A DNA stretch of 64,000 nt, from the IMG/VR virus record IMGVR_UViG_3300045118_000047, positions 6,779 to 70,778 of that record; one strand, given 5' to 3'. Positions 1 through 64,000 of the stretch are shown one piece after another. Positions within the stretch are counted from its first letter, which is position 1. The number at the start of each line of letters is the position of its first letter. The translations under genes and the position numbers were made by a program. The notes beneath the pieces are model-generated. The model searched no databases. It was not told where the DNA came from and was given only the letters and a program-made list of their open reading frames with translations. Source of the stretch: a virus.

Positions 1-12
1 GCTCGTCGGGGA

Positions 13-783
13 TTGCGCGAGCTGTTCGGAATGGAAGGATTGACGGGGCGTATCCTGATAGATGCCCGTGGTTATCCTGATTGCAGGGCGGCGATGAAGG
101 TAGCGGCGAACAGTCCCTATAAGCGATTCATCAAGTATGTTGCCGGATGTAAATGCGGGGATCATCATGTTCTCCCGGCGAATGAGCGTGCCCTGTTTGG
201 TGAGATTGTGGCTTCTACTGGAAACCCGACCGATGACTTCATGGCGGGTTCCGAGACTTCAAGTAGTCTGGTTTCACATTGCCGGTCAACCATGTTGCCG
301 GTTCTGGCCGCAGAAGGCGATCTGGACAAGTCGGTGCTTGACAGTACGTTGATCGAGATGATGAACGTGACGGGGCTTCCTTCTGGTATTGCTGAAGGCA
401 TCCACGCGATGAAGGCAAGCAACTTTGCCAAGGTTCGCGCCGCTTTCCGTTGGCTGGATAAGCAGATTGATGCGGCGGAAGATTCCCGGTATGCAGGGAA
501 GGTCGATGCCAAGGAGTTCCGCTTGGGCCAAGCAGATATGCCTGTTGAGATTTTTGATGCTCAGCCCGGAGAGATCAATCTCAACGAAAGACAGGCACCG
601 TTGGACGTTGAGTTGTTTAAAGAGTCGGCAGCTCCGCTGGACGTTGAGCCAAGCCCATTCCAAGAGCCGGAACTTGAAGGATCGGACGAGATCATTCTGG
701 ATGAGCAGGCCGAAGTTTTGCCAAGTCTGGAAGACGTGGTTTTGACGGGAGACATGGACTTTGGTGACGGCGACAAACCCTAA
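13..783 (+). CDS. hypothetical protein with acidic C-terminus, probably 5'-truncated by the window edge
   Basis: Long + strand ORF abutting the next gene; no recognisable motif. Confidence 0.5.
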   Translation: MRELFGMEGLTGRILIDARGYPDCRAAMKVAANSPYKRFIKYVAGCKCGDHHVLPANERALFGEIVASTGNPTDDFMAGSETSSSLVSHCRSTMLPVLAAEGDLDKSVLDSTLIEMMNVTGLPSGIAEGIHAMKASNFAKVRAAFRWLDKQIDAAEDSRYAGKVDAKEFRLGQADMPVEIFDAQPGEINLNERQAPLDVELFKESAAPLDVEPSPFQEPELEGSDEIILDEQAEVLPSLEDVVLTGDMDFGDGDKP

Positions 784-792
784 TGGGACAAT

Positions 793-1374
793 ATGAGCGG
801 AGATCAAGATTTCGACAAGGCCGACGCCGATGCTGGCGTGGCAGTAGCACTCCCGCCAGAGTCTCGCTCCGGGACGACAGCGTTGGCGGGGCGGTTGCCG
901 TCAGACATTATTGCCTACCGGAAAAGTCTCGTCGAGAAGTACCACGCAGGAGCGCCCAGCTTCATCGAGCGGTTGCGCCGTGCCGGAAAGTCCGACATGG
1001 AATCGCTCTATGTATCGTTGATGGATGAAGTCCTTGGGGAGACGGACCATCTCCTTGGAAACGAACTGATCGCCACGCAGAACGGAGAGCTTCGGGATGC
1101 TTCGGTCATATCGTTCAAACGGGCTGAAGTCTTGGAAAAGGCGCTCAGAGCCGTTCAGACAAAACAGCAGTTGAAGGGCAATGGGTTTGACGTTGATGCG
1201 CCTGAAATGATGGTGGTGTTTCGTTTCTTCTTGGCGAAGGTGAAGGAGACATTCGACAGGATCGGAGTGAATCCTGAGATACCGGATTTGTTCTTTCGCC
1301 GTTTTGGGGAAGTGACGGATAACTGGCAGAAAGAACTCCGGGAACGTCTTGACGTGCTGGGGACTCAGAGGTGA
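793..1374 (+). CDS. putative terminase small subunit / hypothetical protein
   Basis: 193-aa helical protein immediately upstream of the large terminase; positional inference only. Confidence 0.35.
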   Translation: MSGDQDFDKADADAGVAVALPPESRSGTTALAGRLPSDIIAYRKSLVEKYHAGAPSFIERLRRAGKSDMESLYVSLMDEVLGETDHLLGNELIATQNGELRDASVISFKRAEVLEKALRAVQTKQQLKGNGFDVDAPEMMVVFRFFLAKVKETFDRIGVNPEIPDLFFRRFGEVTDNWQKELRERLDVLGTQR

Positions 1375-1381
1375 AAAGCGA

Positions 1382-4300
1382 ATGCCGACAAACATTCTTG
1401 CTGAGATTTCCAAGGAGTTCATCTCCGAGAGCAAGACTATCGCCGATGTCGTCACCTTCGTCGAGTCGTCTTGGGGCTTGGGGATCAAGCTCCTTCCCGT
1501 GCAACGCTTCATTTTGAAGTGTTTATACGGGTTGCCGCTGGACAATGGACCTAAGACCATTGATGTCCCCGATGTCGTCAATGAGCACACGCTTTATCGT
1601 TTCAACGAAAAAGAGTTTTTGGCATGGCTCTATGCAGAAGGTCGCTGCAATACGGACGAGACTGAAGGACGCATCTTCCAAGAAATCATTCTTGCCATAG
1701 GTCGTCGTGGAACCAAGTGTCGTGATCGGAATGACCTAATAGCAACCACAGACGGCACACTATCCTTTGGTGAACTTCTTGGAAGACTCAAGGCTCGGCA
1801 ACGTATTGGGATTCAGACTTATGATCCAAACACGCTCACGGCTTCGGTGTCTTATGATTTGAAGGCCCAAGACAATCGGAGTGAATGTTTTGAACTGACG
1901 ACAGCACGGGGGATTTGTGAGACATCTTCTTGGAACCATCCGTATTTGATTTGGAGACCGGAATGGGAGAAGCCGGATTGGGTTGAGATGTGTAGGCTCA
2001 GGGCTGGTGATAAGATAGCGACATCTAAGCAGGTTGGTCTTTTTGGCCAAGGGGGAGTGGGGGTCAATAAGGCCGCTCTATTGGGTCATCTCCAAGGCGA
2101 TGGTGGGACTACTTGTTCTGTTGGATACACCACCAGTAGTCGGGTTATGCTTGCCGACCTTCGTCGGCTGATTTTGTGTGAGTTCCCTGAGTATGTGGTC
2201 AAGAAGAAGGGGAAATCTGCTTTTAGAATGGGATATGAAGTTGTCAAGGCATCTGGAAGGTTCAAACAAAATGGTAGTCAGAAGAACGAAGTGGGGGAGT
2301 GGCTGAAACGGGAGCATTGTTTTGGCAAGAAGGCTGTTGAAAAGGAAGTTCCTGCTTGTATTTTTCAGGGCAGTAAAGCGGAAGTAGCTGCCTTCTTGTC
2401 TCGCTTATTTGGGTGTGATGGACATGCTAGTGTTGAGAACATAGTTCCCAAAGATCATGGTGGGGTTCCTAAGTCGCATGTGGGATATTGTTCGGCTTCA
2501 AAAAAGATGATTGATGGCGTTAGACATCTTCTTTTGAAGTTCGGGATACATGGGTGTGTTTGTCCGATAAAAGCCGTATGTGATGGGAAGACTTTCAATG
2601 CTTGGACATTACGCATAGTCAGGTCAGACAGTTTGGAGAAATTCAGAAATCAGATAAACATATTCTCGAAAGAGGACGCTGTTGATAGGGTACTACAAGC
2701 ATCTCGTCTGAGAAGTTTGTCAAAGAGTGAGTTTGACTGTGTTCCTTCTGGTGTCTGGAATTACATTCGACGGGTAATGAAGGGTTCTTCGGCGAGATTG
2801 CGATGGCGATACGCTCCGAGTAAGTGGAAGGTGCGAGATTATGGTGAACATATCGGTGATGCTTTTCTCAGGGCTATTGGTTCGTCCGATGTGCTGTGGG
2901 ACGAAGTGGAGTCTGTGAGATGCGTCGGAATGCGTGATACGGTGGATGTAGAAGTAGGTGGGACGCATATTATCGGTGGAGATATTGTGTCACACAATTC
3001 CACATTGGCATCTTGTGTCTCTAACTACGAGATGTACAAGCTGTTGAAGTATGGCGACCCGTCGAAGTATTACGGCTTCCCGTCGTTCACTACGCTGGCG
3101 ATTTTGAATGTGGCTCCTACGGACGAGCAGGCTGACATCGTCTTTGAGATGACGCAAAGTATGGCCATGCGTTGTCCTTTTATGAAGGATCGCTCGATCC
3201 ACCAGACGATGACCTATTTTGACCTTCAGACGGACCCGGACATGCAGGCCCACGGCAAACCAAGGGCGAGCTTGCTGTCGCTGGCTGGCGGATGTTCGTC
3301 CAACTCACTTCGTGGTCGTAATGCCATCGTGGTCATCATGGATGAGATGGCGCACTTCATCGACAACAACGGTCGGTTTTCTGGATCGGAAGTGTACAAG
3401 GCTCTTACGCCGTCTATCGCTTCGTTCCGTCGCGATGGTAAGGTGGTCTGTATTTCATCGCCTTACGCGAAGTTCGGAAAGTTCTACGAGCGTTGGGATG
3501 AGTCTTTCCGGGAGCAGGAAATCACACTGGCTTTCAAGATGTATAGCGCGATGGTGAATCCGACGATCCCGTCGGAAATCCTGCGGGCAGCTAGAAAGCG
3601 AGATCGTGTTGGGTTCATGTGCGAGTATGGTGGTGAGTTCTCCGACACGGTAACAGCGTGGATCGATGATGAAGCGGAGTTTCGTCGCTGTATTGTGAAC
3701 ACTCCTGCGCCTTCACGGGGAGTCCATGATGTGCAGTATTTCTTTGGAGTTGATTTGGGGTTCAAAAACGATGGGACTGGGCTTGCTATCGTCCATAGGG
3801 AGCCAGACAGCCGTATCATTCTGGATTACGCGAATGTTTGGTATTCTGGGTCGTCGGATGTCTGGGAGTTTAGCGACAGTATTTATCGGGCGTGCAACAA
3901 GTATGCTTCTTTGGAATTGTTGCGGATGGCGGACATTGTGGAAGAGATCAAGGAGCTTGTGAAGTGGTTCCCGCCGAAAGCGGGTGTATTCGACCAGCAT
4001 AACGGTTACGCCTTGGCGGAAGCCTTTCAGGTCGAGCGTATGTCTCAGTTTCAGATGGAGAATTTTTCAGACACTATAAATGATGAAGTGTATCGTTTGG
4101 TCAAGAGATTGTATGCTGAGCAATTTCTGACCTTGTTTGACCATCCTGTTTTGGTTAGGGAGATGCTGTCTCTTGAAGCGGAAAGGAAGTCCAGCAGCGT
4201 TACCGATGTAGAGCTTAGGAGCGAGAGCAGACATGGCAAGATGGTCGTCAGGCAACCCAATCGCCGTGGGGCGCATAACGACATCTCGGATGCTTTCTGT

Positions 4301-4498
4301 CGGGCGGTGTGGTTGTGCTACAATACCTTTAAGGAAACTCCGCCGCGAGTGGTGACAGGGGTTGGCGGAAGGGTCCCGTCATTGTTTGGAAAGACAGAGA
4401 CACAGGCTTCGTTTGTTGTGAAGCGAATGAAGCAGCACGGGGATCATCCGCGTGGCTTGTATCGGTCTCGGTATAAGGCGATGTTGTTGGGAAGGTAA
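1382..4498 (+). CDS. terL: terminase large subunit with intein
   Basis: Walker A GRRGTK|S (split by the intein), Walker B VIMDEMAH, motif III ISSP, RNase H-like nuclease motifs FGVDLG..D and HNDISDA. Confidence 0.92.
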   Translation: MPTNILAEISKEFISESKTIADVVTFVESSWGLGIKLLPVQRFILKCLYGLPLDNGPKTIDVPDVVNEHTLYRFNEKEFLAWLYAEGRCNTDETEGRIFQEIILAIGRRGTKCRDRNDLIATTDGTLSFGELLGRLKARQRIGIQTYDPNTLTASVSYDLKAQDNRSECFELTTARGICETSSWNHPYLIWRPEWEKPDWVEMCRLRAGDKIATSKQVGLFGQGGVGVNKAALLGHLQGDGGTTCSVGYTTSSRVMLADLRRLILCEFPEYVVKKKGKSAFRMGYEVVKASGRFKQNGSQKNEVGEWLKREHCFGKKAVEKEVPACIFQGSKAEVAAFLSRLFGCDGHASVENIVPKDHGGVPKSHVGYCSASKKMIDGVRHLLLKFGIHGCVCPIKAVCDGKTFNAWTLRIVRSDSLEKFRNQINIFSKEDAVDRVLQASRLRSLSKSEFDCVPSGVWNYIRRVMKGSSARLRWRYAPSKWKVRDYGEHIGDAFLRAIGSSDVLWDEVESVRCVGMRDTVDVEVGGTHIIGGDIVSHNSTLASCVSNYEMYKLLKYGDPSKYYGFPSFTTLAILNVAPTDEQADIVFEMTQSMAMRCPFMKDRSIHQTMTYFDLQTDPDMQAHGKPRASLLSLAGGCSSNSLRGRNAIVVIMDEMAHFIDNNGRFSGSEVYKALTPSIASFRRDGKVVCISSPYAKFGKFYERWDESFREQEITLAFKMYSAMVNPTIPSEILRAARKRDRVGFMCEYGGEFSDTVTAWIDDEAEFRRCIVNTPAPSRGVHDVQYFFGVDLGFKNDGTGLAIVHREPDSRIILDYANVWYSGSSDVWEFSDSIYRACNKYASLELLRMADIVEEIKELVKWFPPKAGVFDQHNGYALAEAFQVERMSQFQMENFSDTINDEVYRLVKRLYAEQFLTLFDHPVLVREMLSLEAERKSSSVTDVELRSESRHGKMVVRQPNRRGAHNDISDAFCRAVWLCYNTFKETPPRVVTGVGGRVPSLFGKTETQASFVVKRMKQHGDHPRGLYRSRYKAMLLGR
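1718..2998 (+). mobile_element. intein with LAGLIDADG homing endonuclease in the TerL Walker A motif (427 aa)
   Basis: Starts CRDRNDLIATTDG, block B SWNHPY, LAGLIDADG-like LLGHLQGDG and FLSRLFGCDG, ends VSHN|S. Confidence 0.92.
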
Positions 4499-4505
4499 GT
4501 CTCCA

Positions 4506-5054
4506 ATGGAGAGCAATATGAAAACAGCGAAGAAACTGGTGAACAGCGAGATGCTGGCCGGAGTCAAAGACGCCGAAGCGACTTTGGCTCGTAGGGAAGT
4601 AGAAGAATTAGAGTCCGGCTTGCCGGAAGGACACCCGCTCCGGGATGAAGCGGAGAAGCAAAAAGCCTTGCTGGGGGACTTGAGCGGCCTTCCGCCGGGG
4701 CATCCTTTGCTCAAGGCGATGCAGGCTGCCAAGGACCGTTACGATCAGCGGGAAAAAGAGCAGGGGGCCGCAAGAGAAGTCAGGCAGGCCAAAAAGGTCG
4801 ATGCCGATAGCGCCAAAAAAGAAGCGAGACGGGTGGAAGAAGCTCAGGTTGAGCGGCATCGCACGGCTTCTCATACGGTGAATGCGGGCATTGATGCCGC
4901 CTTGCGGGAAGTTCGGGGGCTATACAAGACAATGTCCGAACATGAAGAAATCTTGAATATGAATCCCTATAGTAGAGCTAAGGTGATTCGGCTGAAGCGG
5001 CTCCTGTTTGCAGCAGAGCGTGGGCTGTCTGAAGGCAAAATCACAAGGATGTAA
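4506..5054 (+). CDS. hypothetical coiled-coil protein
   Basis: ORF between terL and portal; internal repeat GLP.GHPL twice. Confidence 0.6.
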   Translation: MESNMKTAKKLVNSEMLAGVKDAEATLARREVEELESGLPEGHPLRDEAEKQKALLGDLSGLPPGHPLLKAMQAAKDRYDQREKEQGAAREVRQAKKVDADSAKKEARRVEEAQVERHRTASHTVNAGIDAALREVRGLYKTMSEHEEILNMNPYSRAKVIRLKRLLFAAERGLSEGKITRM

Positions 5055-5057
5055 GCT

Positions 5058-8000
5058 ATGGCAAGGTCAAAAAAAGCATCTGGTGAACATTTTGACGGCG
5101 GCGTCAAGCGTCCCGGCGTTCAAACGGGTCCTGCGGACCCGGTACGGGCAAGGATTGCTCGCAGGGCGGTGGGGGCAGGCGGATTTGGGTTCGGCGGACA
5201 TGGGCGTGAGCGTGAAGCTGGAATGCTGATCGATACGTCTCAGGTTGCCGCTCCATACGCTACGGGATACAAGCTGGAAGCCTACCGGACTTCGTATGCT
5301 TACGGCCTGAGTGACCGCACAGGAGCTTACGACATCCCGACCTATTTCGTGATGATGAACGAGCAGAACGGCGGGATGATCTACTGGCCCGTCACACTGC
5401 ATGAGAAGTATTCGTGGTATCGGTACTGGGCGCGGTCGGATGCCTATATCGGCAGGGCTTTGGAGTTGCTGTCAGACCTGCCGATGTCGAAGCTCACCTT
5501 GAATATGCCCAAGATGCCCAAGGGCAAGAAGGGATTAGCTCAGGAGATTTTGGACTTCTTCAACTATCAGCTTGAAGTTATCAATGCCTTTGAGCTGTGC
5601 CAGAGCATTCTCTGGGAGTCCAACATGATCGGCAACTGCTTCAAGGGCGACACGATGATTGTTACATCGAAGGGTGTGTTGCCTATAGCGGAAGTCCGTG
5701 TTGGAGATGCTGTCCTTGATGCTTCTGGAAATTTTTCCAAGGTGACAAATATCGCCAGAAGGAGCGTGCAGGAAAGGCTGGTGTCGTTGCGGATTGCAAA
5801 GATGGCCGGTGTGGAGTTTATGCCTACAGCCGAACATCCTGTTTTTCTTCTCAAGGAAAACAGCAGAGAAGAAATGGTGAAGGCGGGTGATGTTCGTCGT
5901 GGAGATTGGATCGGAGTAGGAGCTACGGGAGAATCACGGGATGTGGATGTTGTTCCTTGGAAGGACGATCTTCTGGATCGGTATTTGCCGTCATTCTATA
6001 CAAAGATCGAAAAGGCGGTTCGAGGATCGCAGGTTGATATTCGGTGTGGATATGATGTCCCGACCGGATTGAGCGTGGATGCTGAAAACCTTCGAGATGC
6101 TATCTTGGCGTGGATTTCCGAATTGAAGGAGCCTACGACGGCTGATTGTTCGGAAGTTGCTAAAGCTATTGGCGTGGCTGATGCAGAACGAGTCAGATCG
6201 ATTGCCTATGCCATGCGAAAGAATGGAGAGATTAGGACCGAAAGGACCAGTAAGGGTGGGGTTGGAGGAAGCTCGCTGATTTGGTATCCGGGAGTATTTT
6301 CTGTGCCAACTGGTCATATTCGTAATATGGAGACCGTTTTTTCTCCTGTGGCAAGTCCGTCTATCTCTGTAGATGAGGACTTCTTATATCTTCTTGGTTA
6401 TTGGATGGGAGACGGATGGCTGTGGAAATCCAAGAACAAATATGCCAAAGAGTTCGAGGGATGGGACATTTGCGTATCTTCCAAGGCTGTTGATCTTTTC
6501 CTTCGTGTAGATGCGGCGGCAAGAAGTGTTTTTGGAGAGGACGCGGTTGATAATGAGCCGTTTATAGACGGTGATATGTCGCATGTGGTGGTTCGAGACC
6601 CACTTTTGGCGGCATGGTGGAACACCCAGTTTGGCAACGACTGTGAAAGCAAGAAGATTCCCGACTGGATTATGTCCTTGCCTGTGGAAAAAGCTATCTG
6701 GGTTTTGAGAGGAATGATTGATAGTGATGGGTATGTGACTAAGACAGAATCGGGTGGTTGTCAGGCAGGCATGGTTGGGACGAATAAGGCTTTGATGCTT
6801 CAGTTGTTCCACTTGTCTCTGCGTTGTGGCATCCCTGCTTCCTTTGGGAAAACGGATAAGCGTAGTGGTCAACTTCCAAACGGTCAACGGATAGAAACTC
6901 GTGAGGTTTATACCGTATCTGTTGGCGTTAGGGATTACTATGAAATGCTGGTTGACGGATGTTCTAAGGCTCAAAAGGCTGATTGGTCTTCAGAAGAATC
7001 GGTCAATATCGCCTTCAAAGAAGTAGATGGTCGTTTCTATTATAGGGTTGATGGCGTAGATCGTCCGTTCCATTCTGGTTTCGTTTACAATTTCGAGGTT
7101 GATGGAAGTCACACCTATTGTGCAAACGGAGTACGCACGCACAACTGCTACATCTTCCACGAGTGGGACGAGAAGAAGAAGATGTGGTCCAGAGCGGTCA
7201 TGCTTCCGCCGGAAGAAGTGTACGTTTTCCAATACCCATTCACGGATAACAAACGGGTGGAATACCGACCGCAGCGTTTGATTCAGCTCATCAAGAGTGC
7301 CGGGGATGCGGAAGCCAGCGAAGTTCCAAGGGGAGACTATGACCGCTCGGACATGAATCGAAAGATTGTTGAAGGAGTCCCCAAGGAGCTAAGGACAATG
7401 GTGCAGAGGGAAGGTTGTATCGTCATGGATACAGACCCGATGACGGGTTCGTTTGTGCATCATATTGCCCGCAGGCGGTCGCCGTACATGGATATTGGAG
7501 CTTCCGTGTTGGAGCGCGTATTGGTGCCGATGCTTCAGAAAGAGCATTACCGGTATACCCAGTTGAGCTTGGCTAGTCGCAATATGACGCCGAAGAACTT
7601 GATTTCGGCACCGGGTCTGATGCCGGAAGAGTTGGATGATTTGCGGACGCAGGTGGACCTGTCCTACATGGACCCGGAGTATTCGGTTATCACCAACTAT
7701 GAAATCCACTGGGAGCAGATTGGTCCCCAAGAGCGTTTCCTTGATTTCGGACGTGAATACGAACAGATCGAGAATCAGGTTTTCGCCGCGATGGGCGTGA
7801 CGCGAGAGCTTTTGACGGGAGAAGGTCAGTTCTCAGGGACCAAGATCACCGTCGAAATTCTAAACACGATGTTCCTGCTGACTCGCGAAGTTCTGAAGAA
7901 CTACATCGAGAAGCAGCTCTTCATCCCAATCTGCGAAGCCCACGGCTGGTATGAAGAAGACAAGAACGGGGTCAAGAAATACTACTGTCCGCAGATTGGC

Positions 8001-8513
8001 TTCAACCGCTTAACGATTCGCGACAATGCGGAAGTGTTTGATTCTCTGTTCCAGCTTTACCAGAAGGGCAGCTTGCCGGTGGACGTGATCTACGAGTTGT
8101 TCAACTTGAACCCCGAAGAGATGCACGCCAAGTTGTTGGAAGATGCTTTTACGGTCAAGGACGCGACCTTCAACCGACTGTTGGAAGAAGTCAACACGGA
8201 AGTTGGCAGGGCCATTCCGCAACAGACAGATGCCGTCGAGAAGGTGTCGAAGTATCTTGGTTTGAAGTTGGTCGGCAAGTCCGAAGAACAGGGTGGAGAC
8301 GGTATGGGCGGCGACTTCCAAGAAGGTATGGACGAACAGCAAGGCCAGCAAGAACAGCAGGGTCAGCAAGAACAGCAGGGTCAGGAGCAAGGCCAAGAAG
8401 GAGACCCTGAATCTATTGCCAAGACTGTTGCTGAAAAACTACCGGCGGATGCGTCTCCAGAAGACATCAAGGATGCCGTGGAAGAAGCATCAGAGGCAGG
8501 AGAGAAAGCATGA
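5058..8513 (+). CDS. portal protein with intein
   Basis: Position after terL; portal-like segments (DAYIGRALELLSDLPMS, LKNYIEKQLFIPIC); acidic and Q-rich C-terminus. Confidence 0.8.
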   Translation: MARSKKASGEHFDGGVKRPGVQTGPADPVRARIARRAVGAGGFGFGGHGREREAGMLIDTSQVAAPYATGYKLEAYRTSYAYGLSDRTGAYDIPTYFVMMNEQNGGMIYWPVTLHEKYSWYRYWARSDAYIGRALELLSDLPMSKLTLNMPKMPKGKKGLAQEILDFFNYQLEVINAFELCQSILWESNMIGNCFKGDTMIVTSKGVLPIAEVRVGDAVLDASGNFSKVTNIARRSVQERLVSLRIAKMAGVEFMPTAEHPVFLLKENSREEMVKAGDVRRGDWIGVGATGESRDVDVVPWKDDLLDRYLPSFYTKIEKAVRGSQVDIRCGYDVPTGLSVDAENLRDAILAWISELKEPTTADCSEVAKAIGVADAERVRSIAYAMRKNGEIRTERTSKGGVGGSSLIWYPGVFSVPTGHIRNMETVFSPVASPSISVDEDFLYLLGYWMGDGWLWKSKNKYAKEFEGWDICVSSKAVDLFLRVDAAARSVFGEDAVDNEPFIDGDMSHVVVRDPLLAAWWNTQFGNDCESKKIPDWIMSLPVEKAIWVLRGMIDSDGYVTKTESGGCQAGMVGTNKALMLQLFHLSLRCGIPASFGKTDKRSGQLPNGQRIETREVYTVSVGVRDYYEMLVDGCSKAQKADWSSEESVNIAFKEVDGRFYYRVDGVDRPFHSGFVYNFEVDGSHTYCANGVRTHNCYIFHEWDEKKKMWSRAVMLPPEEVYVFQYPFTDNKRVEYRPQRLIQLIKSAGDAEASEVPRGDYDRSDMNRKIVEGVPKELRTMVQREGCIVMDTDPMTGSFVHHIARRRSPYMDIGASVLERVLVPMLQKEHYRYTQLSLASRNMTPKNLISAPGLMPEELDDLRTQVDLSYMDPEYSVITNYEIHWEQIGPQERFLDFGREYEQIENQVFAAMGVTRELLTGEGQFSGTKITVEILNTMFLLTREVLKNYIEKQLFIPICEAHGWYEEDKNGVKKYYCPQIGFNRLTIRDNAEVFDSLFQLYQKGSLPVDVIYELFNLNPEEMHAKLLEDAFTVKDATFNRLLEEVNTEVGRAIPQQTDAVEKVSKYLGLKLVGKSEEQGGDGMGGDFQEGMDEQQGQQEQQGQQEQQGQEQGQEGDPESIAKTVAEKLPADASPEDIKDAVEEASEAGEKA
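5637..7145 (+). mobile_element. intein with LAGLIDADG endonuclease in portal (503 aa)
   Basis: Starts CFKGDTMIV, block B TAEHPV, LLGYWMGDG and LRGMIDSDG, ends VYNFEV...THN|C. Confidence 0.92.
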
Positions 8514-8791
8514 AAGAACTGGCAAGACAACTCTTGTTTGTGGCTAAGGATTTGGCTTCGAGAAGCCGAACGGCAGCGAACTTCACAGTGACGCATCAGC
8601 CACATGCGGCGAAACCTTACCATGTTGAATGCGTAGTCATTCCGCCTTCTGCTTGGCACGAGTCACAATACCGAACCTACAGATGGGACGTTTCCTATGA
8701 AGAAGGGGATGCAAAGTGGAGTAGGTTTGCGGAAGCTGCCAGCCGAGCTGTTCGTACCGGTCGCAAACAGAAGTTTATAGGAGACTTGTGA
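8510..8791 (+). CDS. hypothetical protein with N-terminal amphipathic tag
   Basis: Start overlaps the portal stop; begins MKELARQLLFVAKDL. Confidence 0.6.
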   Translation: MKELARQLLFVAKDLASRSRTAANFTVTHQPHAAKPYHVECVVIPPSAWHESQYRTYRWDVSYEEGDAKWSRFAEAASRAVRTGRKQKFIGDL

Positions 8792-11700
8792 GCAGATTGT
8801 TTCTCAGGCGAGCACAGCTTGACGAAAAGGTCAAGCAGCAGATTAGGAAACGGGTGCAGGAGCTTCTAAAGGAGAAGCAAAATAATCCCGATCAGCCTGA
8901 TTCTGCCCAGAATGATGCGCCTGAAAACGACCCAGACAGCGATGGGGCCGTTTACCTGTTTGATGCTTCCGATCATTCCCGCAGTATGGTTGCGCTGGAG
9001 TTTGATACGCGCAAGGAGTACGAGCTATACAAGAAAGAGCATGATGTTGATCCCGGCACCAAGATTAGAATCTTGGAAGAGAGCGGCGGCAAGTCTAAGC
9101 AACAGGACGAACCTTCGGAGAAGCGTGGTCCTGCGAAAGAAGAAGCTCCCAAAGACCGTAAGCCGGGGAAGAATGAGCCTGAAGGAAAGCCGGTCAAGAA
9201 GGAAGAACAGGGAAAGCCCGGCAAGGACAAGCAGGACGACAAGCAGCCAGACAAGGACAAGCCGGAGACTCAAGAGAAGAAGGAAGAGCGTCAGCCGGGA
9301 GAGCCTTTGCCCCATGAGCACCCTTCTCGTATCCCGGAAGGGATGCACCGGCAGGTTGCTATCAAGGACCAACTGATTGACGAGTTTGGGGCGGATGCGA
9401 AGAGTTGGAAGGTCCACAAGCTGTTTCCTTTCCAGATCACCAAGAATGTGACGATCAAGTTCCCGGATGGATCGGACAAAAAGTATGGCGATCTGACCCC
9501 GGATGAGAAAACCAGAGTGGACAAAGCCGTATCGGAAGGGCTGGCAGCGTCCAAGGGTCTTGGCGACTATACCAGTGTCACGATGGCATCTATGCAGCAC
9601 AACATGGCGACAAATCTGGCTCGCTATGACGATACCAGCGTGGAAGAAGTCAAAAACGAAAGTGCTGACCCTGTTTCTCCGTCCAACGCAGAGCAAACAA
9701 GCAAGTCACTGCGTGAAAACGGCAGGACGGTCCTGAAGAAGTACGGGAAGATGATGTCGAGTGTTTCCCGTCCAATGGCGGAGCGTTTTGTTGATGACAT
9801 GGCGGACGCGGTCAGTGAAGGGATCAAGGATGGTTCGCTTTCTGGCGTCCACCAGTCGGATTTGGACGAGTTTGTTCGCGAAGACGTAAAGAGAATGCTC
9901 CATCAGGAGACGGAGACTCGTCGCCGGGCATTAGGAGATCACGGTATTCGCCATGTAGCCGGGAATGCCCGAAACATGATGGAGATGTTTCGTGAACTTC
10001 AGAACGGCGGGACCAAGGTGACAGGGAAGCAGAAGTTCATGGCGCTTTCGGCGATGGCCAACCATGACATAGGATATACGGTCGGGGAAGCCGCAACTGA
10101 TCCGGCAAAAGGCAAGAAGCACAAGCAATTCTCGAAGGACTTGGTGGATCAGGAGAAGGATCGCTACGACAAGATTTTCGGCCAAGAAGACGGCGGGAAG
10201 GTCCGAGACATCATCGCGACACATGACGATCCGAAGTTTGACTGGGAGCAGGACCCTGTTGGTTCGTGTGTTCGTTTGGCCGACAACATTTCGTTGTTTG
10301 GAGAAGATAAGGTGCAGGACTTGTTCCTGCGGTCGCCAAAGGCGGCGATGCTCTGCTGCAAACTCCACTTGGCGGCTCAGGCGAATCCGAGCGACAAGAA
10401 GCTCCAAGAAGAAATCAAGAGCCAACTGCATGAAGTGGTAGACGGCGGGGAGTTTGACGAAGCGGATCGTGAGCCGCTTCACAACCAGATCGACGAGATG
10501 ACCGAAGGGAAGTTCAGCACTACGACTGATATTCTTAGCCGGTACAGCGGGGAGCTGAAGGGCTTCAAGTACGATTCTGACAAGAAACTGATGCACGTCA
10601 ATATGCAGTATTCTACGGAAGGTCAGGTGATAGACGGCCTGTTCGGAGACGAAGTGGCGTGCAGGCAGTTTGAGAAGATGACCAAGGACTTGGGTGGGAA
10701 CCCGGTTCGGGGGAAGCGCGGGAACACTTTGTTTAAGAGTGCCGACGGGAAGCCCGCTTTCCAGCTCGATATTGACGGATTCGATACCGACAAGAATGAT
10801 TCGCCTTATACCCCAGCGATGCGGGACTTCCAAAAGCAAACAGCCCGGTACGAGTTGCAGAGGGCTGTTCGGCGGATCAGCCCGCCGCCCCCGGCAAACG
10901 AGAGAGACTTTGAGAGAGCTAAGCGTGCGGTTGAGCCAGCGAAGGAGAAGTTTACCGAAGCGGAGTGGAAAAAACTCATGGAAGCCTTCGACGAAGGGAA
11001 GGGCGATCCCGTGGAACTGGCGAAAAAGCTGAATGCTTGGCCGCTGCTGCAATCCGAAATGGCATACTTGGAATCCAAGACTGCCAGTGTTTCCGCCGTC
11101 GTTCGTCGTATTATGTTGTCGTATGTTGTAAATCGCGTGGCGGAGGATATGCTTGGGCTACGGGGCTTGAGCCGGGTTGCGTTTGATCTGGCGGAAGATA
11201 TTGCCTATGAGCTTCAAACCCAAACGAAGACGACTACTAGAAGTGAAATGAAGCTCCGTCTAATACTGCTTGGACTCAAGGGTTCTTTGGCGGAAAAAAT
11301 CTTGGACAAGTGGGAAGAGAATGTGTCCTTGTGGCACCATTCAAGACAGTGGGTCGCAGAGTGGGTTCGGAGAATGATGGGACCCGCACTGGTGACAGCG
11401 GCAAGGGGAATGCAGGTCCGACGGAAAGACACGGACACTATCCATGACACGGGCGGGGTTTCCAAGCATCGTCAGCGGGACCCGGAGATGAAGCCCCCGC
11501 GTGAAGACCTGAGTAACCCGCACCGGACAAAGGATAAGCCATCGGGCAGTCACGATCCAGACACGGATGGCGATCCAGATTTGAAGTCTAGGAAAGCCGA
11601 TGGTCCATCCGGGATTCGCAGGGTAACGTATTACACGGCGTATCCGGTGGAAACTTGTGATCGTTGCAGTGCCGCGATTCGGCAGGTCGCCTTGGTTGAG

Positions 11701-12561
11701 TGGAAGGATGGCACCAAGAAGAAGTTTGGCAGCGAGTGCATCAACAAGATTCTGGCTGGTGACAATTCGCTCAAGAGCCTTTTCAAGAAGAACGCGGTGT
11801 TGCTCAGGAAGTACCAGATGTGGCTGGAAGTCCTGAACCGTCCGGTAGACCGGATGCCCAAAGTTCAGGAATACTACAGCAGTGGTATCTATATGATCGG
11901 TGACGATGAAGGGCGAAACATCGTCGTGGAGCGTGGTTCTATTCTATTCCATCCAGATGTGGACTTGAATCGGAATGTTGTTTCCCGTTACCCGTTCGTA
12001 GACGAAGAGACGGCGGCAAGGTATACGGGGAAGAAGACCTACGAGCAGTTCCGGGCGGAGCAGTTTAAGTCCATTGAAAAGGGGAAAGCCTTCTTACAGG
12101 GAGAGATCAATCATCTGGAGAGTTTCTTGGCAAAAATCGTTGAGAAGGGTCTCTTGAAGGCAGAGCAGGCTGGTATTCAGGCGGCAGCAGCGGCTCATCC
12201 GCTGGATGTGATAGTGAAGGGAACCTTTGGGGATGTCCCGGAAGATAATTACTATCGTCGAGCGATGAACAGCCTGATCGAAGTGATGGCACAGGAGAAG
12301 CAGGTTTCAGAGAAAGACTTTGGGGGAATGGAAGAACTTCGTGCCACGGCGGAAGAATTGGTTCGGAGTATCAAGGGCGATACGATGATTCGGGTGTTCC
12401 AAAGTGTAGGGGCTAGGCCGGAAATGTGTGCGGAAGGTCTATATTTCGAGACTTTCATCAAGGACATCGGAAAACAAGCGTCAGATGGAGCCGGGTTGCG
12501 GGTAAAGTTGTTGTTGGCTCAGACTCCGAGAACACTTCACGAAGCTGTAGAGCGGGGTTGA
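8788..12561 (+). CDS. large multidomain protein with HD-domain phosphohydrolase
   Basis: HD-family motifs DHGIRH...HDIG...THD...RLADN; low-complexity K/E/P N-terminal region; CxxC...C module near the C-terminus. Confidence 0.7.
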   Translation: MSRLFLRRAQLDEKVKQQIRKRVQELLKEKQNNPDQPDSAQNDAPENDPDSDGAVYLFDASDHSRSMVALEFDTRKEYELYKKEHDVDPGTKIRILEESGGKSKQQDEPSEKRGPAKEEAPKDRKPGKNEPEGKPVKKEEQGKPGKDKQDDKQPDKDKPETQEKKEERQPGEPLPHEHPSRIPEGMHRQVAIKDQLIDEFGADAKSWKVHKLFPFQITKNVTIKFPDGSDKKYGDLTPDEKTRVDKAVSEGLAASKGLGDYTSVTMASMQHNMATNLARYDDTSVEEVKNESADPVSPSNAEQTSKSLRENGRTVLKKYGKMMSSVSRPMAERFVDDMADAVSEGIKDGSLSGVHQSDLDEFVREDVKRMLHQETETRRRALGDHGIRHVAGNARNMMEMFRELQNGGTKVTGKQKFMALSAMANHDIGYTVGEAATDPAKGKKHKQFSKDLVDQEKDRYDKIFGQEDGGKVRDIIATHDDPKFDWEQDPVGSCVRLADNISLFGEDKVQDLFLRSPKAAMLCCKLHLAAQANPSDKKLQEEIKSQLHEVVDGGEFDEADREPLHNQIDEMTEGKFSTTTDILSRYSGELKGFKYDSDKKLMHVNMQYSTEGQVIDGLFGDEVACRQFEKMTKDLGGNPVRGKRGNTLFKSADGKPAFQLDIDGFDTDKNDSPYTPAMRDFQKQTARYELQRAVRRISPPPPANERDFERAKRAVEPAKEKFTEAEWKKLMEAFDEGKGDPVELAKKLNAWPLLQSEMAYLESKTASVSAVVRRIMLSYVVNRVAEDMLGLRGLSRVAFDLAEDIAYELQTQTKTTTRSEMKLRLILLGLKGSLAEKILDKWEENVSLWHHSRQWVAEWVRRMMGPALVTAARGMQVRRKDTDTIHDTGGVSKHRQRDPEMKPPREDLSNPHRTKDKPSGSHDPDTDGDPDLKSRKADGPSGIRRVTYYTAYPVETCDRCSAAIRQVALVEWKDGTKKKFGSECINKILAGDNSLKSLFKKNAVLLRKYQMWLEVLNRPVDRMPKVQEYYSSGIYMIGDDEGRNIVVERGSILFHPDVDLNRNVVSRYPFVDEETAARYTGKKTYEQFRAEQFKSIEKGKAFLQGEINHLESFLAKIVEKGLLKAEQAGIQAAAAAHPLDVIVKGTFGDVPEDNYYRRAMNSLIEVMAQEKQVSEKDFGGMEELRATAEELVRSIKGDTMIRVFQSVGARPEMCAEGLYFETFIKDIGKQASDGAGLRVKLLLAQTPRTLHEAVERG

Positions 12562-14048
12562 TGATGGACTATGGCGCGAGCGCAAAGAGCTTGCTGGCCG
12601 TGGCGCGTGGGATTGTGGCGACTTCTGCGGAGAAAGAAGTCGAGCGGTTCCTAAAGATCGTGCTGCGGGGAACGCCATTTGCCAACAAAACGCACGCTGT
12701 GGGTGGATACGTTCGTGACGAAGTGATGGGTTTGGAAGCCAAGGATTTGGACATTGTGGTGGAGATGAGAGGCGGAGCGGAAAAGCTGACCGTGATGCTC
12801 CATCAGATGTTTCCAGACCAGATCACCACGCCGAGACAGATGGGGACTGGCTATCCCATCTGGCAGATTACATTCAGAGAAGACATCGAGCATGACGGGA
12901 AAGTGTATCAAACGGCGGGTGCGATCATTGAGTTTGTGGATACGCAGAAGGAGTCTTTCCCGGACCCTAAAAGCCGACAACGTATCGTTGAGCATGGAAC
13001 GCTGAAGGAAGACATAGAGCGCCGGGACTTCACGGTTAACATGCTGTTGAAGGACTTGACTAACGGAGAGATTGTTGACCTGACGGGGACGAGTCTGAAA
13101 GACATTGAAGAAGGGGTGCTTCGGGGGCATCCCGGAGTGAACTTTGACAAGATACTACAGGATGATCCGCTTCGGATGATGCGGCTAGTTCGCTTTCAGG
13201 CAAAATACGGATGGGGTATTCCGGTGTCGGTGCTGAAGGCGGTTCGCCGGAATGCGCAACGTATCGAGATTGTGTCAGGGGAGCGGGTCAGGGACGAGTT
13301 GGTTAAGATCATGGAGCTGGGCAAACTGGCTCCGGCGATTCGATTGATGAAGGCAACGGGGTTGTTGCAATACGTGCTCCCCGAAGTGCAGGCGATGCAA
13401 GGGGTAGAGCATGAGTACACAAAGGGCCATCATCAGGAAGGGGACGTTCTCAGGCATACTTTACTGGTGCTGCAAGGGGCGAAGCCGGGGGTGGAAAGCC
13501 AGCTTGCGGCCTTACTGCATGATGTAGGAAAACCTGATACGCAGGACATTATAGAAGGGACGATCAGGTTTCTTGGACATGAGAAGGTGTCCGGCGAAAT
13601 CGCGGAAGCGATCCTGAGACGGTTGAAATTTGATTCGACGACGATTAGGAGGGTGCGGGCGATAGTGGAGTCACACATGCGTCCACACCATCTGGTGAGA
13701 AGTGATTCGGGTCCGAAGGCTTTGCGTCGGTTTATTCAGAAAGTGGGAATAGAACTGGTTGATGCGGTGCTGGACTTGGCGGAAGCGGATGAGCTGGGAA
13801 CACTTCCACCGGCCAACATGGTGCCCGATCTGAGAAAAGAGATCGACGCGATCCGGGCACCGATAGAGAAGTCGGAAGATTTGCCCGTGGATGGCAAGGA
13901 CGTGATGCGGGTTCTGGGAGTCGGGCCGGGGAAGCAGGTGGGCCAAGCCTTGCAGTTTTTGAAGGACAAAAAGTTTGACATGCTGCAACGGGGCCACGAG
14001 ATGACGAAAGATGACGCCGAGCGGTTGTTGAAGGAGTTCGCTCTATGA
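12561..14048 (+). CDS. cca: class II tRNA nucleotidyltransferase (CCA-adding / poly(A) polymerase family) with HD domain
   Basis: VGGYVRD..DLD, ERRDFTVN, DDPLRMMR..RF, ERVRDELVK, HHQEGDV..HT, LLHDVGK. Confidence 0.9.
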   Translation: MMDYGASAKSLLAVARGIVATSAEKEVERFLKIVLRGTPFANKTHAVGGYVRDEVMGLEAKDLDIVVEMRGGAEKLTVMLHQMFPDQITTPRQMGTGYPIWQITFREDIEHDGKVYQTAGAIIEFVDTQKESFPDPKSRQRIVEHGTLKEDIERRDFTVNMLLKDLTNGEIVDLTGTSLKDIEEGVLRGHPGVNFDKILQDDPLRMMRLVRFQAKYGWGIPVSVLKAVRRNAQRIEIVSGERVRDELVKIMELGKLAPAIRLMKATGLLQYVLPEVQAMQGVEHEYTKGHHQEGDVLRHTLLVLQGAKPGVESQLAALLHDVGKPDTQDIIEGTIRFLGHEKVSGEIAEAILRRLKFDSTTIRRVRAIVESHMRPHHLVRSDSGPKALRRFIQKVGIELVDAVLDLAEADELGTLPPANMVPDLRKEIDAIRAPIEKSEDLPVDGKDVMRVLGVGPGKQVGQALQFLKDKKFDMLQRGHEMTKDDAERLLKEFAL

Positions 14049-14404
14049 ACGAAGTCAGGATTGCCGATAAGATCGCGGCCATGATTGATGACCTGAATGT
14101 GTGGCTACCGCAGGATGTGTTCAACGTCGTGCGGCTCTATCCGTCTGATTTTCAGATGGAAGTGTTGGACGCTCTAAAGCGCAAACAGCACAAGGTTTTC
14201 AGGGTTTTGACTACGCGGGGTGGTGATCCAGCCCGGTCTGGTCAGGAAACGGGGTATGTGATTGCGGTGAATCAGGCTATCCGCGTGGTGCATGATTCTG
14301 GTCCGGCGGGTGGGGAAACTGTGGACCGGGTGCGGACATGGCGGATTGGCGGGAACACGATTAGCATGGCGGGCTATTACAAGTTTTGGACGCCGCTGGA
14401 CTGA
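14045..14404 (+). CDS. hypothetical protein
   Basis: Translationally coupled to cca; begins MNEVRIADKIAA. Confidence 0.55.
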   Translation: MNEVRIADKIAAMIDDLNVWLPQDVFNVVRLYPSDFQMEVLDALKRKQHKVFRVLTTRGGDPARSGQETGYVIAVNQAIRVVHDSGPAGGETVDRVRTWRIGGNTISMAGYYKFWTPLD

Positions 14405-14415
14405 CGGGGGTGAGT

Positions 14416-14745
14416 ATGAAAGAAGAAAGGATCGCAAAAATGGCAGAGAACGTAGCATCTGGAGTGGAAGTTCCAAGCGGCGCTACGCTTCCGCATCTGA
14501 GAGTGGCGGCGGAAGAGAGCCTTCCCGCTGAAGGGGCGGACGACGATATGGCTTTGGCCAATGTGGACCAAGCCCTTGATACTGTATTGGCGGCTATCGG
14601 CGTGCTTGACGACAATCTTCCGAAGATCAAAACAGACAATGTGCCGCAGAAGGCGGCGGTGGATGCTGTCCAAGACCTGTTGGATACGGCGATCAAGCCG
14701 TATTTTGCTGACATGTTGAAGGCTATGCAGATTTTTGGAAAGTAG
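14416..14745 (+). CDS. hypothetical acidic helical protein
   Basis: ORF in operon; begins MKEERIAKMAE. Confidence 0.55.
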   Translation: MKEERIAKMAENVASGVEVPSGATLPHLRVAAEESLPAEGADDDMALANVDQALDTVLAAIGVLDDNLPKIKTDNVPQKAAVDAVQDLLDTAIKPYFADMLKAMQIFGK

Positions 14746-14760
14746 GAAAGGAGAAGTACC

Positions 14761-15171
14761 ATGAGTGCTAACGAGAGAGTTCAGATTGACAGTGGTGACA
14801 TCGCGGCTGGGCAACTTGCTGCGTCTCAGGCAGCTCGGACGGCGTTTACTCCGGGCAAAGCGACATCCTTGCCGGGTGACATGAATTGGCCCAAGGACCA
14901 TCGAATCCCGACCGGGACACCTGCCTTTGACGGGGAAGCGGCAGGTCCGGTTTTGATGAACCGGATGCGGGTCGTCAAGCTGGGACGAAACATTGTCTCG
15001 GACCAAACGATTGCTGCCCCGGTTACGAGTGCTCCCGTGACGACAACGATCACCAGCTCAAAGGAGTGGGGAACGGTAAGTCCCACAGTGACAGTGACGC
15101 CAACCAATACCCAGAGCAACAACGGTCAGCAAGAGCGTCAGGCCGGTAATGACCGGATCGCGAGCGCATAG
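14761..15171 (+). CDS. hypothetical protein, Thr-rich C-terminus
   Basis: Strong RBS AGGAG. Confidence 0.6.
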   Translation: MSANERVQIDSGDIAAGQLAASQAARTAFTPGKATSLPGDMNWPKDHRIPTGTPAFDGEAAGPVLMNRMRVVKLGRNIVSDQTIAAPVTSAPVTTTITSSKEWGTVSPTVTVTPTNTQSNNGQQERQAGNDRIASA

Positions 15172-15179
15172 GGGGAACC

Positions 15180-15632
15180 ATGAGTGTGCGTAAGACGTTT
15201 AGTTTTACCGGCACCGTTACCAGCGCGAAGGGATGGTTGCGGAGACAGGTTATCGGCAAGCCCGTCAGTGGCGTGATCTGGGTAACGGGGAATGCGGCGG
15301 ACTTCCCAGCTCCCATTCGCAAGGCATTTACTGTTGGCGGTCAGATCACTCAGGCTCCTTTGATTGGGAGTATGTTTCCCGGCAAGGACATAAAAGCCGA
15401 CGGGTATCCCTACGTGTTGAAGTCATACGATGTGGTGGATGTGATCGAGACGGATTCTGCCAAGGTGAATGTGTTTTTGACCGTTGTGCCGGACTGGTCG
15501 AAGCTCGACAAGATCAAGACGCTGGGTTCTCCAAAGGCATGGTTGTACAGGATCATGGCTTCAGACATGGTTGTGGAAGGCGTAGCGACGTTTGTTGGAG
15601 ATACGACGTTTCTGGAATCGGGAAGGAAATGA
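15180..15632 (+). CDS. hypothetical protein
   Basis: RBS GGGGG, contiguous operon. Confidence 0.55.
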   Translation: MSVRKTFSFTGTVTSAKGWLRRQVIGKPVSGVIWVTGNAADFPAPIRKAFTVGGQITQAPLIGSMFPGKDIKADGYPYVLKSYDVVDVIETDSAKVNVFLTVVPDWSKLDKIKTLGSPKAWLYRIMASDMVVEGVATFVGDTTFLESGRK

Positions 15633-15633
15633 G

Positions 15634-15951
15634 ATGGCTTTCAGTTTTCCCTATCCGACGTTGGCAGCAACGCCACGTCCGCCGGGACAGGGCTGCAAAG
15701 CCTGTGTTCATCGGACATATTGTCCGGCGTTGTACTGGTTTGCCCGGTATGGGGTAGAGAAGCGGACGATTGACGATCACAATGGCGTCCAGTGTGCGTC
15801 GTGGTCGAATAATCCGGCGGATCAGGTCAAAACGACTGGGACACAGACGGATTTGGAAGAAGTGGAATACATCTATAACCAAGGCATCGGGTCTGAGCCG
15901 GATCGCAACGGGCTTTCGGATCAGGTGACAGCAACAAGCAGGTTGCCATAA
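15634..15951 (+). CDS. hypothetical Cys-containing protein
   Basis: CKAC..YC...C motif, contiguous operon. Confidence 0.55.
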   Translation: MAFSFPYPTLAATPRPPGQGCKACVHRTYCPALYWFARYGVEKRTIDDHNGVQCASWSNNPADQVKTTGTQTDLEEVEYIYNQGIGSEPDRNGLSDQVTATSRLP

Positions 15952-16358
15952 TGCCACTGTCATTTTCAGAAGCGATTCGGAAAGACATTAGCCGGATCAA
16001 GTTCATCAAGGAGATGGAGAAGCTGGCTCCGCGTCGCAAGCCAAAGCGGGTGGGCAAGACTCCCGCCTATGGGACTCTGTACGCCCTTAGAAATGTCCGC
16101 ATGTCGATCCGAGAAGGTGCGTTGCGTTTGGTCCAGATTATCATCACTTACACAAAGATCACCACCGGGGAGACAAAGCGGTATGTTGTGGCTCCCTATT
16201 CCTATCGGTATCGTAAGCTCAGGATTGGAGTTCGGAAGATGTTGTTCGCCTATGACATGGCAGACAAGCATATCAAGGGATTTGTCTTGGCAAACATCAA
16301 GCGTGTGGCGCTGACGGACAGGAAGTTTAGACCCAAGTGGCCAGTTGAGATCGGGTAA
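15951..16358 (+). CDS. stand-alone WYL-domain-like protein
   Basis: I.Y...G....R.V.PY ... LFAYD ... KGF.L.NI..V..T..KF matches the WYL (SH3-like) pattern. Confidence 0.65.
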   Translation: MPLSFSEAIRKDISRIKFIKEMEKLAPRRKPKRVGKTPAYGTLYALRNVRMSIREGALRLVQIIITYTKITTGETKRYVVAPYSYRYRKLRIGVRKMLFAYDMADKHIKGFVLANIKRVALTDRKFRPKWPVEIG

Positions 16359-16413
16359 GGGCAAAGAACGTAACAATTCTTTTATATTCCGAGCAAGAAT
16401 GGAGGGACTAGGT

Positions 16414-19218
16414 ATGAGAACACGCAGGGGAAGCCTGTTGTCGGGCGGAGTTGTAGGCGACGCCCTACTTTCGTACAAGCCGGGTGACGTTGTGAAACCC
16501 GTGATTGTTAGGGACTGCCTTTTCACGGGAGTCGTGCGGGCCGTCGATGTGAAGACAAACAAGATCACAGTCGCTTGGGGCGGGGGTCCTGAGAGCCAGC
16601 ATGACGTAGACGAGATCATGCCCGTGCCGTTTTTTGGTTCGGTGAAGACAGCTTCGATGATGGCGGCAGACCAGACGGACTTCGTTGAGCCTGATATGGA
16701 ATCATTGCTGTGCCGTCAGGTCGGCGTCGAGTTCTATTCGGCGTACCTGTACTATATGATTGCGGCCATCTGCCAGAGCAAGGGACTGGTTGGATTCCAA
16801 GCATGGTTTGAGCGCCAAGGTGATGATGAAATCGACCATGCGATGAAGGTGTACAAGTATCTGGTGGATACCGGTTCGCAGGTAGTTCTGCCTGAGATTC
16901 CAAGCCCGGATGTCAGCCCGGACGCGGAGATCGCCGAGCTTGCTCAGACGGTGCTTGACCATGAAATGTCGGTGACGAAGGACTGGCAGGCGATTGGCAG
17001 GCTATCCAAGACGCAGGACAATGCGGCGACCTGCAAGATGGTTCAGGACTTCATGGACGAGCAGATTGAAGAAGAAGATGCTGCCGTGACCCTATGCCAG
17101 AAAGTCCAGTTGGCAGACTCAGGGAGTGGTATTCTTCTGGTTGATAACGACCTGAAGGATCGGGACCCGAATGAAGTCAAGGCTTCTTCATGGAAGCAGA
17201 TTCAGGCGGGCTTGAAAGAAGTTGTAGGGAAGGTGTCCGACTCACCGTGTGCTGTGTGTGATGCTATGGCCTTCCTGTCTTCGACGATTCTTTCCGCAAA
17301 GCCTGTGGTGGTTGCAACTCGCCGTGCTCGTGGAGTGACAGCGGATTTTTTCGTATCGACCGGCACATTTGAACCGCCTGCCAACGAGCCGAACTTTGTG
17401 AACGAAAATGATCCGAAAAGGGCGGCTGAAGTCGCATTGACATGCAATCGTTGTGGGAAAGCTCTCTCGCCGATCAAGGGTTATGAGAACTCGAAATGGC
17501 GGCATTGTCCTTGTGGTGGTGTTGCAACGCTCAAGCCGGTGGTGAAGCGGGCTTTCGATGACGACGATGACGAAGAAGTGACATGCCCGTGGTGCCATGC
17601 TGACCAGATGGCGTCCGAATGTCTGCTGGGCGGGCTGGGGAGTGTGCTCCATTACCGGTGTCGGTATTGTGGTGGTCAATGGTCCCATTCAAGGAAGCGG
17701 TCAGGGAACACAATTAAAGCGACTGGCGAGATGGGGATTCGCGATCTTCAGCCCGGCGGAGAGCACTATGAGTGGGCCGAAGACATCAAGCGGGCCGCGA
17801 AAAGGATTCAAAGCCTGACAAGGGGCTTAACCCGCTTTCAGGAGATGCGCCCATTCGACGTGTATCAGGGTCCGTATGCCCAGATGAACAATGCAAAGCT
17901 GTGGAGTGACGAGCGGGAGGGAAAATACTTCTTCGAGCTGTTTCAGGGCGGAAGTTATGGGCACCGGGTAGGTCCAGCCAATCTTGAAACATCTGTTAGG
18001 GGCAGTCCCGACGAGATTGCCGATTGGCTGATGGAGTATCACAAGAACGCTTCGGCGAAGATGGCTGCCAGTTCGCGAGTGGCGGCGGCTGGTCCCTTGA
18101 CGCTTCTGATGGAGCTTCAGACCTATCTCAACCAAGGAAGACTTGATGATGAGAAGTGGCTAAAGACAGTCGGATACGGCTGGGGGCACACTCCGGGGGT
18201 GGACTACATCTTTGGCGATGCCGGAACAGACATTGCGTATGCGCTGATCGGGTTTGCATCCGGGCACAAGTCCCAAGAAGAGACACTGCGGGTTGTCCGG
18301 CAGAATATCCATCAGGCGATCAGGGAAAACGAGCCTTTCCGTGGGATGACGGGGGAAAGCCCAAGAACGCATGAGCTTTGGATGCAGATGATGAACAAGA
18401 AGCTCGGTCGTGTTGCTGCTGCCAAGGAAGTCCAGTTCTTGCGCAGGGATGGCAGTGTGTTCGCGACAATCAGGGATGCGAAAGGCGCTTTTGATCTTTG
18501 GAAGCGCGGGCAGCACGACGTGGTCGTGGAAGGCGAGAAGTACAAGGCTGGTGATTTCCGTGGTCGCGAAGCTATCGAGAAGCTGTTCGGAGAAAAGTAC
18601 AGGCTGGGTAGCGATTCTGACTTCTCTGGCCTTCGCAGTCGCCGGGCGATGTACTGGTGTGCCCCGGACAGGACATACCGGCTGACCCAGCAGGAGCAGA
18701 CAAATGGCACAGCAGTTTGCCCACAATGCAAGGGCGAAATGAGCAGGGAGCGGTTCACTCGCTCCGACAAGTTGCTGGTGTGCCCCGGATGTGGATTCAA
18801 GATTCCGACAAGCAAGGCGGTCAAGCAGATCGAAGTGAAGGTCCCGGCTGGCGTTTCGGTGGAAGTTACCCAGCAGGACGAAGCCGGAAACGATGTAGCG
18901 GGACAGAATATCCCGGCAGCATCCGAAGGCGGGCGTGGTCGCAAGGCTGGCAATCCTGTGACGCCAGAAGAGCTGGTGGAGATCGGGCGCATGGAGTTGT
19001 CGCAGATCGCCTATCTGGTCTACCGGGATTGGAAGAATGTCTATTTCGGAGCCAAGCCCTATCTTGAAGCCATGTCGTCGCTCCGCAGTGTGAGTGATAT
19101 GTACATGGCGGATAGTGGTACGTCTATCGTGGCGTATTTCTTGGCGAACGCGAATACATGGCGTGGCGAAGTAGCCAAGGCCGTGAAAAAGGAGCTGAAT
19201 CGAAGGATTCGGCGGTAA
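16414..19218 (+). CDS. polyprotein-like multidomain protein: SH3-like, ferritin (FtnA-like), several Zn ribbons and unknown modules
   Basis: Ferritin motifs EFYSAYLY..GF..WF..Q..DE..HAMK, HE..VT, EQIEEE; CxxC pairs; RBS GGAGG at 16401. Confidence 0.75.
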   Translation: MRTRRGSLLSGGVVGDALLSYKPGDVVKPVIVRDCLFTGVVRAVDVKTNKITVAWGGGPESQHDVDEIMPVPFFGSVKTASMMAADQTDFVEPDMESLLCRQVGVEFYSAYLYYMIAAICQSKGLVGFQAWFERQGDDEIDHAMKVYKYLVDTGSQVVLPEIPSPDVSPDAEIAELAQTVLDHEMSVTKDWQAIGRLSKTQDNAATCKMVQDFMDEQIEEEDAAVTLCQKVQLADSGSGILLVDNDLKDRDPNEVKASSWKQIQAGLKEVVGKVSDSPCAVCDAMAFLSSTILSAKPVVVATRRARGVTADFFVSTGTFEPPANEPNFVNENDPKRAAEVALTCNRCGKALSPIKGYENSKWRHCPCGGVATLKPVVKRAFDDDDDEEVTCPWCHADQMASECLLGGLGSVLHYRCRYCGGQWSHSRKRSGNTIKATGEMGIRDLQPGGEHYEWAEDIKRAAKRIQSLTRGLTRFQEMRPFDVYQGPYAQMNNAKLWSDEREGKYFFELFQGGSYGHRVGPANLETSVRGSPDEIADWLMEYHKNASAKMAASSRVAAAGPLTLLMELQTYLNQGRLDDEKWLKTVGYGWGHTPGVDYIFGDAGTDIAYALIGFASGHKSQEETLRVVRQNIHQAIRENEPFRGMTGESPRTHELWMQMMNKKLGRVAAAKEVQFLRRDGSVFATIRDAKGAFDLWKRGQHDVVVEGEKYKAGDFRGREAIEKLFGEKYRLGSDSDFSGLRSRRAMYWCAPDRTYRLTQQEQTNGTAVCPQCKGEMSRERFTRSDKLLVCPGCGFKIPTSKAVKQIEVKVPAGVSVEVTQQDEAGNDVAGQNIPAASEGGRGRKAGNPVTPEELVEIGRMELSQIAYLVYRDWKNVYFGAKPYLEAMSSLRSVSDMYMADSGTSIVAYFLANANTWRGEVAKAVKKELNRRIRR

Positions 19219-19266
19219 CAAGGATGTCCCGGAGCAAGAGCGACGGGTAGCAAGGAGGAACAGGTC

Positions 19267-19521
19267 ATGGCATACAGTAAGGCATATCAGACGGTGACAG
19301 CGGGACGAGTTCGTGAAGATGAGGCCATCGGCTTCTTCGGACAGAACGAGATCGCAACCCCAGCTCGCGTGACGAGCTTCAAGTCGGTCGGCGGTCAGAC
19401 TCAGCCGACGATTGTTGAAGACCCGAACGAGTTCGTGGGCAAGTCCGTTAACCTTGGTGGAGTGACGAGCACGAAGCGCAACAAGGGCGCGTATCGTCCG
19501 CCGACAGTCAATGTGACCTAA
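19267..19521 (+). CDS. hypothetical protein, possibly structural
   Basis: Strong RBS AGGAGG. Confidence 0.6.
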   Translation: MAYSKAYQTVTAGRVREDEAIGFFGQNEIATPARVTSFKSVGGQTQPTIVEDPNEFVGKSVNLGGVTSTKRNKGAYRPPTVNVT

Positions 19522-19538
19522 GCTGCGTGACTCCCCAC

Positions 19539-19583
19539 AGGGCTGACCGCCGGGAAGTCCCGTTTCCCCGTCAGCCCTTTTCT
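19539..19583 (+). terminator. probable intrinsic terminator
   Basis: AGGGCTGAC...GTCAGCCCT stem followed by TTT. Confidence 0.5.
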
Positions 19584-19598
19584 CTAAAGGAGCGGACG

Positions 19599-20624
19599 AT
19601 GGGAAGGAACGGTAGGATTGTAGCTCGCATTCTTTCGGGGATGCGGGCTGCTGCCCCGTGGGAGTCTTGTTTTCAGGCTCAGGAAGACTTGGCGGAGAAC
19701 GAAGCTATGGACGAACTACGTGGTCGAAAAGCGGTGACGATTACACCCATCGTTCCGGGCGGGCTGTATGCTTGCGGCGGAACATACTGGGTCAACGGCG
19801 AAGAGCAGTTTGCTTTCGTGCGTGGCGGCGGCAGGGTGTATGTTACCGACAGCGACAACGCTATGGACTTGTTTCGTTTTACCAAGCACCACTCGCATCT
19901 CTATGAAGTGGGTCTGCGTGGCGCTATCTCGCAAAGAGCAAGACTGGTGTACCGATCCGGCGAAGCTCATACCGTCGGTTCTCCTGAGCGTCTTGATCTG
20001 ACTCCAGACTTGAAGGCGCAACTGAACAAGGGACTGGCGAATTTTTGGTCTATTCGTCCAGCGGCTACGGCACATATTGCGATGGAGTTTCCTTCCCAAG
20101 AAGCTCTGGATAAGTATCTCAAGGAGCATCCTGATGCGGATCGGTCCAATCATCGAGTGGTGAAAGACAAGAAGGATGAAACTCCCGATGAAGTAGAAGA
20201 AAGACTCAAGAAGAAGATGGGTCCCGCCTACAAGCCGCAGGATCAAAGGATCAAGGAAGAGAAGGAAAAGTGGGACGCATATACTCAGGCATGGAACAAG
20301 GCTGGTAAGCCGAAGGACTTTCCTTCTATCCATGAGTGGACGAAACGGAGAAAGAGCATGACAACAACGGATCAACGAGTTGCGAGCGAGCTGTTGGCCG
20401 TGGCGAGAGACCTTGCTGCGATGGACTTTCCTTCTCAAAAGGCTTTGGACAAGTATCTCAAGGAGCATCCTGATGCGGATCGCGGCAAGCATAAGGTCGT
20501 GAAGCAGACTGATCGGGACTACGACTACACGCTTGAAAAGGATAACGACGTGTTCCAGCAGGATATGTCGGCTTCGAGAGTGGCGGCAGGGTTGCTTTCC
20601 TTGGCTCGTGCTCTGATGGAGTAA
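19599..20624 (+). CDS. hypothetical protein with two M[DE]FPSQ.ALDKYLKEHPDAD modules and amphipathic tags
   Basis: Internal repeat; VASELLAVARDL and C-terminal VAAGLLSLARAL. Confidence 0.65.
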   Translation: MGRNGRIVARILSGMRAAAPWESCFQAQEDLAENEAMDELRGRKAVTITPIVPGGLYACGGTYWVNGEEQFAFVRGGGRVYVTDSDNAMDLFRFTKHHSHLYEVGLRGAISQRARLVYRSGEAHTVGSPERLDLTPDLKAQLNKGLANFWSIRPAATAHIAMEFPSQEALDKYLKEHPDADRSNHRVVKDKKDETPDEVEERLKKKMGPAYKPQDQRIKEEKEKWDAYTQAWNKAGKPKDFPSIHEWTKRRKSMTTTDQRVASELLAVARDLAAMDFPSQKALDKYLKEHPDADRGKHKVVKQTDRDYDYTLEKDNDVFQQDMSASRVAAGLLSLARALME

Positions 20625-20625
20625 C

Positions 20626-22740
20626 ATGGAACGCAGATGCACATCTGATGCTTGTCTCGCACACGCGGGCGCGAAGTCGGTCTCGTTGGACCTTCCGGTT
20701 GCGACCGTGCTGATGAATCCGCGCCAAGAGTGGGGCCGTTTGGCTTTTGGGGACGGACGGGTGCGAGTTGCGCGTGACATCAATGTGGACTGGAAATCGT
20801 ATACCCCGGATAACTATCTGTTTTCACACTGCACCATTGTCGCATCCGTTGCCACAGAAGACAATGGTTACTCTATTGTTCCGGCCTGCTCCGATTTGGT
20901 GAATAACAACGGCAATGCTTGGACCAATGAAGTATTGCTGGCGACGTTTAGAACCTTTGTTGGCGGAGAGAACTATCTTGAACACGTGCAGGTCCCGGAG
21001 CTGTCGAAGGGCAAGATTCTGGATGCTGTGCTTCGTCCGTTGACCTATCAGGACAAGGAAGGTCGGACGGCGGACATCTACTACTGCTTTACAGGGGATG
21101 CCAAAGTGTTGATGGGAGACGGGACAGAGAAGGACATTCAAGATGTTGTGGCTGGTGATCTTGTATTTTCTGGAGATGGTAATGTTCAGGAAGTTCTCGC
21201 CGTTTCGAGAAAGTATGCTTCCGACATTGTCAGAATGAAGATTCGTGGTGATTTAGATGTTGTCGGATGCACTACTGGGCATCGTATTTGGGCGAAAGAG
21301 AATATCGAAGACGAATGGGAGATCGTAGAGGCGGGATCAGTGGGAAAGGATTGGTGGGTTTTTCAACCTAAGCCAATCTGTCGTGGCGATATTGAAATCA
21401 GTAAGGACATGGCGTGGTTGGTTGGATTTTACGCTGCTGAAGGTTCTATCGTCGAGAGGGCGGATAAGGATGGGATCAGGCATCCCAAGGTAACACAGTT
21501 CACCTGTCACCAAGACGAAGAGGCGGTCGTTCGACTGGCTATAGATATAGTCTTGAGTGAGATTGGACCATACAAGGTTCCATTTTTCACTCAGAGATAC
21601 TCTGGTGAAAAGTTGATGAGGGGTATTAGAGGAAGTGTTGATAGTCGAAAGACTTCCGAGTTCGGAGTCAATATACGGGTCGGACACGAGACTCTTGCCG
21701 AGATCATGGTCTCTCTTTGTGGCAGGGGATCGACAACCAAGAAGTTTCATCCAGACATTCTGACGGGATGGAATGATGAGGCGAAGTTGGGTTTTCTGGC
21801 GGGCTTGATCGATGGGGATGGATATGCAAGGAGAGATGTGGTTGGATTCAAGTCTTCCAGTAACGACATGGTGAGGGGTGTCGAGTTTTTGCTGGCATCT
21901 CTTGGCATGGCATATTCAACCACGGGAGACTGGCATAGTGGACCGTATAGCGGGTGTGCGGTCGTAGAACTCGATTGTCAGTCGAGTGATCGTCTTCGGA
22001 CTTATCTGCGAATCAAGAACACCTTTGATGTGTGGTCTGGTGAATTGGGGTTGAACAACAGAGCATCGATTGCGTGTGTGGGCGGGATCGCTCGCAGAGT
22101 TGCTTCTGTAGAGAAAGTTGCAGATACGGTTGAGGTTCCAGTTTACAACATCGAAGTTGCTTCGGATCACAGCTATATCGTTTCTGGAATCAAGGTGAAA
22201 AATTGCGACATCTTGGTTGCTACAAACCGGAAGTATAAGCGACTGGTGGGCAAGATCGCTTCGGGTGAACTCACAACGATGAGCATGGGTTGTTTGGCAG
22301 ACTGGGTAACTTGCTCTCGCTGTGGGGTAGTGCTTGGTGACAATCAGCCGAACTGTCACCACTTGGACAACGAACTACTGGCTCATTTCAGGGACAAGAA
22401 GGGCGTCGAGCGGGTTGTGGCTGAGTTGTGTGGCCGTTCGATTATGAAGGGCGGCAAGCGAGTAGGCGACGGCAAGAGCGTGCGCTTCATAGAAGCGTCA
22501 TGGGTTGAGAAACCGGCGTTCTATGGCGCGGTTTTGAATCACTACGTGAGCGAGATGCCGGTGGAAGCGGCAAGGATTCTTGAGTTCCCGACAGATCGGC
22601 TACAGCTTGCCGTGGAAGACATCTTCAAGCTGCGTGTGGCTGACAAGGCGGGAATGATGGTGTTGCGAGTGGCGCAGGCTGAAATCGCCCGTCGGATGGC
22701 TTTTGAGCGTGTGGGGAGAATCGCAAGGAGATTGATATGA
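20626..22740 (+). CDS. prohead (capsid maturation) protease with intein
   Basis: NNNGNAW, ENYLEH, KGKILDA, TTMSMGC...CSRCG...CHHL, FIEASWVEKPAF; upstream of scaffold and capsid genes. Confidence 0.78.
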   Translation: MERRCTSDACLAHAGAKSVSLDLPVATVLMNPRQEWGRLAFGDGRVRVARDINVDWKSYTPDNYLFSHCTIVASVATEDNGYSIVPACSDLVNNNGNAWTNEVLLATFRTFVGGENYLEHVQVPELSKGKILDAVLRPLTYQDKEGRTADIYYCFTGDAKVLMGDGTEKDIQDVVAGDLVFSGDGNVQEVLAVSRKYASDIVRMKIRGDLDVVGCTTGHRIWAKENIEDEWEIVEAGSVGKDWWVFQPKPICRGDIEISKDMAWLVGFYAAEGSIVERADKDGIRHPKVTQFTCHQDEEAVVRLAIDIVLSEIGPYKVPFFTQRYSGEKLMRGIRGSVDSRKTSEFGVNIRVGHETLAEIMVSLCGRGSTTKKFHPDILTGWNDEAKLGFLAGLIDGDGYARRDVVGFKSSSNDMVRGVEFLLASLGMAYSTTGDWHSGPYSGCAVVELDCQSSDRLRTYLRIKNTFDVWSGELGLNNRASIACVGGIARRVASVEKVADTVEVPVYNIEVASDHSYIVSGIKVKNCDILVATNRKYKRLVGKIASGELTTMSMGCLADWVTCSRCGVVLGDNQPNCHHLDNELLAHFRDKKGVERVVAELCGRSIMKGGKRVGDGKSVRFIEASWVEKPAFYGAVLNHYVSEMPVEAARILEFPTDRLQLAVEDIFKLRVADKAGMMVLRVAQAEIARRMAFERVGRIARRLI
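21085..22203 (+). mobile_element. intein with LAGLIDADG endonuclease in the prohead protease (373 aa)
   Basis: Starts CFTGDAKVLM, TTGHRIW, LVGFYAAEG and FLAGLIDGDG, VYNIEVASDHSY, ends KVKN|C. Confidence 0.9.
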
Positions 22741-23081
22741 ACGACAAAGCAGCAGCTCGTGAGTTGCTGGCAGCGGCAAAGGAAATGATGGGGGCCGGGA
22801 GCTTGTTTTCAGGCTATGCAAGAACGGCTATTGGTGCCCATGCCGAAATGTTGCAGGCTATTGAGCGGATCGAAAACCACATTCACTATCGGCTGTATGG
22901 TACAGGATACAGGGATGAGATTACAGGCGATCCGGTCCTGACACCTACGGAAACAGTTAAGGCGAAGATCATCATGCAGCACATTCAGCGGATAAAGAAG
23001 GTGATCGATCAGGTGTATCCAGATATTCGAGAGTTGAGGGGTCACGCCGAATCACTGGACACGTTCATGCACTTTAGCTGA
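22737..23081 (+). CDS. hypothetical protein with N-terminal tag
   Basis: Begins MNDKAAARELLAAAKEM. Confidence 0.6.
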   Translation: MNDKAAARELLAAAKEMMGAGSLFSGYARTAIGAHAEMLQAIERIENHIHYRLYGTGYRDEITGDPVLTPTETVKAKIIMQHIQRIKKVIDQVYPDIRELRGHAESLDTFMHFS

Positions 23082-23089
23082 GAGCCAAC

Positions 23090-24394
23090 ATGATAACAGC
23101 AGCCAGACCAGCCATCGAGATTGTCAAAAAGCCCGGTGCGATCATGGAGCGTGAAACACGCTACCAGATGCTTTTCAACGGAAAGCCGTGGGGCGAGCTT
23201 TACTTCAATATGACCGGCTACGTGGCAGAGCATGGAATCCCAGTTCCTTCCAGTACGGCTCCCGGCGGCATATCTCACTTAGATGTTGGAGAAGTCAGTA
23301 TCGGCAGGATGAAGAATGAAATCTCGCGGGCTAATAGGGAGTGGGCATCTCGCGTGGCGTCAAGAAAGACAGCAGACGTTGGAGACGGGGCAATTGATCT
23401 TTCCGAGTACGCGGTATGGGCGAGAAATCTTGCCTTCAACTATGTTCACGGCATCGGTGGAGACATTCTTCGCCAGATCAAGAACGCGGCGGAAGAACTG
23501 GCGCTGGACCGCTTCGGCGTTGACCGGCGTTGGCAGCACGCACAGGACATGGACCTTCGGACGAAGGAAGGAATGTACTTCCTTCTGACGGGCAGGCGTT
23601 ATCCCGGATCAACGGGATATGTGTGGGCATCCCAGATTCGACAATCGTTGACGACTGCCGCTGCCGGGATGCCGCATGAGCAATTCATAGCCAAGGTGCG
23701 TCGGATCATGCAGAAAATTGCCATGCGGTATGGCGGCGTGGCTCGTGGCCAGTACGCTTCTGGAAAAACGGCGGATGGGGTAGAGTGGTCGGCGACGATT
23801 TCACGACATAACGCATCCAATGGTGAGACTTTTGGGCGTCTTGACCTGACTGGCCACAAAGATGGCACGAAGTTTTCTTACGGAGAATTCTGGGACTGGG
23901 ACAAGTTGTTTGAGAAGGCGGGCATCCCAGTGGTGAATGCCGGAATCAGGGCTGCTTCTCGTCGTGTAAAGTACCCGGAAAACTTCTTCGTTCGTCCGGG
24001 GGTATCCATGCGGGCGCGTCAATACGGATTGACGGAAGTGGAGAATAAAGACCTTACCGGTTTTGGTCTGGCTGCCAAAATGCAGGAATGGCAGGAATCC
24101 GAAGGTGGTGTTGATGCGTATGTGTATGACGACGCACTTTTCCGTATGAGAGTGGATGGAGTCAGAATGCCAGCGGGTATTCGTCGGTTAGCTTCACGCG
24201 AAGCCAGAATTGCCCGCATGGTGGTTGGCGCGAACAAGTACGAGCGCGGTGATCTGGTCATGTTCCACAAGGGCGGCAAGGACACCGAAGTTGAAGTCAG
24301 GGAAGTGATTTTCAACAAGGGCCACTACATGTATCTGGTCGAAGGCGAGCCGCAACCGGTCCCGGAAGTCGTGCTGAAGCGTGCTGCCCAGTGA
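23090..24394 (+). CDS. hypothetical multi-module protein
   Basis: 434-aa ORF with RVAS/KTA/RAAS linkers and REARIARMV. Confidence 0.6.
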   Translation: MITAARPAIEIVKKPGAIMERETRYQMLFNGKPWGELYFNMTGYVAEHGIPVPSSTAPGGISHLDVGEVSIGRMKNEISRANREWASRVASRKTADVGDGAIDLSEYAVWARNLAFNYVHGIGGDILRQIKNAAEELALDRFGVDRRWQHAQDMDLRTKEGMYFLLTGRRYPGSTGYVWASQIRQSLTTAAAGMPHEQFIAKVRRIMQKIAMRYGGVARGQYASGKTADGVEWSATISRHNASNGETFGRLDLTGHKDGTKFSYGEFWDWDKLFEKAGIPVVNAGIRAASRRVKYPENFFVRPGVSMRARQYGLTEVENKDLTGFGLAAKMQEWQESEGGVDAYVYDDALFRMRVDGVRMPAGIRRLASREARIARMVVGANKYERGDLVMFHKGGKDTEVEVREVIFNKGHYMYLVEGEPQPVPEVVLKRAAQ

Positions 24395-24484
24395 CCGGTC
24401 GGAAGTGTAAGAATTTTTTGATATTCCTTCCTAAAGCGAGAGCATGGTGTTTTCAGCGATGGAAGGATTTGGAGGGAAACCAGT

Positions 24485-24784
24485 ATGAGCAGGGAGCGCA
24501 TCACAAGTCGAGAAGCGGATTCTACGGGCATTCTTGCGGCCATTAGCGGGCTGGAGAAGTCCATCGAAGCCGCTGATGACACTGACTTGGTCAAGTGGGC
24601 TGACGAGTTGGCCAAGGAAGAAAAGCAGGTTGTCAACAAGAGCAGGCCCGCAGGCCCGGCGCAGTTGAAGGATAACGGCGATCAGAATGCCAAGGCCAAC
24701 AAGAACTGGCCCGTGTCCGAAGCGGACAAACTCAAGGTTGCCAAGAAGCTCGTGGCTTTGGCTAAGGACCTGCTGGCGGACTGA
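24485..24784 (+). CDS. head-associated / scaffold-like protein
   Basis: RBS GGAGG; C-terminal KVAKKLVALAKDLLAD; lies in the head operon. Confidence 0.55.
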   Translation: MSRERITSREADSTGILAAISGLEKSIEAADDTDLVKWADELAKEEKQVVNKSRPAGPAQLKDNGDQNAKANKNWPVSEADKLKVAKKLVALAKDLLAD

Positions 24785-24879
24785 CGAAACTGTAACAATT
24801 CTTTTATATTCGGATGTTAGGTGAAAGCTGCACGCTGTCGGAACATTCGGATGTGAAGAGAAAGGTGGAGGGATTTCGC

Positions 24880-25365
24880 ATGACAGACATCGAGAAATTG
24901 ACCGCAAGGGTCGCCGCTCTTGAGCAGCGTCTTGGCGCTGACGAGAAGGACGAGAAGAAGGACGACGACAAGAAGGAAGCCAGTGAGCGTGACACATTGA
25001 TCGCCGAGATCGAGTCTGTAGAGCGCAAGCTGAGCGCCGCCGAAAAGGACGAAGAAAAGGACGAAGAGAAGGACGAAGAGAAGAAGGCGTCCTTGGTTGA
25101 TCCGTCCGGCGTCGAAGAGCAGATCACCCAGAAGCGTTTTCAGGAAGTCGAGAAGTTGGAACACGGCACCGAGCTGACGACCGATGACTCGATGTTAGAT
25201 GCCGCCCCGACCGAGTACGTGGCGCGTCTGAAGAATGCGTCGGCCCGACTGGACAGGGTCGCGGAATACTTGGAGAAAACGGGCAGAGAGCAGTTGGCGC
25301 TTCGGATCGATCAGATCGCAGACGCCATCGACGCTCGCGTGGCCAAGATCACAGGAGGGAAGTGA
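24880..25365 (+). CDS. scaffold-like coiled-coil protein
   Basis: D/E/K-rich, RBS GGAGG, between protease and capsid genes. Confidence 0.55.
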   Translation: MTDIEKLTARVAALEQRLGADEKDEKKDDDKKEASERDTLIAEIESVERKLSAAEKDEEKDEEKDEEKKASLVDPSGVEEQITQKRFQEVEKLEHGTELTTDDSMLDAAPTEYVARLKNASARLDRVAEYLEKTGREQLALRIDQIADAIDARVAKITGGK

Positions 25366-26501
25366 ACATGAGTCGAGTAAGGCTTACAGCACGTGGACGT
25401 TCGGCGGCAGATCAGCAACCCCCGTATCCGGGAAATGTCAATCAGCCAGATCGCAAGGACCCGGCATGGGACGAGTATCACACTTTCGAGCAGCAAGTGA
25501 ATCACGAGCTGCCCGATATGCGTCACCAGTGGCAGGACGACGAGCGCGATGACATTGGCTTTGGCGTTCCTGAAGCATGGGGTCGCTCGCCGACGGTTGC
25601 TTCCGTTCGCACCGCCGCTACGAAGGCCGTTCGTATCGCCGTTCTTCTGCTTGGCGATAAGGTCTCCGACGACGTGATCGAAGCACAGGCCCGCGACATG
25701 ATGGTCATGTCGCCGCAGGCTATGGACCGCACGCTCCAGCGTTTCGCCGACACTCAGAAGCTCTACGCGGAAGACGCGGAGAAGGAAGATGACGACGAAG
25801 AGCCGGTCGCGAAGAAGTCCGCTGACGAGTCCGAGAAGAAGGACGACGAGAAGAAGGAAGAGCCTGTAGCGAAGAAGGGCGCGACGGAAGAGCAGTTCAA
25901 GCCCAAGGTCGAGAAGCCCGGCTCGGACGAGCAGCCCAAGGCGAAGTGCGGCGCGGATGACGAGAAGAAGGACGACGACAAGAAGGCCGCTGACGAGAAG
26001 GACGAGAAGAAGGACGACAAGAAGTCCTGCAACGCCGCTGACGAGAAGGACGAGAAGAAGGACGACAAGAAGGCCGCTGACGAGTCCAAGGACGAGAAGG
26101 ACGACAAGAAGGCCGCTGACGAGTCCAAGGACGAGAAGGACGAGAAGGACGACAAGAAGGCCGCTGACGAGTCGGACAAGAAGGACGACGAGAAGGCGGA
26201 TGACAAGAAGGCTTCCACGGTAAGGAGAGGGTCCACCGAGCTTGACATCGAACTCAGCGCGTCGGCGGATGGCGAAGATGAACCCGATCCCGAAGCGGAT
26301 GAACGGCTGGCTTCACTGCTCGAAGACCCGATGGCCGTCGCAGCAGAGAAGCTGGGGACTTCTGACCGCAAGGTTGAAGCGTCCCAGAAGGCCGGTATCA
26401 AGAAACTCGGCGGGCAGCCGAGAGTCGCAAGCGCAGAAGGCGCTGCTGACATCAGTTCCATCTGGCAGTCGGCACCGGATGTGAGCGAAGCGTTCAAGTA
26501 A
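25362..26501 (+). CDS. capsid scaffolding protein
   Basis: Highly charged DDKKAADE repeats; two genes upstream of the major capsid gene. Confidence 0.65.
   Translation: MNMSRVRLTARGRSAADQQPPYPGNVNQPDRKDPAWDEYHTFEQQVNHELPDMRHQWQDDERDDIGFGVPEAWGRSPTVASVRTAATKAVRIAVLLLGDKVSDDVIEAQARDMMVMSPQAMDRTLQRFADTQKLYAEDAEKEDDDEEPVAKKSADESEKKDDEKKEEPVAKKGATEEQFKPKVEKPGSDEQPKAKCGADDEKKDDDKKAADEKDEKKDDKKSCNAADEKDEKKDDKKAADESKDEKDDKKAADESKDEKDEKDDKKAADESDKKDDEKADDKKASTVRRGSTELDIELSASADGEDEPDPEADERLASLLEDPMAVAAEKLGTSDRKVEASQKAGIKKLGGQPRVASAEGAADISSIWQSAPDVSEAFK
25958..26212 (+). repeat. imperfect coding tandem repeat (GACGAGAAGAAGGACGACAAGAAGGCCGCT-like)
   Basis: Encodes about six DDKKAADE(S/K)KDEK-like units. 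Confidence 0.85.
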
Positions 26502-26530
26502 GCCGAAAACAAGGAGCGGAGGAATCTGAA

Positions 26531-27025
26531 ATGGCACTCACCATTCTGATTCGTGGACAGCTCAACTCGATACCGGTGCTGGCCGACGTTTGCTTCACCA
26601 AAGCGAACTACGGCGTAAACACCAACACGACGTTGAGTGTCAATACGCCACGGGGCGTGCTCGGTGGTTCGATTGCGGCGGTTTCCGCCGGATTGGACTA
26701 TACGGTCGTCCCGATGACGACATCCTTGATGCCTGTTGGATTGTTCGTGAACGACGCGGCTGGCGCGGCGTTTGAGAATAGTCCGGCTGTGGCGTCTGGA
26801 AAGATCGCCGTTATGAAGGCGATGGCCAGCGTAGAGGTCGATGTGTACGAGACCCGAAACGCTGCTGACAACGCGGACCTGACATACGTTGTTGGTAACT
26901 ACCTGTATGGTTCGGCTCAGGGCTTCCTGACGAACGAGACGACAGCTTCGGCTATCGTTATCGGCGTTGTGACGAAGGTGCCGACGACCAGCAGCCCGAC
27001 TCTTGGACTGGACATGCGCATCTAA
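26531..27025 (+). CDS. capsid decoration / cement-like protein
   Basis: Small beta-rich A/G/V/T protein directly upstream of the capsid gene (P.GLF..D, G.I.V, IG.V...P pattern). Confidence 0.6.
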   Translation: MALTILIRGQLNSIPVLADVCFTKANYGVNTNTTLSVNTPRGVLGGSIAAVSAGLDYTVVPMTTSLMPVGLFVNDAAGAAFENSPAVASGKIAVMKAMASVEVDVYETRNAADNADLTYVVGNYLYGSAQGFLTNETTASAIVIGVVTKVPTTSSPTLGLDMRI

Positions 27026-27060
27026 CCCGTCAGGGTGATGCCTAATAGGAGGGACTAGCA

Positions 27061-27921
27061 ATGGCCGTTGACAACCAAACCAAGCAAGAGATCATCAGTC
27101 AGCATATTCGCACCGCCGCAGGGCGTCAGCGTTTGGCTGCAAGCATGATTCAGCCCTTGCGCCGTCGCAGGGACTACATGTCGGTAGGTCGTAAGGCGTT
27201 CTACGTGGAAGCACTCCCGGATGGCGCTCTGCCGATCTACGACAAGGACCCGAACATCACGGCTTACGTCGTGGGTGAAGAGGGTGAAAACATCGTGGCC
27301 GTCGCGAAGCCGAAGCGGGTACTGTTCCCGTTGTTCGAGATCGCGTCGAACCCCGAAATTCAACTGACCGAGATCAAGCAGCGTCGTTTCGACCTGATTG
27401 AGCGTTCGGTGGACTTGGGTAAGGCCGAGATTCAGGCGGAAGAAGATCGCAAGGTCTTCGCCGTCATGGATGCTCTGTCGGCTGACCCGACGAATCCGAA
27501 CCCGGCGATCCCGGTCACGGGCAACCTGACCGCCAACGCATTGGCCGATGCCTTTGCAAACATCGAGCGCACCGACGTTCGCGTCGCGACTGTGTTCTTG
27601 AATGCGAAGGACTACGCCGACCTGCGTAAGTGGGATCGGGACACGCTCGACATCGAGACGCAGGCTATCCTGCTCAAGACCGGTCTGATGGCTACGCTCT
27701 GGGGAGCTAAGCTCATGGTCAGCCGTATCGTGCCGGAAGGCACCGTGTACGTCTGCGGTGAAGCCGAGTTCTTCGGTCGCGTTCCTGTCAGGACGGAACT
27801 GACGGTCATCTCTGCGGATGATCCGAAGAACCGTCTGATCGGTTTCTCGATCTTCGAGCAACTGGGCATTGGGGCGTACAACCCCTTCGCTCTGCAAGTG
27901 CTCCAGATCACCCGCGTCTAA
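27061..27921 (+). CDS. major capsid protein (HK97 fold)
   Basis: GRQRLAASM..PLR, AEIQAEEDRKVF, VFLNAKDYADLR, LWGAKLMVSRIVPEGTVY; strong RBS; followed by a terminator. Confidence 0.85.
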   Translation: MAVDNQTKQEIISQHIRTAAGRQRLAASMIQPLRRRRDYMSVGRKAFYVEALPDGALPIYDKDPNITAYVVGEEGENIVAVAKPKRVLFPLFEIASNPEIQLTEIKQRRFDLIERSVDLGKAEIQAEEDRKVFAVMDALSADPTNPNPAIPVTGNLTANALADAFANIERTDVRVATVFLNAKDYADLRKWDRDTLDIETQAILLKTGLMATLWGAKLMVSRIVPEGTVYVCGEAEFFGRVPVRTELTVISADDPKNRLIGFSIFEQLGIGAYNPFALQVLQITRV

Positions 27922-27949
27922 CCACGCGGAGCGGTAACGCGCTGGAAAC

Positions 27950-27992
27950 AAAGAAGACCCTGCGGGGGCAACCCCGTGGGGTCTTTCTTTTT
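27950..27992 (+). terminator. intrinsic terminator after the capsid gene
   Basis: GACCCTGCGGGG-GCAA-CCCCGTGGGGTC hairpin followed by a T-tract. Confidence 0.85.
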
Positions 27993-28026
27993 GTAAATGA
28001 CCATATTTCAAGCACTTACGATGTCT

Positions 28027-28053
28027 CCATATCCGAAGGCTTTTCCTGTAATG
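28027..28053 (+). promoter_or_regulatory. CCATAT-N15-GTAATG promoter
   Basis: Bipartite motif with invariant 15-nt spacer; six copies in the window. Confidence 0.75.
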
Positions 28054-28101
28054 TCTGTGCGGAAGGGGAAGTGAGTCGGAAACAAAGTAAAGGAGACAGA
28101 C

Positions 28102-28725
28102 ATGAAAGGCGTGAATCTGGGGAAGATTTCGGCGAACGGCGACGTGGCGAAGAAGGGTGACTATCCTGTGCTGCCCGATCCGAGCGGCGACGTGGCGAAG
28201 CTGGTCGATGACTACATCGATCTCAACGCCAAGAAGAAGGCTGCCGAAGGCGGTCTGAAGATCGTGAAGGGCGAGCTGGGTTCCGAAGCGGAAGGTCTGG
28301 TCCCGCTGGCCCGGAAGTTCTATCTGGACGTGGCGCACGGAAAGTCGGATGTTCCTTCGTCGGTCGAAGTCTGCGGCTCCAAGGAAGGTGTGTCTGTGCT
28401 GGTGGTCATGCAGAATCGGTACAAGGGTGCCGACGAAGTGGCCGTCGGCAAGGTGATCGGCAAGGCCAATCTGGACCGGTACTTCCACCAGCATTTCGAG
28501 ATCAAGGTGGACGGGGACAAGGTTCCCGAAGCCGTCTCCCAGAAGTTGATCGACGAGATGGTCGCGCTGTTCGCGAAGCATGGCTGTGCCGATGCGCTGT
28601 CGGCGAAGAGTCAGGTGGTGCCGAAGCCGGAGTTCCACGAAGCGCGGCACTCGGTCCTGTCGGTGGACCAGAACGCGAAAGTGGACGAACTCTGTCCGCT
28701 GGTGGTTGCGGTCAAGGAACGGTAA
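28102..28725 (+). CDS. hypothetical protein
   Basis: RBS AGGAG, downstream of the promoter motif. Confidence 0.7.
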   Translation: MKGVNLGKISANGDVAKKGDYPVLPDPSGDVAKLVDDYIDLNAKKKAAEGGLKIVKGELGSEAEGLVPLARKFYLDVAHGKSDVPSSVEVCGSKEGVSVLVVMQNRYKGADEVAVGKVIGKANLDRYFHQHFEIKVDGDKVPEAVSQKLIDEMVALFAKHGCADALSAKSQVVPKPEFHEARHSVLSVDQNAKVDELCPLVVAVKER

Positions 28726-28781
28726 GGTGGTGGATAGCGGCTCGCCCGGAAACACAAAACGGAAGGGCGGGCCGCGTCCTT

Positions 28782-29351
28782 TTGGATGGGTCGATGATTG
28801 AGATACCCACATATCCTGCAAGACCGGTGAACGGTGGAAGGTTGGAGCTTGCCCCGGTCAAGCGTGGGGTCTGGTTGTCCGAAGGCAAGTGGAATGGATG
28901 GCGGGCAGTCGTCCACACTCCCACCGGTCGGATGTGGAATCGCCACGGCAAGCCGTTGTCCATCGCAAGGGAGTTCGACAAGGCATTAGCGACGCTGAAG
29001 TGCGGCGTCGAGTGGCTGGACGTGGAAGCCTTAGAGCGTCGGCACAACATCGGGCGGGGGACGTTGATCGTGCTTGACGCGATTGTCCCCGGTGTGCCCT
29101 ATGAAGAGCGGAAGGCTCTGACGCTGACGTATTTCCCGGCAGCCGAGTTGAACCCGGTGAAAATCGAGTGTGACCGGGTCTATGTTTCTCCTTTTGTCGC
29201 TTGGGACCCGGCGATATTATACGAGAGCCTGAAGAAGTATGCAGGGTTCTTTGAAGGCATCGTGATGAAGCGTTCAGGGTCTCCTTACCCATTCCAACTC
29301 CGATCTGACGAGAAGGAGACCGTGGACTGGGTGAAGCATAGATTCGTTTAG
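28782..29351 (+). CDS. ATP-dependent ligase, nucleotidyltransferase (adenylation) domain only
   Basis: Motif I EGKWNGWR, LDVE, VLDA, EGIVMKR, WVK; no OB-fold domain follows. Confidence 0.7.
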   Translation: MDGSMIEIPTYPARPVNGGRLELAPVKRGVWLSEGKWNGWRAVVHTPTGRMWNRHGKPLSIAREFDKALATLKCGVEWLDVEALERRHNIGRGTLIVLDAIVPGVPYEERKALTLTYFPAAELNPVKIECDRVYVSPFVAWDPAILYESLKKYAGFFEGIVMKRSGSPYPFQLRSDEKETVDWVKHRFV

Positions 29352-29398
29352 CCCGCCTTTTCTTTTCTTTGATATTCGGCTCATAGTAGGGAGCCGCA

Positions 29399-30451
29399 AT
29401 GCGTCGCGAAGCACTTGGAGTCTTGTCTGTAGCAAAGGACCTTTTGGCCGGTAGTAGACCGATCCGGGCTGGTCTTTTTGAGCCGCCGCCGAAGATGGTC
29501 TCTGACATCTCGGCATGGGTGCTTGCCACGGCAGCTTATCGGGCCAATGTCCGCCAGAAGAGCTTGCTTCGTGACTATGAAGCGGTGGATTGGTCTAAGG
29601 TTGATTTTGACGACTATAAGACAGCGCCAGATGCGGTTCGCTTGGACGACTGGGAAGACATGAAGGAGATCGGAGCGGATGGGGTCATCAAGCGGATCAG
29701 GGAGAAGATTGCGTATTACAACGCGCTGGTCGCTGCTTCTCCGAAGCCGGTGAAGCTGGTGCTGAAAAAAGACGAGAAGGCATTCAAGATCGATTTGACA
29801 GGATGGAAGTACCTATCCAGAGTGCGCAGCGCCGATCCGAATGCGGTGAAGGAAGCTAACCGGATTTACCCGTCGGTCAAAGTGACTATCGTGATGACCG
29901 ATGATGATGTTGACGCGGCAGCGGCGTGGTATATTGTCCAACGGAGAATGGAGATCGTTATTAGTCCGATTCTGGGGCTTGACGACTACACGGAAAGAAG
30001 TCTCCGGGCAAGTATCGAGCATGAGCTTGGACATTTCGCTCAGGACTATCTGGCAAGGGTTACGGGAGCTTCTAAAGTTGGATACCCGCCTGAAGGAGCA
30101 AGGACACCGGACATCGAACAGCGTTTGCTGAAAGTCCCGACAAAGCGGTTTCCTACTCAGCGTGAAACGGAAACGATCAAAAAGCTCCACGAGCTTGGGA
30201 TCACTCAAGAGAGCTTCCATGACCTTGATGATGTGGAGTTCTACACAGTGCTCCGAAGCACGATAGAAGACATCCGGGAAAACCTTGTGTCTTTTGACGA
30301 GAGCAAGCGGCGGGATGTTTTACACTCGATGATGGGAACTGGAACCTTGCTCCGGGGAGCGTATCCGCCGAAGTTCATCGTGCTTTTGAAGAAATACGCC
30401 CCGTTGAAATGGCGTAAGGCCGTGATAGAGATTACAAAGGCTCTGACGTGA
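29399..30451 (+). CDS. HExxH zincin-like protein with N-terminal tag
   Basis: IEHELGH...E; begins EALGVLSVAKDLLA. Confidence 0.6.
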   Translation: MRREALGVLSVAKDLLAGSRPIRAGLFEPPPKMVSDISAWVLATAAYRANVRQKSLLRDYEAVDWSKVDFDDYKTAPDAVRLDDWEDMKEIGADGVIKRIREKIAYYNALVAASPKPVKLVLKKDEKAFKIDLTGWKYLSRVRSADPNAVKEANRIYPSVKVTIVMTDDDVDAAAAWYIVQRRMEIVISPILGLDDYTERSLRASIEHELGHFAQDYLARVTGASKVGYPPEGARTPDIEQRLLKVPTKRFPTQRETETIKKLHELGITQESFHDLDDVEFYTVLRSTIEDIRENLVSFDESKRRDVLHSMMGTGTLLRGAYPPKFIVLLKKYAPLKWRKAVIEITKALT

Positions 30452-33393
30452 CACACTACAAGGTCAAACCATTCAAGTTGCGGAACGACCCAAAGGTCCA
30501 GTGGGCGGATTACTACGAAGACGGGATGTTCTTCGTGGAACGCTTCATTATGGTCCCTGTCGGCCAAATCCGCTTCAACAAGTGGAATCAGGGTCGGTAT
30601 GACTTCTACATGGATGCGTTCAAGAATGGTCGTCCGGCTGACCCCGTCCGTCTAGCGAGACCGTGGCAGGGTGGGGACCACTATGAAGTCTCCGATGGAA
30701 ATCACCGGGTAGCGGCGTCGATTGATATGGGGTACACGCATGTACCGGCTATCGTGTCGGTCAAGGTGGAAGGACAGTTTCCCAAGGGCACACCGCCGAA
30801 AGACCTGTACGAAGAAGTGCATGGTCGGGAGTTGTTGATGCTGATTGAGTTTTTCCGGGCGCACAGACCGAGCGGGTCCAAGCTGTACTTTGAATGGGGC
30901 GGGGTAGAGCCAGCAGGGTATTGGATGAAGGCGTCCGACGAAAGCGAGAGCACTTTCGATCCATACGAACAGAAGTTGACTGTTGGGATCAGTGGTCAGG
31001 ACAGGATGGCGGAGATGCCGTGGCGTGAAGGCCGGTTTTCCTATCGCGGGAATCTGGATGGGCTAAAGAGAGCCTTCTTGGGATTCATGGGAAGAACTGT
31101 AGTTGCGGGAGAAGGTGGTTTGGCTCTCAGGATTGCCACACGTCCAATACGGATCGATAGAAATGAATTGGAAACGTGCGCGGACAGGATCGTCCGGGAG
31201 TTCCAAAGGGGGTATTGGGTCCATCACGATCAAGAGCCTATTGGTGGGGCTTTTGCTTATGTGGACAGTGTGATGGTCGAAGATGTTGATGGTCAACGTC
31301 TGGATGTTCAGGTTCAGGTAACGTCTGCCAGAACTTCGGGGATAGATACCGTGATCGGGGGCGGTTCCGGGAGAACACAAAAGACCAAGAGACCGGCAGT
31401 GTTGCTCGTTCTGAATGGGAACTATTCTCCATCTGTCTTTACCACTTCTGGCTCCAGATTCCGGGCCAGAAGAGACATTGTCAAGGTGTTATCACATGAG
31501 CTGACTCACCAGATGGATGTCCACACGAAATCCGTCATGCCGACCTATAATCGGGTCCTTACGGAAGAAGAGATCGATGTCCAGCGGTATTACAACAGCC
31601 CAGCAGAGCTACATGCGTACATGCGCGAAGTGTTTGAAGACATCCGGGGCTACCTGTCGCCATTCCTGAAGCACCTGAGTATCAATGAAGCGATCAGCCG
31701 GGCTATTAAGTACAGCGAGACGTGGAGAGAAAGAATCGCTCCCCACATGACGGAGCAGAACCGGCATCTCATCTTGAAGGGCGTGTATCAGGCAGTGCAG
31801 GATTATCTTAGTCAGCCGGAAGCCTTGGCCGCTTCAGAGCGGTGTGATCGGATTGCATCAAGGATCGCCGTGGTGGAAGGGGTCGCAAGGGAGTATGTGG
31901 CCTACAAGCAGGGGGTCGCAAGGGAGTATGTGGCCTACAAGCAGTCGTTGGACACGGAGCGTATCCAGAAGTTTCGCCGGGACTTCTTGACCTTGATGAG
32001 CAACGAGAGCCGGGTTGGAGACTATCGCACGGCAATAGCGTGGCGTGACGCCATAGCAAGGTGGAACCGGGACTTCGATGACTACCTTTACAAGTACCTG
32101 CTGCATGACTTCAAAAATCTTGTCTACAACAAGAAGGTGCCGGAGCGTGATGGGAAGTATTGGGACAAGCTCATCCGGGACATCACGTGGCCATTCGTGA
32201 TCGAGTTCTCTGTTCCGATCAGCAGTGCTGACGACTACTATTCCGAAGAGTCCCGATTTGCTCAGTTTCAAGACAAGCTATCCAAGTGGAGTGTGCGGGT
32301 ACGTCGAAAGGCTCAAACCACATGGAGAGTGTTGCAGAACTTCTCTGACTGGTATGCTAGAGATGTCGAGTCTGGCACGGTTCCAGTGGTTGACGTTCCG
32401 GCCCCGGAGAAGATCGAAATGGAAGGGTTCGCCGTTACGCTTCTAGGTCACGACAGCGTCAAAGACATTGAGCGGTACGTCAGGGATTTCCGGGCGGGTT
32501 TGCGGGCGTACAAGGCGCGGGCCAACAAGGTTTACCCGTGGCTGATCCACAATCAGTTGCCGATTCTAATGGACTTCAAAGGCGAAATCGGGACGGGCGG
32601 AGAATATAAGGGCAACTACATCTGGTTCAATGGCTATTCTGCCAGCTTCGATAGTGTGGTTCACATCATGGCTCACGAGATGAGCCATCATCGCTATAAG
32701 ACCTTTGGAAGCGGAGAGCGGGATTTCTGGTCGAGAATGATTCGGGGAGATTTGGGGAAACTGGATTTGCGGCAGGTGGTTTCCCAGTTCCCGGATGAGA
32801 CATGGATATTCGACAGCAAGGCGATCAAGGCAAAGGACCCTTTGTTGTACTACCAACTGGACGGGCTAAGATACGAGAGGGATGTTTCCGGTGATGTGAA
32901 TCGGATTTCAACAGTCGGGGACATCAAGGCATACTTGGAAAAGGGCGGCAATCCGGTGGTGACAATCCATCGCCATCCGATTAGTGGGTATGCTTCCAAG
33001 AATGAAGAAGAAGCCTTCTGCGAAGCCCTGAGTAGGTTGGTTGCCTTTGGACCTAACAGCGTGCCGGATGTGGTTCTGGACTGGCTGCGGATCATTATGC
33101 CGTCGTCTCGCACGGCAGCGATGACGCTCAAGCTGTCTCCCAAGGGAACGGGGGACATCAATGGAGCTTGGAAAGAACTTCTGTCGAAGATGCACCATCT
33201 TGATGGTTCGTTTTTCGCGATGAGTTTCACGGAAGGAGTGGTCACTCTGGAAATCAAGACGTGGGAAGGGGCGATCCATCTTGCGTTTATTGGCGTCCCA
33301 GAGCAGTATCGTGGAAAAGGGCTGGCAAGCAAAGCTCTCCGGGTCGTTACCAGAATTGCGGATAAGTATGGCGTCAAGACGAACTTGCACTAA
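30448..33393 (+). CDS. multidomain protein: ParB/Srx-like, two HExxH modules, truncated GNAT
   Basis: DGNHRVAA..G...VP; SHELTH; AHEMSH...EEAFCE; VPEQYRGKGLAS (acetyl-CoA motif A). Confidence 0.7.
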   Translation: MTHYKVKPFKLRNDPKVQWADYYEDGMFFVERFIMVPVGQIRFNKWNQGRYDFYMDAFKNGRPADPVRLARPWQGGDHYEVSDGNHRVAASIDMGYTHVPAIVSVKVEGQFPKGTPPKDLYEEVHGRELLMLIEFFRAHRPSGSKLYFEWGGVEPAGYWMKASDESESTFDPYEQKLTVGISGQDRMAEMPWREGRFSYRGNLDGLKRAFLGFMGRTVVAGEGGLALRIATRPIRIDRNELETCADRIVREFQRGYWVHHDQEPIGGAFAYVDSVMVEDVDGQRLDVQVQVTSARTSGIDTVIGGGSGRTQKTKRPAVLLVLNGNYSPSVFTTSGSRFRARRDIVKVLSHELTHQMDVHTKSVMPTYNRVLTEEEIDVQRYYNSPAELHAYMREVFEDIRGYLSPFLKHLSINEAISRAIKYSETWRERIAPHMTEQNRHLILKGVYQAVQDYLSQPEALAASERCDRIASRIAVVEGVAREYVAYKQGVAREYVAYKQSLDTERIQKFRRDFLTLMSNESRVGDYRTAIAWRDAIARWNRDFDDYLYKYLLHDFKNLVYNKKVPERDGKYWDKLIRDITWPFVIEFSVPISSADDYYSEESRFAQFQDKLSKWSVRVRRKAQTTWRVLQNFSDWYARDVESGTVPVVDVPAPEKIEMEGFAVTLLGHDSVKDIERYVRDFRAGLRAYKARANKVYPWLIHNQLPILMDFKGEIGTGGEYKGNYIWFNGYSASFDSVVHIMAHEMSHHRYKTFGSGERDFWSRMIRGDLGKLDLRQVVSQFPDETWIFDSKAIKAKDPLLYYQLDGLRYERDVSGDVNRISTVGDIKAYLEKGGNPVVTIHRHPISGYASKNEEEAFCEALSRLVAFGPNSVPDVVLDWLRIIMPSSRTAAMTLKLSPKGTGDINGAWKELLSKMHHLDGSFFAMSFTEGVVTLEIKTWEGAIHLAFIGVPEQYRGKGLASKALRVVTRIADKYGVKTNLH

Positions 33394-33541
33394 GAAGCAG
33401 TTGTTCGACTGGTATTCCCGCCACGGCTTCAGGCGGCTTCCCTATGCTATGCAGCAGAAACTACTATCGGATTCGATGGAACGCGATCCAGTGAAGTAAA
33501 GAACTTCACGCGGGGAGTATAATGAGTATGAAAGGAGAAGT

Positions 33542-33796
33542 ATGAGCAAAGCGTATTTTGTCGCCGAACAGTATGAACCACCCTTGCTTCCACCCGGTCG
33601 GAAATGGATTGTCTTGCGTCTGTCTATGGGGATTCTTGGAAAAGATCGCTGTGAGAAAGGAATCCCGGCCAGTATGAAGAAGGTCGTCGTTCCGCCCTTC
33701 CTGATGGTTGCCACGGATCGGCAAGCGGCCAAGGACGAGATCATGGCCAAGCTGGATGCGATGTTTGACGCATGGGAAGCGAGCCAGCCATGTTGA
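33542..33796 (+). CDS. hypothetical protein
   Basis: RBS AGGAG; TATAAT upstream. Confidence 0.55.
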   Translation: MSKAYFVAEQYEPPLLPPGRKWIVLRLSMGILGKDRCEKGIPASMKKVVVPPFLMVATDRQAAKDEIMAKLDAMFDAWEASQPC

Positions 33797-34602
33797 TCGT
33801 CATAGCAGTCTGGGATACGTTGGAAAACCAGCGCACGTGGATGACTCGTGAAACGCTCATTTCACTGATGAACCGGGTTGACTGGCGACGGCATCGGCTC
33901 ATCATCTCCGATAATGGTTCGTGTCAGGCCACACAGGATCAATACGCGGAGTTCGCCAAGTCGTTTCCCTTTCGTGTGATCCAGAATGGTGAGAATATCG
34001 GAACAGCGCGAGCCGTGAATCGTGGGTGGAGCTACCGTAGTCCCGGCGAGCATGTTGTGAAGATGGACAACGACGTAGTGATTCATCAGAGCGGATGGGC
34101 AGATCAGATCGAAGAAGTGTTTCAGCGAGACCCGGTTATTGGCATTTGCGGTCTCAAACGAAAAGACCTGATCGAGTGCCCAGATCATCCCGAACCCGGT
34201 TGGCGGTCGCGGCTCAGGATGCTTCCACATAAGCCCGGAGAGCGTTGGATCATTGTTGAAGAGTGCGGGCATATCATGGGGACTTGTCAGGCGTATAGCA
34301 GCGCCTTAATAGACAAGATCGGCTATCTCTATCAGGGTGACTGGAAATATGGATTCGATGACTCTCTTGCGGGCGTGCGGGCGAATGTGGCCGGGTTCAG
34401 GCTAGTGTTCCTACCGCATATCGAGATAGACCACATCGATCCCGGTGGAAACGATTACACATCTCAAAAACAGAAGGACGCAGGAGTTGTAATGGGGAAG
34501 TGTGTTGAGTTGATGCGCGAGTATCGCTCCGGTCAACGATCTCCATACCATGATGGCGGGGAAGATGCGAAGTGGTCTCAACAACACCCGGAGAAAACAT
34601 GA
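33790..34602 (+). CDS. family 2 glycosyltransferase
   Basis: IISDNGS, NIGTARAVNRG, KMDND (DxD), YGFDD. Confidence 0.85.
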   Translation: MLIVIAVWDTLENQRTWMTRETLISLMNRVDWRRHRLIISDNGSCQATQDQYAEFAKSFPFRVIQNGENIGTARAVNRGWSYRSPGEHVVKMDNDVVIHQSGWADQIEEVFQRDPVIGICGLKRKDLIECPDHPEPGWRSRLRMLPHKPGERWIIVEECGHIMGTCQAYSSALIDKIGYLYQGDWKYGFDDSLAGVRANVAGFRLVFLPHIEIDHIDPGGNDYTSQKQKDAGVVMGKCVELMREYRSGQRSPYHDGGEDAKWSQQHPEKT

Positions 34603-35105
34603 AGTTGGACATCGGAAGCGGGGCACATTACAAGACACCGCTGGACGAGTGGACCCATCTCGATTTGAGTAGGGGGGATCATACCGAGATCGTGGCTGAC
34701 TTCGGTAGTATCCCATTGGCAGATGGTTCGGTGGAGCAGATACATATCGGAGACGTGATCGAGCACGTTCCGGGATGGCGGCACGATGAAGTGCTCAGGG
34801 AATGGAATCGCGTGCTTCAGATAGGCGGCATCGTCACGGGTTCGACTCCTAATATAGATCGTATCATGCGGGCGTATGCAAGGGGTGAGCCGGGTATGAC
34901 TCTTCGTGACGCGATGCTTGGTCTGTATGGTTGGGCAGATCATCCGCAGCAGCAGCACTACTATACGTTCACAAAAGACACCTTGAAGGAGTTGATGGCA
35001 AAGCATGGTTTTGACATCAATGATTTCAGCGGCAGTCCCGGAGCGCCTGCCGAGCCTTGGTGGTTGGTGTTTGCCGGAAGAAAGGTTCGCGATGACCGAG
35101 CTTAG
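34599..35105 (+). CDS. class I SAM-dependent methyltransferase
   Basis: KLDIGSG, DVIEHV, EWNRVL..GG..TP. Confidence 0.85.
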   Translation: MKLDIGSGAHYKTPLDEWTHLDLSRGDHTEIVADFGSIPLADGSVEQIHIGDVIEHVPGWRHDEVLREWNRVLQIGGIVTGSTPNIDRIMRAYARGEPGMTLRDAMLGLYGWADHPQQQHYYTFTKDTLKELMAKHGFDINDFSGSPGAPAEPWWLVFAGRKVRDDRA

Positions 35106-36009
35106 TTTGTGTCTGGCTGTTTGGAATACGTCTCATCTTCTCAAGCGCAGCATTGAGACTTACATCGCTCAAGACCTAGACCCGTCACGGTGGGAGTTGA
35201 TTGTTATCGATGACAATTCTCTCGACGATGTTCGGGGAGCCATTGCTGGGGCGGATAAGCATATCAACATCCGTTACGTTCGGCTGGAACACGGCGACGG
35301 GATGCGGGGGAATACGGTCTCGTTCAACACGGCGTTTGGAATGGCGAAAGGCCATGTCTTAGCGGAGACGACACCGGAGACAATGTTGCCGCGTGATCTG
35401 TTGCGACGTTTGCTGGAGCCGCACCAGTCCAATCCACGATGCTTCGTGGCGATGAAGACGTACAACCTGACGGTCGACGGCCAGATTTCCATTGATACGG
35501 TTGATTGGAGATCGGATTTGATGAACATGCGATCTTTGCCGGAATGGGGTTCGACATGGACGCAGAACAACGTCAAGACGGTTCATTTTGGGACTCACCA
35601 AACATGCAGCATCCGAAGGGAAGTGTGGTTTGAGATCACAAAAGGACGTGGCTTTCCTTTGTTCGGAGACTATGGAAGCGATGATCCTTGGTATGCCGGA
35701 ACTAGAAGTAGTTGCGGCGTTCAAGACATCACCCTTCCGAATGATTGCATGGGGGTTCATCAGTGGCATCCGTCGTTCCAGTATTGGATGGCCAAAGGAC
35801 ATGCGCCGAAGCTGAATAAGTGGGCGCACAGCATGTCGAATTACCTGAACGATACGTCCGGGAATGTTCCAGATGGCGGAACCTGTATGATCTGGGATGG
35901 GGGGTCACACGATCAAATGTCCCAAGCCGATAAGGATTCTTTCAGGCCAATGGATGCTCAAATGGTCGCTGTTGGCGTAAGTCCTAACATGTTGATTACC
36001 AAGTCGTAA
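35092..36009 (+). CDS. family 2 glycosyltransferase
   Basis: WELIVIDDNSLD, GGF-like GRGF, YGSDD, HQWH. Confidence 0.8.
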   Translation: MTELSLCLAVWNTSHLLKRSIETYIAQDLDPSRWELIVIDDNSLDDVRGAIAGADKHINIRYVRLEHGDGMRGNTVSFNTAFGMAKGHVLAETTPETMLPRDLLRRLLEPHQSNPRCFVAMKTYNLTVDGQISIDTVDWRSDLMNMRSLPEWGSTWTQNNVKTVHFGTHQTCSIRREVWFEITKGRGFPLFGDYGSDDPWYAGTRSSCGVQDITLPNDCMGVHQWHPSFQYWMAKGHAPKLNKWAHSMSNYLNDTSGNVPDGGTCMIWDGGSHDQMSQADKDSFRPMDAQMVAVGVSPNMLITKS

Positions 36010-36018
36010 TGCTTTTCT

Positions 36019-36045
36019 CCATATCCTGAACGCTTTCCAGTAATG
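36019..36045 (+). promoter_or_regulatory. CCATAT-N15-GTAATG promoter
   Basis: Exact motif upstream of the 36075 operon. Confidence 0.75.
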
Positions 36046-36074
36046 TACTTCTGGAGAGCGAAAGGAGACCGAAA

Positions 36075-36653
36075 ATGAGCATCACGATGATGGTCGGGAA
36101 GGAAAAGGCAGGACTTCCGGGGGTCAAAGAGATCAGCTATCCCGGATGCAAAGAACCGCTGTACATGGAGACGACGCACGTCGGTCTGGTCCTTCGTACC
36201 GGAGAAGTCAATGGGTACGATGACAGCGATTTCTACGCGGTCGTATGGAATCCCGTCAGGAAGTGCCCGGAGCGTATCGAGTACGCCACGACTCGTGCGT
36301 GGACCTATCCCAATCACGCGGAAGCGGACGCGACCCCGGAAGTTCGTGCGGCTTACGAAGAGTGGTGCCGGATTGAGAAGGAGAAGGCGGCGGCTGCCAA
36401 GGCCGAGCTTGACGCTAAGACTCCGGCTAAGGGTAAGCTGGTCAAGGTTGTGGCTGGCCGCAAGGTCGCCATCGGAACGGTCGGGCGTATCTTCTGGGTC
36501 GGCAAGCCTGAGAAGTACAGCCCTTCCCGGTGGGCGAAGACCAGCACCAAGATCGGTATCGCTCTGGATGATGCCAAGGATGATCGCGGTCGCTACGTGA
36601 ACGTGGCGTGGACTTACATCGACAACGTGGAAGCAGTTCCCGAAGTTGCCTGA
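36075..36653 (+). CDS. hypothetical phage protein (NGYDDSDFYAVVW, KOW-like C-terminus)
   Basis: RBS AGGAG. Confidence 0.7.
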   Translation: MSITMMVGKEKAGLPGVKEISYPGCKEPLYMETTHVGLVLRTGEVNGYDDSDFYAVVWNPVRKCPERIEYATTRAWTYPNHAEADATPEVRAAYEEWCRIEKEKAAAAKAELDAKTPAKGKLVKVVAGRKVAIGTVGRIFWVGKPEKYSPSRWAKTSTKIGIALDDAKDDRGRYVNVAWTYIDNVEAVPEVA

Positions 36654-36664
36654 AAGGATTGGCC

Positions 36665-37063
36665 ATGAGCAATGTGAAAGAGATTCGGATTCAGGGTTAT
36701 TTGGACACGCTGGGGTTGATGACGGCTCCGAGTTTGGGCCGTTCTCCGCTGACGGATTTTGCCGTGGAAGAGCTGGTTAAGGGGCACAACATTCCGGTAG
36801 AGAAGGTCCCGGAAGCTGTCGAAGCCGCGCACCGCGTGAATGCCTTTCTTGCGGCCAGCACGTTTCCCCATTTCGGTTTGAAGATTCGTTTTCTTTATCC
36901 TTACCGAACGGAGAAAAACGGATACAACGGCCAGATCAGCTATTACGGCTATGACATTGAAGGACGGGAAGCCGTTTCTTTTGAGTGGTTCGACGCATTG
37001 GTAGCGGCCTTGCAGGTCTTCGGGCGGGTCAATATGCGGGCTTGTAGGGACATCGAAGCGTGA
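36665..37063 (+). CDS. hypothetical protein
   Basis: RBS AGGA, contiguous operon. Confidence 0.6.
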   Translation: MSNVKEIRIQGYLDTLGLMTAPSLGRSPLTDFAVEELVKGHNIPVEKVPEAVEAAHRVNAFLAASTFPHFGLKIRFLYPYRTEKNGYNGQISYYGYDIEGREAVSFEWFDALVAALQVFGRVNMRACRDIEA

Positions 37064-37716
37064 AGACCTTATTGACGGTGGATTGGGATGCCTTCGTCCC
37101 TGAGAAGACCGAATGGGATTTGGGACATTGGGAGTCCTTGTTATACTTAAAGTTCCTGTGGATGTCCCGGATGTGGCTGTACGATCAAATCAAGACCAGT
37201 GGAAAAGAGAAGGACTTCTGGAAGAAGGTCCCGCCGGGAAGTGGCGTGACGTGGGTTTCCGATTCTCATTTGTTTGCCTTCCATCTTTCGCATGGAGTAA
37301 ATCGGATCGTGCTAGTTGACGGCCATCACGATTGTTGGCCCCCGTCAAGCAGCAAGAAGCTCATTGAGTGCCACAATTGGCTGAGAGCATGGCTTCAATC
37401 CGGGAAGAAAAGAATGGTAACATGGGTTCGTCCAGATTGGTCTGCCGGTGTCATGGAAGTTCCAGATGATCTGAAAGACCGGTTTGAGATCGTGGGTTTA
37501 GACGACAAGCTGGAGCTAGGAGATGTTTGGAATGTCCATGTGTGTCGGAGTGGATGCTGGACTCCGCCTTGGCTGGATAAGGCGTTTATTGATTTTGTAG
37601 GATGCCGTGGTTATCCTGTCGCTCGACTTCAGAGCGGAGACTGGGACCCAATGAAGCCAAGGTGGAACGCCAAGGCGGAACGACAAGCGTTGTTGTTCCG
37701 GGACAAGATCAAATGA
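37060..37716 (+). CDS. UPF0489 / arginase-deacetylase-fold-like protein
   Basis: LTVDWDAF, DSH, VDGHHD, CHNW, RSGCWTPP motifs. Confidence 0.55.
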   Translation: MKTLLTVDWDAFVPEKTEWDLGHWESLLYLKFLWMSRMWLYDQIKTSGKEKDFWKKVPPGSGVTWVSDSHLFAFHLSHGVNRIVLVDGHHDCWPPSSSKKLIECHNWLRAWLQSGKKRMVTWVRPDWSAGVMEVPDDLKDRFEIVGLDDKLELGDVWNVHVCRSGCWTPPWLDKAFIDFVGCRGYPVARLQSGDWDPMKPRWNAKAERQALLFRDKIK

Positions 37717-37723
37717 GGGAATT

Positions 37724-38419
37724 GTGTACTTCGACATGCAATTGACCATCGTGGTCACAAACGCTTGCGACCGGAGATGTGAGTTGTGTGTGGCTCAATG
37801 GCTGCGACGGGACGAACCCCGTTACATGATGACGCTGGATCAGATCGCTGATTTTGTCGTGTGTACCAAGCAGTCGGATTATCGGTTCCGTTACGTTACC
37901 GTGACAGGCGGAGAGCCGACGTTGTGGCCGTATTTGCAAGATGCCGCCACTATGCTGGGACTGGCTCGGATTGCCGACTGTCTGTTGTTATACTCGAACG
38001 GACACAACCCCAAAGCGTTTACCCCCGAACTGATGAAGTTGTTTTCGGCGGCGAAGCTGTCGGGATACCCGGACGAGCACTATGCCGAAATCTTGGCGCG
38101 GTATCCAGACAAGGTATCGATCTATCCGATCCCAGAACATGTTGTTCCGCCTACGGAGCCGGTTGCGAATTCATTACCGGCGCAGTGTTTGTGTTTTGGA
38201 CCGGCATATTATGACGGCAGGGTGTATCCATGTCTGGGCGGATTTCTGGACGATCATCGGATGGGTCGTAGAACGCCGGGCAAACCGATCTGTCGGGGAT
38301 ACATGGATGATTTCGATCCGGGCAAAGTTGTCATGCAGGAGACTTGTCGGTACTGTGTGACCAACCTGCCGGTGTGGACGGCATCGCCAAAGAAACCAGT
38401 GACCAACAACAGGAGATGA
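37724..38419 (+). CDS. radical SAM protein
   Basis: TNACDRRCELC, TGGEPTL, SNG, C-terminal Cys cluster. Confidence 0.85.
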   Translation: MYFDMQLTIVVTNACDRRCELCVAQWLRRDEPRYMMTLDQIADFVVCTKQSDYRFRYVTVTGGEPTLWPYLQDAATMLGLARIADCLLLYSNGHNPKAFTPELMKLFSAAKLSGYPDEHYAEILARYPDKVSIYPIPEHVVPPTEPVANSLPAQCLCFGPAYYDGRVYPCLGGFLDDHRMGRRTPGKPICRGYMDDFDPGKVVMQETCRYCVTNLPVWTASPKKPVTNNRR

Positions 38420-38420
38420 C

Positions 38421-39131
38421 ATGTACTTTCCGTTCAATATGAACGTCATTGTGACGGGAGAATGCAATCGCAGGTGCGAGCATTGCTGTATCCATGTGAT
38501 TCGAGAGCAGAACAGCGGGCACATGATGACGATGGACCATGTGGAAAAACTAATCAGGGCCACTTTGGACTCACACTACCGATTCAAGACTTTGCTGGTG
38601 ACTGGCGGAGAACCGGTATTGTGGCCTTTATTGACGGACGCATCGAAGCTGCTGAGAGAATCGAATCTTGCCGACAAGATGATGCTGTTCTCCAACGGCG
38701 ACATCGTACCGGCCTTTACTCCGAAGCTCATGGACCTGTATGACATCGTAGCGTTGTCTGTGTATCCTGACTCGGATCACCGGATATTGTCCCAGAAGTA
38801 TCCGGGAAAGATTCAGTATTGCATGGCGCTAGAGCATTTCCCGTTGCCGACCGAAGCCGTGCCGGGGTGTCTTCCAGCTCAGTGCAACTGTTTTGGACCA
38901 GTGGTCTATAACGGACTTGTCTGGGAATGTTTTGCCTATCTGGTTGCCATGCGGCTGGGGAAAACACACACAGGGCGAGAGATTTCCGTCGGGTATATGG
39001 ATGGATTCGATCCCCAACGTATCATTCGTAACGAGTTGTGCCAATGGTGTCTGACGAATCAAAAGGCGATCATCGGTTTGCCACGGTGTCAGCCGGTAAA
39101 CCTGCGGAAAAGGTCCATATCAAAGTCGTGA
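38421..39131 (+). CDS. radical SAM protein (paralog of the upstream gene)
   Basis: TGECNRRCEHC, TGGEPVL, LPAQC.CFGP, GYMD.FDP. Confidence 0.85.
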   Translation: MYFPFNMNVIVTGECNRRCEHCCIHVIREQNSGHMMTMDHVEKLIRATLDSHYRFKTLLVTGGEPVLWPLLTDASKLLRESNLADKMMLFSNGDIVPAFTPKLMDLYDIVALSVYPDSDHRILSQKYPGKIQYCMALEHFPLPTEAVPGCLPAQCNCFGPVVYNGLVWECFAYLVAMRLGKTHTGREISVGYMDGFDPQRIIRNELCQWCLTNQKAIIGLPRCQPVNLRKRSISKS

Positions 39132-39141
39132 TCTTGTAATG
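39115..39141 (+). promoter_or_regulatory. CCATAT-N15-GTAATG promoter
   Basis: Exact motif. Confidence 0.7.
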
Positions 39142-39162
39142 CAGAAGAAAGAAGGGGGAGAT

Positions 39163-39786
39163 ATGAGAGTAGCGGCATTGGCAGAGCTGATTCGGTCTGG
39201 AAAGAAGCCGGTGGTTAGGCTGACGGACCCACCGTGGGAAGACTCATGGGGCGAGAAGGGTATGATCGCCGAAGTGGTTTCCGTCCGGGATTCTGACGTG
39301 GATGAAGGTCTGGTCGAGTTCGTGTTCGATTACAACCGCTTTCGTGCCGATAATCTTCTGCTCCAGTCCCACCAGTATTTCATCTACAAGGATGGGGCGG
39401 AGAAAGGCATGGGAACAGCTTTTGAAGCCGGGATGATGGACGAGAAAGACATCAAGGAAGAGTACGTCGCCGATCTCAAGGACAACATCAACGTGGAGTT
39501 GGTCGCAGAGACCGGGCTGTTGGCAGAGTATGTTTCGTCCGGTTCGGTGATTCCCTATGCGGAGTGGCTGGAGCACAGAGTGAATGCGCTGCTGAACGAA
39601 AAGGAAGCATTGCAGCGGGAAAAGGACAAGCTCTTGCGGGAGATTCACGGATCGCCCAAGCCCCGGAGACAGGATACGTGGCTGGAACAGATCAGGGTCT
39701 TGATTCCACTGGCGAATCGGGAAGGGTGTTGCGACGCGGCAGACTATCTCAAACAGTTGGTAGAAGCGGGAGTAAGAAGGTCGTGA
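39163..39786 (+). CDS. hypothetical protein
   Basis: RBS GGGGAG. Confidence 0.65.
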   Translation: MRVAALAELIRSGKKPVVRLTDPPWEDSWGEKGMIAEVVSVRDSDVDEGLVEFVFDYNRFRADNLLLQSHQYFIYKDGAEKGMGTAFEAGMMDEKDIKEEYVADLKDNINVELVAETGLLAEYVSSGSVIPYAEWLEHRVNALLNEKEALQREKDKLLREIHGSPKPRRQDTWLEQIRVLIPLANREGCCDAADYLKQLVEAGVRRS

Positions 39787-39967
39787 AGAAGCCAGTGAAA
39801 TGCGGATGTGATTTCGTGCGTGGCCCGGATTGGAACCCAGTCGTTCGGACACGATTAGGGGCAGCCGCGATGGGTATGCGCACGATGCCGGAAGACCTGC
39901 GCCGACTGGGGTTTGGCGTGTCGGTCTGCGACTGTGGTGATTACTTCCGAATCAGCTATGGGAGAAA

Positions 39968-40379
39968 ATGCTGATGAATCACCCAGCAGATGTGGCCAAA
40001 GCTGCCGAAGCGGAACTTCGCAAACTGTTTCCGGGAAGTGATTTTTCCGAAGAAGACGGCTTTAGCGACATCATCAATGCGGATGGCACAGTCAGCCCGC
40101 ACAACTTCAAGCCGGTTTGGGAGTACAAGTACGTCCGCTTTGCTGACGGCGAAGTGCGGTTCTGTGATGCCTGTAGTACGTCTCATTCTCATGGGAGACC
40201 CGCTGGGTGGTCAGGTTGTGCCCCCGGTATCGGCTGGCAAGATCAAAGTCCGGTATGGCAAATGGGCGATCACCGAAGGCGGAAGTACGACGGCCAAGCT
40301 CCAGCGGCGAGAGAGCGATGAGAAGTACATCACCAAGGCGCTGGGTCCGAAGTTCACCTACGACATCGAAGTCTTGTAA
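39968..40379 (+). pseudogene. hypothetical gene apparently frameshifted near 40190
   Basis: Two overlapping frames; protein-like sequence appears to pass from one to the other. Confidence 0.4.
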
Positions 40380-40388
40380 TGGATTGGT

Positions 40389-40637
40389 ATGAAAGTGCGA
40401 AAGCTCAAGGCGGGGTCTAAGATCGAAGTCGGCGACTTCATCCTTCACGACTCATGGATGGGAAAGAAGTGGTATAAGATCGTCCGGGTCACTGAGAAGT
40501 TTGCTGTCGTCGCGTGGAATGACGTTGGACGGGGACGGTTCCCAAGGGTGGTTCCTGAGATCGGCCTGAAGCCCTGTGGGGAGCGGAATGTCTGGGCTAG
40601 AGTGGAGTATTCGGCTTGGCGTCCGCTGGAGCCATGA
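40389..40637 (+). CDS. small SH3-like hypothetical protein
   Basis: IEVGD...YKIVRVTEK. Confidence 0.6.
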   Translation: MKVRKLKAGSKIEVGDFILHDSWMGKKWYKIVRVTEKFAVVAWNDVGRGRFPRVVPEIGLKPCGERNVWARVEYSAWRPLEP

Positions 40638-40890
40638 AGATTCCCGTAACATACGTGATCGTGCCGGAGACCCGGATGCGGGTGATTCGGGTGGATTTCC
40701 ACCCTTCCAATAAGCGCAAGCTCGTACAGGACGTGCGGCACAAGAAGGTGGTTGGTCGGGAAATCTATCCCGGCCAGATAAACCGGCGGGTCCTGTGGAG
40801 CAAGGCCAGAGTTCAACGGCATTTTGTCCGGGTGTAGTCTTCACAATTCTTTGATATTCCATCCATAGTAGGAAGGTTATCGGAGAATCT

Positions 40891-41637
40891 GTGATGGACG
40901 ATTATCGGGTGCGGTGTGTCGCCGAAGCGGTAGCCGTCGCTGCCTATCCTAGACTGAAGCTGGAGCGGACGATTTCCACGTCTCCGCAGGTGATTCAGGT
41001 CTGGACAGTTGATGGCGAGCATATTCGGACATACATGGACGAAGAGTTCACCAACTTCGGCCAGCATTACCGTTTCCCATTCATCCCAGAGTTCGAGTTC
41101 TGGATTGACAAAGAAGGCTCGTGTGATGAGCTGGGTTATTTCGTCGAACATCTAAAGGTTGAATGGGGATTGATGCGGGATGGCAAGAGTTACAGCGAAG
41201 CCATCATAGAAGCAGATAGGGTTGAGCGAGACTTGCGGCGAAAGGATGGCGACATCAAGCGGCTGATCGATCCCGTGCGCAGAGTGGTGGACCCCAAGCT
41301 CGTCAGAAAGAAGCTGCTAAAGACGCTGGAAAACGGGGTAAAGGTCTGGCTGGTTAACGGGTGTCTTGTTCGTAGCGTTTTCAACATTGACTTCACACAC
41401 GGCGGACACGAGTACGTTTACGAGTTCGTTCCACCAATGGATGTGTGGATCGATGATGACCTGAGCTGGGAAGAGCGCGGGTTGGTGATCCTGCATGAGC
41501 TTCACGAGCGAAACCAGATGGAGAAAGGGATGCCGTATTCCAAAGCACACGCCGAGTCGAGCGCCTTGGAGCTTCATTGTCGGCATTCCCCGGATGAGTT
41601 GCATGATGCACTTTCAGTAGAAGGGTGGTCAGCATGA
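40891..41637 (+). CDS. hypothetical protein with internally duplicated zincin-like domain
   Basis: Two repeats VW.V.G..(I/V)R...FT..G.H...F(I/V)P...WID; HELHE. Confidence 0.65.
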   Translation: MMDDYRVRCVAEAVAVAAYPRLKLERTISTSPQVIQVWTVDGEHIRTYMDEEFTNFGQHYRFPFIPEFEFWIDKEGSCDELGYFVEHLKVEWGLMRDGKSYSEAIIEADRVERDLRRKDGDIKRLIDPVRRVVDPKLVRKKLLKTLENGVKVWLVNGCLVRSVFNIDFTHGGHEYVYEFVPPMDVWIDDDLSWEERGLVILHELHERNQMEKGMPYSKAHAESSALELHCRHSPDELHDALSVEGWSA

Positions 41638-42118
41638 ATGACAGGATAGCGTCGCAAGAGCTTGTTGGCGTGGCGAGAAGCCTAGTGGCAGACAGTAAAG
41701 AGATCGTTGAGAAAGGAATTGCGGCAGCCATCAGTGCTCTCAACTATCTGCCGGTGACGTATGCTTTTCCCGATCCCGAAGATGGTCGTATTGCCAAGGC
41801 GAAGATGGTCGTATTGCCAAGGCGAAGGTGCAGGAAGCTGTGGACATATTGGATGCTGTGTTGTCCAGCCTTCCGACTCCTGTAATTTACAACGTCTATG
41901 GGCTTGGCAGTGGTGTTTTATCGTTCGACGATGCGTCTAAGCTCGTTGCCGCGATGAGATCAAAGGGGATTCGTCAAACTGGTGTTGATCGGTCGGGAGC
42001 CATTCGTCGAGAGCTTCAGGGTCAACCTACTTTCGATAAGCTGGCTGGGCCGATGTATGATGGTCCCAAGAAGGTGCGTTACGAAACTTGGGAGCTGAAC
42101 GAGCGTCTTTCTGTGTAG
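41634..42118 (+). pseudogene. tagged hypothetical gene split by a 23-bp tandem duplication
   Basis: Removing one CGAAGATGGTCGTATTGCCAAGG unit fuses the 41634 and 41828 frames. Confidence 0.7.
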
Positions 42119-42126
42119 GAGCCGTG

Positions 42127-42945
42127 ATGCCGGATCAAGACACAGCATCGAAAATAATCCCTGTTCCCGGCATGGACCGCTCCAAGCTGTTCCGAGTTGC
42201 ACGGGAGATGCTTGGCATGGCCCGCGAGATGATCGGGGCCGTGGTAAAGGAGAAGTGGGAGCCGCCAGAAGGAAAACGAAAGTCGTGGCGGAAAAAGCTC
42301 CCGGACGGAACGTATGAGTATCGAGATACGCCGCCGGAAGACCAGCAGCCCAAGAAACCAGATGAGCAGGGCAAAAAGGTGCAGTACAAGATGCACCTTC
42401 GTCTGGATAAGCCGAAGCTGAAGGAAACCCTTTCTCACGGTCACTTTTCCATCATCTCTGCTGGGCGCAACCCGAATGATCCGCATGAAGCCGCCATGTC
42501 TCCCGATGCCGAGTTCTTTCATCATAGACATGAGAATTTGCGCGGGGAGTTGGAGAGACGCGGGCTGCGATATACCGAAGTGGTCGGGCATTATGGCGGC
42601 AAGGAGTCGAGCTTTTTGGTGTTCCATGATGACACTGAGCTAACGCCAAAAACTCAGAAGTCGGTCATCGTTCATCACCGGGACAAGGACGAGTCCGACC
42701 GTAACCGCAAGGTCATCGAAGAGATTGGTCACAAGTTCAATCAGGACAGCGTGCTCCACGGGGCAGAAGGACGGAACGAGATTGTCTTCACAACAGGCAA
42801 GAAAGTCGGCAAAACCTGTGGTGGAAAGGGCTGGAAGGAAGTGCCGGACGCCAAGGACTTCTACACCGATATTAAGCTCGAAGGGAAGCAGCACACGAAG
42901 TTCAATCTGGACATCCATGAGTGTTTCGAGAAGGGGCTACTATGA
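42127..42945 (+). CDS. DUF3293-like protein with tag
   Basis: FSIISAGRNP, GHYGGKESSFLV, GHKFNQDSVL; RVAREMLGMAREMI. Confidence 0.55.
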   Translation: MPDQDTASKIIPVPGMDRSKLFRVAREMLGMAREMIGAVVKEKWEPPEGKRKSWRKKLPDGTYEYRDTPPEDQQPKKPDEQGKKVQYKMHLRLDKPKLKETLSHGHFSIISAGRNPNDPHEAAMSPDAEFFHHRHENLRGELERRGLRYTEVVGHYGGKESSFLVFHDDTELTPKTQKSVIVHHRDKDESDRNRKVIEEIGHKFNQDSVLHGAEGRNEIVFTTGKKVGKTCGGKGWKEVPDAKDFYTDIKLEGKQHTKFNLDIHECFEKGLL

Positions 42946-43271
42946 ACAAGATGAAGGCAGCACGCGATCTATTGGATGTTGCAAGGAGCTTGGCGGCGGC
43001 TCCTGAAGAGAAGGCAACTGCGTTCCAGCGTGACGGGGACGGTTTCGTGACGGTATCGTTCCGGGTGAAGGGAGATGCCCTGCATTCTTTCTTGAAACTC
43101 CTGAAGCAGTGCGAGTATATGGGCAGCGTGGGACATACCTTCAAGATCGTGATCGATCCCGAAGGCGGGAAAGACCGGAAGCGGGAAGTCGGGTTCGACG
43201 GTGACGGAGCTGACCGGGTGAAAGACATCTTGGTCAATGGCGATCTGTTGCCGGAAAAATTCGAGTGGTAG
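42942..43271 (+). CDS. hypothetical protein with tag
   Basis: AARDLLDVARSL. Confidence 0.6.
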   Translation: MNKMKAARDLLDVARSLAAAPEEKATAFQRDGDGFVTVSFRVKGDALHSFLKLLKQCEYMGSVGHTFKIVIDPEGGKDRKREVGFDGDGADRVKDILVNGDLLPEKFEW

Positions 43272-43630
43272 GAGATACATCATGCGGATCAGAAATATGT
43301 TGTCTGTCCTAGCTGACTCGGTATCGGGTAGCAAAGTGTATTGGATGAAGGGTAGGGATGGCCATCTGTCTGTTTGTGCCAGCGTATCTGGTAAAACAGA
43401 GCAGGCTGAAGGGGAAGGGTCCAAACATCTTGCCGCCAGAGCAGAACGACTGGTTGTATCTGGGGCAAGGAAAGCGCGTCTTGCGTCGATAGAGACTGGC
43501 GTTTTGATGGGTGGGGATGGGAACGGAAGGATTGTGGCTACTGCTATTGCCGACATCCCGCCAATGCCGGGCATTGAGTCTCGGTTGGTGGGTGCCGGAA
43601 TAGCACAGCTCCGATAGGCTGAAATTTTTC

Positions 43631-43660
43631 TGGAAAACATTTCAGTCACAGGAGTATAGT
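43631..43660 (+). promoter_or_regulatory. sigma70-like promoter TGGAAA-N18-TATAGT
   Basis: Resembles the 47488 promoter; precedes structured RNA A. Confidence 0.45.
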
Positions 43661-43686
43661 ATCTTTGTTGCGTGAAGCACGCTTCA

Positions 43687-43889
43687 GAGAAGGGATACTT
43701 CAGCTAACGGTTCTAAGGTAGCTCAGGTCCAAGCCATCCGAATGGATGCTATGTTCGGAATGGACGACACAGCGAGTAGCGACAGAGTGGCATCTGTCTG
43801 AGAACGGGGAGACCCGGCGCTACGTTTCAGCGGCCATAGCCAGCGCAAGCTGGTTTGGTGCGGAAAGCCATTCAAGAAAGGCCCTTTTC
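43687..43889 (+). ncRNA. unassigned structured RNA A with a 23S H69-H71-like segment
   Basis: Closing helix GAGAAGGG/CCCTTTTC, several hairpins, TAACGGTTCTAAGGTAGC at 43705-43722. Confidence 0.55.
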
Positions 43890-43929
43890 GATTATCGGTG
43901 CCAACGCACTTTCATCTAGGGATGGGAAT

Positions 43930-44451
43930 ATGAGTCAAACAAGACAGCAGCGGAAGCAGCAGCAAAAGCGCGTCAATCGCCAGAAGAAGATCAGAAAGCT
44001 CCACAACATCCAGCGCAACTTGGCCGAGCAAAGATTTCGTCTGGATGTCGAGCTGAATGGAGAGTGGCGGATTGGGGTCAAGCATTGGCGTCACATCAGC
44101 TTGATCGAGAAGCACCGTGACGAAACGGAGCGGCTGCGCAGGGCTGGTCAGGAGATTGTTGCCGGTCGGGTGGTGGACCTGATGACCGGAAAGATTATCT
44201 TGAAGATCGAAGCATCGAAGCCGAAGGGCGCGGCTCCTGATAAGATCGCGGATGGCGTTCGGGCGGCGGATTTCAGCGCGAACATCGGAGAAGGCGAAGG
44301 TCAGCAAGTTGGAAGCAAGGGACCTGAGCCGGTAAACTCGGAAGAACAGCAGAGCCAAGGACCTGCCGGGATCGTGGAGTCGGAGCAGAAGCCGGAAGGT
44401 CCGAAGGGGCCAGTGCAAAAGTTCTTCCGTATTCTGGGTGGTCGTCGGTAA
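43930..44451 (+). CDS. basic protein with Arg/Gln/Lys-rich N-terminus, putative RNA-binding
   Basis: MSQTRQQRKQQQKRVNRQKKIRK; the only convincing ORF inside the RNA island. Confidence 0.6.
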   Translation: MSQTRQQRKQQQKRVNRQKKIRKLHNIQRNLAEQRFRLDVELNGEWRIGVKHWRHISLIEKHRDETERLRRAGQEIVAGRVVDLMTGKIILKIEASKPKGAAPDKIADGVRAADFSANIGEGEGQQVGSKGPEPVNSEEQQSQGPAGIVESEQKPEGPKGPVQKFFRILGGRR

Positions 44452-44453
44452 TG
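44427..44453 (+). promoter_or_regulatory. CCGTAT-N15-GTAATG promoter
   Basis: One mismatch to the motif; upstream of RNA B. Confidence 0.6.
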
Positions 44454-44557
44454 TGGTTTTGACCGGGCGATGTGAAAAGCAAGCCGAGTCATTCCCTTAG
44501 CGGGGAAGAAGACAGGGGAAGCGTAGCGTCGGAGAGTGGGTTAGCGCCCATCCCGGT

Positions 44558-44569
44558 TGTTCTTTGAAA
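44558..44569 (+). promoter_or_regulatory. boxA-like antitermination element
   Basis: TGTTCTTTGAAA directly before RNA B. Confidence 0.65.
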
Positions 44570-44570
44570 T

Positions 44571-44854
44571 GAAAAGTCTGTAAAGTAGCTCGTCCATCCG
44601 ACTGACGACGTGTCGGACAGCGGGTGAAAATCAGGAACGGAAAGAAAGCCGTTCACGGTAGGCCGGAGTGGTAACACGCTTCGGCGGACATCCTGCCGTC
44701 AATAGTAGGATGCTGCTGCTCCCGTCCGAAAGGATCAGGAGAGACACGGGGCTGACATCGGGTAACACCTAGATGGCACAGGCTCGTAGGCCAAGACGGA
44801 ATACCGAAAGGTATGCCTGCCCGATGAAAGAAAGGACAGACCGACAGACTTTTC
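44571..44854 (+). ncRNA. unassigned structured RNA B
   Basis: 11-bp closing helix GAAAAGTCTGT/ACAGACTTTTC; GAAA and GTAACA-capped hairpins; no + strand ORF. Confidence 0.7.
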
Positions 44855-44855
44855 T

Positions 44856-44882
44856 CCATATCGCCGGAGACATCTGGTAATG
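44856..44882 (+). promoter_or_regulatory. CCATAT-N15-GTAATG promoter
   Basis: Exact motif upstream of the GAC-mimic RNA. Confidence 0.75.
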
Positions 44883-44888
44883 TGGGTG

Positions 44889-44900
44889 TGTTCTTTGACA
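44889..44900 (+). promoter_or_regulatory. boxA-like element
   Basis: TGTTCTTTGACA. Confidence 0.7.
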
Positions 44901-45305
44901 GAATAGGCAGGGGAATGTTGGCTTAGAAGCAGCCAGATAGAAATATCAGTTTTCTCTTGCTGGCGTGATTGCCATAGAATACAAGGGGGAACTCATCTAA
45001 GGAGTGAATCGCTGAGCATTGCTCCGTGAGTGTCATGGGGAAACCTGACTACTCGGAGTAACGCAATAGGGATTGGGCAGGCCGGACGGAACCGGATGTC
45101 TGGACATACGTTGGGTGAAAACCCAACTAGCACCCTTCTCGCAAGGAAGGAGAGGACGCCAGAGTGTACTGCCCTATTGTGCGGCAAAGGAGGTTGCGGC
45201 TCCCGTGTGGGTGAATAGTCTTTCGTGTGGTAGAAGCATAACCCGCAAGGCCATACTCAATCGCATGGTGGATTCTTTGGCGTAATAGCACACCTTTGCT
45301 TGTTC
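44901..45305 (+). ncRNA. structured RNA containing a split 23S rRNA GTPase-associated-centre (H43/H44, uL11-binding) domain
   Basis: 13-bp closing helix; blocks ATGTTGGCTTAGAAGCAGCCA, CATCTAAGGAGTG and GCGTAATAGCACAC in rRNA order. Confidence 0.8.
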
Positions 45306-45308
45306 TGT

Positions 45309-45320
45309 TGTTCTTTGACA
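45309..45320 (+). promoter_or_regulatory. boxA-like element
   Basis: TGTTCTTTGACA. Confidence 0.7.
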
Positions 45321-45325
45321 TTTTG

Positions 45326-45792
45326 ACTGGCAGCGGTACGGCACTAGGAACGTACTTGCGCATTAAAGTCCCAGTGCGCGACAATAGCCACGGTAGGGTT
45401 AGAAGCCCGATGTGGTCGCCGTTGAAAACAACGGCAGCGTGAGTCTGAGACCGTAAAGACGGTGAGTTCAACGCGAACCTGACGAGCTTCGTCTGCCTTT
45501 CCAGACTACGGTCATATACATGCCCCCGCAAAGGAGCTAACGGGGTCCCGTAAAGGACGCCGGGACGATGGCCGCAAGTGGGAAGGAGAAACAGACGAGT
45601 GGCGGGGAGAGTGGCGACAAGGCATTCCTTCAGGCTGGGCGCATTAAAAATTCCGTGGGCACGGATATATGCCTTGGGCAAAAATTGTTTCTGCTGTTTG
45701 ATCCCGAAACGTAGAAGCAGTCAGTAGTGGCGAGCGAACACTGTGGAGAATCGGGGTAGGCAAGTGTGTCGGTGAGAATCCGGCCTGCCAGT
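45326..45792 (+). ncRNA. unassigned structured RNA C with a 23S H13-like module
   Basis: Closing helix ACTGGCAG/CTGCCAGT; CAGT-C-AGTAGTGGCGAGCGAA-C-ACTG at 45718-45743. Confidence 0.7.
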
Positions 45793-45874
45793 TTTCGTCC
45801 AGATGATGTGACTTGCGGCGCACAAGGGTCCTGTGGTAGAGTGTTCTGGACCATTGCACCGTAAACTTTTTGAT

Positions 45875-45951
45875 CGCGGGAGGGAAGGCCGTGGTGGTCT
45901 CGTGGGGTTCATAACCCTATAAGTCGGGTTCGAGTCCCGGTCCCGCTACCA
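45875..45951 (+). tRNA. tRNA-Met(CAT), initiator-like with atypical D arm
   Basis: Acceptor CGCGGGA/TCCCGCT-A-CCA, anticodon arm TGGGG-TTCATAA-CCCTA, T loop TTCGAGT. Confidence 0.85.
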
Positions 45952-46081
45952 ATTTGAAGATGCGTTCGCCTGTCGCACGGGCCTGTGATGGGTCGTCAAA
46001 CAAGGCATGTCGAGCGTGAGACATGTCATCAGTGAATGGGGAAGGCGCATCTCGCAGAAGACGTGGAGCAGGAAATCGATT

Positions 46082-46462
46082 ACCGGCAAACCTGCTCTTC
46101 GTAATGCGGCAAGGCGGTTCTAAGCCCGCCTGTGGGCAAGCGTACTGTTGGGCCGGAAGGCAGGCATGTCGTCGGAACTCAGCAGATGGTAGAATAGGCC
46201 GCTAATAGCTCACGAAGGTTCGGTCAACGCCACGACGAAGGCGCTAGTCATAAGGTTGGCGGTAGCCGGGCTGCTTGGATGGTGGAGTCGGCGGTGGAAA
46301 CATCGCCCCCAAAAGAACCGCTTGCGGGAACCCTGAGCCGCAGTGATCTGTGGCTGGCTCTGAAGGGCTGCGGGAATGAACCTACCGCTACTACGCGCAG
46401 CGAAAGCTGCTAGGGACTTGTCGGCCCAAATGAACCAACCGGCAAGGGTCGGGTTTGCTGGT
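46082..46462 (+). ncRNA. unassigned structured RNA D
   Basis: 13-bp closing helix ACCGGCAAACCTG/CGGGTTTGCTGGT; nested TTGGGCCG/CGGCCCAA and GGCGGTAG/CTACCGCT helices; GNRA hairpins. Confidence 0.6.
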
Positions 46463-46509
46463 CTGGCTGTGAAATCTTCGCCCGGATGGAGCCAGACCAG
46501 CAACAATTT

Positions 46510-46536
46510 CCATATTGATGACAGACTGTGGTAATG
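46510..46536 (+). promoter_or_regulatory. CCATAT-N15-GTAATG promoter
   Basis: Exact motif upstream of the tmRNA. Confidence 0.75.
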
Positions 46537-46620
46537 TGGTCGCATGAACGGATAGATGGGCATCGGTATTCCGTTCATTGAAGCGGGTTGCCTAGCCGCC
46601 GAAAGGTAGGAGCGATGTCT

Positions 46621-46632
46621 TGTTCTTTGACA
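46621..46632 (+). promoter_or_regulatory. boxA-like element
   Basis: TGTTCTTTGACA, one base before the tmRNA 5' end. Confidence 0.7.
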
Positions 46633-46633
46633 T

Positions 46634-47465
46634 GGGCGCGATACGGTTTCGACGGGTGAAGTTGAAATCGAGCGACACGCCGAGTAATGTCTGGTTGGAC
46701 TCGTTAATCTATCCCAGACGACAACACAAACGCCAAGAGAACTCTTGGTAAGGTGATTCGCGGTGTCTTCGGTGCTGCTGATGAAGCGGTGCCGATGCTC
46801 GCGGCTGCGTAAGCAGCCCACCGTCACGGTGTAAGACTACGTGAACCGCCGTGGCTCAAAGCACGTGGTTGACAGCTTGGAAAGACAGCGATACCGGAGC
46901 TGGTCATTCCGGGGAAGGATGGACCAAAGTTGCCGGTTGACAACCGGATAGACCAAGCCCGTGGTCGAGAATATCGGGCGAAGCGTGTGTATGTTCGGCG
47001 TAGACTCATTCGGACGGGAGTTCAATCCAAAGGTTGCCTTGCTTGGCGACAAGCAAGGAAAAGAGTGCTCAAACGGTGAACGCTAAATCCGTAAGGATAT
47101 GCCAACGCCGTCGAGTGGGCTGGAAACAGCGAAGCTCGCTAGAGACTTATAGGCACCTTCAACCAAAGCTGGTTATGGTGTACTAGGATGGAAGAATCTT
47201 TCTCGAATCTGAGTTTGGCTTCGCGCATGGCGGCGGTGTATTTCCCGTTCCGTGGAGTAACCTTGTGGTAAACATGGGCGAGAAGGAACGCCGAGTCAGG
47301 AAGATCGTTCCTTCGCCATCGATGATGCCGGTCAGATAACCGAGATCGAATTTTTTCATAAATGCACTCCTTCTGGATGTAGGTTATACCTACAGCATGT
47401 CCAGAAGAAGGAATAGTCCAGACCATTACGAAAGTAAAGGATAATCTGTCTCCCCGCGTCCACCA
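46634..47465 (+). ncRNA. ssrA: tmRNA interrupted by a group I intron; exons 46634-47026 and 47449-47465
   Basis: 5' GGGCGCGATACGGTTTCGAC; acceptor GGGCGCG/CGCGTCC-ACCA with G3:U; tag ORF 46732-46812 AKRTLGKVIRGVFGAADEAVPMLAAA*; spliced T arm GGGAG-TTCAATT-CTCCC. Confidence 0.92.
47027..47448 (+). mobile_element. group I intron (422 nt) in the tmRNA T loop; no endonuclease ORF
   Basis: P1 CAAT/GTTG with U:G at the splice site; R-like TAGAGACTTA and S-like AAGGAATAGTCC; terminal G. Confidence 0.88.
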
Positions 47466-47487
47466 ATTTCAAGGTCACGAAAAATAG

Positions 47488-47517
47488 TTGCAAACAATTT
47501 CGTGGCGTGAGTATAGT
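47488..47517 (+). promoter_or_regulatory. sigma70-like promoter TTGCAA-N18-TATAGT
   Basis: Near-consensus hexamers upstream of RNA E and a tRNA. Confidence 0.55.
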
Positions 47518-47563
47518 GTAGTGAAAGTGAACGAAGTCAGGCTCACTTCAGTTCTGGGTTACT

Positions 47564-47829
47564 TCATAAAGCAACCAGAAGTCTCCGGCGGCGACAAGGA
47601 TCGCCGTTAGTAGGAGAATGACGGCCTGCAAAGACAGGATGGAGTTCAGGGAAGACTGGATGGCAGCATGGGAAGACATGCAAATGGCAGCTCGGAAAGA
47701 CGGCTTTCCCGGAGCGCATATCGGAGCTTGATGTAGTTCTGTGAGTGTTGAAGTATGGCACGCTTCAGTTTGGGGTTACTTCTGCCTTTCATAGAAATAC
47801 CCCAGACGGTCATCGGTGTCGGCTTTTGA
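47564..47829 (+). ncRNA. unassigned structured RNA E with four tandem NNAAGA-loop hairpins
   Basis: CCTG-CAAAGA-CAGG, TTCAG-GGAAGA-CTGGA, GCATG-GGAAGA-CATGC, GCTCG-GAAAGA-CGGC with ATGG(C)A linkers. Confidence 0.55.
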
Positions 47830-47830
47830 T

Positions 47831-47907
47831 TGCGGGGTGGAGCAGCCCGGTAGCTCGGCTGGCTCATAACCAGCAGGTCGTTGGTTCAAATCCAACTCCC
47901 GCAACCA
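47831..47907 (+). tRNA. tRNA-Met(CAT) with fMet-like body
   Basis: TGCGGGGTGGAGCAGCCCGGTAGCTCG...CTCATAA...GGTTCAAATCC...CGCAACCA. Confidence 0.92.
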
Positions 47908-47910
47908 CAG

Positions 47911-47947
47911 AAGGCCGGACGCCGAAAGGTGCCCGGCTTTTTGTTTT
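47911..47947 (+). terminator. intrinsic terminator
   Basis: GCCGG..GCC-GAAA-GGT..CCGGC hairpin plus T-tract. Confidence 0.75.
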
Positions 47948-47961
47948 GAGAAAGGAGTCGT

Positions 47962-48609
47962 ATGAAGCCAGTTTTGAAGCCGAACATTATGGTCTCACAG
48001 GACGAAGTAGACTTGGTAATCGGAGAGCTTGACCGGGTACTCAGGCTGGGCCTGCCGGGAGACGTGGTAGAGTTCGGGTGTAATGTGGGGAATACGTCGG
48101 TGTTCTTACAGGATGCGTTGCAGCGGAATGGAAGCCAGAAAAAGCTGGTGTGCATTGACTCGTTTCAGGGGTTCCCGGAGACGGAGTCGATTGACGAAGA
48201 CTGCTTCAAGAAGGGTGGTCTGGCAGTACAGCAGGCAGAGCTGCTGGGTCATTTCGACGAGTTTCAGCTTCCGCATCCCGTGGTCGTACAGTCGTGGATC
48301 GAAGAGCTTCGAGCGAAGGATTTGCCGGATGAGATTTGCTTCGCGTTTGTAGACTGTGACATCTACAAACCGGCAAAGTGGGCATTCGGATTGGCGTGGA
48401 TCAGGATGCCGGTAGGCGGGTCGGTTGTGTTTCACGACATCTGGGCGAAGGGAATCCAGCGGGCGATCTGGGAAGGTCGTCAAGGGATGTCGCGGGAAGA
48501 GATTGCATGTTGTCACAGGTCGTACATTGTCAGGAAGGTGGATTCGGTGCCCGTGGTGGGCAAAATTGGCGGCGATAATGCCGCACTTCAGGAAGGGGTG
48601 AGACAGTGA
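47962..48609 (+). CDS. TylF/MycF-family O-methyltransferase
   Basis: PGDVVEFGC..G, DSFQGFP, FAFVDCDIY, VVFHD. Confidence 0.85.
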   Translation: MKPVLKPNIMVSQDEVDLVIGELDRVLRLGLPGDVVEFGCNVGNTSVFLQDALQRNGSQKKLVCIDSFQGFPETESIDEDCFKKGGLAVQQAELLGHFDEFQLPHPVVVQSWIEELRAKDLPDEICFAFVDCDIYKPAKWAFGLAWIRMPVGGSVVFHDIWAKGIQRAIWEGRQGMSREEIACCHRSYIVRKVDSVPVVGKIGGDNAALQEGVRQ

Positions 48610-50363
48610 GTACGTTCAAGACGGTAGCACGGCAGAAGTCGGCGGCTGCATTGCAGCCGAGTCATGCTCCGAACGCATCGGTCAACCGGGCGGGCGGAGT
48701 GGCATTCGAGATTAGCGATCCATCACTGAAGCTCCTGACCATGACAGGCGGGGCTTTCTTTGCGGAGCCGAAGTTCTACAACGGCGACCAGTGTGTGCCG
48801 AAGCGTGGAACGGGCGGCAAGTTTGAAAAGCTGGCCGAGCGTCTGGAGATCGTGGGTGACAAGCTGAAGGGCGTTGTGTCTTGCGATGAGCTGGACGAGA
48901 CGGCTCGCGAAGTTGTGGCGACGGCTCTGGATGTGGCACGGGGCAATAACCCGGAAGACATTCTGGCGATTGCTAATTGGCTGCGTAACGAGATGAACAT
49001 CCGGCTGACGCCGCAGGTGTTGCTGGTGCTCGCTTCGCGGATGGACAACACGAAGTCTCTGGTGCGCAAGTACGCTCCGTGCATCGTGAAGCGCCCGGAC
49101 GAAGTGAAGAGCTGCCTGTTGATTCACCGGTTCTTCTTTGGGTTGAAGGACCTAAAGAACGGTCTGGCCAACGGTCTAGCCGACGCGCTGGGGAAGTTCG
49201 GGGAGCGGGGACTGATGAAGTACGACGATCCGGGATTCCCGACGTGGAAGGATGTGCTGTGCTGGCTGCCGCGTAAGGCGGGCTGGCCGCTGAAGGCGGA
49301 AGTGGCGCAGTATTTCATCACCGGGAAGATTGGTGATCCGGCGAAGGTTCCGGTCATCGCGGCCCGCAAGGAGCTGGTGAAGTGCAAGGCGTTTGACGCC
49401 GAAGCTCGCAAGCTGGCCCGTGCGTCAATGGTGAACTGGGAAGTTCTGCTTTCGCAGTTTGGCAACGACAAGCAGGCGGTCTGGGAGTTCTTGGTTCAGG
49501 AAGACTTGCTGGGTTACATGGCTATGCTGCGTAACCTTCGCAACATTCTGGAAGCCAAGGCTGGCCGGACGGTCATTCAGAAGGTGTCGGACAAGCTGTC
49601 CAACCACGATGAAGTCGTGAAGTCGAAGCAGCTCCCGTTCCGGTTCCTGTCGGCGCTGAAGGCGCTGGAGGGGATGCAGGGCGAGTTCGATCAGGCCGAC
49701 GTGTCTGAGCTGATGGCGGCTGTGGAGCTGGCTTCCAACGAAGCCTGTGCCAACATCCCGGTTCTGCCGGGGACAACAGTCATCTTCGCGGATGTGTCGC
49801 AGTCGATGCGCCGTAACAGGGTGTCGGACAAGTCAGAAGTCAACTGCGCGGATGCGGCAACGGTGCTGTGTGGTATCGTGGCCAAGGTCGCTGAGCGCCC
49901 GTATGTCGTGGCGTTCGGTTCGGATGTGGCTCCGGTGTTGTTCTCGAAGAACGACACGGTGCTGCGGATCGCCAAGCGGACGCTGGATGCGGACACTAAG
50001 GGGTGCTCAACCAACGGGCACAAGTGCGTGGAGTGGCTGATCCAGAAGAAGCTGGTGCCGGATCGTGTGGTCTTCCTGTCTGACATGCAGATGTGGAATG
50101 ACAACGATTCCAACGACGATCAGATTTGTCTTTCCGACGTGTGGGACAAGTACCTGAAGTCGGCGGCTGGCGCGAAGAATACGTGGGCGCACTGCGTCCA
50201 TGTCAACGGCTACGGCGACAACGTCGTCGAAGGGGACCGGATAAACATGGTTGCCGGGTTCTCGGAGAAGGTCGTGACGATGATGCTTCAGACGGAAGGC
50301 GTCATTGGCGGAAAGGCTCTGCCGACAGTGGAGCAGGTCCGTGAGAAGTGGACCGTGAAGTAA
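48606..50363 (+). CDS. TROVE-domain (Ro60-like) RNA-binding protein with vWA domain
   Basis: N.AGG.AF, RPDE, MAMLRNLRN, SKQLPFRFLSA, vWA DVSQSM and FLSDMQ, GFSEKV. Confidence 0.9.
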   Translation: MSTFKTVARQKSAAALQPSHAPNASVNRAGGVAFEISDPSLKLLTMTGGAFFAEPKFYNGDQCVPKRGTGGKFEKLAERLEIVGDKLKGVVSCDELDETAREVVATALDVARGNNPEDILAIANWLRNEMNIRLTPQVLLVLASRMDNTKSLVRKYAPCIVKRPDEVKSCLLIHRFFFGLKDLKNGLANGLADALGKFGERGLMKYDDPGFPTWKDVLCWLPRKAGWPLKAEVAQYFITGKIGDPAKVPVIAARKELVKCKAFDAEARKLARASMVNWEVLLSQFGNDKQAVWEFLVQEDLLGYMAMLRNLRNILEAKAGRTVIQKVSDKLSNHDEVVKSKQLPFRFLSALKALEGMQGEFDQADVSELMAAVELASNEACANIPVLPGTTVIFADVSQSMRRNRVSDKSEVNCADAATVLCGIVAKVAERPYVVAFGSDVAPVLFSKNDTVLRIAKRTLDADTKGCSTNGHKCVEWLIQKKLVPDRVVFLSDMQMWNDNDSNDDQICLSDVWDKYLKSAAGAKNTWAHCVHVNGYGDNVVEGDRINMVAGFSEKVVTMMLQTEGVIGGKALPTVEQVREKWTVK

Positions 50364-50392
50364 GGTCAGAAAAGACACAAAGTAGGTCGGGG

Positions 50393-50428
50393 AAAGGCTG
50401 GTTCCGAAAGGGGCCAGCCTTTTTCTTT
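50393..50428 (+). terminator. intrinsic terminator
   Basis: AGGCTGGTTCC-GAAA-GGGGCCAGCCT plus T-tract. Confidence 0.85.
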
Positions 50429-50432
50429 GTCG

Positions 50433-50451
50433 TAACAATTCTTTTATATTC
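50433..50451 (+). promoter_or_regulatory. putative late promoter TAACAATTCTTTTATATTC (about 10 copies in the window)
   Basis: Identical copies at 16371, 24793 and 61743; variants near 24408, 29360, 40841, 53316, 54021 and 60494. Confidence 0.75.
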
Positions 50452-50509
50452 TGACCATTAGTGATGGGTCATACAGGCTTTCACAGGCTTCAGACCAGAA
50501 GGAGTCGTT

Positions 50510-50749
50510 ATGGCATACAGGAAAAATCCAACGGATAAGAGCCAAAGCGAGATGGAAGCTGCGGCGAATGGTGAAGCGGGCATTACCGTTCAGGTTGATG
50601 GCGGTCAGAAGGTTGTTACCAAGGCAGTCGGGTCCGCGCCATATCGGACACAGCATGATTCTGCCGAAGGCGGACAGAGAGCCAATGCCGGTGTCGTGAT
50701 TCCATGCAGCGATCAGCCGAACACGTTCCCAACACCCGGAAAGGCGTAA
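50510..50749 (+). CDS. hypothetical protein
   Basis: RBS AGGAG after the late promoter. Confidence 0.6.
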   Translation: MAYRKNPTDKSQSEMEAAANGEAGITVQVDGGQKVVTKAVGSAPYRTQHDSAEGGQRANAGVVIPCSDQPNTFPTPGKA

Positions 50750-50752
50750 CAC

Positions 50753-50986
50753 GTGAATGACAAGCTGGTAGCAAATGAGCTTGTTTCTGTGGCTAGGGAT
50801 TTAGCGGCGATGGATGCCGATGTAGCGGCAGACCCGGATCGGGTGGAAGAGCTGGCTGCTAAGTTCCTTTCCCGGCTGGGTCCGGTAAAGTCAAGACAGC
50901 TTCGGACGTATGGGATTGAGCTGAAACCAAGTGATACGGTCGAATCCCTTGCGAAAGCATGGGCGACTGTGTTGTTGGCGATGTAG
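50753..50986 (+). CDS. hypothetical protein with tag
   Basis: KLVANELVSVARDLAAMD. Confidence 0.6.
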   Translation: MNDKLVANELVSVARDLAAMDADVAADPDRVEELAAKFLSRLGPVKSRQLRTYGIELKPSDTVESLAKAWATVLLAM

Positions 50987-51084
50987 GTTGGCCTGCGCCC
51001 AGAAAGGCCGGTACAGACAGCGAGTCTGGACTGTACTGGGGTTACTCCGTGAGTGACCCCGAAGGGCAGAAAACGGAGACAGTT

Positions 51085-51504
51085 ATGACAGCAACAGCAT
51101 CGGTAAGTTGGTGGCAGTATTCGGCGTGGGTGAAGAACATTGCTCGCAACTCTCGCATTACTGGTCCGATTACAACGCTGGCCATCGCAGAGTTGGCGGT
51201 GATTCGGACGTTTCTCAAGGTAATCTGGAACCCCACAACCCAGACCGGCACCCGAAGCTGGTTGGACCCGAAGTTTAGGGCCTTGGCGGTTACGGGAGAG
51301 TACACAGGGGACATCGACACAGAGCCTTCTTGGATTCTCATCAAGATGCTCAACATTGTCGGAAGAGACCTGAAGAAAACTCCGCCAACAGATGCGGAAG
51401 TGACGGCGATCAATACGTTGATGGCGGGTGTGTATCCTTGCAGACGATATGGAACGGGCGAGCTGTACGGTGGTACGCCCGGATCGACCGTGTCGATTCC
51501 GTAA
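51085..51504 (+). CDS. hypothetical protein
   Basis: RBS GGAG. Confidence 0.6.
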   Translation: MTATASVSWWQYSAWVKNIARNSRITGPITTLAIAELAVIRTFLKVIWNPTTQTGTRSWLDPKFRALAVTGEYTGDIDTEPSWILIKMLNIVGRDLKKTPPTDAEVTAINTLMAGVYPCRRYGTGELYGGTPGSTVSIP

Positions 51505-51513
51505 GGGAAGCTG

Positions 51514-51681
51514 ATGCGTGTTGCCTTGGATGACCAGCGGGAAGTGAATAATCTGCCCAAGCTACCCGATGAGCAAGGGCAAACCAGATCGCTTGTCATG
51601 GACGAAGCCAAGGCAGCACGTGAGCTTGTTGCCGTAGCGAAGATGTTGGTTGAAACACGCCCCATGCGCGGGCGCAAGTGA
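51514..51681 (+). CDS. 55-aa protein with tag (absent from the ORF track)
   Basis: MRVALDDQRE...AKAARELVAVAKMLVETRPMRGRK. Confidence 0.5.
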   Translation: MRVALDDQREVNNLPKLPDEQGQTRSLVMDEAKAARELVAVAKMLVETRPMRGRK

Positions 51682-51761
51682 AATGATTTCCGGCGTAGGC
51701 CGGGAAACAGGACCGGGTGTCCGGGACTGGAAGTATTAACGCAGTATGAACGGAGGTATGT

Positions 51762-52727
51762 ATGGGTACGCAGAACGAGAAGTGGGTTCTAACGGTCAAG
51801 GAAATGCACCTTGGCCACTGCAAGGAAACCTTCCGAGCAGGCGCAGTCATCGAGCTGGACGAAGCAAACGGACGGCTCATCATCGATGGTCGCAGGTTTC
51901 AAGATACTCGCGATCTTGATGTCTTGAAGCGGCAAGCCGCCGCCAATCCGAGAAACCCGTGGATTATTCCGTATTCGCCCGAAGCTCGTGAGCGGATAAT
52001 CGCGAGATACCGTCCGGTTGGCCAGTCTCGAAAAGTGGCTGGACCCAACAGCAGGATTCAAGACATCGAGCAGGATTCCGACCTGAATGAAGAAGAGCCT
52101 ACGGCTGGCGGGATGCCGGTGGTCCAGTCGGACGAAGACAGCCATCAGGTGATCGACATCAGCGATACCAAGGTTTCGCGAGTAAACGCGCAAGCCAAGG
52201 AAGCGGCCCGGCAAAAGAAGGGCGGGGCGATGGAAGTCATCCGTGGTGATGAGACTGTTGAAGAGCGGCTGGCCAACCTGAAGGGCAAAACAGATATGTC
52301 GTCCATCGCGGAACGGGCACGTTTGAAGGCGAGCGGTGCGGTAAAGATGGACGTGGTCCGGGATGACAGTTTGGGAGCCGGTTTCGGCGGGAAGAATCAT
52401 CCTTCCCTGAATGCCGGTCAGCCATTGCCGTCGCGAGAAGAAGCCGAAGCGAGAACGGCGGATGCTCAGGCGATAGCGGAAGCTCGCAAGAAGGAAGCCG
52501 AAATTCGTCGGCAGAAAGACGACGAAGCACCGGAAGCGGCTCCAGCCCCAGCACCGGAAGCACTGGAAGCGGCTCCAGCGCCGGAAGAGTCTGGCGACAT
52601 GGCGACACTCAGGGCTGAAAATGCTGAGCTGAAGGAGCGCATGGAGAAACTGGAGAAGATGCTGATTGCCCAGCAGGGTGCTCCGGCTCCACGGCGTGCC
52701 CGGAAGACCGAAGAAGCGAAGGCGTGA
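51762..52727 (+). CDS. hypothetical protein
   Basis: RBS GGAGG; C-terminal coiled coil. Confidence 0.7.
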   Translation: MGTQNEKWVLTVKEMHLGHCKETFRAGAVIELDEANGRLIIDGRRFQDTRDLDVLKRQAAANPRNPWIIPYSPEARERIIARYRPVGQSRKVAGPNSRIQDIEQDSDLNEEEPTAGGMPVVQSDEDSHQVIDISDTKVSRVNAQAKEAARQKKGGAMEVIRGDETVEERLANLKGKTDMSSIAERARLKASGAVKMDVVRDDSLGAGFGGKNHPSLNAGQPLPSREEAEARTADAQAIAEARKKEAEIRRQKDDEAPEAAPAPAPEALEAAPAPEESGDMATLRAENAELKERMEKLEKMLIAQQGAPAPRRARKTEEAKA

Positions 52728-52728
52728 T

Positions 52729-53031
52729 ATGCAGTTTCCATATCAGTGCCAGAAGTGCGAGAAGCGGTTCGACGCGGACTACCCGATTGGCAAAGCGCCA
52801 CGGGTAGTTCCGTGTCCTTCGTGTGGCGGCGATGGCAAGCGTATCTACGAAGGCATGAACGTGACTGTCAAGACCGACGGAGCGTTCCACCGCACCAGTA
52901 ATTTCGGCGAGCAGATGAAGCATCGCAATGAAAAGGCTGGCCAGCGGATGCGGGGTAAGAAGCCGGGCATGAGACTGGCGGCTTACGATTACGGACACGG
53001 AGACATTCGCGAAGTCAAACGACCGCGATGA
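52729..53031 (+). CDS. FmdB-family zinc-ribbon protein
   Basis: PYQCQKC...F...CPSCG...KRI. Confidence 0.75.
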   Translation: MQFPYQCQKCEKRFDADYPIGKAPRVVPCPSCGGDGKRIYEGMNVTVKTDGAFHRTSNFGEQMKHRNEKAGQRMRGKKPGMRLAAYDYGHGDIREVKRPR

Positions 53032-53049
53032 CGCAAGAAAGGGCAAAGT

Positions 53050-53301
53050 ATGGCTGAGACAAAGCTCTATAGGACATCGGACATCTACTTTGCCGCGTTT
53101 CTTTGCTCCATCGATTTCCCGTTGAAGACAACAGAGCAGGCCGGAACCCCGGATGGCGGCAGGAAGGTGGTGTTTGTTTTTGCACTGCCGGAAGCTGACA
53201 TTCCACGGGTGAAAGCTCTCTACTTCGGGGGGACAGGGACCGTCAAGGCGCGGGTTTTCGTGGACCATCTGAGAAGTTTAAAGTCCATGTGCTTCACCTG
53301 A
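53050..53301 (+). CDS. DUF5659-like small protein
   Basis: YRTSDIYFAAFL...KVVFVF. Confidence 0.55.
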   Translation: MAETKLYRTSDIYFAAFLCSIDFPLKTTEQAGTPDGGRKVVFVFALPEADIPRVKALYFGGTGTVKARVFVDHLRSLKSMCFT

Positions 53302-53359
53302 TTATGTGCTTTATGTAAGTATTCTTTGATATTCTACCCATTGGTGAAAGGGGTGGAGT

Positions 53360-54007
53360 ATGCAAAAGAAGTGCTCAAAGTGCGATCAGGTGAAGGACAT
53401 TGGTTGTTTTGGTAAGGATAGTAGCGCCAAGGATGGCAAGTTCTATTGGTGTAAGGAATGCGTCAAAAAGCATTCCAAGACATACTACAAGTCGCATCGA
53501 GAACAGTGCCAAGTCGCCAGTCTTCAAATCTACCATCGCAACGCTCAGGATGATGAGTTTCGTGATCGCCGGAATGCCCGTCAGCGGGTCTATTCCAAGG
53601 ACTACATAAGGCGTCCCAGAACTCGTCGTCTGGCAAGGAAGTGGACTCAGAAGTACCTGTCAAGGATCGAGACTCGTATTTCCCGCCGGTTGTCGTTTCA
53701 GGTGTGGTACTCTCTCCGGCTGGTGTTGGACCAGTCTCAGAAGAAGAACGGTCGGCACTGGCAGGATTTGGTGGGTTGGTCTGTCGAACAGTTGATGACG
53801 CATCTGGCATCGAAATTCCAGCCCGGCATGACGTGGCAGAACTACGGCGGGGATGTGGGCTGGCAGATCGACCATGTGGTGCCAAAGAGCTGGTTCAAGA
53901 TTCAGGCGATAGGCGATGAAGCGTTTCAAAGGTGCTGGGCCTTGGACAACCTGCAACCGCGATGGTTGAAGGACAACGCATCCAAGGGTGCTCGATTCTC
54001 AGGTTGA
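53360..54007 (+). CDS. HNH endonuclease with N-terminal Zn finger
   Basis: KKCSKC...CKEC; WQIDHVVP...NLQP.W..DN.SK. Confidence 0.8.
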   Translation: MQKKCSKCDQVKDIGCFGKDSSAKDGKFYWCKECVKKHSKTYYKSHREQCQVASLQIYHRNAQDDEFRDRRNARQRVYSKDYIRRPRTRRLARKWTQKYLSRIETRISRRLSFQVWYSLRLVLDQSQKKNGRHWQDLVGWSVEQLMTHLASKFQPGMTWQNYGGDVGWQIDHVVPKSWFKIQAIGDEAFQRCWALDNLQPRWLKDNASKGARFSG

Positions 54008-54061
54008 AACGGAGTGTGCGGATTCTTTTATACCCGGCGCTATAGTAGAAAGGTGTCGGGA

Positions 54062-54460
54062 ATGGATGTGAAAGACAGAACAGCGCGAATGGCCGCTCGT
54101 GTGGCCTTTTTTGTGTTGGCGGAAAGGCAGCCCGACGATGATCTCTTCGGTGCTGCCTTTGCTATTGTCAGGGAAAAAGCTCGGTCCTTCAAGGAGCAGC
54201 ATGAAGAAGCCGCTCTGGAATCCTTGAAGAAATCTTTGATAAACGATCTAAAGGGTAGAGACTACGAGATCGTTTCGGTCGAGATGGTGCTGGGAAAGTA
54301 TCGCGGGTCTCGGTTTGTGACATCGGCACGGGTGAAGGTCATAGCAAAGGACAAGAAGGATGCTTCATCTTTAGTGAAGCATCTCCAGCGGTATCACCCC
54401 AAGTATCACTTGCGGGCGTTTGACGCGGAAACGGGAGTAGCGGAGTACAATATCCGATGA
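54062..54460 (+). CDS. hypothetical protein with tag
   Basis: DRTARMAARVA. Confidence 0.6.
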   Translation: MDVKDRTARMAARVAFFVLAERQPDDDLFGAAFAIVREKARSFKEQHEEAALESLKKSLINDLKGRDYEIVSVEMVLGKYRGSRFVTSARVKVIAKDKKDASSLVKHLQRYHPKYHLRAFDAETGVAEYNIR

Positions 54461-54990
54461 ACAGGGATAAGGACCTACAGGATTTCAAGACTCTGCTTCG
54501 GCGTTTGGAGACAGAAGGAAGGAAGTTTGAAGACGGGGATGAGCTGACGCAGATGCTTTCGCCGGAGAAGTTCCCATTCAAGACCCGGCAGATCGTGAAG
54601 GAGATCGTCTTCATTGTGGAAGACCATCCTGAATTCGTGGATATGATTCCGGCGAAGTTGATGGATTTCTTTTCGGGCTACAAGATGAAGCGAGAAGCCA
54701 GAATCGCCGCCAAGGTTGCGATGGAGATCACTAAGGGTCTCGATGGCTTGAAGTATTCATGGCAGGCTGATTTCCCGGAAGTGACGCCGTGCTGCCGTTG
54801 CGGGTGTGAATCTCGGATTGCGTTTGTGGCCCACGAAGGATTGACGCCGGGAGACAACAATCAGTTCCCATTGTACGCGATGCGAGACAATGGCGGGCCG
54901 GGCGATCTGTGGCCACATGACCGGGTAGCTGTGGCGGTGTATTTCTGCCGTGGATGTCTGGAGACAACAGCTCTGTATAATCAAGCGTAG
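54457..54990 (+). CDS. two-module hypothetical protein
   Basis: REARIAAKVAM linker; CxxC motifs in the second module. Confidence 0.6.
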   Translation: MNRDKDLQDFKTLLRRLETEGRKFEDGDELTQMLSPEKFPFKTRQIVKEIVFIVEDHPEFVDMIPAKLMDFFSGYKMKREARIAAKVAMEITKGLDGLKYSWQADFPEVTPCCRCGCESRIAFVAHEGLTPGDNNQFPLYAMRDNGGPGDLWPHDRVAVAVYFCRGCLETTALYNQA

Positions 54991-55026
54991 GTGACATGAG
55001 AGAAGCTAATCAAGCGTAGGTGAACC

Positions 55027-55350
55027 ATGAGAGAAGCGATTATTGCGGAACGAATTGTGGAATCCTTTGGCACAGCCGTCATGGAAATGACCTTCCTGAA
55101 GATCAAGATTCCGTCGGGTCACATCTTCCATCAAACGGATTTCGATGTGGTGGACTTTGAAGACGAAGTCCGGGCGACCTGTCGGCGCTATGGCGGAAAA
55201 CTGGTGTCGGGATTCATTCATCAGGGTAGCTGGGAGATTATTTTGCAGTTCCCGGATGACGTGGACAAAACCAGAGTGGTTTCCGAAATCCGCCGGTTGC
55301 CGGAGTGGAAGCTGCCCTTACAGTATGGCGCGACGATAGACTGGGAGTAA
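55027..55350 (+). CDS. hypothetical protein
   Basis: MREAIIAERIVES. Confidence 0.55.
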   Translation: MREAIIAERIVESFGTAVMEMTFLKIKIPSGHIFHQTDFDVVDFEDEVRATCRRYGGKLVSGFIHQGSWEIILQFPDDVDKTRVVSEIRRLPEWKLPLQYGATIDWE

Positions 55351-55354
55351 GACA

Positions 55355-55987
55355 ATGAGACGTTTTGCCAAGATTGTGGATCGTGTTGTGGTTGGGAGTT
55401 CACATGTAGCTTACAATCCATTCCCGATGGACCGTGGGTTTTATGTGCCGAAAGATGTTCCCGTGGAGCAGGTCACTCCCGAAGGCACCGATCTGGACAT
55501 CCGAATCTACGAGAAAAACGGACAGCTCTTTGGAGTGGCGTTCGCGGGGAGAGCCAATAAGCCGTTATGGAACTATCGATTCCGGGACCGGGCACAGTTG
55601 GATCGGGAAATTGCCGAAGCGGTCGAGTCTCGCAAGAGCCACATGGATTACAGGAAGCAGCGCCAGCAGGAACGCCAACAGTTCAAGCATAGTTTCCAAG
55701 TGGGCGACATTCTGTATTCGTCTTGGGGCTACGATCAAACGAACATTGACTTCTATCAGGTGACGGCTGTTGGAGATAGGAGCATCAAGATTCGCGAGAT
55801 TGGACAGAAGACGGCGCGGCAAGAGACCGGAGCGGATTATGTGGTTGCTGTTCCAAACAGTTTTCAGGGAGCCGAAATGGTAAAGATGGTGCGTCCGGGT
55901 GATTCAGTTCGCATAAGTTCGTATGCGAGCGCATACAAGTGGGACGGTAAGCCAAAGTACCAGACGGCATTCGGGTATGGACACTAG
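55355..55987 (+). CDS. hypothetical phage protein (VGDILYSSWGYDQTNIDFYQV type)
   Basis: SH3-like motif recalled from phage and mobile-element proteins. Confidence 0.65.
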   Translation: MRRFAKIVDRVVVGSSHVAYNPFPMDRGFYVPKDVPVEQVTPEGTDLDIRIYEKNGQLFGVAFAGRANKPLWNYRFRDRAQLDREIAEAVESRKSHMDYRKQRQQERQQFKHSFQVGDILYSSWGYDQTNIDFYQVTAVGDRSIKIREIGQKTARQETGADYVVAVPNSFQGAEMVKMVRPGDSVRISSYASAYKWDGKPKYQTAFGYGH

Positions 55988-55996
55988 GAGACAGAG

Positions 55997-56893
55997 ATGA
56001 ACCCCATTGTGACATCGAACGTAGTGGCGAATCCGGCCTTTGTGACCATCAATATCTACTTCGATGACATCGAAGAGCTGGAGCAGTCTGAGTATCACAA
56101 GCTCTTACGGGATGCCAAGGAGATTATAGACGATCTGGTTAAGAAGGGCTACCGGCTTCTGGATAATGCCGGGCTTTACGGTTTGTGGCAAGCAACGCGA
56201 GTGATGGACAAGTCGCGAATGGTGACGGCGGGGTATGTTTTTCAGAAAAGGCTGACCGGATCACAACTGTCGAAGGTAGACCGCCTGATGGGTGGTATAA
56301 GCTCAGAGCTTGCAAGGCGGGTGTCTGTCTTGAAACGAAGCATTACGTCATCGAAAGGAGAAAGCGGTATGGACAGAACGGCAAAGATTGCGGAACGGAT
56401 TGCTGCCGACCGGCTGATGATGGCGGCAACAAAGAATCTCTCGGAGCTGACGGCCATTGCGCCGGAGTGGTATAAGAAGCGTGCTGAGTTCATGGAAGAG
56501 CAGGAAGCGGCTCAGCAGGAGTTCAATCGGAAGTGGGCCGAAGCGCACGCCGACCTTGAAAAAGGAACCACGGAGTTGCTGGCTGAGATCAAGAGTGAGC
56601 TGGTGAAATACTTCAAGCAGTCGGGGAAGGATGTTCGCCATGCGGACAGTACCGGCGGTCTGGTAGAAGTGTTCTTGGGGAGCAAGGATGGCGTGAAGCG
56701 GACCCAGAGCAAGGTGTCTGTCCACATCTCGCTGACATTTGAGAACGATGTCACAACCACGTGGATGCTGCGAAATGAACAACTGGATGATCGTCAGGGG
56801 TTGTTGTCTCCGACTGGAACCATTTCAAAGCTGATGGCCGAAGTTCGCCGGGCTGATAAGGCCGGGTTCTGGGACGAAGGGGAGATCGAATGA
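55997..56893 (+). CDS. two-module hypothetical protein
   Basis: RBS AGGAG; internal MDRTAKIAERIAAD. Confidence 0.6.
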   Translation: MNPIVTSNVVANPAFVTINIYFDDIEELEQSEYHKLLRDAKEIIDDLVKKGYRLLDNAGLYGLWQATRVMDKSRMVTAGYVFQKRLTGSQLSKVDRLMGGISSELARRVSVLKRSITSSKGESGMDRTAKIAERIAADRLMMAATKNLSELTAIAPEWYKKRAEFMEEQEAAQQEFNRKWAEAHADLEKGTTELLAEIKSELVKYFKQSGKDVRHADSTGGLVEVFLGSKDGVKRTQSKVSVHISLTFENDVTTTWMLRNEQLDDRQGLLSPTGTISKLMAEVRRADKAGFWDEGEIE

Positions 56894-57297
56894 GCAGACT
56901 TGCCCAAGAGCTGTTGCGTGTCGCCAAAGAGTTGATAGCGGAAGATGATCGGAAGCTGACGCCGATAGACGGGATGAACCGTCGTCAGGCGTGTCGGTTT
57001 GTGAACGCTATTCTGGCGCGGCATACAAAGGGCCTTTTCCGGGATGATTCATGGCAGCCCGTACAGGCGATCTGGAAGGAATTATCCGCAGAGGGGATAA
57101 CGTGGCAGTTGGAGAATGCGGAGTACCAGCATGATGCTCAGGGTCGGACCACGTCAAAGGTGTGGAAGTTTAAGGTGCTTTATCGGAATGACCGTGGCGT
57201 TTCGCCGACAATCCTGTACGGGGTGATAACGGCATCGGGAGCGGGGTCGGTGAGTGACCCACTGGAGAAATACGATCTTGTAGCGTATGTAAGTTAG
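56890..57297 (+). CDS. hypothetical protein with tag
   Basis: MSRLAQELLRVAKELIA. Confidence 0.65.
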   Translation: MSRLAQELLRVAKELIAEDDRKLTPIDGMNRRQACRFVNAILARHTKGLFRDDSWQPVQAIWKELSAEGITWQLENAEYQHDAQGRTTSKVWKFKVLYRNDRGVSPTILYGVITASGAGSVSDPLEKYDLVAYVS

Positions 57298-57305
57298 GAG
57301 ACGAC

Positions 57306-57545
57306 ATGAATAGATTGATGCTTGCGAAAGAACTGGTTGGAATGGCCAAGGAGTTGACTGCGCAACAGAAGCAGTTCAACACGCAGATGAATGTGGGCCG
57401 GGCTAAGTATGTGGTCAACCACCATGACGGAGAAAAGACGCATCCTGATGGAAGTCCATTCTTCGACATTGCGATTTTCAGCGACAAGAGATCGTTCGAG
57501 CGATTCGTGGCACAGTTGAAGAAGGATGGATACAAAGAGTCCTGA
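57306..57545 (+). CDS. hypothetical protein with tag
   Basis: LAKELVGMAKELTA. Confidence 0.65.
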   Translation: MNRLMLAKELVGMAKELTAQQKQFNTQMNVGRAKYVVNHHDGEKTHPDGSPFFDIAIFSDKRSFERFVAQLKKDGYKES

Positions 57546-57952
57546 TGAACTTGGCGAGCCGGATACTTGCTGTTGCCGGAGAGCTGGTGGGGATGGATTT
57601 CGCCACTCAGGAAGCTCTGGATAGTTATCTGAAAGAGCATCCTGATGCGGATCGTTCCAATCACCGGGTGGTGGAAAAGAAGCAAGGGCAACACGAGAAG
57701 GCCACGGGCGGGACTGGATTGGAAAGAGAGCTGTTCGAGAAGAACACAAAGCCGTTGCGAAAGAAGCTGTCTTTTGGAGATCGTATCGTTTTCTTGCACG
57801 GGGGCCATGTGAAGTGGGGCGTGCTGCATGATGTGGTCGGGAATCCGTCGAGCGGCGATCTGGTTGTGATCGATCCTGACGGAAAGAAGTATCAAGTGTC
57901 GCGAGAGCACGCTCGGCATACGTTGAAGTTTCGGGGAGCGCCAGAGCGTTAG
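57545..57952 (+). CDS. hypothetical protein with tag and EHPDAD module
   Basis: LASRILAVAGELVGMDFATQEALDSYLKEHPDADRSNHRVV. Confidence 0.65.
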   Translation: MNLASRILAVAGELVGMDFATQEALDSYLKEHPDADRSNHRVVEKKQGQHEKATGGTGLERELFEKNTKPLRKKLSFGDRIVFLHGGHVKWGVLHDVVGNPSSGDLVVIDPDGKKYQVSREHARHTLKFRGAPER

Positions 57953-57961
57953 GAGAAGAAC

Positions 57962-58759
57962 ATGTCGGTGTTTCCGGGTACATTCATTCCAACAGGGGTT
58001 GGAAGCAGCGCGAAGTTCAGCCACTTGGTTGATGATCTTCTGACGCCAAGACTGCTTGGATTCCGGCAGATTCATATTGCCGATGAGCCATGCGAGCTAA
58101 AGCCTGATCGGTTGACATGGTATGTCACATTCGGCAACTGGCTTCAGGGGGAAACCATCGTCATTCGGAAGAATGGTGTACCACAGGTGATCGGGGTCGG
58201 CGTGACAACGGTAGACTATACCTATGGAACTTTTCAAGCCGGTGCGCCGGACATTGGTTCCGACGGCCTGCCACGGGATGTGTTGGAAGCGTCGTACATT
58301 TTTGACTACTTTCCACAGGCAGTGCTGGAAGGTCTCATCACGTCGGCGGTTTCGATCATCAACATGACAGCACAGGGACCGCCAACGTCTTACACAGTGG
58401 ATTCGGCTCCGACGGCATGGGAAGGCGTCATTGTGGACTTGGCGTTCGCGATGTGCATGGAGAAACTACTGCTCGACTATGATTTGTGGCGTTACCGTCT
58501 TGTGTTCGCCATTGGCCCGAACGAAATTGAAGGTGGTGGTGGTGACATTGCCGGTCAGCTTACGACGCTCAAGCAGAATGCGGAACAACGGGCGGAGAAG
58601 GCAATAGACAACCCGAAGTTCAAGACGGGCAACTATCTGTCGGTTCCCACGACGTATTACTACAGCGCCATCCGTGGGTTTGGAGCTTCTTCCGGGGCAC
58701 ACGGAGTACCGTTTATTACAGGGCGGTTGCGGGGGTGGAAAAGTAATCGGTATATGTGA
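57962..58759 (+). CDS. putative neck / head-tail connector protein
   Basis: Position at the start of the structural block; VDYTYG and SAVS.IN..P...YT patterns. Confidence 0.5.
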   Translation: MSVFPGTFIPTGVGSSAKFSHLVDDLLTPRLLGFRQIHIADEPCELKPDRLTWYVTFGNWLQGETIVIRKNGVPQVIGVGVTTVDYTYGTFQAGAPDIGSDGLPRDVLEASYIFDYFPQAVLEGLITSAVSIINMTAQGPPTSYTVDSAPTAWEGVIVDLAFAMCMEKLLLDYDLWRYRLVFAIGPNEIEGGGGDIAGQLTTLKQNAEQRAEKAIDNPKFKTGNYLSVPTTYYYSAIRGFGASSGAHGVPFITGRLRGWKSNRYM

Positions 58760-58915
58760 TGAAGAAGATCAGAGAGTGGTTGTTGGCGTTGAGCGCGTGG
58801 ATCAATGCTCCACCAGATGAGAACGATTCCTTTGGAGTACATCTGCGGGAGACATGGCAGACGCTTCGTGATTTGTTTTGTGGCGGTGGTGGACCCAAGA
58901 TGGCGTAGGTGAAAT

Positions 58916-59293
58916 ATGGCAAACGAAATCAGGTACAGTTTTTCAGTCAGTTTGACGAATGGAACGCTCGCGGATGCCTATAATCTCGGCAGTGCGACAG
59001 CGGATCAAGCATCGGCGCGTTTGGTTCGCAATGTACAGACGTTGCTGTCGGCGTCGGCTCAGGGAGATGTGATCGAACTGGGTGGAGTAACCACGCCGGG
59101 CATGAGTGTGTTTGCCAATCTCGACACGGCGAACTATTGCGAGATCGGGATTCAGGTTGGTGGTACGTTCTACCCGTTTATGAAACTGAAGGCGGGGCAG
59201 CAAAGTGGACCGGTTTGGATGGGGACGACAGCTCCCTATGGCCGGGCAAATACCGGCAACGTGAAGTTGTTCTACATCATCTACGAGACTTAG
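58916..59293 (+). CDS. putative virion structural protein
   Basis: Beta-rich; F.NLD..NY.EIG, KLKAG. Confidence 0.5.
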   Translation: MANEIRYSFSVSLTNGTLADAYNLGSATADQASARLVRNVQTLLSASAQGDVIELGGVTTPGMSVFANLDTANYCEIGIQVGGTFYPFMKLKAGQQSGPVWMGTTAPYGRANTGNVKLFYIIYET

Positions 59294-59294
59294 T

Positions 59295-59633
59295 ATGGAC
59301 ATCGGCAAAGAGATTCGGGAGATTGGCGATCTTCTGGTGTCGGCGGCATTGATGCAGGAAATCCGCACACAGGTCGCTCACGTGATGCGGGAAGGGTTTG
59401 TGGTGACGGATGGGTGCCATCATCCGCTGGGGTTGGATTATGACGTGGTGGTGCGTTGTGGATCGGATCGTCCTGATGTAGTTCGCCGGATTCGGAGTAC
59501 AATGCCGGATATGCAGATCGAGAAAATCGCGGAAGGGGTCTTGGGGATTCGGACGGCCCGAAGGATGCGCAGGCTTCCGAAAATGCACCGGCTGGGTCCG
59601 TTGCCGAAAATGCGTCGGATGACAAGGATGTGA
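59295..59633 (+). CDS. hypothetical protein
   Basis: Contiguous operon. Confidence 0.5.
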   Translation: MDIGKEIREIGDLLVSAALMQEIRTQVAHVMREGFVVTDGCHHPLGLDYDVVVRCGSDRPDVVRRIRSTMPDMQIEKIAEGVLGIRTARRMRRLPKMHRLGPLPKMRRMTRM

Positions 59634-59636
59634 AGC

Positions 59637-60122
59637 ATGGCAGACCTATCTCTAACAACGGGCGAAGAGTTCTACAGCGGAAGCTGGCAGGACATTCAAG
59701 ACGTGCTGCGGATTCTAAACATCGGCGAAGGCAAGATGGATCAGGTCCAGCAGCCGATGGTGAATCGCTATCAGGAAATGGTGGATCGGGATATTGATGC
59801 CATTGCTGGTGAAGTGTACCAGACCCCGCTTCGGGCAATGAACCAGATGCAGCCTAGCGGGAATCTCAAGCGAGTATTCCCCGGTGACGTGCGGCGATGT
59901 GCAAGGTACTGGACAGCAGGACAGATTCTTGTCAATGAGTTCCAACAGCTCGAAGCCAACATCACAGAGCAGGCGACGCAGATGATTGCGGATGCCCGGA
60001 TGCAGCTTTACGCCATGACCCGTCCGAACCACAGGATGCCGGGGCAGCGGCGTAAGAGTAATATCTCCCGGACGATGCCGCCGAATTTGCAGCCGTCTGC
60101 CTATCCAGAGAGACCGACGTAA
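59637..60122 (+). CDS. putative head-tail adaptor (gp6/gp15- or Mu gp36-like)
   Basis: DIDAIAG.VY.TPL...VRRCARYWTAG pattern; position. Confidence 0.5.
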   Translation: MADLSLTTGEEFYSGSWQDIQDVLRILNIGEGKMDQVQQPMVNRYQEMVDRDIDAIAGEVYQTPLRAMNQMQPSGNLKRVFPGDVRRCARYWTAGQILVNEFQQLEANITEQATQMIADARMQLYAMTRPNHRMPGQRRKSNISRTMPPNLQPSAYPERPT

Positions 60123-60130
60123 GGTGAGAC

Positions 60131-60472
60131 ATGGACAGGATCAGATTGGCTAGAGAGTTGTTGTCGGCGGCGAAGGACCTGCTCCCGCGTATCCGGGCGA
60201 CTTTCACGCGCACGCCCAAGATCGAAGAGAAGGAACTGAACTCCGTCCATTTCGACATCCAACGGTTTGTCTCTACGCTCCGCCAGAACGAAGAGATCGA
60301 AGCCTTCGTGAATCGCCGGGATGACGATCAGGTGATGGAGATCACAGTGGGATTTTCCAGCCATGAACAAATGGATGGGATCGTAAAGGCGATGGGAGAG
60401 ATGTTGAAGAAGCTGGGTAAGAAGACGGGGATGAAGGTCAGGGTTGAAACCAATGTACACGAATCCCAGTAA
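60131..60472 (+). CDS. hypothetical protein with tag
   Basis: RLARELLSAAKDLL. Confidence 0.6.
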   Translation: MDRIRLARELLSAAKDLLPRIRATFTRTPKIEEKELNSVHFDIQRFVSTLRQNEEIEAFVNRRDDDQVMEITVGFSSHEQMDGIVKAMGEMLKKLGKKTGMKVRVETNVHESQ

Positions 60473-60531
60473 TCTAAGTTGTTTGGATTGGTGTAATAAA
60501 TCTTTGATATGGCACCCATGATAGGTGTGAC

Positions 60532-61212
60532 ATGTCAAAGATGATAGGAAGAAGGTTTGGTAAATTGGTAGTGGTGAGTGGAGACAGTCACCGTTTTGTC
60601 TGCCGCTGTGATTGTGGTAAAGAGATTCTGGCGTGGTGGACGAATCTCATTCAGGGTAGGAAAACACATTGTGGATGTGGGAAGTATGCTGATCGAGATG
60701 AGAAAGGGAAAAAATATGGGCGATGGATGGTCATTGCTCGCCATCAGGGGAGTGTGGAGTATTGGGAGTGCCGGTGTGATTGTGGGAACGAAGGCGTTGT
60801 CAGTCGGTCTAATTTAAGAAGTGGAAATTCCCAATCGTGTGGATGTCTACAGAGAGAACGGGCGGCTGAAGCGGGCAGGAAGAATCGACGCTTTAATGTG
60901 GCTGATGCCAAGTTCAGAAAGACACGTCCGAATATCATTTCTTGGCGTAGAAGGGTTATAGAGCGAGATGGTGGTTGTCGAATTTGTGGAACAACGGAAA
61001 AACTTTCTGCGCATCATAAAGATGGTTGGTTGCTGGCGAAGGATAAGCGCATGGATGTGAGCAATGGGGTAACAGTGTGTTTTCGACATCATAATGATTT
61101 CCATCGTCAATATGGAAAAGGACAAACGACCGCTGCGCAATGGGATGAGTACGAAAGCAGAAATGGTGGTGGGTTATCTACACGAATCCTTCCAATCTTA
61201 TCAAGACCCTGA
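60532..61212 (+). CDS. free-standing HNH homing endonuclease with two CRCDCG repeats
   Basis: GRRFGKL..CRCDCG..SCGC-type repeat twice; CRICG...AHHKD...NG..VC..HH..FH. Confidence 0.8.
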   Translation: MSKMIGRRFGKLVVVSGDSHRFVCRCDCGKEILAWWTNLIQGRKTHCGCGKYADRDEKGKKYGRWMVIARHQGSVEYWECRCDCGNEGVVSRSNLRSGNSQSCGCLQRERAAEAGRKNRRFNVADAKFRKTRPNIISWRRRVIERDGGCRICGTTEKLSAHHKDGWLLAKDKRMDVSNGVTVCFRHHNDFHRQYGKGQTTAAQWDEYESRNGGGLSTRILPILSRP

Positions 61213-61745
61213 TGAATCTTTTGCAGCGGAATTCCTTGCAGATCAATCAGGTAGTGCAAGCGTATCAGGGGAACCGGAAGCTGATGGTGCTGGAAGGGAT
61301 GCGCAAGGTGGTTCCTGCCGATGCGTATCCGGTCATGGAGATCGAGCCGGGTAATACGCCAAACCAATGGGCTACCACGCGGGCGCAGCGTCCACGGTAT
61401 CAGTTTCGGTGTACCTTGACGGTCAAGGTGGATAAAGAGCAATTCGGGGTGGAGTATATCTGCACTTTGGCCACAGCTCTTGTGGAGATAATGACCAGTC
61501 CCGAAAATCTTCAAATGCAGGTAGTGAACGAGACAAAGTGGGACCCTACGGGTGGTCTGGTGAGCACCTATATTCTGGACAGTCTGGTGGAGAATGCGAA
61601 CTATTCGGCTGCCAAGGAAGGAGCCATCCGCAAAGCGGAGTTTGAATGGTTTGCCATGATCCATGAGTCATACCCGGAAACCAAGTGGCGGGTAGGGGGT
61701 GCAACCACCCCGACGGTGATCCGACCAGTGGTGATCCCGCCGTAA
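61212..61745 (+). CDS. putative tail completion / terminator protein
   Basis: YPVMEIEP motif; size and position. Confidence 0.45.
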   Translation: MNLLQRNSLQINQVVQAYQGNRKLMVLEGMRKVVPADAYPVMEIEPGNTPNQWATTRAQRPRYQFRCTLTVKVDKEQFGVEYICTLATALVEIMTSPENLQMQVVNETKWDPTGGLVSTYILDSLVENANYSAAKEGAIRKAEFEWFAMIHESYPETKWRVGGATTPTVIRPVVIPP

Positions 61746-61788
61746 CAATTCTTTTATATTCTGCCCATTGATGGAGAGCGAATAGCAA

Positions 61789-62034
61789 GTGAAGACTAAC
61801 GGGGAAGTGCTGGCGGAAGCATTTGAAAAGGCAGTTCGAGATGGAGAAGTTCCGTATCAGGCGAATCGCAGAGCTGCGAAGCAGATCGACATTCTAGGGA
61901 ATGACGCGGATGGGCTTCGGGAGCTGGCGGTGATGCTGAGCGGAATGGATGTCTTCATCGCGGACTTGGAGGCGTTTCAGCGTGGCGCAGAAGTCGTTGC
62001 AAAGCAGTCTGTCGCATCCGTTCGTCGAACTTGA
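61789..62034 (+). CDS. hypothetical protein
   Basis: Follows a late promoter. Confidence 0.45.
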   Translation: MKTNGEVLAEAFEKAVRDGEVPYQANRRAAKQIDILGNDADGLRELAVMLSGMDVFIADLEAFQRGAEVVAKQSVASVRRT

Positions 62035-62047
62035 GACGATTCGGGGG

Positions 62048-62296
62048 ATGTCCCGTGTCGCGAGAAAGCTGGCCATCGCTCGGAAGGCGATAGATGAGAT
62101 TCGGGAGATCGAGAAGGATTTGCTGGCAAGCAAGGGGAAGGGAAACCTGAGCTTGGCGATGAATGAGATTGCCAGTTTCGCCCGGAGTGCGGGAAGGATG
62201 GCCGGTGAGTCTGTGGAGTTGTTGAGAGACATGCGTAACAGGATCAAGATATACGTCCGGGAGCTGGGAGAGGAATTGGCAGATGCCGCTCATTGA
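62048..62296 (+). CDS. hypothetical protein
   Basis: MSRVARKLAIARKAI; RBS GGGGG. Confidence 0.5.
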   Translation: MSRVARKLAIARKAIDEIREIEKDLLASKGKGNLSLAMNEIASFARSAGRMAGESVELLRDMRNRIKIYVRELGEELADAAH

Positions 62297-63080
62297 CACG
62301 ACAACCTTGCTGAGAGTGGCTGATCGGGCCGCTTATCAGTACGGACAGATCAACTCATTGATGGCGGCGATTTCGGCGGTAGGGTTGGGGTACTATTTCG
62401 AGACGGTGTCGGCGACGGAAGATGCGGATGTGGAGCTTCCGCTGGATGGTCCGTATTACAACGTCGATCAGGATTTCGTGACGGATGTGGTGGTTAAGAA
62501 CGGGATGCCGTTGGGAGACATTGTCTTCGCAATGGATAACCACTTCAACCGGTTGGACGGCAGCGGGGTTCCGTTGCAGGCGGGCGGCTGGGATGGGTAT
62601 CTGACCGATGAAGACGAGCGGGTGAGTTACTACTTCGCTCAGTTGTATTTCGCGGTCAAGGGATACTACATGCTGGCGAACAATGTGTTCTCTGAAAGCG
62701 CGGATCAGTTCGCAAGGTTACAGGTGAGCGCCGGGCCGACGCTGACGTTCACAGACGGGATTAGCTACGGAAACGGAAGCGATCTGAATCCGGCAAATGG
62801 GACGTACTACGCGGCCACGCAGTTGAAGGTGGTCGTAACGACGATGGGGGCCACGCAATTGGACGTGCGGTTGTCGGTCAAAGACATAAACAACAACCCG
62901 ACAACAATAGATGTCACGATTCCGGGCGGATCGACTCCCGGAACGGTAGTAGCGGTGGGTTCTACAACTGACCGGTTCCTAGACGTGACTGGGGCGATCT
63001 TTAAGCCCGCAGGATCAACAGGAACAGTCGGAGATGATATGAAGGTGATGAACTTGAAGGAAAGACAGATAGCGTTGTAG
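62283..63080 (+). CDS. putative virion structural protein
   Basis: RBS GAGG; T/G/V-rich C-terminal beta domain. Confidence 0.6.
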   Translation: MPLIDTTTLLRVADRAAYQYGQINSLMAAISAVGLGYYFETVSATEDADVELPLDGPYYNVDQDFVTDVVVKNGMPLGDIVFAMDNHFNRLDGSGVPLQAGGWDGYLTDEDERVSYYFAQLYFAVKGYYMLANNVFSESADQFARLQVSAGPTLTFTDGISYGNGSDLNPANGTYYAATQLKVVVTTMGATQLDVRLSVKDINNNPTTIDVTIPGGSTPGTVVAVGSTTDRFLDVTGAIFKPAGSTGTVGDDMKVMNLKERQIAL

Positions 63081-63096
63081 TAAGGAGGATGCCACT

Positions 63097-64000
63097 ATGG
63101 GTATGGGTTATCAAGGATTCGCAAGGTTCTTCTCGTCTGGTCCGAGCACTGGTCCGATGGTTATGCTGGCGACCGGCGCGAGCGTGAACTTGGTGTTGGA
63201 GCCAATCTTCTCGACAGCGGTGTGGGGCGCTGGTTGGTATAACGCGGCTGATGCTGCGCACTATGCCGACAACGCGCTGCGCTACGAAGGAACGATTGAC
63301 ATCGAACTCCAGATGGGCGCAGCCGGAGCGTTCTGGAACTATATCGCGGACTGGGTTGTGGCTGAAAGGGCATGGCCGCGTTCGCTCCAGATTTCGCCGG
63401 ATGGCTCCCACGTGTATTCGTATCTTACGTCGGGCGCGTATGAGTCGTCGTTCGATACGCAAGGTGCGTGGTGTCGGTCGGCTGGGCTTTCCACGGCAGA
63501 AGCGTCGTTTGTGACATGCTCTCTGGGCGTGCTGGCGATTTTCCGCTCGGAAGCTGATCCGGCTGGCGGGACGAACTACTCGTCCTACAGCTACATCAAC
63601 CAGAAGACGGGCGTGATCGCGTCGGACTGCTCGCTGCTGTCTCCGACTAATCCGTTGAACCCTTCGGGCGGAAACGTGGACCCGATTCCGTTCTGGAAGA
63701 CGAATGCGCAGCTTTCCCGTGGAACGTATCCGGGCGTATTCGGCGCGGCTTCGCTGCCGCAGGCTGGAACAGAGACGGTTGAGTGGAACATCGACATCAC
63801 GAACAACGAGCACGTTCTGTACACCTGCTCTGGCAGCCGTCTGCCGCGTGCGGTGTTGATGGGCGCGATGAGCGTGACGGGCAATGTGACGCTCTATCAC
63901 CCGAACGGCGTCTTTGACCCGATTCTGGGACCGAGCAATACCGGCACGATTACGTCACCGTATATGTACGCGGAGAACACTTGGTTCACGATTTCGATTG
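63097..64000 (+). CDS. putative major tail (tube) protein, 3'-truncated by the window edge
   Basis: Strong RBS AAGGAGG; MGMGYQG start, ...YEGTIDIEL..., EWNIDITNN...LYTC..., SVTGNVTLY; open to the window end. Confidence 0.65.
   Translation, partial: MGMGYQGFARFFSSGPSTGPMVMLATGASVNLVLEPIFSTAVWGAGWYNAADAAHYADNALRYEGTIDIELQMGAAGAFWNYIADWVVAERAWPRSLQISPDGSHVYSYLTSGAYESSFDTQGAWCRSAGLSTAEASFVTCSLGVLAIFRSEADPAGGTNYSSYSYINQKTGVIASDCSLLSPTNPLNPSGGNVDPIPFWKTNAQLSRGTYPGVFGAASLPQAGTETVEWNIDITNNEHVLYTCSGSRLPRAVLMGAMSVTGNVTLYHPNGVFDPILGPSNTGTITSPYMYAENTWFTISI

What the first reader, a model, noticed from the sequence alone, without database searches (positions are those of the whole stretch)
43631..47947. 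An rRNA-operon-like island of at least five unassigned large structured RNAs, plus tRNAs and tmRNA, next to Ro60/TROVE
SEEN: about 4.3 kb with only one convincing ORF in an otherwise gene-dense genome. It divides into units closed by long terminal helices (43687-43889, 44571-44854, 44901-45305, 45326-45792, 46082-46462, and more weakly 47564-47829), rich in GNRA, T-loop and loop-E motifs. The units are interleaved with promoters, boxA elements, two tRNAs and a tmRNA. Three units carry 23S-like modules. TROVE/Ro60 lies two genes downstream and a CCA-adding enzyme is encoded in the same window. KNOWN: phages carry giant ornate RNAs (GOLLD, ROOL) near tRNA clusters, and Ro60 binds Y RNAs and misfolded structured RNAs. 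INFERENCE: a coordinated RNA-based system for translation control or counter-defence; the RNAs may assemble into one particle.
Basis: partly seen in the sequence, partly recalled or inferred. Interest (0 to 1): 0.85.

Follow-up and report, generated by a model that had tools for sequence, protein, structure and literature searches.

The report
Phage non-coding RNA operon beside Ro60
A lake-water phage carries a 4.3-kb cluster of RNA genes next to its Ro60 gene, mixing known RNAs with several unclassified structured RNAs, one of which copies a functional site of the ribosome's large RNA.

Summary
The island is real. Window 43,631-47,947 holds one conserved protein gene (43930-44451) and otherwise RNA genes, all on the + strand.

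Known parts:
- two tRNA(CAU) genes, one initiator-like;
- a twister-P5 ribozyme;
- two sigma-70-like promoters and a terminator;
- four copies of GTTCTTTGA, the same word as the boxA in a real bacterial 16S-23S spacer.

In 53 related loci this word lies 44 times on the Ro60 strand and 3 times on the other.

Three RNAs (43677-43901, 47530-47745, 47755-47825) share a covarying "clamp" stem. In relatives this stem is the base of tRNA-like RNAs that give sub-threshold YrlA (Y RNA) matches, so they are the likely Ro60 partners.

Unit 3 (44905-45301) carries a 21/21 copy of 23S helix 43, a helix-44-like loop and a closing helix, retained in relatives. Units 4 and 5 are conserved and consistent with structure. 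Unit 2 is an orphan.

No RNA data exist. The single-particle idea has no support, and only one of the three "23S-like modules" holds up.

The parts
43631..43660 (+). Sigma-70-like promoter P1 (TGGAAA, 18 nt spacer, TATAGT)
   Evidence: Consensus scan. The number found in the region is no higher than in shuffles, so this is a prediction only.
43677..43901 (+). Unit 1: clamp-type RNA that ends 29 nt before the basic-protein start codon. Outer helix 43677-80 with 43898-901; CUUCAG 43682-87; inner helix 43688-94 with 43882-89. Either a Y-RNA-like RNA or the gene's leader.
   Evidence: Homologues L016, L018 and L030. In RNAalifold, 7 of 31 pairs keep pairing through changes on both sides. My covariance model R1 scores it only 10.7 bits, E 1.1. 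No YrlA match at E<=10.
43930..44451 (+). Conserved basic protein of 173 aa with a Lys/Arg/Gln-rich N-terminal helix; function unknown
   Evidence: 26 unnamed homologues (alignment). Found in 13 of 101 phage loci, 11 of them distinct and all linked to TROVE. No Pfam or PHROG match. AlphaFold2 block-mean pLDDT is 83-96 for residues 1-100. No Foldseek PDB match at E<=1e-3.
44464..44553 (+). Conserved spacer between the ORF and the first boxA
   Evidence: blastn and nhmmer matches to L003 and L004
44559..44567 (+). boxA-like element 1 (GTTCTTTGA)
44571..44855 (+). Unit 2: orphan structured RNA candidate
   Evidence: Minimum free energy -131.6 kcal/mol, z -6.3, 0 of 100 shuffles fold as well. No homologue found.
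44890..44898 (+). boxA-like element 2
44905..45301 (+). Unit 3: RNA with a mimic of the 23S GTPase-associated centre. Closing helix 44905-13 with 45293-301; helix-43 copy 44915-35; helix-44-like GCGTAATAGC 45280-89; about 340 nt lie between the two hairpins.
   Evidence: 21/21 to E. coli 23S 1057-1077, E 7e-5. Homologues L003 and L004. A helix-43-like hairpin is also in L048. Side-by-side comparison with real 23S.
45310..45318 (+). boxA-like element 3
45326..45792 (+). Unit 4: unclassified structured RNA; closing helix 45326-33 with 45785-92
   Evidence: Homologue L004:3682-4158. 23 of 76 pairs change on both sides, against 1-4 in slid controls; only two sequences. No Rfam match, RNase P included.
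45875..45951 (+). tRNA(CAU) with initiator-like features and an aberrant D-arm
   Evidence: ARAGORN. Rfam tRNA 27.6 bits, below the cut-off of 29. The features were read.
46053..46129 (+). Twister-P5 self-cleaving ribozyme
   Evidence: 38.0 bits against a cut-off of 37.6. A syntenic copy in L004 scores 48.6 bits.
46130..46545 (+). Unit 5: unclassified structured RNA
   Evidence: Homologues L002/L011:5888-6227; the 3' part also in L004, L008 and L052. 22 of 70 pairs change on both sides, against 0-4 in slid controls; only two sequences.
46622..46630 (+). boxA-like element 4; it ends 3 nt before the tmRNA 5' end
46634..47026 (+). tmRNA exon 1, with tag frame 46732-46812 (AKRTLGKVIRGVFGAADEAVPMLAAA*)
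47027..47448 (+). 422-nt insert in the tmRNA T-loop, probably a group I intron (U before the 5' junction, G as last base)
   Evidence: Absent from 6 of 6 aligned relatives. Present in DNA contigs of 3 of 4 laid runs. The fold keeps the T stem across the insert, z -6.4. Rfam Intron_gpI gives no match.
47186..47362 (-). Short ORF with a LAGLIDADG-like motif; a possible remnant of a homing endonuclease gene
   Evidence: Motif read. PHROG 5046 at E 0.0057 only. No Pfam match. Weak.
47449..47465 (+). tmRNA exon 2 (last T-loop base, 3' strand of the T stem, 3' strand of the acceptor stem, ACCA)
   Evidence: read
47488..47517 (+). Promoter P2 (TTGCAA, 18 nt spacer, TATAGT), conserved in relatives
   Evidence: Most positions of the -10 region are invariant in the 8-sequence alignment.
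47530..47745 (+). Unit 6, domain 1: clamp-type RNA enclosing tandem hairpins with G(R)AAGA hexaloops
   Evidence: 48 pairs, 95.8% of cells paired. 11 pairs change on both sides, against 0-2 in slid controls; 0 of 500 shuffles reach this.
47755..47825 (+). Unit 6, domain 2: minimal clamp hairpin (Y-RNA-like basal stem)
   Evidence: Model R1 64.9 bits. Family covariation. The minimum-energy fold agrees.
47831..47907 (+). tRNA(CAU), annotated Met
   Evidence: 62 bits; ARAGORN. blastn finds this region in 23 of the 25 related loci that give any island match.
47907..47944 (+). Intrinsic terminator hairpin followed by a U run
   Evidence: -25.7 kcal/mol, z -6.0
47962..48609 (+). TylF-like SAM methyltransferase
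   Evidence: Pfam PF05711, E 1.6e-12
48606..50363 (+). Ro60 homologue (TROVE plus vWA domains)
   Evidence: Pfam PF05731, E 5.3e-21; PF25045

Best explanation
The stretch is an operon-like cluster of phage non-coding RNA genes. It is conserved, in varying composition, upstream of the Ro60 gene in a clade of lake and sediment phages.

SHOWN
- The RNA genes, one conserved protein gene, their common strand, and their conservation.
- The boxA word in front of units 2, 3 and 4 and of the tmRNA.
- Covarying helices in the clamp family.
- Retention of the helix-43 copy in relatives.

INFERRED MECHANISM
- Host RNA polymerase starts at P1 and P2.
- The boxA elements recruit NusB/NusE-type antitermination factors, as they do in rRNA operons. 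Transcription of about 4 kb of untranslated, highly folded RNA then escapes Rho.
- The precursor is cut into separate RNAs by RNase P and RNase Z at the tRNAs and the tmRNA, by twister self-cleavage, and by self-splicing of the tmRNA insert.

INFERRED PRODUCTS
(a) Translation RNAs: the tmRNA, an initiator-like tRNA and a tRNA(CAU).
(b) Three clamp RNAs whose basal stem corresponds to that of YrlA-type Y RNAs. These are the likely ligands of the adjacent Ro60.
(c) Unit 3, which displays a copy of the ribosome's GTPase-associated centre and probably titrates or presents something that recognises that site.
(d) Units 4, 5 and 2, function unknown.

The overall role I commit to is phage control of translation and RNA quality control during infection.
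For: Island and gene content.

Synteny. tmRNA plus tRNA-Met lie upstream of TROVE in L002-L005 and L008. blastn finds the tRNA-Met region in 23 of the 25 loci that give any island match. The basic protein is encoded in 11 distinct TROVE loci.

boxA.
- 4 of the 5 exact copies in the window lie in the island, on the sense strand.
- A real 16S-23S spacer (Poribacteria MAG, L226) carries the same TTGTTCTTTGACA 52 nt before 23S. Acidovorax and E. coli carry close variants.
- The motif matches the gamma-proteobacterial consensus GYTCTTTAANA at 10 of 11 positions (PMC5725501, passages read).
- In 53 related loci (410,559 nt) it occurs 44 times on the TROVE strand and 3 times on the other. 13 of the 44 are followed within 50 nt by the clamp motif, 7 of 44 by a tmRNA 5' end, 2 of 44 by unit 3; 22 of 44 were not classified by my patterns.

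Clamp family.
- 21 sequences, 13 pairs, 95.6% of cells paired against 38-48% in slid controls.
- 79 cells change on both sides against 8-20 in slid controls; 0 of 500 shuffles reach this.
- Covariance model R1 gives 69 matches at E<=0.01 in 61 sources. This count includes the 21 training sequences and some duplicate loci.

Link to Y RNA.
- 6 of 9 sub-threshold YrlA matches (27.5-39.2 bits, cut-off 69) are nested in R1 matches whose apical part carries a T-arm and a D-arm.
- The model aligns the phage GGGAUACUU with YrlA gCgaAUGCuu.
- Y RNAs next to Ro60 are established in bacteria and phages (PMC4201824 and PMC12135203, passages read).

Unit 6 domain 1 covariation.

Unit 3: 21/21 to 23S helix 43, kept in L003, L004 and L048.

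tmRNA insert. Its site and junction rules match the 883 intron-bearing tmRNA genes described in PMC11915505 (passages read).

Terminator.
Against: - No transcript data: none of the 11 runs that hold the DNA is on record as RNA. Transcription, operon structure, processing sites and splicing are therefore all inferred.
- In the window itself no YrlA match appears at E<=10.
- Only one of the three clamp RNAs is recognised by my own model. Unit 1 scores 10.7 bits and unit 6 domain 1 scores 11.8 bits, neither significant.
- The window copies lack a tRNA-like module.
- Rfam's group I intron model does not match the tmRNA insert.
- Binding of Nus factors to the boxA word is untested. The promoter scan finds no more sites than chance.
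- Covariation for units 4 and 5 rests on two sequences each, and the structure was derived from those same sequences.
- Unit 2 has no homologue.
- For unit 3, RNAalifold prefers an imperfect long helix between the helix-43-like and helix-44-like segments in L003 and L004 over two separate hairpins.
- By my reading, the helix-43 stems of L003 and L004 have two non-standard pairs where E. coli has U-A and U-U.
- About 340 nt separate the two hairpins of unit 3, unlike the contiguous rRNA domain.
Confidence: 0.6

Rival explanations
1. The RNAs are parts of one rRNA-like particle, a phage pseudo-ribosome or a multi-RNA assembly of the GOLLD/ROOL kind.
For: - The layout resembles an rRNA operon, with boxA elements and tRNA punctuation.
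- One unit copies a 23S site.
- A conserved basic protein is encoded inside the island.
Against: - No LSU or SSU model match.
- The rRNA-like matches are short and not collinear, and only one is significant.
- No GOLLD or ROOL match.
- The unit set differs between close relatives: unit 2 and the tRNA at 45875 are found only in the window, and units 3 to 5 are limited to L002, L003 and L004. That pattern argues against an obligate multi-part machine.
- Nothing tested bears on co-assembly.
Confidence: 0.07
2. The GTTCTTTGA word is not a Nus-factor boxA. It could be a processing signal, a binding site for a phage protein, or part of a phage-specific promoter that happens to resemble boxA.
For: - In front of the tmRNA it ends only 3-5 nt before the mature 5' end, so it could mark a cleavage site.
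- No binding data exist.
- The host is unknown, so the host's own boxA cannot be compared.
Against: - It is identical to a genuine rrn spacer boxA over 13 nt.
- The strand bias is strict, 44 to 3.
- It always lies in leaders or spacers of untranslated RNAs, where Rho would otherwise act. That role of boxA is established for rRNA operons (PMC4807359, abstract seen in the listing; PMC5725501, passages).
- By my reading, no -10 element lies at promoter spacing downstream of the TTGACA inside the word.
Confidence: 0.2
3. Much of the island is evolutionary debris: decayed mobile introns, homing endonuclease remnants and captured fragments of host rRNA and tRNA genes, with no function of their own. 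Only the tRNAs, the tmRNA and one Y-like RNA are functional.
For: - An insert with a possible endonuclease remnant lies in the tmRNA gene.
- An intein with a LAGLIDADG endonuclease lies elsewhere in the window.
- Unit 2 and the aberrant tRNA are specific to the window.
- Unit 3 in the window has a fresh rRNA-identical helix-43 copy next to a degenerate older one.
- The 17/18 rRNA-like match in unit 4 is not conserved in L004.
Against: - Units 3, 4 and 5 are conserved in phages whose Ro60 is only 68-70% identical, and their changes keep the pairing.
- The helix-43 loop is retained in four lineages.
- A boxA stands in front of units 2, 3 and 4.
- The sequence is nearly unchanged in lake metagenome runs dated 2018 and 2025.
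Confidence: 0.12
4. Unit 1 is not a free RNA. It is the autoregulatory 5' leader of the basic-protein gene. The basic protein, rather than Ro60, is what binds the clamp motif.
For: - Unit 1 ends 29 nt before the start codon in the window, and the same arrangement is seen in L016 and L018.
- The protein has a long basic N-terminal helix.
- The protein co-occurs with the RNA islands.
Against: - Many loci have clamp RNAs next to TROVE, but the protein was found in only 11 distinct loci. Many of the loci are short, so this is weak evidence.
- The clamp is tied to YrlA-like modules and to TROVE across 69 matches.
- No binding data exist either way.
Confidence: 0.25
5. The region encodes proteins that are hidden by a non-standard genetic code.
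For: Some large phages recode stop codons (recalled, not checked here).
Against: - The flanking genes are open under table 11.
- Under table 4 or TAG=Q the longest + strand frame in 44452-47830 is 128 aa.
- Compensatory changes keep RNA helices rather than reading frames.
Confidence: 0.02

Closest known systems
Bacterial and phage Ro60 loci with YrlA-type Y RNAs (Rfam RF02553; Chen et al. 2014, PMC4201824; Thermus phage phiLo Yrl1 and Yrl2, PMC12135203)
   Same: - Structured RNAs are encoded directly upstream of the Ro60 gene on the same strand.
- They have a basal stem with an internal loop.
- In relatives the stem carries a T-arm and D-arm module that the YrlA model aligns over its full length.
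   Different: - The window's three copies get no YrlA match.
- In place of the tRNA-like module they carry a simple hairpin, an array of G(R)AAGA hairpins, or a collapsed T/D remnant.
- At 71-225 nt, two of the three exceed the 80-130 nt given for characterised Y RNAs.
- In related loci the clamp RNAs are often preceded by boxA (13 of 44 boxA copies); in the window they follow promoters P1 and P2.
- Supplementary lists of phage YrlA RNAs in PMC4201824 could not be opened, so overlap with that set is unknown.
rRNA-operon antitermination through boxA with NusB/NusE/NusA/NusG/SuhB (PMC4807359, PMC5725501), and boxA in front of CRISPR arrays (recalled; only later papers were seen in the listing)
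   Same: The same sequence word, placed in leaders and spacers of long untranslated, structured transcripts.
   Different: - It is found here in a phage array of tmRNA, Y-like RNAs and unclassified RNAs.
- It recurs in front of four successive RNAs.
- No boxB or boxC was identified, and function is untested.
tmRNA genes interrupted by a group I intron in the T-loop (PMC11915505)
   Same: - The insert lies after the sixth T-loop base, which I read as that paper's main site, loop position 7.
- U precedes the 5' junction and G is the last base of the insert.
- Removing the insert restores the T-loop and the acceptor stem.
- A possible LAGLIDADG remnant lies inside.
   Different: - It is encoded by a phage.
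- Rfam's group I model does not recognise it.
- The remnant ORF is on the opposite strand.
- The dedicated tmRNA_intron model is in a supplement that I could not open.
The 23S rRNA GTPase-associated centre (helices 42-44, the uL11 site), and rRNA mimicry in ribosomal-protein mRNA leaders (recalled)
   Same: - A helix-43 hairpin identical over 21 nt.
- A helix-44-type GUAAUA hexaloop.
- A closing helix in the position of helix 42.
   Different: - About 340 nt are inserted between the two hairpins.
- It sits in a free-standing phage RNA, not in rRNA or an mRNA leader.
- No protein partner is known. No uL11 gene was found in the 70.8 kb held, which is about 43% of the genome.
Large ornate RNAs of phages and bacteria (GOLLD, ROOL; bioRxiv 10.1101/2024.12.08.627333, seen in a search listing only)
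   Same: RNAs of several hundred nucleotides with many helices, encoded near tRNA genes in phage genomes.
   Different: No covariance-model match at E<=10. No evidence of multimer formation.

Membership tests
tmRNA (RF00023) | Covariance-model score at or above the curated cut-off | tested here: met
   58.3 bits against 47. Relatives without the insert score 107-117 bits.
tmRNA (RF00023) | tRNA-like domain (acceptor stem with a G-U third pair, T arm, ACCA end) and a tag reading frame | tested here: met
   The 5' GGGCGCG (46634-40) pairs with CGCGTCC (47455-61), followed by ACCA. The T stem is GGGAG with CTCCC. All of this holds only once 47027-47448 is removed (read). The tag is AKRTLGKVIRGVFGAADEAVPMLAAA*. 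ARAGORN does not call the gene.
Intron-form tmRNA (group I intron in the T-loop) | Insert within the T-loop, with U at -1 and G as the last base of the insert | tested here: met
   Exon 1 ends TTCAAT and the insert ends CTG. The restored loop TTCAATT fits the relatives' loops TTCGACT, TTCAAAT, TTCGATT and TTCAACT. The rule is as stated in PMC11915505.
Intron-form tmRNA (group I intron in the T-loop) | A recognisable group I catalytic core | tested here: not met
   RF00028 gives no match at E<=10. Stretches resembling the R and S core elements were seen by eye only, compared against recalled consensus. The tmRNA_intron model was not available.
Intron-form tmRNA (group I intron in the T-loop) | Self-splicing | not testable with these tools
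   No run on record as RNA.
Twister-P5 ribozyme (RF02684) | Covariance-model score at or above the cut-off, with the conserved core | tested here: met
   38.0 bits against 37.6, a marginal pass. The syntenic copy in L004 scores 48.6 bits. Cleavage was not tested.
YrlA / bacterial Y RNA (RF02553) | Covariance-model match | tested here: not met
   No match at E<=10 in the window. Relatives that carry the same clamp motif reach 27.5-39.2 bits against a cut-off of 69.
YrlA / bacterial Y RNA (RF02553) | Encoded next to a Ro60/TROVE gene | tested here: met
   47755-47825 lies 781 nt upstream of the TROVE start, on the same strand. The clamp model R1 gives 69 matches in 61 sources, most of them fetched through their TROVE gene.
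YrlA / bacterial Y RNA (RF02553) | tRNA-like domain with T-arm and D-arm | tested here: not met
   Absent from the window's copies. It is present in relatives L208, L202, L034, L219, L187 and L206. Unit 1 keeps only adjacent T-loop-like and D-loop-like words (reading).
YrlA / bacterial Y RNA (RF02553) | Binding to Ro60 | not testable with these tools
rrn-type boxA antitermination element | Sequence match to genuine rRNA-operon boxA | tested here: met
   TTGTTCTTTGACA is identical to the boxA in the 16S-23S spacer of L226. It matches GYTCTTTAANA at 10 of 11 positions.
rrn-type boxA antitermination element | Sense-strand position in leaders and spacers of untranslated RNA genes | tested here: met
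   4 of 4 island copies; 44 sense against 3 antisense in 53 loci.
rrn-type boxA antitermination element | NusB/NusE binding and resistance to Rho | not testable with these tools
Bacterial LSU rRNA (RF02541) | Covariance-model match | tested here: not met
   No match at E<=10. The control genomes did match.
Mimic of the 23S GTPase-associated centre (helices 42-44) | Helix-43 hairpin sequence | tested here: met
   21/21, E 7e-5. The loop and its flanks are kept with 1 change of 15 in each of L003, L004 and L048.
Mimic of the 23S GTPase-associated centre (helices 42-44) | Helix-44 hexaloop hairpin and a closing helix | tested here: inconclusive
   GCGTAATAGC is present in the window and in L003; L004 has GCGTAACAGC. 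The closing helix differs in sequence but stays complementary in 3 of 3 (my reading). RNAalifold proposes a competing long helix.
Mimic of the 23S GTPase-associated centre (helices 42-44) | Compact contiguous 58-nt domain that binds uL11 | tested here: not met
   About 340 nt lie between the two hairpins. Binding is not testable here.
GOLLD, ROOL and other large-RNA families; RNase P RNA | Covariance-model match | tested here: not met
   None at E<=10.
Bacterial initiator tRNA | Mismatch at 1:72, G2-C71, C3-G70, A73, and three G-C pairs at the base of the anticodon stem (criteria recalled) | tested here: inconclusive
   All of these can be read in 45875-45951. Against this, the D-arm is aberrant, the Rfam score of 27.6 is below the cut-off of 29, and the minimum-energy fold is not a cloverleaf.

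The most novel reading that the evidence does not exclude
Unit 3 is a trans-acting decoy of the ribosome's GTPase-associated centre. The phage makes a free RNA that displays helices 43 and 44, and this RNA soaks up something that recognises that rRNA site. Candidates are uL11, a stringent-response or translational GTPase factor, or an rRNA-directed toxin of the kind that ADP-ribosylates helix 44 (PMC8661411; title and start of the abstract seen in a search listing). Alternatively, unit 3 presents the site to the neighbouring Ro60/Y-RNA particle. Either way it would be the first natural rRNA-domain decoy RNA described in a virus. It would sit within a boxA-driven operon of Ro60-linked RNAs whose apical modules have diversified away from tRNA mimicry.
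Probability: 0.25. Interest if true: 0.85.

Novelty: new variant of a known kind. Interest (0 to 1): 0.66.

Why it matters
Ro60 and its Y RNAs are conserved from bacteria to humans, yet what they act on in microbes and phages is poorly defined. This locus offers three openings.

- A family of 69 clamp-stem RNAs shows one likely Ro60-binding stem carrying interchangeable apical modules: a tRNA-like domain, hairpin arrays, or simple loops. Ro60 pull-downs can test this directly.
- rRNA-type boxA antitermination appears to be used by phages to transcribe long arrays of non-coding RNA. If so, the known reach of Nus-factor regulation extends beyond rRNA operons.
- An RNA that copies the uL11 / thiostrepton / elongation-factor site of 23S rRNA, conserved in four phage lineages beside Ro60, suggests rRNA mimicry as a phage strategy.

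Three further RNAs of 290-470 nt (units 2, 4 and 5) belong to no described family.

Tried and rejected
- RNA evidence. No RNA holder is listed among the 11 runs. Laying four DNA runs gave near-identical contigs, no joints and no useful variation.
- Near-identical phage records: none in the INPHARED collection beyond the tRNA.
- Unit 3 motif scan of IMG/VR: it found only the two contigs already known.
- Clamp pattern scan of bacterial genomes: 120+ rows, the number expected by chance for about 15 specified bases. Filtering by tail motif and by nhmmer left almost none.
- Unit 4 as RNase P RNA: rejected.
- Units as a degenerate LSU rRNA: rejected.
- Alternative genetic codes: rejected.
- GRAAGAC enrichment: it is genome-wide on the coding strand and not specific to the island.
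- Basic protein. No Pfam, PHROG, Foldseek PDB or Atlas lead. The VIA-align wide search was not accepted.
- LAGLIDADG remnant: no Pfam support.
- A phage uL11 gene: none in the 70.8 kb held.
- Thermodynamic z-score scan: noisy and not decisive.
- First attempts to fetch 23S loci from draft genomes failed before succeeded.
- Literature searches turned up no paper on boxA-punctuated phage RNA arrays or on a phage mimic of the GTPase-associated centre. The library is partial, and supplements are closed.

Full report
WHERE IT LIES

The window is bases 6779-70778 of a 70,778-base IMG/VR virus record judged about 43% complete. Nearly all long ORFs are on the + strand. Eleven lake-water metagenome runs hold the stretch. 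Contigs from runs dated 2018 and 2025 differ from it by 0-2 letters over pieces of up to 2.9 kb. No near-identical deposited phage exists in the collection searched.

THE OBSERVATION

Between 43,631 and 47,947 the only conserved ORF is 43930-44451. It has 26 unnamed homologues, with a conserved core of about 115 residues.

Reading the region under table 4 or with TAG=Q opens no + strand frame longer than 128 aa. Three minus-strand and two short + strand ORFs have no Pfam match.

Rfam at curated cut-offs finds a tmRNA (46642-47029), a tRNA (47831-47904) and a twister-P5 ribozyme (46053-46129). ARAGORN adds a tRNA-Met call at 45875-45951.

Downstream lie a TylF-like methyltransferase and a TROVE+vWA Ro60 homologue. 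A CCA-adding enzyme is at 12426-14048.

RELATIVES

The Ro60 protein brought in 7 IMG/VR loci and 48 metagenome loci.

- tmRNA plus tRNA-Met lie upstream of TROVE in L002-L005 and L008.
- blastn finds the tRNA-Met region in 23 of the 25 loci that give any island match.
- nhmmer finds unit 1 in L016, L018, L030 and L031; unit 3 in L003 and L004; unit 4 in L004; unit 5 in L002/L011, with its 3' part also in L004, L008 and L052; and unit 6 in eleven loci. It finds nothing for unit 2 or for the tmRNA insert.
- Profile searches and the extra viral loci added no further homologues of units 2 to 5.

THE tmRNA GENE IS SPLIT

Aligned with six intact relatives, the window's gene carries 422 extra bases inside the T-loop.

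- Exon 1 ends ...TTCAAT (47026) and the insert ends ...CTG (47448).
- Exon 2 (47449-47465) supplies the last loop base, the 3' strand of the T stem, the 3' strand of the acceptor stem and ACCA.
- Removing the insert restores a T-loop like those of the relatives, and an acceptor stem with a G-U third pair.
- The tag frame is intact and ends in LAAA.
- The fold keeps the T stem across the insert, z -6.4.
- DNA contigs of three of the four laid runs span the insert or a junction, so it is not an assembly artefact.

This fits the published intron form of tmRNA. PMC11915505 describes 883 sequences, mostly at T-loop position 7, with U at -1 and a terminal G, and a few with LAGLIDADG genes (passages read).

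Against full membership, Rfam's group I model gives no match, and I saw R- and S-like core words only by eye. A minus-strand ORF (47362 to 47186) has a LAGLIDADG-like motif, but its only support is one weak PHROG hit, with no Pfam match.

boxA

Exact GTTCTTTGA occurs five times in 64 kb. Four of these are in the island on the + strand, directly in front of unit 2, unit 3, unit 4 and the tmRNA.

I fetched real rRNA operons for comparison:
- a Poribacteria MAG carries TTGTTCTTTGACA 52 nt before its 23S gene;
- Acidovorax carries TGTTCTTTAAAAA;
- E. coli carries TGCTCTTTAACAA in the leader and TGCTCTTTAAAAA in the spacer.

The published gamma-proteobacterial consensus is GYTCTTTAANA (PMC5725501).

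In 53 related loci (410,559 nt) the word occurs 44 times on the TROVE strand and 3 times on the other.
- 13 of the 44 are followed within 50 nt by the clamp motif.
- 7 of 44 are followed by a tmRNA 5' end.
- 2 of 44 are followed by unit 3.
- 22 of 44 were not classified by my patterns.
The set includes near-duplicate loci.

By my reading, no -10 element lies at promoter spacing after the embedded TTGACA. Reading the word as an rrn-type antitermination element is therefore well founded on sequence and position, but it is untested biochemically.

THE CLAMP FAMILY AND ITS LINK TO Y RNA

Units 1 and 6 share the words CUUCAG-N4-GGG(A/U)UACUUC and, further 3', CG-UUAUYGG.

In 21 short examples these words frame two helices (alignment A14).
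- Of 13 pairs, 95.6% of cells are paired, against 38-48% when the partners are slid.
- 79 cells change on both sides, against 8-20 in slid controls.
- The covariation score is 0.80, against 0.10-0.17. No shuffle of 500 reaches the observed values, except on one measure (pairs with a change on both sides, 96 of 500).

A covariance model built from them (R1) gives 69 matches at E<=0.01 in 61 sources. This count includes the 21 training sequences and some duplicate loci.

In jumbo-phage relatives the same stem encloses a T-arm and a D-arm. Rfam's YrlA model hits 9 places there at 27.5-39.2 bits, against a cut-off of 69.
- 6 of the 9 are nested in R1 matches.
- The other 3 of 9 overlap tRNA genes.
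- In L208 the YrlA model aligns over its full length, and the phage GGGAUACUU falls on YrlA gCgaAUGCuu.

I conclude that the clamp is the basal stem of a divergent phage branch of YrlA-type Y RNAs. Such RNAs are known to sit beside Ro60 genes (PMC4201824 and PMC12135203, passages read).

In the window:
- R1 recognises only 47755-47825, at 64.9 bits.
- Unit 6 domain 1 and unit 1 score 11.8 and 10.7 bits, neither significant. They are assigned to the family by alignment.
- No YrlA match appears at E<=10.

Unit 6 domain 1 has its own support. Of 48 pairs, 95.8% of cells are paired and 11 pairs change on both sides, against 0-2 in slid controls; 0 of 500 shuffles reach this. The structure includes tandem hairpins with G(R)AAGA hexaloops.

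The unit 1 stretch that matches 23S 1917-1934 at 17/18 (E about 1) reads better as adjacent T-loop-like and D-loop-like words left over from such a module. This is an inference.

UNIT 3

When the whole window is compared with the E. coli rrnH operon, the three best matches all lie in the island on the + strand. The best is 44915-44935, which equals 23S 1057-1077 (helix 43) at 21/21, E 7e-5.

- At the other end of the unit lies GCGTAATAGC (45280-89), the helix-44 hexaloop hairpin word.
- 44905-13 can pair with 45293-301.
- L003 and L004 have the same three elements. Their closing helices differ in sequence but remain complementary: GTGATGGG with CCCATCAC, and GTGATGG with CCATCAC.
- A helix-43-like hairpin also follows the TROVE terminator in L048.
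- Allowing up to 2 substitutions, the 15-mer occurs 5 times in 1.70 Mb of phage loci. Three of these are the cases just named. It occurs 0 times in 1.73 Mb of unrelated bacterial loci.

Caveats:
- About 340 nt separate the two hairpins.
- RNAalifold prefers a long imperfect helix between the two ends in L003 and L004.
- The helix-43 stems of L003 and L004 have two non-standard pairs.
- The window keeps a degenerate second copy of the 5' segment at about 44964-44996. This suggests that the rRNA-identical copy is a recent replacement.
- No uL11 gene is present in the sequence held.

UNITS 4, 5 AND 2

- Unit 4 against L004: 23 of 76 predicted pairs change on both sides, against 1-4 in slid controls.
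- Unit 5 against L002: 22 of 70, against 0-4 in slid controls.
- Both comparisons use two sequences, and the structures were derived from those same sequences, so this is consistency rather than proof.
- Unit 2 folds well (z -6.3) but stands alone.
- None of the three matches any Rfam family.

OTHER PARTS

- The twister match is marginal here, at 38.0 bits against 37.6. It is supported by a syntenic 48.6-bit copy in L004.
- The tRNA at 45875-45951 shows initiator-type identity elements by reading, but it has an aberrant D-arm and scores below the cut-off.
- P2 is conserved in relatives.
- A strong terminator follows tRNA-Met.

HOW IT MOST LIKELY WORKS

The steps below are inferred, except where a result is stated.

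1. There are two or more transcription units: P1 through to the tmRNA, and P2 through to the terminator.
2. boxA-bound Nus factors protect the untranslated transcripts from Rho.
3. RNase P and RNase Z, the twister ribozyme and intron splicing release the individual RNAs.
4. The tmRNA and the tRNAs serve translation.
5. The clamp RNAs load the phage Ro60.
6. Unit 3 displays a copy of the GTPase-associated centre, as a decoy or as bait.

The one-particle idea has no support.

NOVELTY

The kind of thing is known: phage tRNA/tmRNA clusters, Y RNAs beside Ro60, boxA antitermination, and intron-bearing tmRNA genes.

As far as my searches reach, these points are new:
- the boxA-punctuated phage RNA array;
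- the clamp family with interchangeable apical modules;
- the mimic of the GTPase-associated centre;
- units 2, 4 and 5.

The library is partial and supplements are closed.

Noticed in passing
window 20626-22740 (+): This 704-aa protein carries Hint and LAGLIDADG_3 homing-endonuclease domains. It is an intein-containing gene, so homing elements are or were active in this genome.
   Followed up: no
window 12426-14048 (+): A CCA-adding enzyme or poly(A) polymerase family protein with head, RNA-binding, HD and tRNA_NucTran2_2 domains. It fits the tRNA, tmRNA and Y-RNA theme.
   Followed up: partly
L198:880-1069 and L206:7675-7879: Sub-threshold but full-model-length matches to RNase P RNA models lie inside the large tRNA arrays of jumbo-phage relatives: archaeal model 31.7 bits, bacterial type A model 28.2 bits. 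These may be reduced phage RNase P-like RNAs.
   Followed up: no
L206, L219, L198, L202 (IMG/VR jumbo-phage contigs of 24-253 kb): Arrays of dozens of tRNA genes are interspersed with clamp/YrlA-like RNAs. The clamp family is therefore not confined to the spot next to TROVE.
   Followed up: partly
window 44964-44996: A degenerate second copy of the 5' segment of unit 3 starts with the GTGAT that L003 and L004 use for their closing helix. It lies downstream of the rRNA-identical helix-43 copy, which suggests replacement by a fresh copy.
   Followed up: partly
L016:6976, L018:6980, L041:275, L045:804: A further conserved boxA-led element (GACA-AT/GT-CAG-ATG/GTG-AGA...GGGGA) lies between tRNA-Met and TROVE in a sub-clade. 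It is not present in the window.
   Followed up: no
L004:4356-6828: The closest syntenic relative has about 2.5 kb of extra sequence, with short ORFs, between the twister/unit 5 start and the unit 5 3' part.
   Followed up: no
window 16345-19218; 37724-39131; 33772-36009; 42088-42945: A ferritin-like domain in a 957-aa protein, two adjacent radical-SAM proteins, two family-2 glycosyltransferases, and a borderline SAM-lyase match (27.6 bits against 28).
   Followed up: no
window 50393-50986: After TROVE come a terminator-like hairpin and two small ORFs (50510-50749 and 50753-50986). This stretch gave strong fold z-scores in the 15-shuffle scan.
   Followed up: no
window 43600-47950 in runs X3-X6: The same phage sequence recurs in lake-water metagenome runs dated 2018 and 2025, with 0-2 differences per contig piece.
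   Followed up: partly

Follow-up and report, generated by a model that had tools for sequence, protein, structure and literature searches.

Four exact copies of a 12-nt boxA-like motif, TGTTCTTTGAMA, stand directly 5′ of four non-coding RNAs, the last of them the tmRNA, in the stretch of phage DNA analysed here (the window, 64,000 nt of a 70,778-base record). The arrangement itself is confirmed. All four copies lie on the + strand and within a non-coding RNA cluster at about 44452–47960, and their exact coordinates agree with the helix positions, as the original prediction of one motif immediately 5′ of each RNA had it. Judged by its fit to the consensus, its conservation at RNA junctions and its match to bacterial ssrA and rrn copies, we assign the motif to the boxA type. 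The features of the cluster and its surroundings are listed below.

44427–44454, + strand: CCRTAT-N14-GGTAATGT element, copy 1, kept in the related phages L005, L006 and L007
44558–44569, + strand: boxA-like motif 1, TGTTCTTTGAAA, from an exact-match search
44571–44853, + strand: RNA-1, closed by an 11-bp helix of its 5′ and 3′ ends (44571–44581 with 44843–44853)
44856–44883, + strand: CCRTAT...GGTAATGT element, copy 2, which folds as a hairpin ending 3 nt before boxA-like motif 2
44889–44900, + strand: boxA-like motif 2, TGTTCTTTGACA, exact match, invariant in the homologues of L006, L007 and L348
44898–45308, + strand: RNA-2, which mimics the GTPase-associated centre (GAC) of 23S rRNA and has a large insertion
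45309–45320, + strand: boxA-like motif 3, TGTTCTTTGACA, exact match
45325–45795, + strand: RNA-3, the ends of which pair, ACTGGCAG (45326–45333) with CTGCCAGT (45785–45792)
45875–45951, + strand: tRNA-like element with anticodon CAT, found by ARAGORN (Rfam tRNA 27.6 bits, below the threshold of 29)
46053–46129, + strand: Twister-P5 self-cleaving ribozyme at another RNA junction (38 bits, threshold 37.6)
46510–46537, + strand: CCRTAT...GGTAATGT element, copy 3, from a motif scan
46621–46632, + strand: boxA-like motif 4, TGTTCTTTGACA, exact match, with 1 nt between its end and G1 of the tmRNA
46634–47465, + strand: tmRNA gene (Rfam 58.3 bits, threshold 47), first base G1 at 46634
47488–47517, + strand: sigma-70-type promoter-like site before a further RNA and tRNA-Met, kept in L006 and L007
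48606–50363, + strand: gene for a Ro60 (TROVE) RNA-binding protein, adjoining the RNA cluster (Pfam TROVE 5.3e-21; PHROG 850 1.4e-32)

With up to one mismatch allowed, the window holds five matches against 0.68 expected, and none of 100 shuffles reached five. The fifth match, at 62686, lies outside the cluster and carries one mismatch; exact copies are absent elsewhere in the window. Across the whole 70,778-base record the count is four forward and none reverse, and a control motif read backwards gave no match in either orientation. The repeat unit is 12 nt (15 nt in three of the four copies). Motif counts and shuffles exclude a chance origin, and a duplication artefact is made very unlikely by the limit of the repeat at 12–15 nt, with no longer duplication around the copies. 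Contigs from four lake-water metagenome DNA runs were near-identical, with five single-base differences, none of them within the motifs.

The end of each motif falls close to the start of the long-range helix that closes the next RNA, from 3 nt within it to 5 nt ahead of it. The predicted spacing of 0–5 nt holds, with motif 2 overlapping its helix by 3 nt. RNA-1 has a fold z-score of −5.6 and motif 1 is unpaired in the predicted fold. RNA-2 is identical to E. coli 23S rRNA at 21 of 21 bases (positions 1057–1077) and has a fold z-score of −5.0; its helix, 44898–44913 with 45293–45308, takes in the last 3 nt of motif 2. The fold z-score of RNA-3 is only −1.4. None of these three RNAs matched an Rfam family, even at E values up to 5–10. 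An assignment of RNA-3 as RNase P RNA was dropped, given the lack of an Rfam match and the failure of the supposed P4 strands to pair. In the tmRNA gene about 422 nt (47028–47449) follow the T-loop and split off a 3′ piece at 47450–47465. Its Rfam match spans 46642–47029, without the 3′ acceptor strand, and we located that strand and the CCA at 47455–47465.

A sequence scan placed promoter-like elements upstream of the motifs. The pattern CCRTAT-N14-GGTAATGT occurs three times in the window where 0.01 would be expected, each time within the cluster, and may be promoter-like or else form a hairpin in the RNA. No terminator-like site was found on the + strand in a scan of 44452–47900, which makes long transcripts plausible. 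The transcript strand of the cluster is G-rich and C-poor, with a GC skew of +0.15 to +0.24. The unit formed by the further RNA and tRNA-Met (47831–47907) has no boxA.

All four copies read G-T-T-C-T-T-T-G-A-[A/C]-A. As quoted from part of a boxA survey, the gamma-proteobacterial consensus is GYTCTTTAANA (PMC5725501), from which the copies deviate at the A/G position only. The Bacillus consensus (GAUCUUUGAAA type) and the rrn leaders of G001–G004 likewise have G there. In E. coli rrnH the corresponding sequences are TGCTCTTTAACA in the leader and TGCTCTTTAAAA in the spacer. Excerpts of another paper state that the B. subtilis rrn boxA, AUGAUCUUUGAAA, binds NusB and describe a small hairpin just before boxA in B. 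subtilis rrn leaders (PMC13753749), as is seen here at site 2.

The likeness to rrn extends to layout. Here as in rrn operons, large untranslated RNAs with long-range closing helices are preceded by a 12-nt motif that shares one consensus and, in the phage, lies on the strand presumed to be transcribed. Each large RNA has its own copy, so that a transcription unit, in the phage a putative one, contains several. There are differences as well. Firstly, the phage RNAs are a tmRNA, an rRNA-fragment mimic and two RNAs without a family match rather than rRNA. Secondly, 0–5 nt separate the motif from the first helix or mature end here, compared with 24–290 nt in the bacterial rrn cases checked. Thirdly, the copies are phage-encoded and number up to four or five within 2–3 kb.

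Related phages preserve the element at RNA junctions while the flanking sequence diverges. L006 has copies at 5803 and 6976, and L007 at 3219, 3666 (TGCTCTTTGAAA) and 7100; the Twister-P5 ribozyme is also matched in L007, at 48.6 bits. Homologues of RNA-2 are present in L006, L007 and L348, and in the four-sequence alignment the boxA columns are invariant and unpaired. The RNA-3 homologues are preceded by TGCTCTTTGAAA in L007 and GGTTCTTTGACA in L348. In L348 there are five copies on one strand and none on the other, one per RNA module, and the order of the modules differs. L005 has the motif before its tmRNA with two mismatches. In L008 one degenerate copy opens the cluster, and the tmRNA has none in front of it.

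An exact-pattern search for RNA-2 returned only two contigs that were already known, and among all loci compared the tmRNA matched known relatives only. In a metagenome scan for boxA with a GAC hairpin, 92 of 121 matches were genuine 23S rRNA, because some taxa naturally carry TTTCTTTGACA 11 nt before helix 43; the other 29 are relevant. Of 108 phage GAC-mimic RNAs, 107 lack the motif and one has it. Literature searches found no account of phage RNAs that mimic the GTPase-associated centre. As to the host, DNA matches to cultured phages were confined to the tRNA-Met, and the Ro60 relatives in cultured phages all fall below 60% identity, the best at about 29%.

Beside the tmRNA the arrangement is more widely distributed. 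The boxA–tmRNA junction was found in at least 118 viral contigs, where a complemented control motif gave 27; the bacterial contigs that have it number at least 120. One position was left free in these searches, and there G occurs in 83 of 99 distinct viral sites (background 0.20) and in 81 of 119 distinct bacterial sites (background 0.25). The cellular ssrA genes resemble the phage case in that boxA ends 0–6 nt before the first base of the tmRNA (the same set of at least 120 contigs), and differ from it in having a single copy where the phage has several. In five of five bacterial genomes checked, the ssrA-adjacent 11-mer matches the rRNA-linked motif of that genome exactly or with one base changed, the rRNA-linked copies lying 66–221 nt upstream of 16S or 24–290 nt upstream of 23S rRNA.

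The boxA–tmRNA arrangement is nevertheless a minority trait in both phages and bacteria, in the latter limited to certain lineages. None of 105 unselected phage tmRNA 5′ ends carries the motif, it is absent from E. coli ssrA, and in one bacterial phylum four of 301 genomes have boxA before ssrA, against three control hits. RNase P RNA genes carry it in none of the five bacteria checked, which shows that stable RNAs are not marked by it as a rule. Other phages with tmRNA show little excess of additional copies (119 on the same strand, selected ones included, and 30 on the opposite strand, compared with 15 and 11 for the controls). Our literature searches brought up no paper in which boxA is connected with tmRNA or ssrA genes. 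The idea that the phage routes its non-coding RNAs through the host rRNA transcription machinery finds partial support, in that the motif is of boxA type by sequence and comparison; a boxA before the tmRNA is not, however, an invention of this phage, since some bacteria and other phages share it.

In lambda nut sites, boxA together with boxB and the N protein engages the Nus factors of the host, and the targets are mRNAs that are read through terminators. The motifs described here do not group with these sites: there is no conserved boxB-type hairpin 3′ of the motifs in the predicted folds or in the four-sequence RNA-2 alignment, and no N-like or Nus-like protein among the 76 ORFs scanned in the roughly 43% of the genome covered.

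We favour, on balance, the explanation that the motif is a NusB/S10-binding boxA through which RNA polymerase would acquire an rrn-type complex, the chief benefit being closure of the terminal helix of each RNA; recruitment of NusB/S10 is the most economical reading of the sequence evidence. The boxA in the nascent RNA would be bound by the host NusB–S10 (NusE) pair, which, together with the remaining rrn factors, NusG and NusA among them, would join RNA polymerase to give an rrn-type elongation complex. In the folding model the element lies directly 5′ of a strand that has to pair with a partner 280–830 nt downstream. Since boxA abuts this 5′ pairing strand, the main gain would be correct helix closure: the strand would stay held to the polymerase for as long as its 3′ partner is still to be made, allowing the tmRNA, RNA-1, RNA-2 and RNA-3 to close correctly. 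A secondary gain might be that an untranslated transcript of about 3 kb is shielded from premature termination. The boxA leader would then be removed, in the case of the tmRNA by RNase P.

In rRNA operons, boxA recruits NusB/NusE for antitermination and for folding of the rRNA during transcription. G-rich, C-poor RNA is a poor Rho substrate, and the composition of the cluster strand makes a need for antitermination doubtful. The provision of one boxA per module on such a transcript fits folding or tethering better than plain anti-Rho read-through.

Several observations run against the proposed mechanism. Processive antitermination needs one boxA only, and L008 has just its single degenerate copy. 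In boxA-2 the final 3 nt are paired in the predicted fold. Comparable RNAs of phages are mostly without the motif (present in 0 of 105 tmRNAs and 1 of 108 GAC mimics).

A different function, which we judge unlikely, is that of a processing signal, in which a single-stranded U-rich spacer at each module boundary would be the cleavage site of an RNase E-like or phage-encoded endonuclease. The motif does sit exactly at the module boundaries and is unpaired in predicted folds, other junctions of the cluster have processing devices in the form of the twister ribozyme and the tRNA-like element, and in L348 one copy lies 8 nt past the 3′ end of a tRNA. The pattern of conserved positions, however, is that of boxA, down to the G at the site left free in the search, and in bacteria the same 11-mer is found 24–290 nt from mature rRNA ends. 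tmRNA 5′ ends are made by RNase P regardless of the leader, and all 105 sampled phage tmRNAs do without the motif. Furthermore, in many phages a −10-like hexamer peaks 6–7 nt before the motif, which is thus at about +1 of the transcript, with nothing upstream to remove.

The proximity of the Ro60 gene raises the question whether the motif only looks like boxA and is in fact a site bound by a protein of the phage, be it an N-like antiterminator, a chaperone of RNA or Ro60 itself. Such a site would account for a motif confined to the RNA modules of a related group of phages, and only about 43% of the genome is known. We nonetheless regard it as improbable: bacteria without such a phage carry the same motif before ssrA, equal to their rrn boxA, and the 76 ORFs scanned encode no Nus-like or N-like protein. 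The Ro60-binding motif of Y RNA, given as GNCGAAN0-1G in part of PMC4201824, also differs from the boxA-like motif.

TTGACA is the sigma-70 −35 consensus, but it is scarcely credible that the TTGACA/TTGAAA part of the motif serves as a −35 hexamer, or that the repeats are chance or duplication artefacts, since with a −10 hexamer 17 bp further on transcription would begin within the tmRNA and the terminal helices, in other phages canonical −35/−10 pairs stand upstream of the motif, the motif counts exclude chance, and the repeat stops at 12–15 nt. A scan detected no promoter at any of the four motifs, and the first base of the tmRNA (46634) lies 2 nt after the motif end (46632); a sigma-70 −35 element was discarded as a candidate.

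The NusB/S10-binding boxA that we favour would extend a device that has been seen mainly in the context of rRNA, the known extensions being lambda, suhB and CRISPR arrays. Two of these, suhB and CRISPR, are mentioned in the mBio paper as far as its excerpts go (PMC13753749), and the boxA survey, by a statement of its authors in the part consulted, left non-coding RNAs out of consideration (PMC5725501). The suhB 5′ UTR, CRISPR arrays and r-protein genes likewise represent boxA co-opted for transcripts other than rRNA. Those, however, are cellular genes with a single boxA that acts in translation repression or against Rho, whereas the phage has boxA once per module, before stable structured RNAs.

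What is new, on our sequence-based assignment, is a putative boxA before stable non-coding RNAs; one copy per RNA module, touching the 5′ strand of the long-range closing helix; and a boxA-before-tmRNA layout in several bacterial lineages and many phages. This layout is as predicted by the idea that Nus factors form an rRNA-folding device, so that the idea becomes testable on small RNAs, such as a 360-nt tmRNA, instead of whole ribosomes.

A large lake-water phage thus appears to equip a battery of translation-related RNAs with expression signals of the host rRNA type. We suggest, more tentatively, that boxA may be a portable 'fold-me' tag for stable RNAs generally and not for rRNA alone, set once, directly 5′ of any RNA with ends that have to pair, and tethering the 5′ strand to RNA polymerase through NusB–S10, with some bacteria tagging their tmRNA and this phage lineage tagging each module. 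If that is true, the lineage would mass-produce decoy or helper RNAs (the tmRNA, the GTPase-associated centre mimic and others), and the Nus complex would act generally as a chaperone for non-coding RNAs while they are being transcribed, a service turned to use by phages.

The IMG/VR record, at 70,778 bases, is about 43% complete, with the window covering bases 6779-70778. It comes from a tailed phage whose proteins include the terminase large subunit, portal protein, major head protein, head protease, a tRNA nucleotidyltransferase and a protein of the Ro60/TROVE type; the same phage was found in several lake-water DNA runs. The + strand is rich in G and carries nearly all of the genes. Some 3.5 kb between the end of an ORF at 44451 and the methyltransferase/Ro60 genes (47962 onward) contain a single ORF, a doubtful one of the minus strand. 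Elements marked (scan) below were identified by an Rfam/ARAGORN scan of this cluster; the rest is predicted to fold well and matched no Rfam family.

Features of the window
1349-4498, terminase large subunit with intein and LAGLIDADG homing endonuclease
5058-8513, portal protein with intein and LAGLIDADG homing endonuclease
20626-22740, head protease with intein and LAGLIDADG homing endonuclease
44427-44454, 44856-44883 and 46510-46537, CCRTAT-N14-GGTAATGT, a second cluster-specific element
44558, + strand, boxA-like motif 1, TGTTCTTTGAAA
44571-44581 with 44843-44853, closing helix of RNA-1 (fold z-score -5.6; motif unpaired)
44889, 45309 and 46621, + strand, boxA-like motifs 2-4, TGTTCTTTGACA
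44898-44913 with 45293-45308, closing helix of RNA-2 (fold z-score -5.0)
45326-45333 with 45785-45792, closing helix of RNA-3 (whole-RNA fold z-score just -1.4)
45875-45951, tRNA-like element (scan)
46053-46129, twister-P5 ribozyme (scan)
46634, first base of the tmRNA and start of its acceptor stem, after motif 4 (Rfam match 46642-47029)
47831-47907, good tRNA-Met (scan)

The original prediction described four boxA-like elements directly 5' of individual RNAs, the tmRNA included. The sites and helix positions confirm this observation, each motif abutting the 5' strand of the helix that joins both ends of the next RNA. The motif had not been noticed elsewhere, and a count over the whole record bears this out (four forward, none reverse; a backwards-read control gave no match). 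With at most one mismatch allowed, the window holds five matches against 0.68 expected, a number reached by 0 of 100 shuffles. The repeat is 12-15 nt long, with no longer duplication around it.

The phage motif matches the boxA consensus, and its ninth base, G, is characteristic of non-enteric boxA. The boxA survey gives GYTCTTTAANA as the gamma-proteobacterial consensus (PMC5725501). The E. coli boxA is given as UGCUCUUUAACA and that of the B. subtilis rrn leader, which was shown to bind NusB, as AUGAUCUUUGAAA (PMC13753749); E. coli rrnH carries TGCTCTTTAACA in its leader and TGCTCTTTAAAA in its spacer. B. subtilis rrn leaders are described as having a hairpin and then boxA (PMC13753749), the same order as at phage site 2, where a hairpin (44854-44886) ends 3 nt 5' of the motif. 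The 16S and 23S leaders share the geometry of the phage modules, with boxA against the 5' strand of a long-range helix.

Ro60 is 50-70% identical in seven related loci (five distinct phages), five of which keep a tmRNA upstream of it. Exact TGTTCTTTGACA precedes the RNA-2 homologue in L006 and L007, TGCTCTTTGAAA precedes the RNA-3 homologue in L007, and TGTTCTTTGATA lies 2-3 nt before the first base of the tmRNA in L006 and L007/L011; the sequences flanking the motifs in these loci differ throughout. In an alignment of four RNA-2 sequences the boxA columns, which are unpaired, form the sole invariant block of the 5' flank. The related metagenome contig L348 has five boxA-like motifs, all of them on the same strand. 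An RNA module directly follows every copy: homologues of RNA-3 and, after a tRNA, of RNA-2, then an unknown RNA, the tmRNA and one resembling the RNA at 47520. Since the motif stands before every module although their order differs from that in the window, it travels with each module. Against the pattern, L005 has a two-mismatch copy 9 nt before the tmRNA, L008 has a single one-mismatch copy at the cluster start and none at the tmRNA, and neither L009 nor L010 has a tmRNA that reaches the Rfam threshold.

Searching for the motif core followed 0-6 nt later by a tmRNA 5' end gave at least 118 viral contigs (27 in total with a complemented control motif) and, in bacteria, at least 120 contigs that span many phyla. 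Two bases 5' of the core, where the pattern fixed no base, G stands at 83 of the 99 distinct viral sites (background 0.20) and at 81 of the 119 bacterial ones (background 0.25). At the viral sites a -10-like hexamer is most frequent 6-7 nt 5' of that G (31/99 sites), which places the motif at about +1 of the predicted pre-tmRNA at such sites. We located rRNA and tmRNA genes in five bacterial genomes having boxA beside ssrA; every one of them has, 2-4 nt 5' of ssrA, an 11-mer that is identical to an rrn-linked copy or one base off it.

Position of the rrn-linked copy in five bacterial genomes
G001, in 3/3 16S leaders
G002, in 4/4 spacers, 24 nt before 23S; 11-mer identical
G003, in leader and spacer
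G004, in leader
G005, 290 nt before an unlinked 23S; 11-mer identical

The motif is absent from the RNase P RNA genes of these genomes (0/5). Its count exceeds the control in all five (18 versus 5 in G001), and three boxA-like 11-mers about 2 kb apart lie on the minus strand of G001 (~2886271-2890419), away from rRNA and tmRNA genes. BoxA before tmRNA is a minority arrangement. In an unselected sample of phage tmRNAs (105 distinct 5' ends), not one had the core in the 22 nt upstream. The pattern occurred in four of 301 genomes sampled evenly from the phylum of G001, and three of these four matches look like tmRNA; the control pattern gave three matches in the same genomes. The arrangement may have been overlooked so far because E. 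coli ssrA is without a clean boxA. A literature search found no paper connecting boxA with tmRNA or ssrA genes, and the boxA survey, by its authors' own statement, left non-coding RNAs out of consideration (PMC5725501). In 23S rRNA of some uncultured taxa, TTTCTTTGACA occurs naturally 11 nt before helix 43 (92/121 matches; metagenome loci L310-L324 and others). It resembles a boxA within the rRNA, probably a coincidence, and is a source of false positives in boxA searches.

A tethering model describes the action of the Nus complex on RNA folding. The most economical reading, to which we give a little better than an even chance, is that the motif would be a true boxA recruiting NusB-S10 and an rrn-type complex. 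There is one boxA per module, set directly against the 5' helix strand, with the partner strand 280-830 nt downstream, a geometry that fits the view, expressed within the boxA survey, that the Nus complex regulates rRNA folding (PMC5725501). The proposal that the phage uses the host rRNA transcription machinery is supported in part, by comparative evidence. Read-through against Rho does not by itself suffice as the reason: a single boxA, such as L008 has, would be enough, and the G-rich transcript is poor in C. The main rival, a processing signal, agrees with the location of the motif at RNA junctions and with the twister and tRNA-like devices nearby, but we consider it unlikely: the conserved positions are boxA-specific, in bacterial rrn operons the motif lies far from the mature ends, and in many phages it sits at about +1. 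A site for a phage factor keeps a small probability, with 57% of the phage genome missing from the record. Motif counts, shuffles, a promoter scan and repeat analysis exclude a -35 element or chance.

RNA-2 (44898-45308), which has no Rfam match, is by sequence a mimic of helices 42-44 of the 23S rRNA GTPase-associated centre (GAC). It is identical to E. coli 23S positions 1057-1077 at 21 of 21 bases and has a 1095-loop-like GGCGTAATAGCAC near its 3' end; further GAC-mimic positions are window 46147-46215 and viral loci L429-L546. RNA-2 is a member of a large phage RNA family; at least 119 viral contigs contain the helix-43 hairpin. Among the distinct sites listed, 108 of 109 are not rRNA, and many come just after tRNA genes. 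At 62 of 113 sites, YGTAAYAGC lies 75-330 nt further downstream (background 0.04 per 900 nt), and at 27 of 57 sites the 5' flank pairs 8/8 with the 3' flank of its own site (2.5% for mismatched partners). RNA-2 may be a decoy for L11, the L10 stalk or factors targeting the GAC site; a literature search on phage RNAs mimicking the GAC found no paper. A stretch of RNA-3 (45722-45748) weakly resembles E. coli 23S positions 240-266 (22/27 bases, E = 0.17) and could be another case of rRNA mimicry.

The tmRNA gene (46634-47465) is split: after the T-loop (~47027) come 422 nt not matching the family, and the absent T-stem, acceptor 3' strand and CCA are located at 47450-47465. The insert contains a 95-aa ORF (minus strand, 47139-47426) without Pfam or PHROG match, and gave no group I intron match; the tmRNAs of L006 and L007 are uninterrupted (107-117 bits). 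Possible identities of the insert are an intron, a mobile insertion or the mark of a two-piece tmRNA. The tag reading frame (46732-46812) is unusually long at 26 codons, AKRTLGKVIRGVFGAADEAVPMLAAA, and by our own reading L006 has a similar long tag.

The CCRTAT-N14-GGTAATGT element has three copies against 0.01 expected and occurs nowhere else in the 64 kb; T-rich runs lie 5' of the copies, and it is conserved in L005-L007. Its outer pairs (CC/GG, UC/GA, UU/AA) covary by eye in seven of nine copies and are broken in two. The element could be a dedicated RNA-gene promoter or an RNA hairpin. The RNA between a sigma-70-like promoter and tRNA-Met (47520-47830) contains three copies of TGRCAGC..GNAAAGACRG, also present in the tmRNA pseudoknot region (46870-46900; repeat families D1 and D2), and an internal 33-nt repeat (D4). 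It adjoins Ro60 and could be a Y-RNA-like partner of that protein; the published GNCGAAN0-1G motif is not cleanly present in it.

On these comparisons, boxA would act as a leader of single modules for stable RNAs in both phages and bacteria. The neighbouring RNAs, the rRNA-mimic family above all, may equal or exceed boxA in interest.

Follow-up and report, generated by a model that had tools for sequence, protein, structure and literature searches.

A phage RNA element with a predicted core resembling the GTPase-associated centre of 23S rRNA

The window, the whole 64,000-nt stretch of phage DNA analysed here, carries a 405-nt RNA unit on its plus strand (44901-45305, Table 1). An earlier note on this DNA had described the unit as three rRNA-like blocks in rRNA order, and all three were found in that order where they had been placed: ATGTTGGCTTAGAAGCAGCCA, then CATCTAAGGAGTG at 44994-45006, then GCGTAATAGCACAC. 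The proposed terminal closing stem was borne out as well, since GAATAGGCAGGGG (44901-44913) and CCTTTGCTTGTTC (45293-45305) form 13 of 13 standard pairs by hand, four of them G-U, and the same stem was predicted in the MFE fold. The suggested ATG/CAT closure of H43 was seen as the pairing of CAU with AUG at 44915-44917, and the insert of about 270 nt closed by GAATC/GATTC measures exactly 270 nt. The 21-mer of block 1 occurs once in the 64,000 nt, and a match to it with up to three mismatches was contained in 0 of 100 dinucleotide shuffles. Folding of the whole unit gave z = -3.99, with an equally good fold in 0 of 100 shuffles.

Two recurrent motifs precede the unit. At the site of a promoter claimed at 44856, a consensus scan found no canonical sigma-70 promoter, whereas a recurring promoter-like motif is present; TTYCCRTAT-N15-YGGTAATGTGG has three copies in the RNA region of the window (44446, 44875, and 46529) and may act as a promoter. 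The boxA placed at 44889 exists as a recurrent motif, TGTTCTTTGACA, which is a putative NusB/NusE-binding boxA by its resemblance to the consensus. Its four copies (44558 with one mismatch, 44889, 45309, and 46621) stand ahead of RNA units, in the RNA region only and on the plus strand only. The motif is conserved ahead of both the unit and the tmRNA in two relatives, L264 and L265, and one copy with one mismatch was found in the rrn spacer of one bacterium. The TTGACA inside the motif was considered as a -35 box and rejected, no -10 being found at a fitting spacing.

Table 1. Features of the unit and its surroundings in the window. Numbers such as 1057 refer to 23S rRNA positions.
Feature	Position	Strand	Remarks
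Promoter-like motif TTYCCRTAT-N15-TGGTAATGTGG	44850..44885	+	extended -10-like TGnTAATGT; sigma-70 scan negative
boxA-like motif TGTTCTTTGACA	44889..44900	+	directly upstream of the unit
Closing stem, 5' strand (H42 equivalent)	44901..44913	+	pairs with 45293-45305, 13/13; equivalent stem covaries family-wide
H43 equivalent, 1057-1077, with A1067 loop and U1060 (block 1, ATGTTGGCTTAGAAGCAGCCA)	44915..44935	+	exact 21-mer match to true 23S copies
Insertion 1, 1077/1078 equivalent	44936..44992	+	two hairpins (GAAA loop in the first); z = -4.3
1078-1090 equivalents	44993..45005	+	H43 3' strand (U, CAU), junction CUAAG (1082-1086), GAGU (1087-1090, A1088)
Insertion 2, 1090/1091 equivalent	45006..45275	+	270 nt, closed by GAATC/GATTC, followed by TTTG
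Linker UUUG, family-specific	45276..45279	+	UUUG in 103/106 units; from locus L044 on, the count is in part a product of the search pattern
H44 upper stem, A1095 loop and 3' strand, 1091-1104 equivalents, with A at 1101 (block 3, GCGTAATAGCACAC)	45280..45293	+	U1090-A1101 standard pair in 103/106
Closing stem, 3' strand (H42 equivalent)	45293..45305	+	hand pairing and MFE fold
Second boxA-like motif, opening the next RNA unit	45309..45320	+	copy of TGTTCTTTGACA

To check the rRNA sequence given in the earlier note, the blocks were compared with the E. coli 1050-1109 RNA (PMC1802607), with L036, which is a true 23S copy, and with four other 23S copies from hosts. Block 1 equals E. coli 1057-1077 exactly and block 3 equals 1091-1104 apart from U1101A. 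Block 2 agrees with 1079-1091 at 9 of 13 positions in a manual count. The equivalents of U1060, A1067, A1088, and A1095, which were said to be kept, are all present in the unit. The 1082:1086 pair corresponds to C44997 and G45001 in the window copy. Its C-G state had been taken for a eukaryote-type swap, a reading that failed: C-G is instead one of three covarying states of the family (U-A 54, C-G 30, and A-U 17), and is the archaeal consensus in Rfam too.

No match to the LSU rRNA models (RF02541 and RF02540) at gathering score was obtained in the window, in 20 viral loci, or in 18 genome loci, and the LSU architecture that surrounds the GTPase-associated centre (GAC) in rRNA was not found in the window or the scanned loci (Rfam). 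For the copy in phage pf16, Infernal matched the LSU model locally over positions 1180-1233 (E = 3e-4), a match that is confined to the GAC and sub-threshold (20.2 bits vs a cut-off of 50); the window copy gave no LSU match even in a sub-threshold search.

With two short patterns, each of which fixed one block, at least 117 phage contigs were retrieved from IMG/VR, and 18 more contigs came from bacteria or MAGs. The pattern for the 3' block matched at least 117 IMG/VR contigs, and the exact H43 21-mer matched 43, one of which is true 23S and another is cut by the contig end. Both blocks were present in 18 of 28 genome matches, with an LSU match in 0 of the 18 (Rfam). The remaining 10 lack the H43 block and were set aside; in the three inspected (L165, L175, and L177), the pattern matches coding sequence by chance. 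Also set aside, as true 23S, were Paenibacillus phage Pd_22F and a number of short 'phage' records. The full element was found in six cultured phages, GAP32, CBB, pf16, 4_4572, XacN1, and Astolliot. The counts below refer to 106 distinct units, from which two units with an indel in the 21-mer, one without a recognisable junction, and true rRNA loci were left out. When the RNA region was used in full as a blastn query, the phage collection yielded tRNA-Met matches only, because the conserved blocks are short, whereas queries with the H43 half did find relatives.

As for described families, searches with all of Rfam 15, including GOLLD, ROOL, OLE, raiA, and HEARO, gave no gathering-score match to the element in the window, the 20 viral loci, or the 18 genome loci, and the unit itself matched no described ncRNA family at E up to 10. 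No description of a GAC-like phage RNA was found in open-licence PMC papers or bioRxiv. The full-length Rfam match that might have explained the unit is thus absent, homologs in phage metagenomes keep the three blocks and covary (106 units), and the statement that no free phage RNA of this kind had been described agrees with Rfam 15 and the literature covered. These results indicate that the window RNA is a member of a large and apparently undescribed family of phage RNAs.

Across the 106 units, covariation was seen in the closing stem, at the base of H43, and at the 1082:1086 pair. The 1058:1080 pair was found as UA in 58 units, GC in 26, AU in 16, and CG in 2, and the H42 equivalent showed many pair types across 8-9 pairs. 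A standard pair at 1082:1086, of three types, was observed in 101 of 106 units. U1060, A1088, G1071, and C1072 were each kept in 106 of 106, A1095 in 105, and A1067 in 97 (G, U, or C in the other nine), the invariance of a block being partly forced in the loci that were found with the pattern fixing it. At position 1061, 26 units have A or G; the U1061A substitution serves to stabilise the GAC tertiary structure in work described in PMC1802607. In a structure test on 31 units, 93.5% of the cells were paired, compared to 71.2% in shuffles, none of 500 of which reached as high a value; sliding the partners reduced pairing to 33-48%, and both-sided changes were seen in 18 of 25 pairs.

The order of elements is that of the GAC: H43 with the 1067 loop, followed by H44 with the 1095 loop, closed by H42 and supported by covariation. 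The tertiary contacts U1060/A1088, 1082:1086, and G1071/C1072 with 1091-1092/1099-1100, the last of which we take to be base triples, are retained at the level of sequence conservation. From these comparisons, the core of the unit is predicted to fold like the GAC of 23S rRNA, with an H42 of about 9-13 bp, H43, the junction, and H44.

Conversely, the strands of H43 and H44 are not uninterrupted as in rRNA, since insertions occur at 1090/1091 and, in some units, at 1077/1078. The former is the family-wide site, between the equivalents of U1090 and G1091: 104 of 106 units carry an insertion of at least 20 nt there, at a constant position and with a median length of 131 nt. Its closing stem covaries, and the first three pairs are standard in 104/104, 103/104, and 96/104 copies. 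The insertions fall into many sequence groups without relation to each other, and a CCCC-N3-8-GGUAAGG module occurs in 29 of 104, 10-12 nt from the 3' end of the insertion (11 nt in 26 of the 29). The shortest are 25-54 nt, and three contigs hold the bare 58-nt core without an insertion.

The insertion at 1077/1078 was found in about 10 of 91 family members, including the window, and is missing from the two closest relatives of the window, L264 and L265. Both insertions of the window had been said to sit at bulged positions. For insertion 1 (44936-44992/3), the two-hairpin fold was confirmed; for insertion 2 the claim of a bulged position does not hold, as it breaks the 5' strand of the H44 stem. 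When mapped onto the L11 C-terminal-domain interface listed in PMC1802607 (1058-1060, 1062-1065, 1075-1083, and 1088), insertion 1 falls within nucleotides 1075-1083.

Insertion 2 has no blastn relative among the collected family. Relatives obtained via the Ro60 gene and clade-specific patterns comprise two full copies and one partial copy; blocks of insertion 2 are homologous and conserved in L264, L265, and L274, and the closing stem in L264 shows a compensatory change from A-U to G-C. A tentative internal structure of insertion 2, obtained with RNAalifold from three near-identical sequences, conflicts with the family-level closing stem.

Genes for tRNA or tmRNA flank the element in 34 of 60 scanned loci, on the same strand in all 34 and often abutting it, and tmRNA adjoins it in the window, L009, L108, and L170. 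In pf16 (KU873925), the unit is located at about 29.33-29.66 kb, with tRNA-Asn and tRNA-Pro on either side. If the reading proposed below is right, the element would account for conserved gaps that the tRNA arrays of GAP32, CBB, XacN1, and pf16 show, and where current annotation has nothing or hypothetical ORFs. No recurrent protein family was found in the flanks besides spurious ORFs across the RNA itself. A uL11 gene was found in 0 of 41 carrier records, and therefore any uL11 partner would be that of the host. The window phage encodes Ro60 and a CCA-adding enzyme, and the XacN1 copy adjoins a 2'-5' RNA ligase; a link between Ro60 and the element was noted within the lineage of the window alone.

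We favour, with a rough probability of 0.55, the reading that window 44901-45305 is a stable structured RNA gene whose GAC-like core acts in trans as a decoy for molecules recognising the GAC. The RNA is probably transcribed together with the neighbouring tRNA and tmRNA genes, and it probably owes its ends to the processing by which those RNAs are released. With H42 closed by the two ends of the RNA itself, the core would be unable to join the ribosome, and a decoy in trans is the most likely role. Host uL11 is the first candidate ligand because it recognises the tertiary fold of the GAC. Ribosomes deprived of uL11 would be impaired in activating RelA and in terminating with RF1, presumably to the benefit of the phage. 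A role of L11 in EF-G GTPase activity and RF1 termination is described in PMC1802607. The variable insertions would behave as expansion segments on faces unused by the ligand.

The choice of uL11 is weaker for the window copy because insertion 1 lies inside the published uL11 footprint; either insertion 1 leaves the fold on the side opposite to uL11, or the conserved ligand is a different one. In addition, stripping uL11 from ribosomes by a decoy would need RNA levels comparable to those of ribosomes, and simple uL11 titration does not account for the near-universal insertion of at least 20 nt (104/106). The ligands of the A1067 and A1095 loops are factors, thiopeptides, the Tre23 toxin, and the N-terminal domain of L11, and not its C-terminal domain. 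These loops are the best conserved, and a factor or a toxin as ligand would fit the conservation pattern as well as uL11.

The RNA might instead be a decoy for attackers of the GAC, with the A1067/A1095 cleft drawing Tre23-type ADP-ribosyltransferases, thiopeptides, or other defence effectors and so sparing the ribosomes. A bacterial toxin with this target exists, Tre23, which modifies H44 around 1095-1098 and blocks the EF-G GTPase (PMC8661411). Among the unpaired parts of the family, conservation is highest in the two loops, and both insertion sites lie away from them. The element is placed in phage tRNA arrays, and such arrays have been read as spare parts against tRNA-directed nucleases. 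RNA-repair or quality-control genes are near it in some phages (the 2'-5' RNA ligase of XacN1; Ro60 and the CCA-adding enzyme in the window). We nevertheless regard this alternative as unlikely: we know of no GAC-directed anti-phage defence, and none was found in open-licence PMC papers or bioRxiv; A1067 is replaced in 9 of 106 units; and the element has no linked toxin or immunity gene. Tre23 is described as an interbacterial T6SS effector and not as a phage defence (PMC8661411).

The constancy of the insertion raises a different possibility, that the GAC fold is a mere scaffold (compact, protein-protected, and nuclease-resistant, like tRNA scaffolds) and that the lineage-variable insertion does the work. 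This would agree with an insertion of at least 20 nt at one site in 104 of 106 units (median 131 nt), with its many unrelated sequence groups, with the CCCC-N3-8-GGUAAGG module in 29 of 104, and with the long conserved blocks that the 270-nt insertion of the window keeps in related phages. A scaffold would not, however, need the factor-binding loops, which are conserved even where the search pattern did not force them, and some insertions are merely 25-54 nt while three contigs have the bare 58-nt core, so that a scaffolding role appears rather improbable.

More doubtful still is the reading of the insertion as an intervening sequence that would be lost from the transcript through splicing or through RNase III cleavage at the closing stem, leaving a minimal or two-piece GAC RNA. 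The insertion does follow an invariant U, ends in G (UUUG in 103/106, partly forced by the search), and has a covarying closing stem; its removal would leave a core of exact rRNA length, and minimal forms exist. In contrast, no match to group I or II introns was found at E up to 10, including Intron_gpI in the window insertion, where no group I core was seen, and many insertions (25-54 nt) are far below the size of self-splicing introns. This alternative concerns maturation and is thus compatible with any of the functional readings.

That the element is rRNA debris, a real 23S piece or an assembly contamination, is already refuted: it has high identity to rRNA across 21 nt and some 'phage' records hold true 23S (e.g., Paenibacillus phage Pd_22F), but LSU gathering-score matches are absent from the window, the 20 viral, and the 18 genome loci, the element's flanks pair mutually and covary, derived features are common to phages of unrelated hosts, and the same window DNA is present in several lake-water sequencing runs, all of those found being DNA runs.

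The derived features are the UUUG linker, A1101, and the insertion site, and the prophage copies of Flintibacter and Clostridiaceae differ from their hosts' own 23S GAC, which speaks against a recent copy from the host. The earlier note had judged the unit to be a selected structural mimic, and this judgement is sustained by the size of the family, by the covariation that all variable helices and the 1082:1086 tertiary pair show, by the invariance of the tertiary-contact nucleotides, partly forced as it is, and by the lack of flanking rRNA in 38 loci (Rfam). On these sequence patterns, the interpretation of the window element as a selected, free-standing GAC mimic is strongly supported.

A second rRNA-like module, a copy of the 23S hairpin AGUAGYGGCGAGCGAA, was found at window 45723-45738. 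It belongs to a family independent of the GAC element, whose members in other large phages are hairpins standing alone. The module was found in 0 of 40 other GAC carriers searched, and the H43 loop pattern (two mismatches) was found in 2 of 15 carriers of the module, with a reversed-pattern control equally frequent. The existence of this family beside the GAC family would suggest that the principle of copying rRNA is general. The idea that the 3.5-kb RNA region as a whole is scrambled rRNA was rejected; besides the GAC, one more 20-nt 23S match lies above the controls, and short 23S matches numbered 64 vs 51 in the reversed sequence and 32-45 in shuffles.

More tentatively, phages of many bacterial phyla may carry a hitherto unrecognised class of RNA genes that are free-standing copies of functional centres of the host ribosome, acting in trans on the translation apparatus or its attackers, with the GAC mimic as the first and most frequent example. 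Such an RNA could associate with host uL11 in a small particle, which might also contain factors or the elbow of tRNA or tmRNA, and could thereby switch off uL11-dependent signalling (RelA activation, RF1 termination) or absorb GAC-directed toxins during infection. If this is true, phages steer translation with copied pieces of ribosomal RNA, besides tRNAs, tmRNA, and ribosomal proteins. The element would then offer a new handle on the stalk base, the activator of translational GTPases and of the stringent factor, and would be a candidate natural inhibitor or decoy and a new entry among phage counter-defences. More than 100 natural GAC variants also show which positions are tolerant and which sites permit large insertions in a classic model of RNA folding and RNA-protein recognition, and cultured carriers with a non-pathogenic host, such as phage pf16 of Pseudomonas putida, make experiments feasible.

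Compared with the 23S GAC itself (H42-H44, the 58-nt uL11/thiostrepton domain, E. coli 1051-1108), the phage element has the same order of elements, the same helices, and the same A1067 and A1095 loop sequences, with U1060/A1088 and G1071/C1072 invariant and 1082:1086 covarying. It differs in that it is free-standing, with H42 closed by its own ends and no other rRNA nearby, and is encoded within phage tRNA arrays. Nearly all copies carry an insertion and UUUG between 1090 and 1091, the U at 1101 is replaced by A, and some copies have a second insertion at 1077/1078.

GOLLD and ROOL are large structured RNAs that are phage-borne and lie next to tRNA genes. The present element is likewise a large structured phage RNA beside tRNA genes, whereas it has no Rfam match, and GOLLD and ROOL contain no copy of an rRNA domain.

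The leaders of the L10, L1, S15, and L20 operons mimic rRNA loosely, as cis-regulatory parts of mRNAs that bind the encoded protein. Like the phage element, they are RNAs outside the ribosome that copy the binding site of a ribosomal protein on rRNA. Leaders of this kind are surveyed in PMC3616713 and PMC7247131. In contrast, the phage element reproduces an entire folded domain almost exactly and has no adjoining ribosomal-protein gene, uL11 being encoded in 0 of 41 carriers; rather than occupying the 5' UTR of the gene for a bound protein, it sits among same-strand tRNA genes.

In Plasmodium mitochondria, the GAC is described as a separate small RNA of a fragmented rRNA (PMC3382252), and is thus also a stand-alone small RNA. 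Such organellar pieces, however, enter the ribosome by pairing with other fragments, whereas the H42 of the phage element is self-closed and leaves no strand free for the 23S body.

Finally, noncoding RNAs that copy the shape of a cellular RNA are exemplified by the bacterial Y RNA YrlA, which is described as having a tRNA-like domain (PMC4201824), and by phage pseudo-ToxI, a decoy RNA (PMC3475682); Ro60, the partner in the Y RNA comparison, is encoded by the window phage. The GAC element differs from both in what is copied, a functional centre of rRNA and not a tRNA or an antitoxin RNA.

The unit, a putative 405-nt RNA gene on the + strand (window 44901-45305), is closed by a stem between GAATAGGCAGGGG (44901-44913) and CCTTTGCTTGTTC (45293-45305), in which 13 of 13 positions pair, four of them as G-U. 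This stem and the three rRNA-like blocks that the earlier note had described were all found in place, and the E. coli sequence that it had quoted was checked against the 1050-1109 RNA printed in PMC1802607 and against true 23S copies (L036, one of the collected contigs, and four host copies). The MFE fold of the unit gives the closing stem and the H43 hairpin (z = -3.99, with 0 of 100 shuffles equally stable). The 21-mer of block 1 occurs once in the window and, with up to three mismatches allowed, was absent from all 100 shuffles.

Features of the unit and of the RNA cluster around it (window coordinates; numbering of E. coli 23S)
Feature	Position	Strand	Observation
Block 1 (H43 equivalent)	44915-44935	+	identical to E. 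coli 23S 1057-1077
Insertion 1 (at 1077/1078 equivalent)	44936-44992	+	two hairpins on folding, z = -4.3
Block 2 (1079-1091 region)	44994-45006	+	9 of 13 positions agree with 1079-1091 (hand count)
Insertion 2 (at 1090/1091 equivalent)	45006-45275	+	followed by UUUG
Block 3 (upper part of H44)	45280-45293	+	as 1091-1104 except U1101A
tRNA-Met (CAU)	45875-45951		ARAGORN; 27.6 bits, below the Rfam tRNA gathering score of 29; odd D-arm region
Twister-P5 ribozyme match	46053-46129		38.0 bits against a gathering score of 37.6; in the RNA cluster

The exact 21-mer was found in 43 IMG/VR contigs, one of which (L036) runs on as 23S and one of which ends at the contig edge. The remaining contigs show the order UCAU, N-UAA-N, GAGU, a variable stretch, YUUUG-GCGUARUAGC-ACAC, and a strand complementary to the bases 5' of the 21-mer; in three of them (L016, L030, and L034) the core is bare, without an insertion. 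A pattern of the family-specific 3' block matched at least 117 IMG/VR contigs and, in a search of one genome per species, gave 28 matches. Both blocks were present in 18 of these, which have tRNA genes around them and no LSU rRNA close by; the other 10 had no 5' block, and the three inspected were chance matches within coding sequence.

When cultured phages were searched by BLAST with the 5' half of the element, the matches fell in unannotated gaps of the genomes. The complete element was read in six phages (Cronobacter GAP32, Pectobacterium CBB, Pseudomonas pf16 and Astolliot, Aeromonas 4_4572, and Xanthomonas XacN1), and about 11 more records have a match to the 5' half (Serratia BF, six Erwinia pEa_SNUABM phages, Kaldavass, XaC1, XbC2, UNO-G1W1, and Milchi). 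The match in Paenibacillus phage Pd_22F is true 23S. Carriers range in size from ~23 kb to 410 kb, and 24 of the 41 carrier records examined are at least 90% complete. In XacN1 (L275, AP018399 ~150.2-150.6 kb), the element directly follows a gene with the annotation 2'-5' RNA ligase.

Conservation was assessed in 106 distinct units (105 and that of the window); three others had been dropped, two because of an indel and one for lack of the junction motif. The H42 equivalent has 8-9 paired positions, each with four to six pair types. The 1057:1081 pair is AU in 96 units and CG in 8, the 1058:1080 pair is UA in 58, GC in 26, AU in 16, and CG in 2, and the 1082:1086 pair is UA in 54, CG in 30, and AU in 17, with five exceptions. 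U1060, A1088, G1071, and C1072 do not vary, A1067 is retained in 97 units and A1095 in 105, and positions 1096 and 1097 are variable. Position 1061 is U in 80 units, A in 17, and G in 9; the U1061A substitution stabilises the tertiary structure of the model RNA, as a passage of PMC1802607 states. Each search pattern fixed one block in the loci retrieved with it; the invariance of 1057-1077 is informative only in the second-pattern loci and that of 1091-1104 only in the first-pattern loci, and the covarying positions were fixed by neither pattern.

In addition, 31 short-insertion units were aligned from the references and compared with a hand-written structure that combined the rRNA model with the insertion stem. 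The proportion of paired cells was 93.5%, versus 71.2% in shuffles (0 of 500 reached the observed value) and 33-48% in a partner-sliding control, and both-sided changes were seen in 18 of the 25 pairs. Independently of this, Infernal places the pf16 copy on the archaeal LSU model at positions 1180-1233, with a sub-threshold 20.2 bits (E = 3e-4).

Of 60 loci scanned, 34 have tRNA or tmRNA genes in the 1-2 kb flanking the element; these share its strand in 34 of 34 and frequently abut it. A tmRNA adjoins the element in the window (46642-47029), L009, L108, and L170; that of the window scores 58.3 bits with Rfam, has a boxA-like motif upstream at 46621, and was not called by ARAGORN. No protein family recurs in the flanks, where the sole recurrent 'ORFs' cross the RNA itself, and a uL11 gene was found in 0 of 41 carrier records. 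These results show that the element is a selected RNA, encoded with tRNAs, in which the sequence and the pairing of the GTPase-associated centre (GAC) fold are maintained. Anticodon-CUA tRNAs (tRNA-Pyl in ARAGORN), which would read UAG, stand beside the element at L004:3495-3570 and L083:704-792.

The family element is self-closed by the H42 equivalent, with no other rRNA around it in the loci scanned with Rfam. In 104 of 106 units, H44 is broken in its 5' strand by an insertion between U1090 and G1091, with a median length of 131 nt (range 0-365). This insertion is closed by a covarying stem, the first three pairs of which are standard in 104, 103, and 96 of 104 units, and is followed by UUUG in 103 of 106, a count partly forced by the search pattern. 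Owing to A1101, U1090-A1101 becomes a standard pair (103 of 106 units). The second insertion, at 1077/1078, is present in ~10 of 91 units, including the window.

These derived features are common to phages of Proteobacteria, Firmicutes, Bacteroidota, and candidate phyla, and prophages of Flintibacter muris and of a Clostridiaceae isolate carry copies unlike the 23S GAC of their own hosts. On this sequence comparison, the family looks like a single old lineage of a phage gene rather than the result of repeated capture. The bare copies L016, L030, and L034, in AT-rich prophages, show a close likeness to clostridial 23S that continues beyond the core. They are 58-65 nt long (L030:1990-2055), with a divergent primase/helicase-like gene on one side and a small membrane-protein ORF on the other. 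They may have been captured separately and recently, or may be a cis-acting element that precedes the ORF.

The IMG/VR record holding the window (70.8 kb, ~43% complete) comes from lake water. The unit lies within a 3.5-kb ORF-poor stretch (44450-47960), which also holds two tRNA-Met-like genes, the twister-P5 ribozyme, and the tmRNA, and along which three copies of TTYCCRTAT-N15-YGGTAATGTGG and four of the boxA-like TGTTCTTTGACA are spread. A 38-nt piece of the twister region (46101-46138) is 95% identical in the relative L265. The earlier note had given the unit its own promoter; a consensus scan found no canonical promoter before it and no + strand terminators, and the units may thus be cut from longer transcripts. 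Elsewhere in the window, a portal-like ORF (5058-8513, 1151 aa) and a protease-like ORF (20626-22740, 704 aa) each contain a ~100-130-residue stretch matching PHROG anaerobic ribonucleotide reductase, which may represent inserted domains or inteins; the terminase ORF, at 1049 aa, is likewise very long.

Genes for a methyltransferase (47962-48609) and Ro60/TROVE (48606-50363) lie downstream of the ORF-poor stretch. Two related phages found via Ro60 (68% identity) carry the boxA-like motif, a GAC-like unit, tmRNA, and Ro60 in the order of the window. Their units keep the long insertion 2 blocks, with a compensatory change in its closing stem, and both are without insertion 1, which is, on this comparison, a recent addition in the lineage of the window. 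In four related contigs, the stretch 47479-47946, including a 'tRNA-Met' (47831-47904), is kept directly 5' of Ro60/TROVE, and the methyltransferase gene is missing from that place in the relatives. The stretch is probably a partner of the Y-RNA-like kind, one domain of which resembles a tRNA; it contains a direct repeat of 33 nt (47533-47565 and 47750-47782, 82% identity).

Another 23S-like module, AGTAGTGGCGAGCGAA with CAGU/ACUG on its two sides, is located at 45714-45750 (core 45723-45738) and is identical over 20 nt to a 23S, at ~E. coli 243-260 (E = 3.6e-5). Its 16-mer was found in 38 IMG/VR loci; judged by eye, ~8 are true rRNA, ~8-10 are chance matches in coding sequence, and ~15-18 are stand-alone hairpins from large phage contigs, the flanking stems of which covary. 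Among the carriers searched, it occurs together with the GAC-like element only in the window.

We infer that the RNA would be made and trimmed as the neighbouring tRNAs are, and would act in trans on something recognising the GAC. The favoured reading, with a probability of roughly 0.55, is a decoy for GAC ligands, uL11 first, as the simplest candidate. uL11 reads tertiary structure and copes with compensated 1082:1086 changes; it belongs to the exchangeable ribosomal proteins, and its loss leads to a relaxed phenotype. Passages of PMC1802607 describe binding of the uL11 C-terminal domain to the 58-nt domain, which stabilises its fold, and an effect of uL11 loss on RF1 termination, and a section of Mizuno et al. 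(PMC6375957) reports that phages favour exchangeable ribosomal proteins. The CUA-anticodon tRNAs of L004 and L083 fit a UAG-decoding link, two cases that carry little weight. Against uL11 as the universal ligand, however, insertion 1 of the window falls in the L11 C-terminal-domain interface, 1075-1083 in the relevant passage of PMC1802607. The loops are conserved, and neither insertion site touches them, a pattern that suits equally well a ligand reading the A1067/A1095 cleft, be it a factor, the N-terminal domain of L11, or a toxin directed at the GAC.

A decoy for a toxin or antibiotic is rather unlikely; bacteria do make GAC-directed toxins, such as Tre23, which, as a portion of PMC8661411 describes, ADP-ribosylates H44 around 1095-1098 and blocks the EF-G GTPase. 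Somewhat more doubtful is that the insertion is the working part and the GAC its scaffold. The insertion sequences form many unrelated groups, and a CCCC-N3-8-GGUAAGG module occurs in 29 of 104 insertions, 10-12 nt from the 3' end (11 in 26 of 29), the window insertion being without it. That the insertion is an intervening sequence excised after transcription, a maturation question, is improbable, and rRNA debris can be dismissed almost entirely.

Against Rfam 15, neither the unit nor its relatives gave a match at gathering score, and the unit gave none at E up to 10; no description of a phage GAC-like RNA turned up in full-text searches of the open-licence literature (PMC, bioRxiv). Among the closest known elements is the 23S GAC domain, which, unlike the family element, is not phage-encoded and self-closed. 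Ribosomal-protein mRNA leaders are loose rRNA mimics, and Y RNAs and pseudo-ToxI are mimic RNAs, but the leaders are not near-exact copies of a ribosomal functional centre, and Y RNAs and pseudo-ToxI are not copies of one; the GAC fragments of fragmented organellar rRNAs stand alone but are not phage-encoded and self-closed. Because none of these combines encoding by a phage, self-closure, and near-exact copying of a ribosomal functional centre, we rate the element as a new kind.
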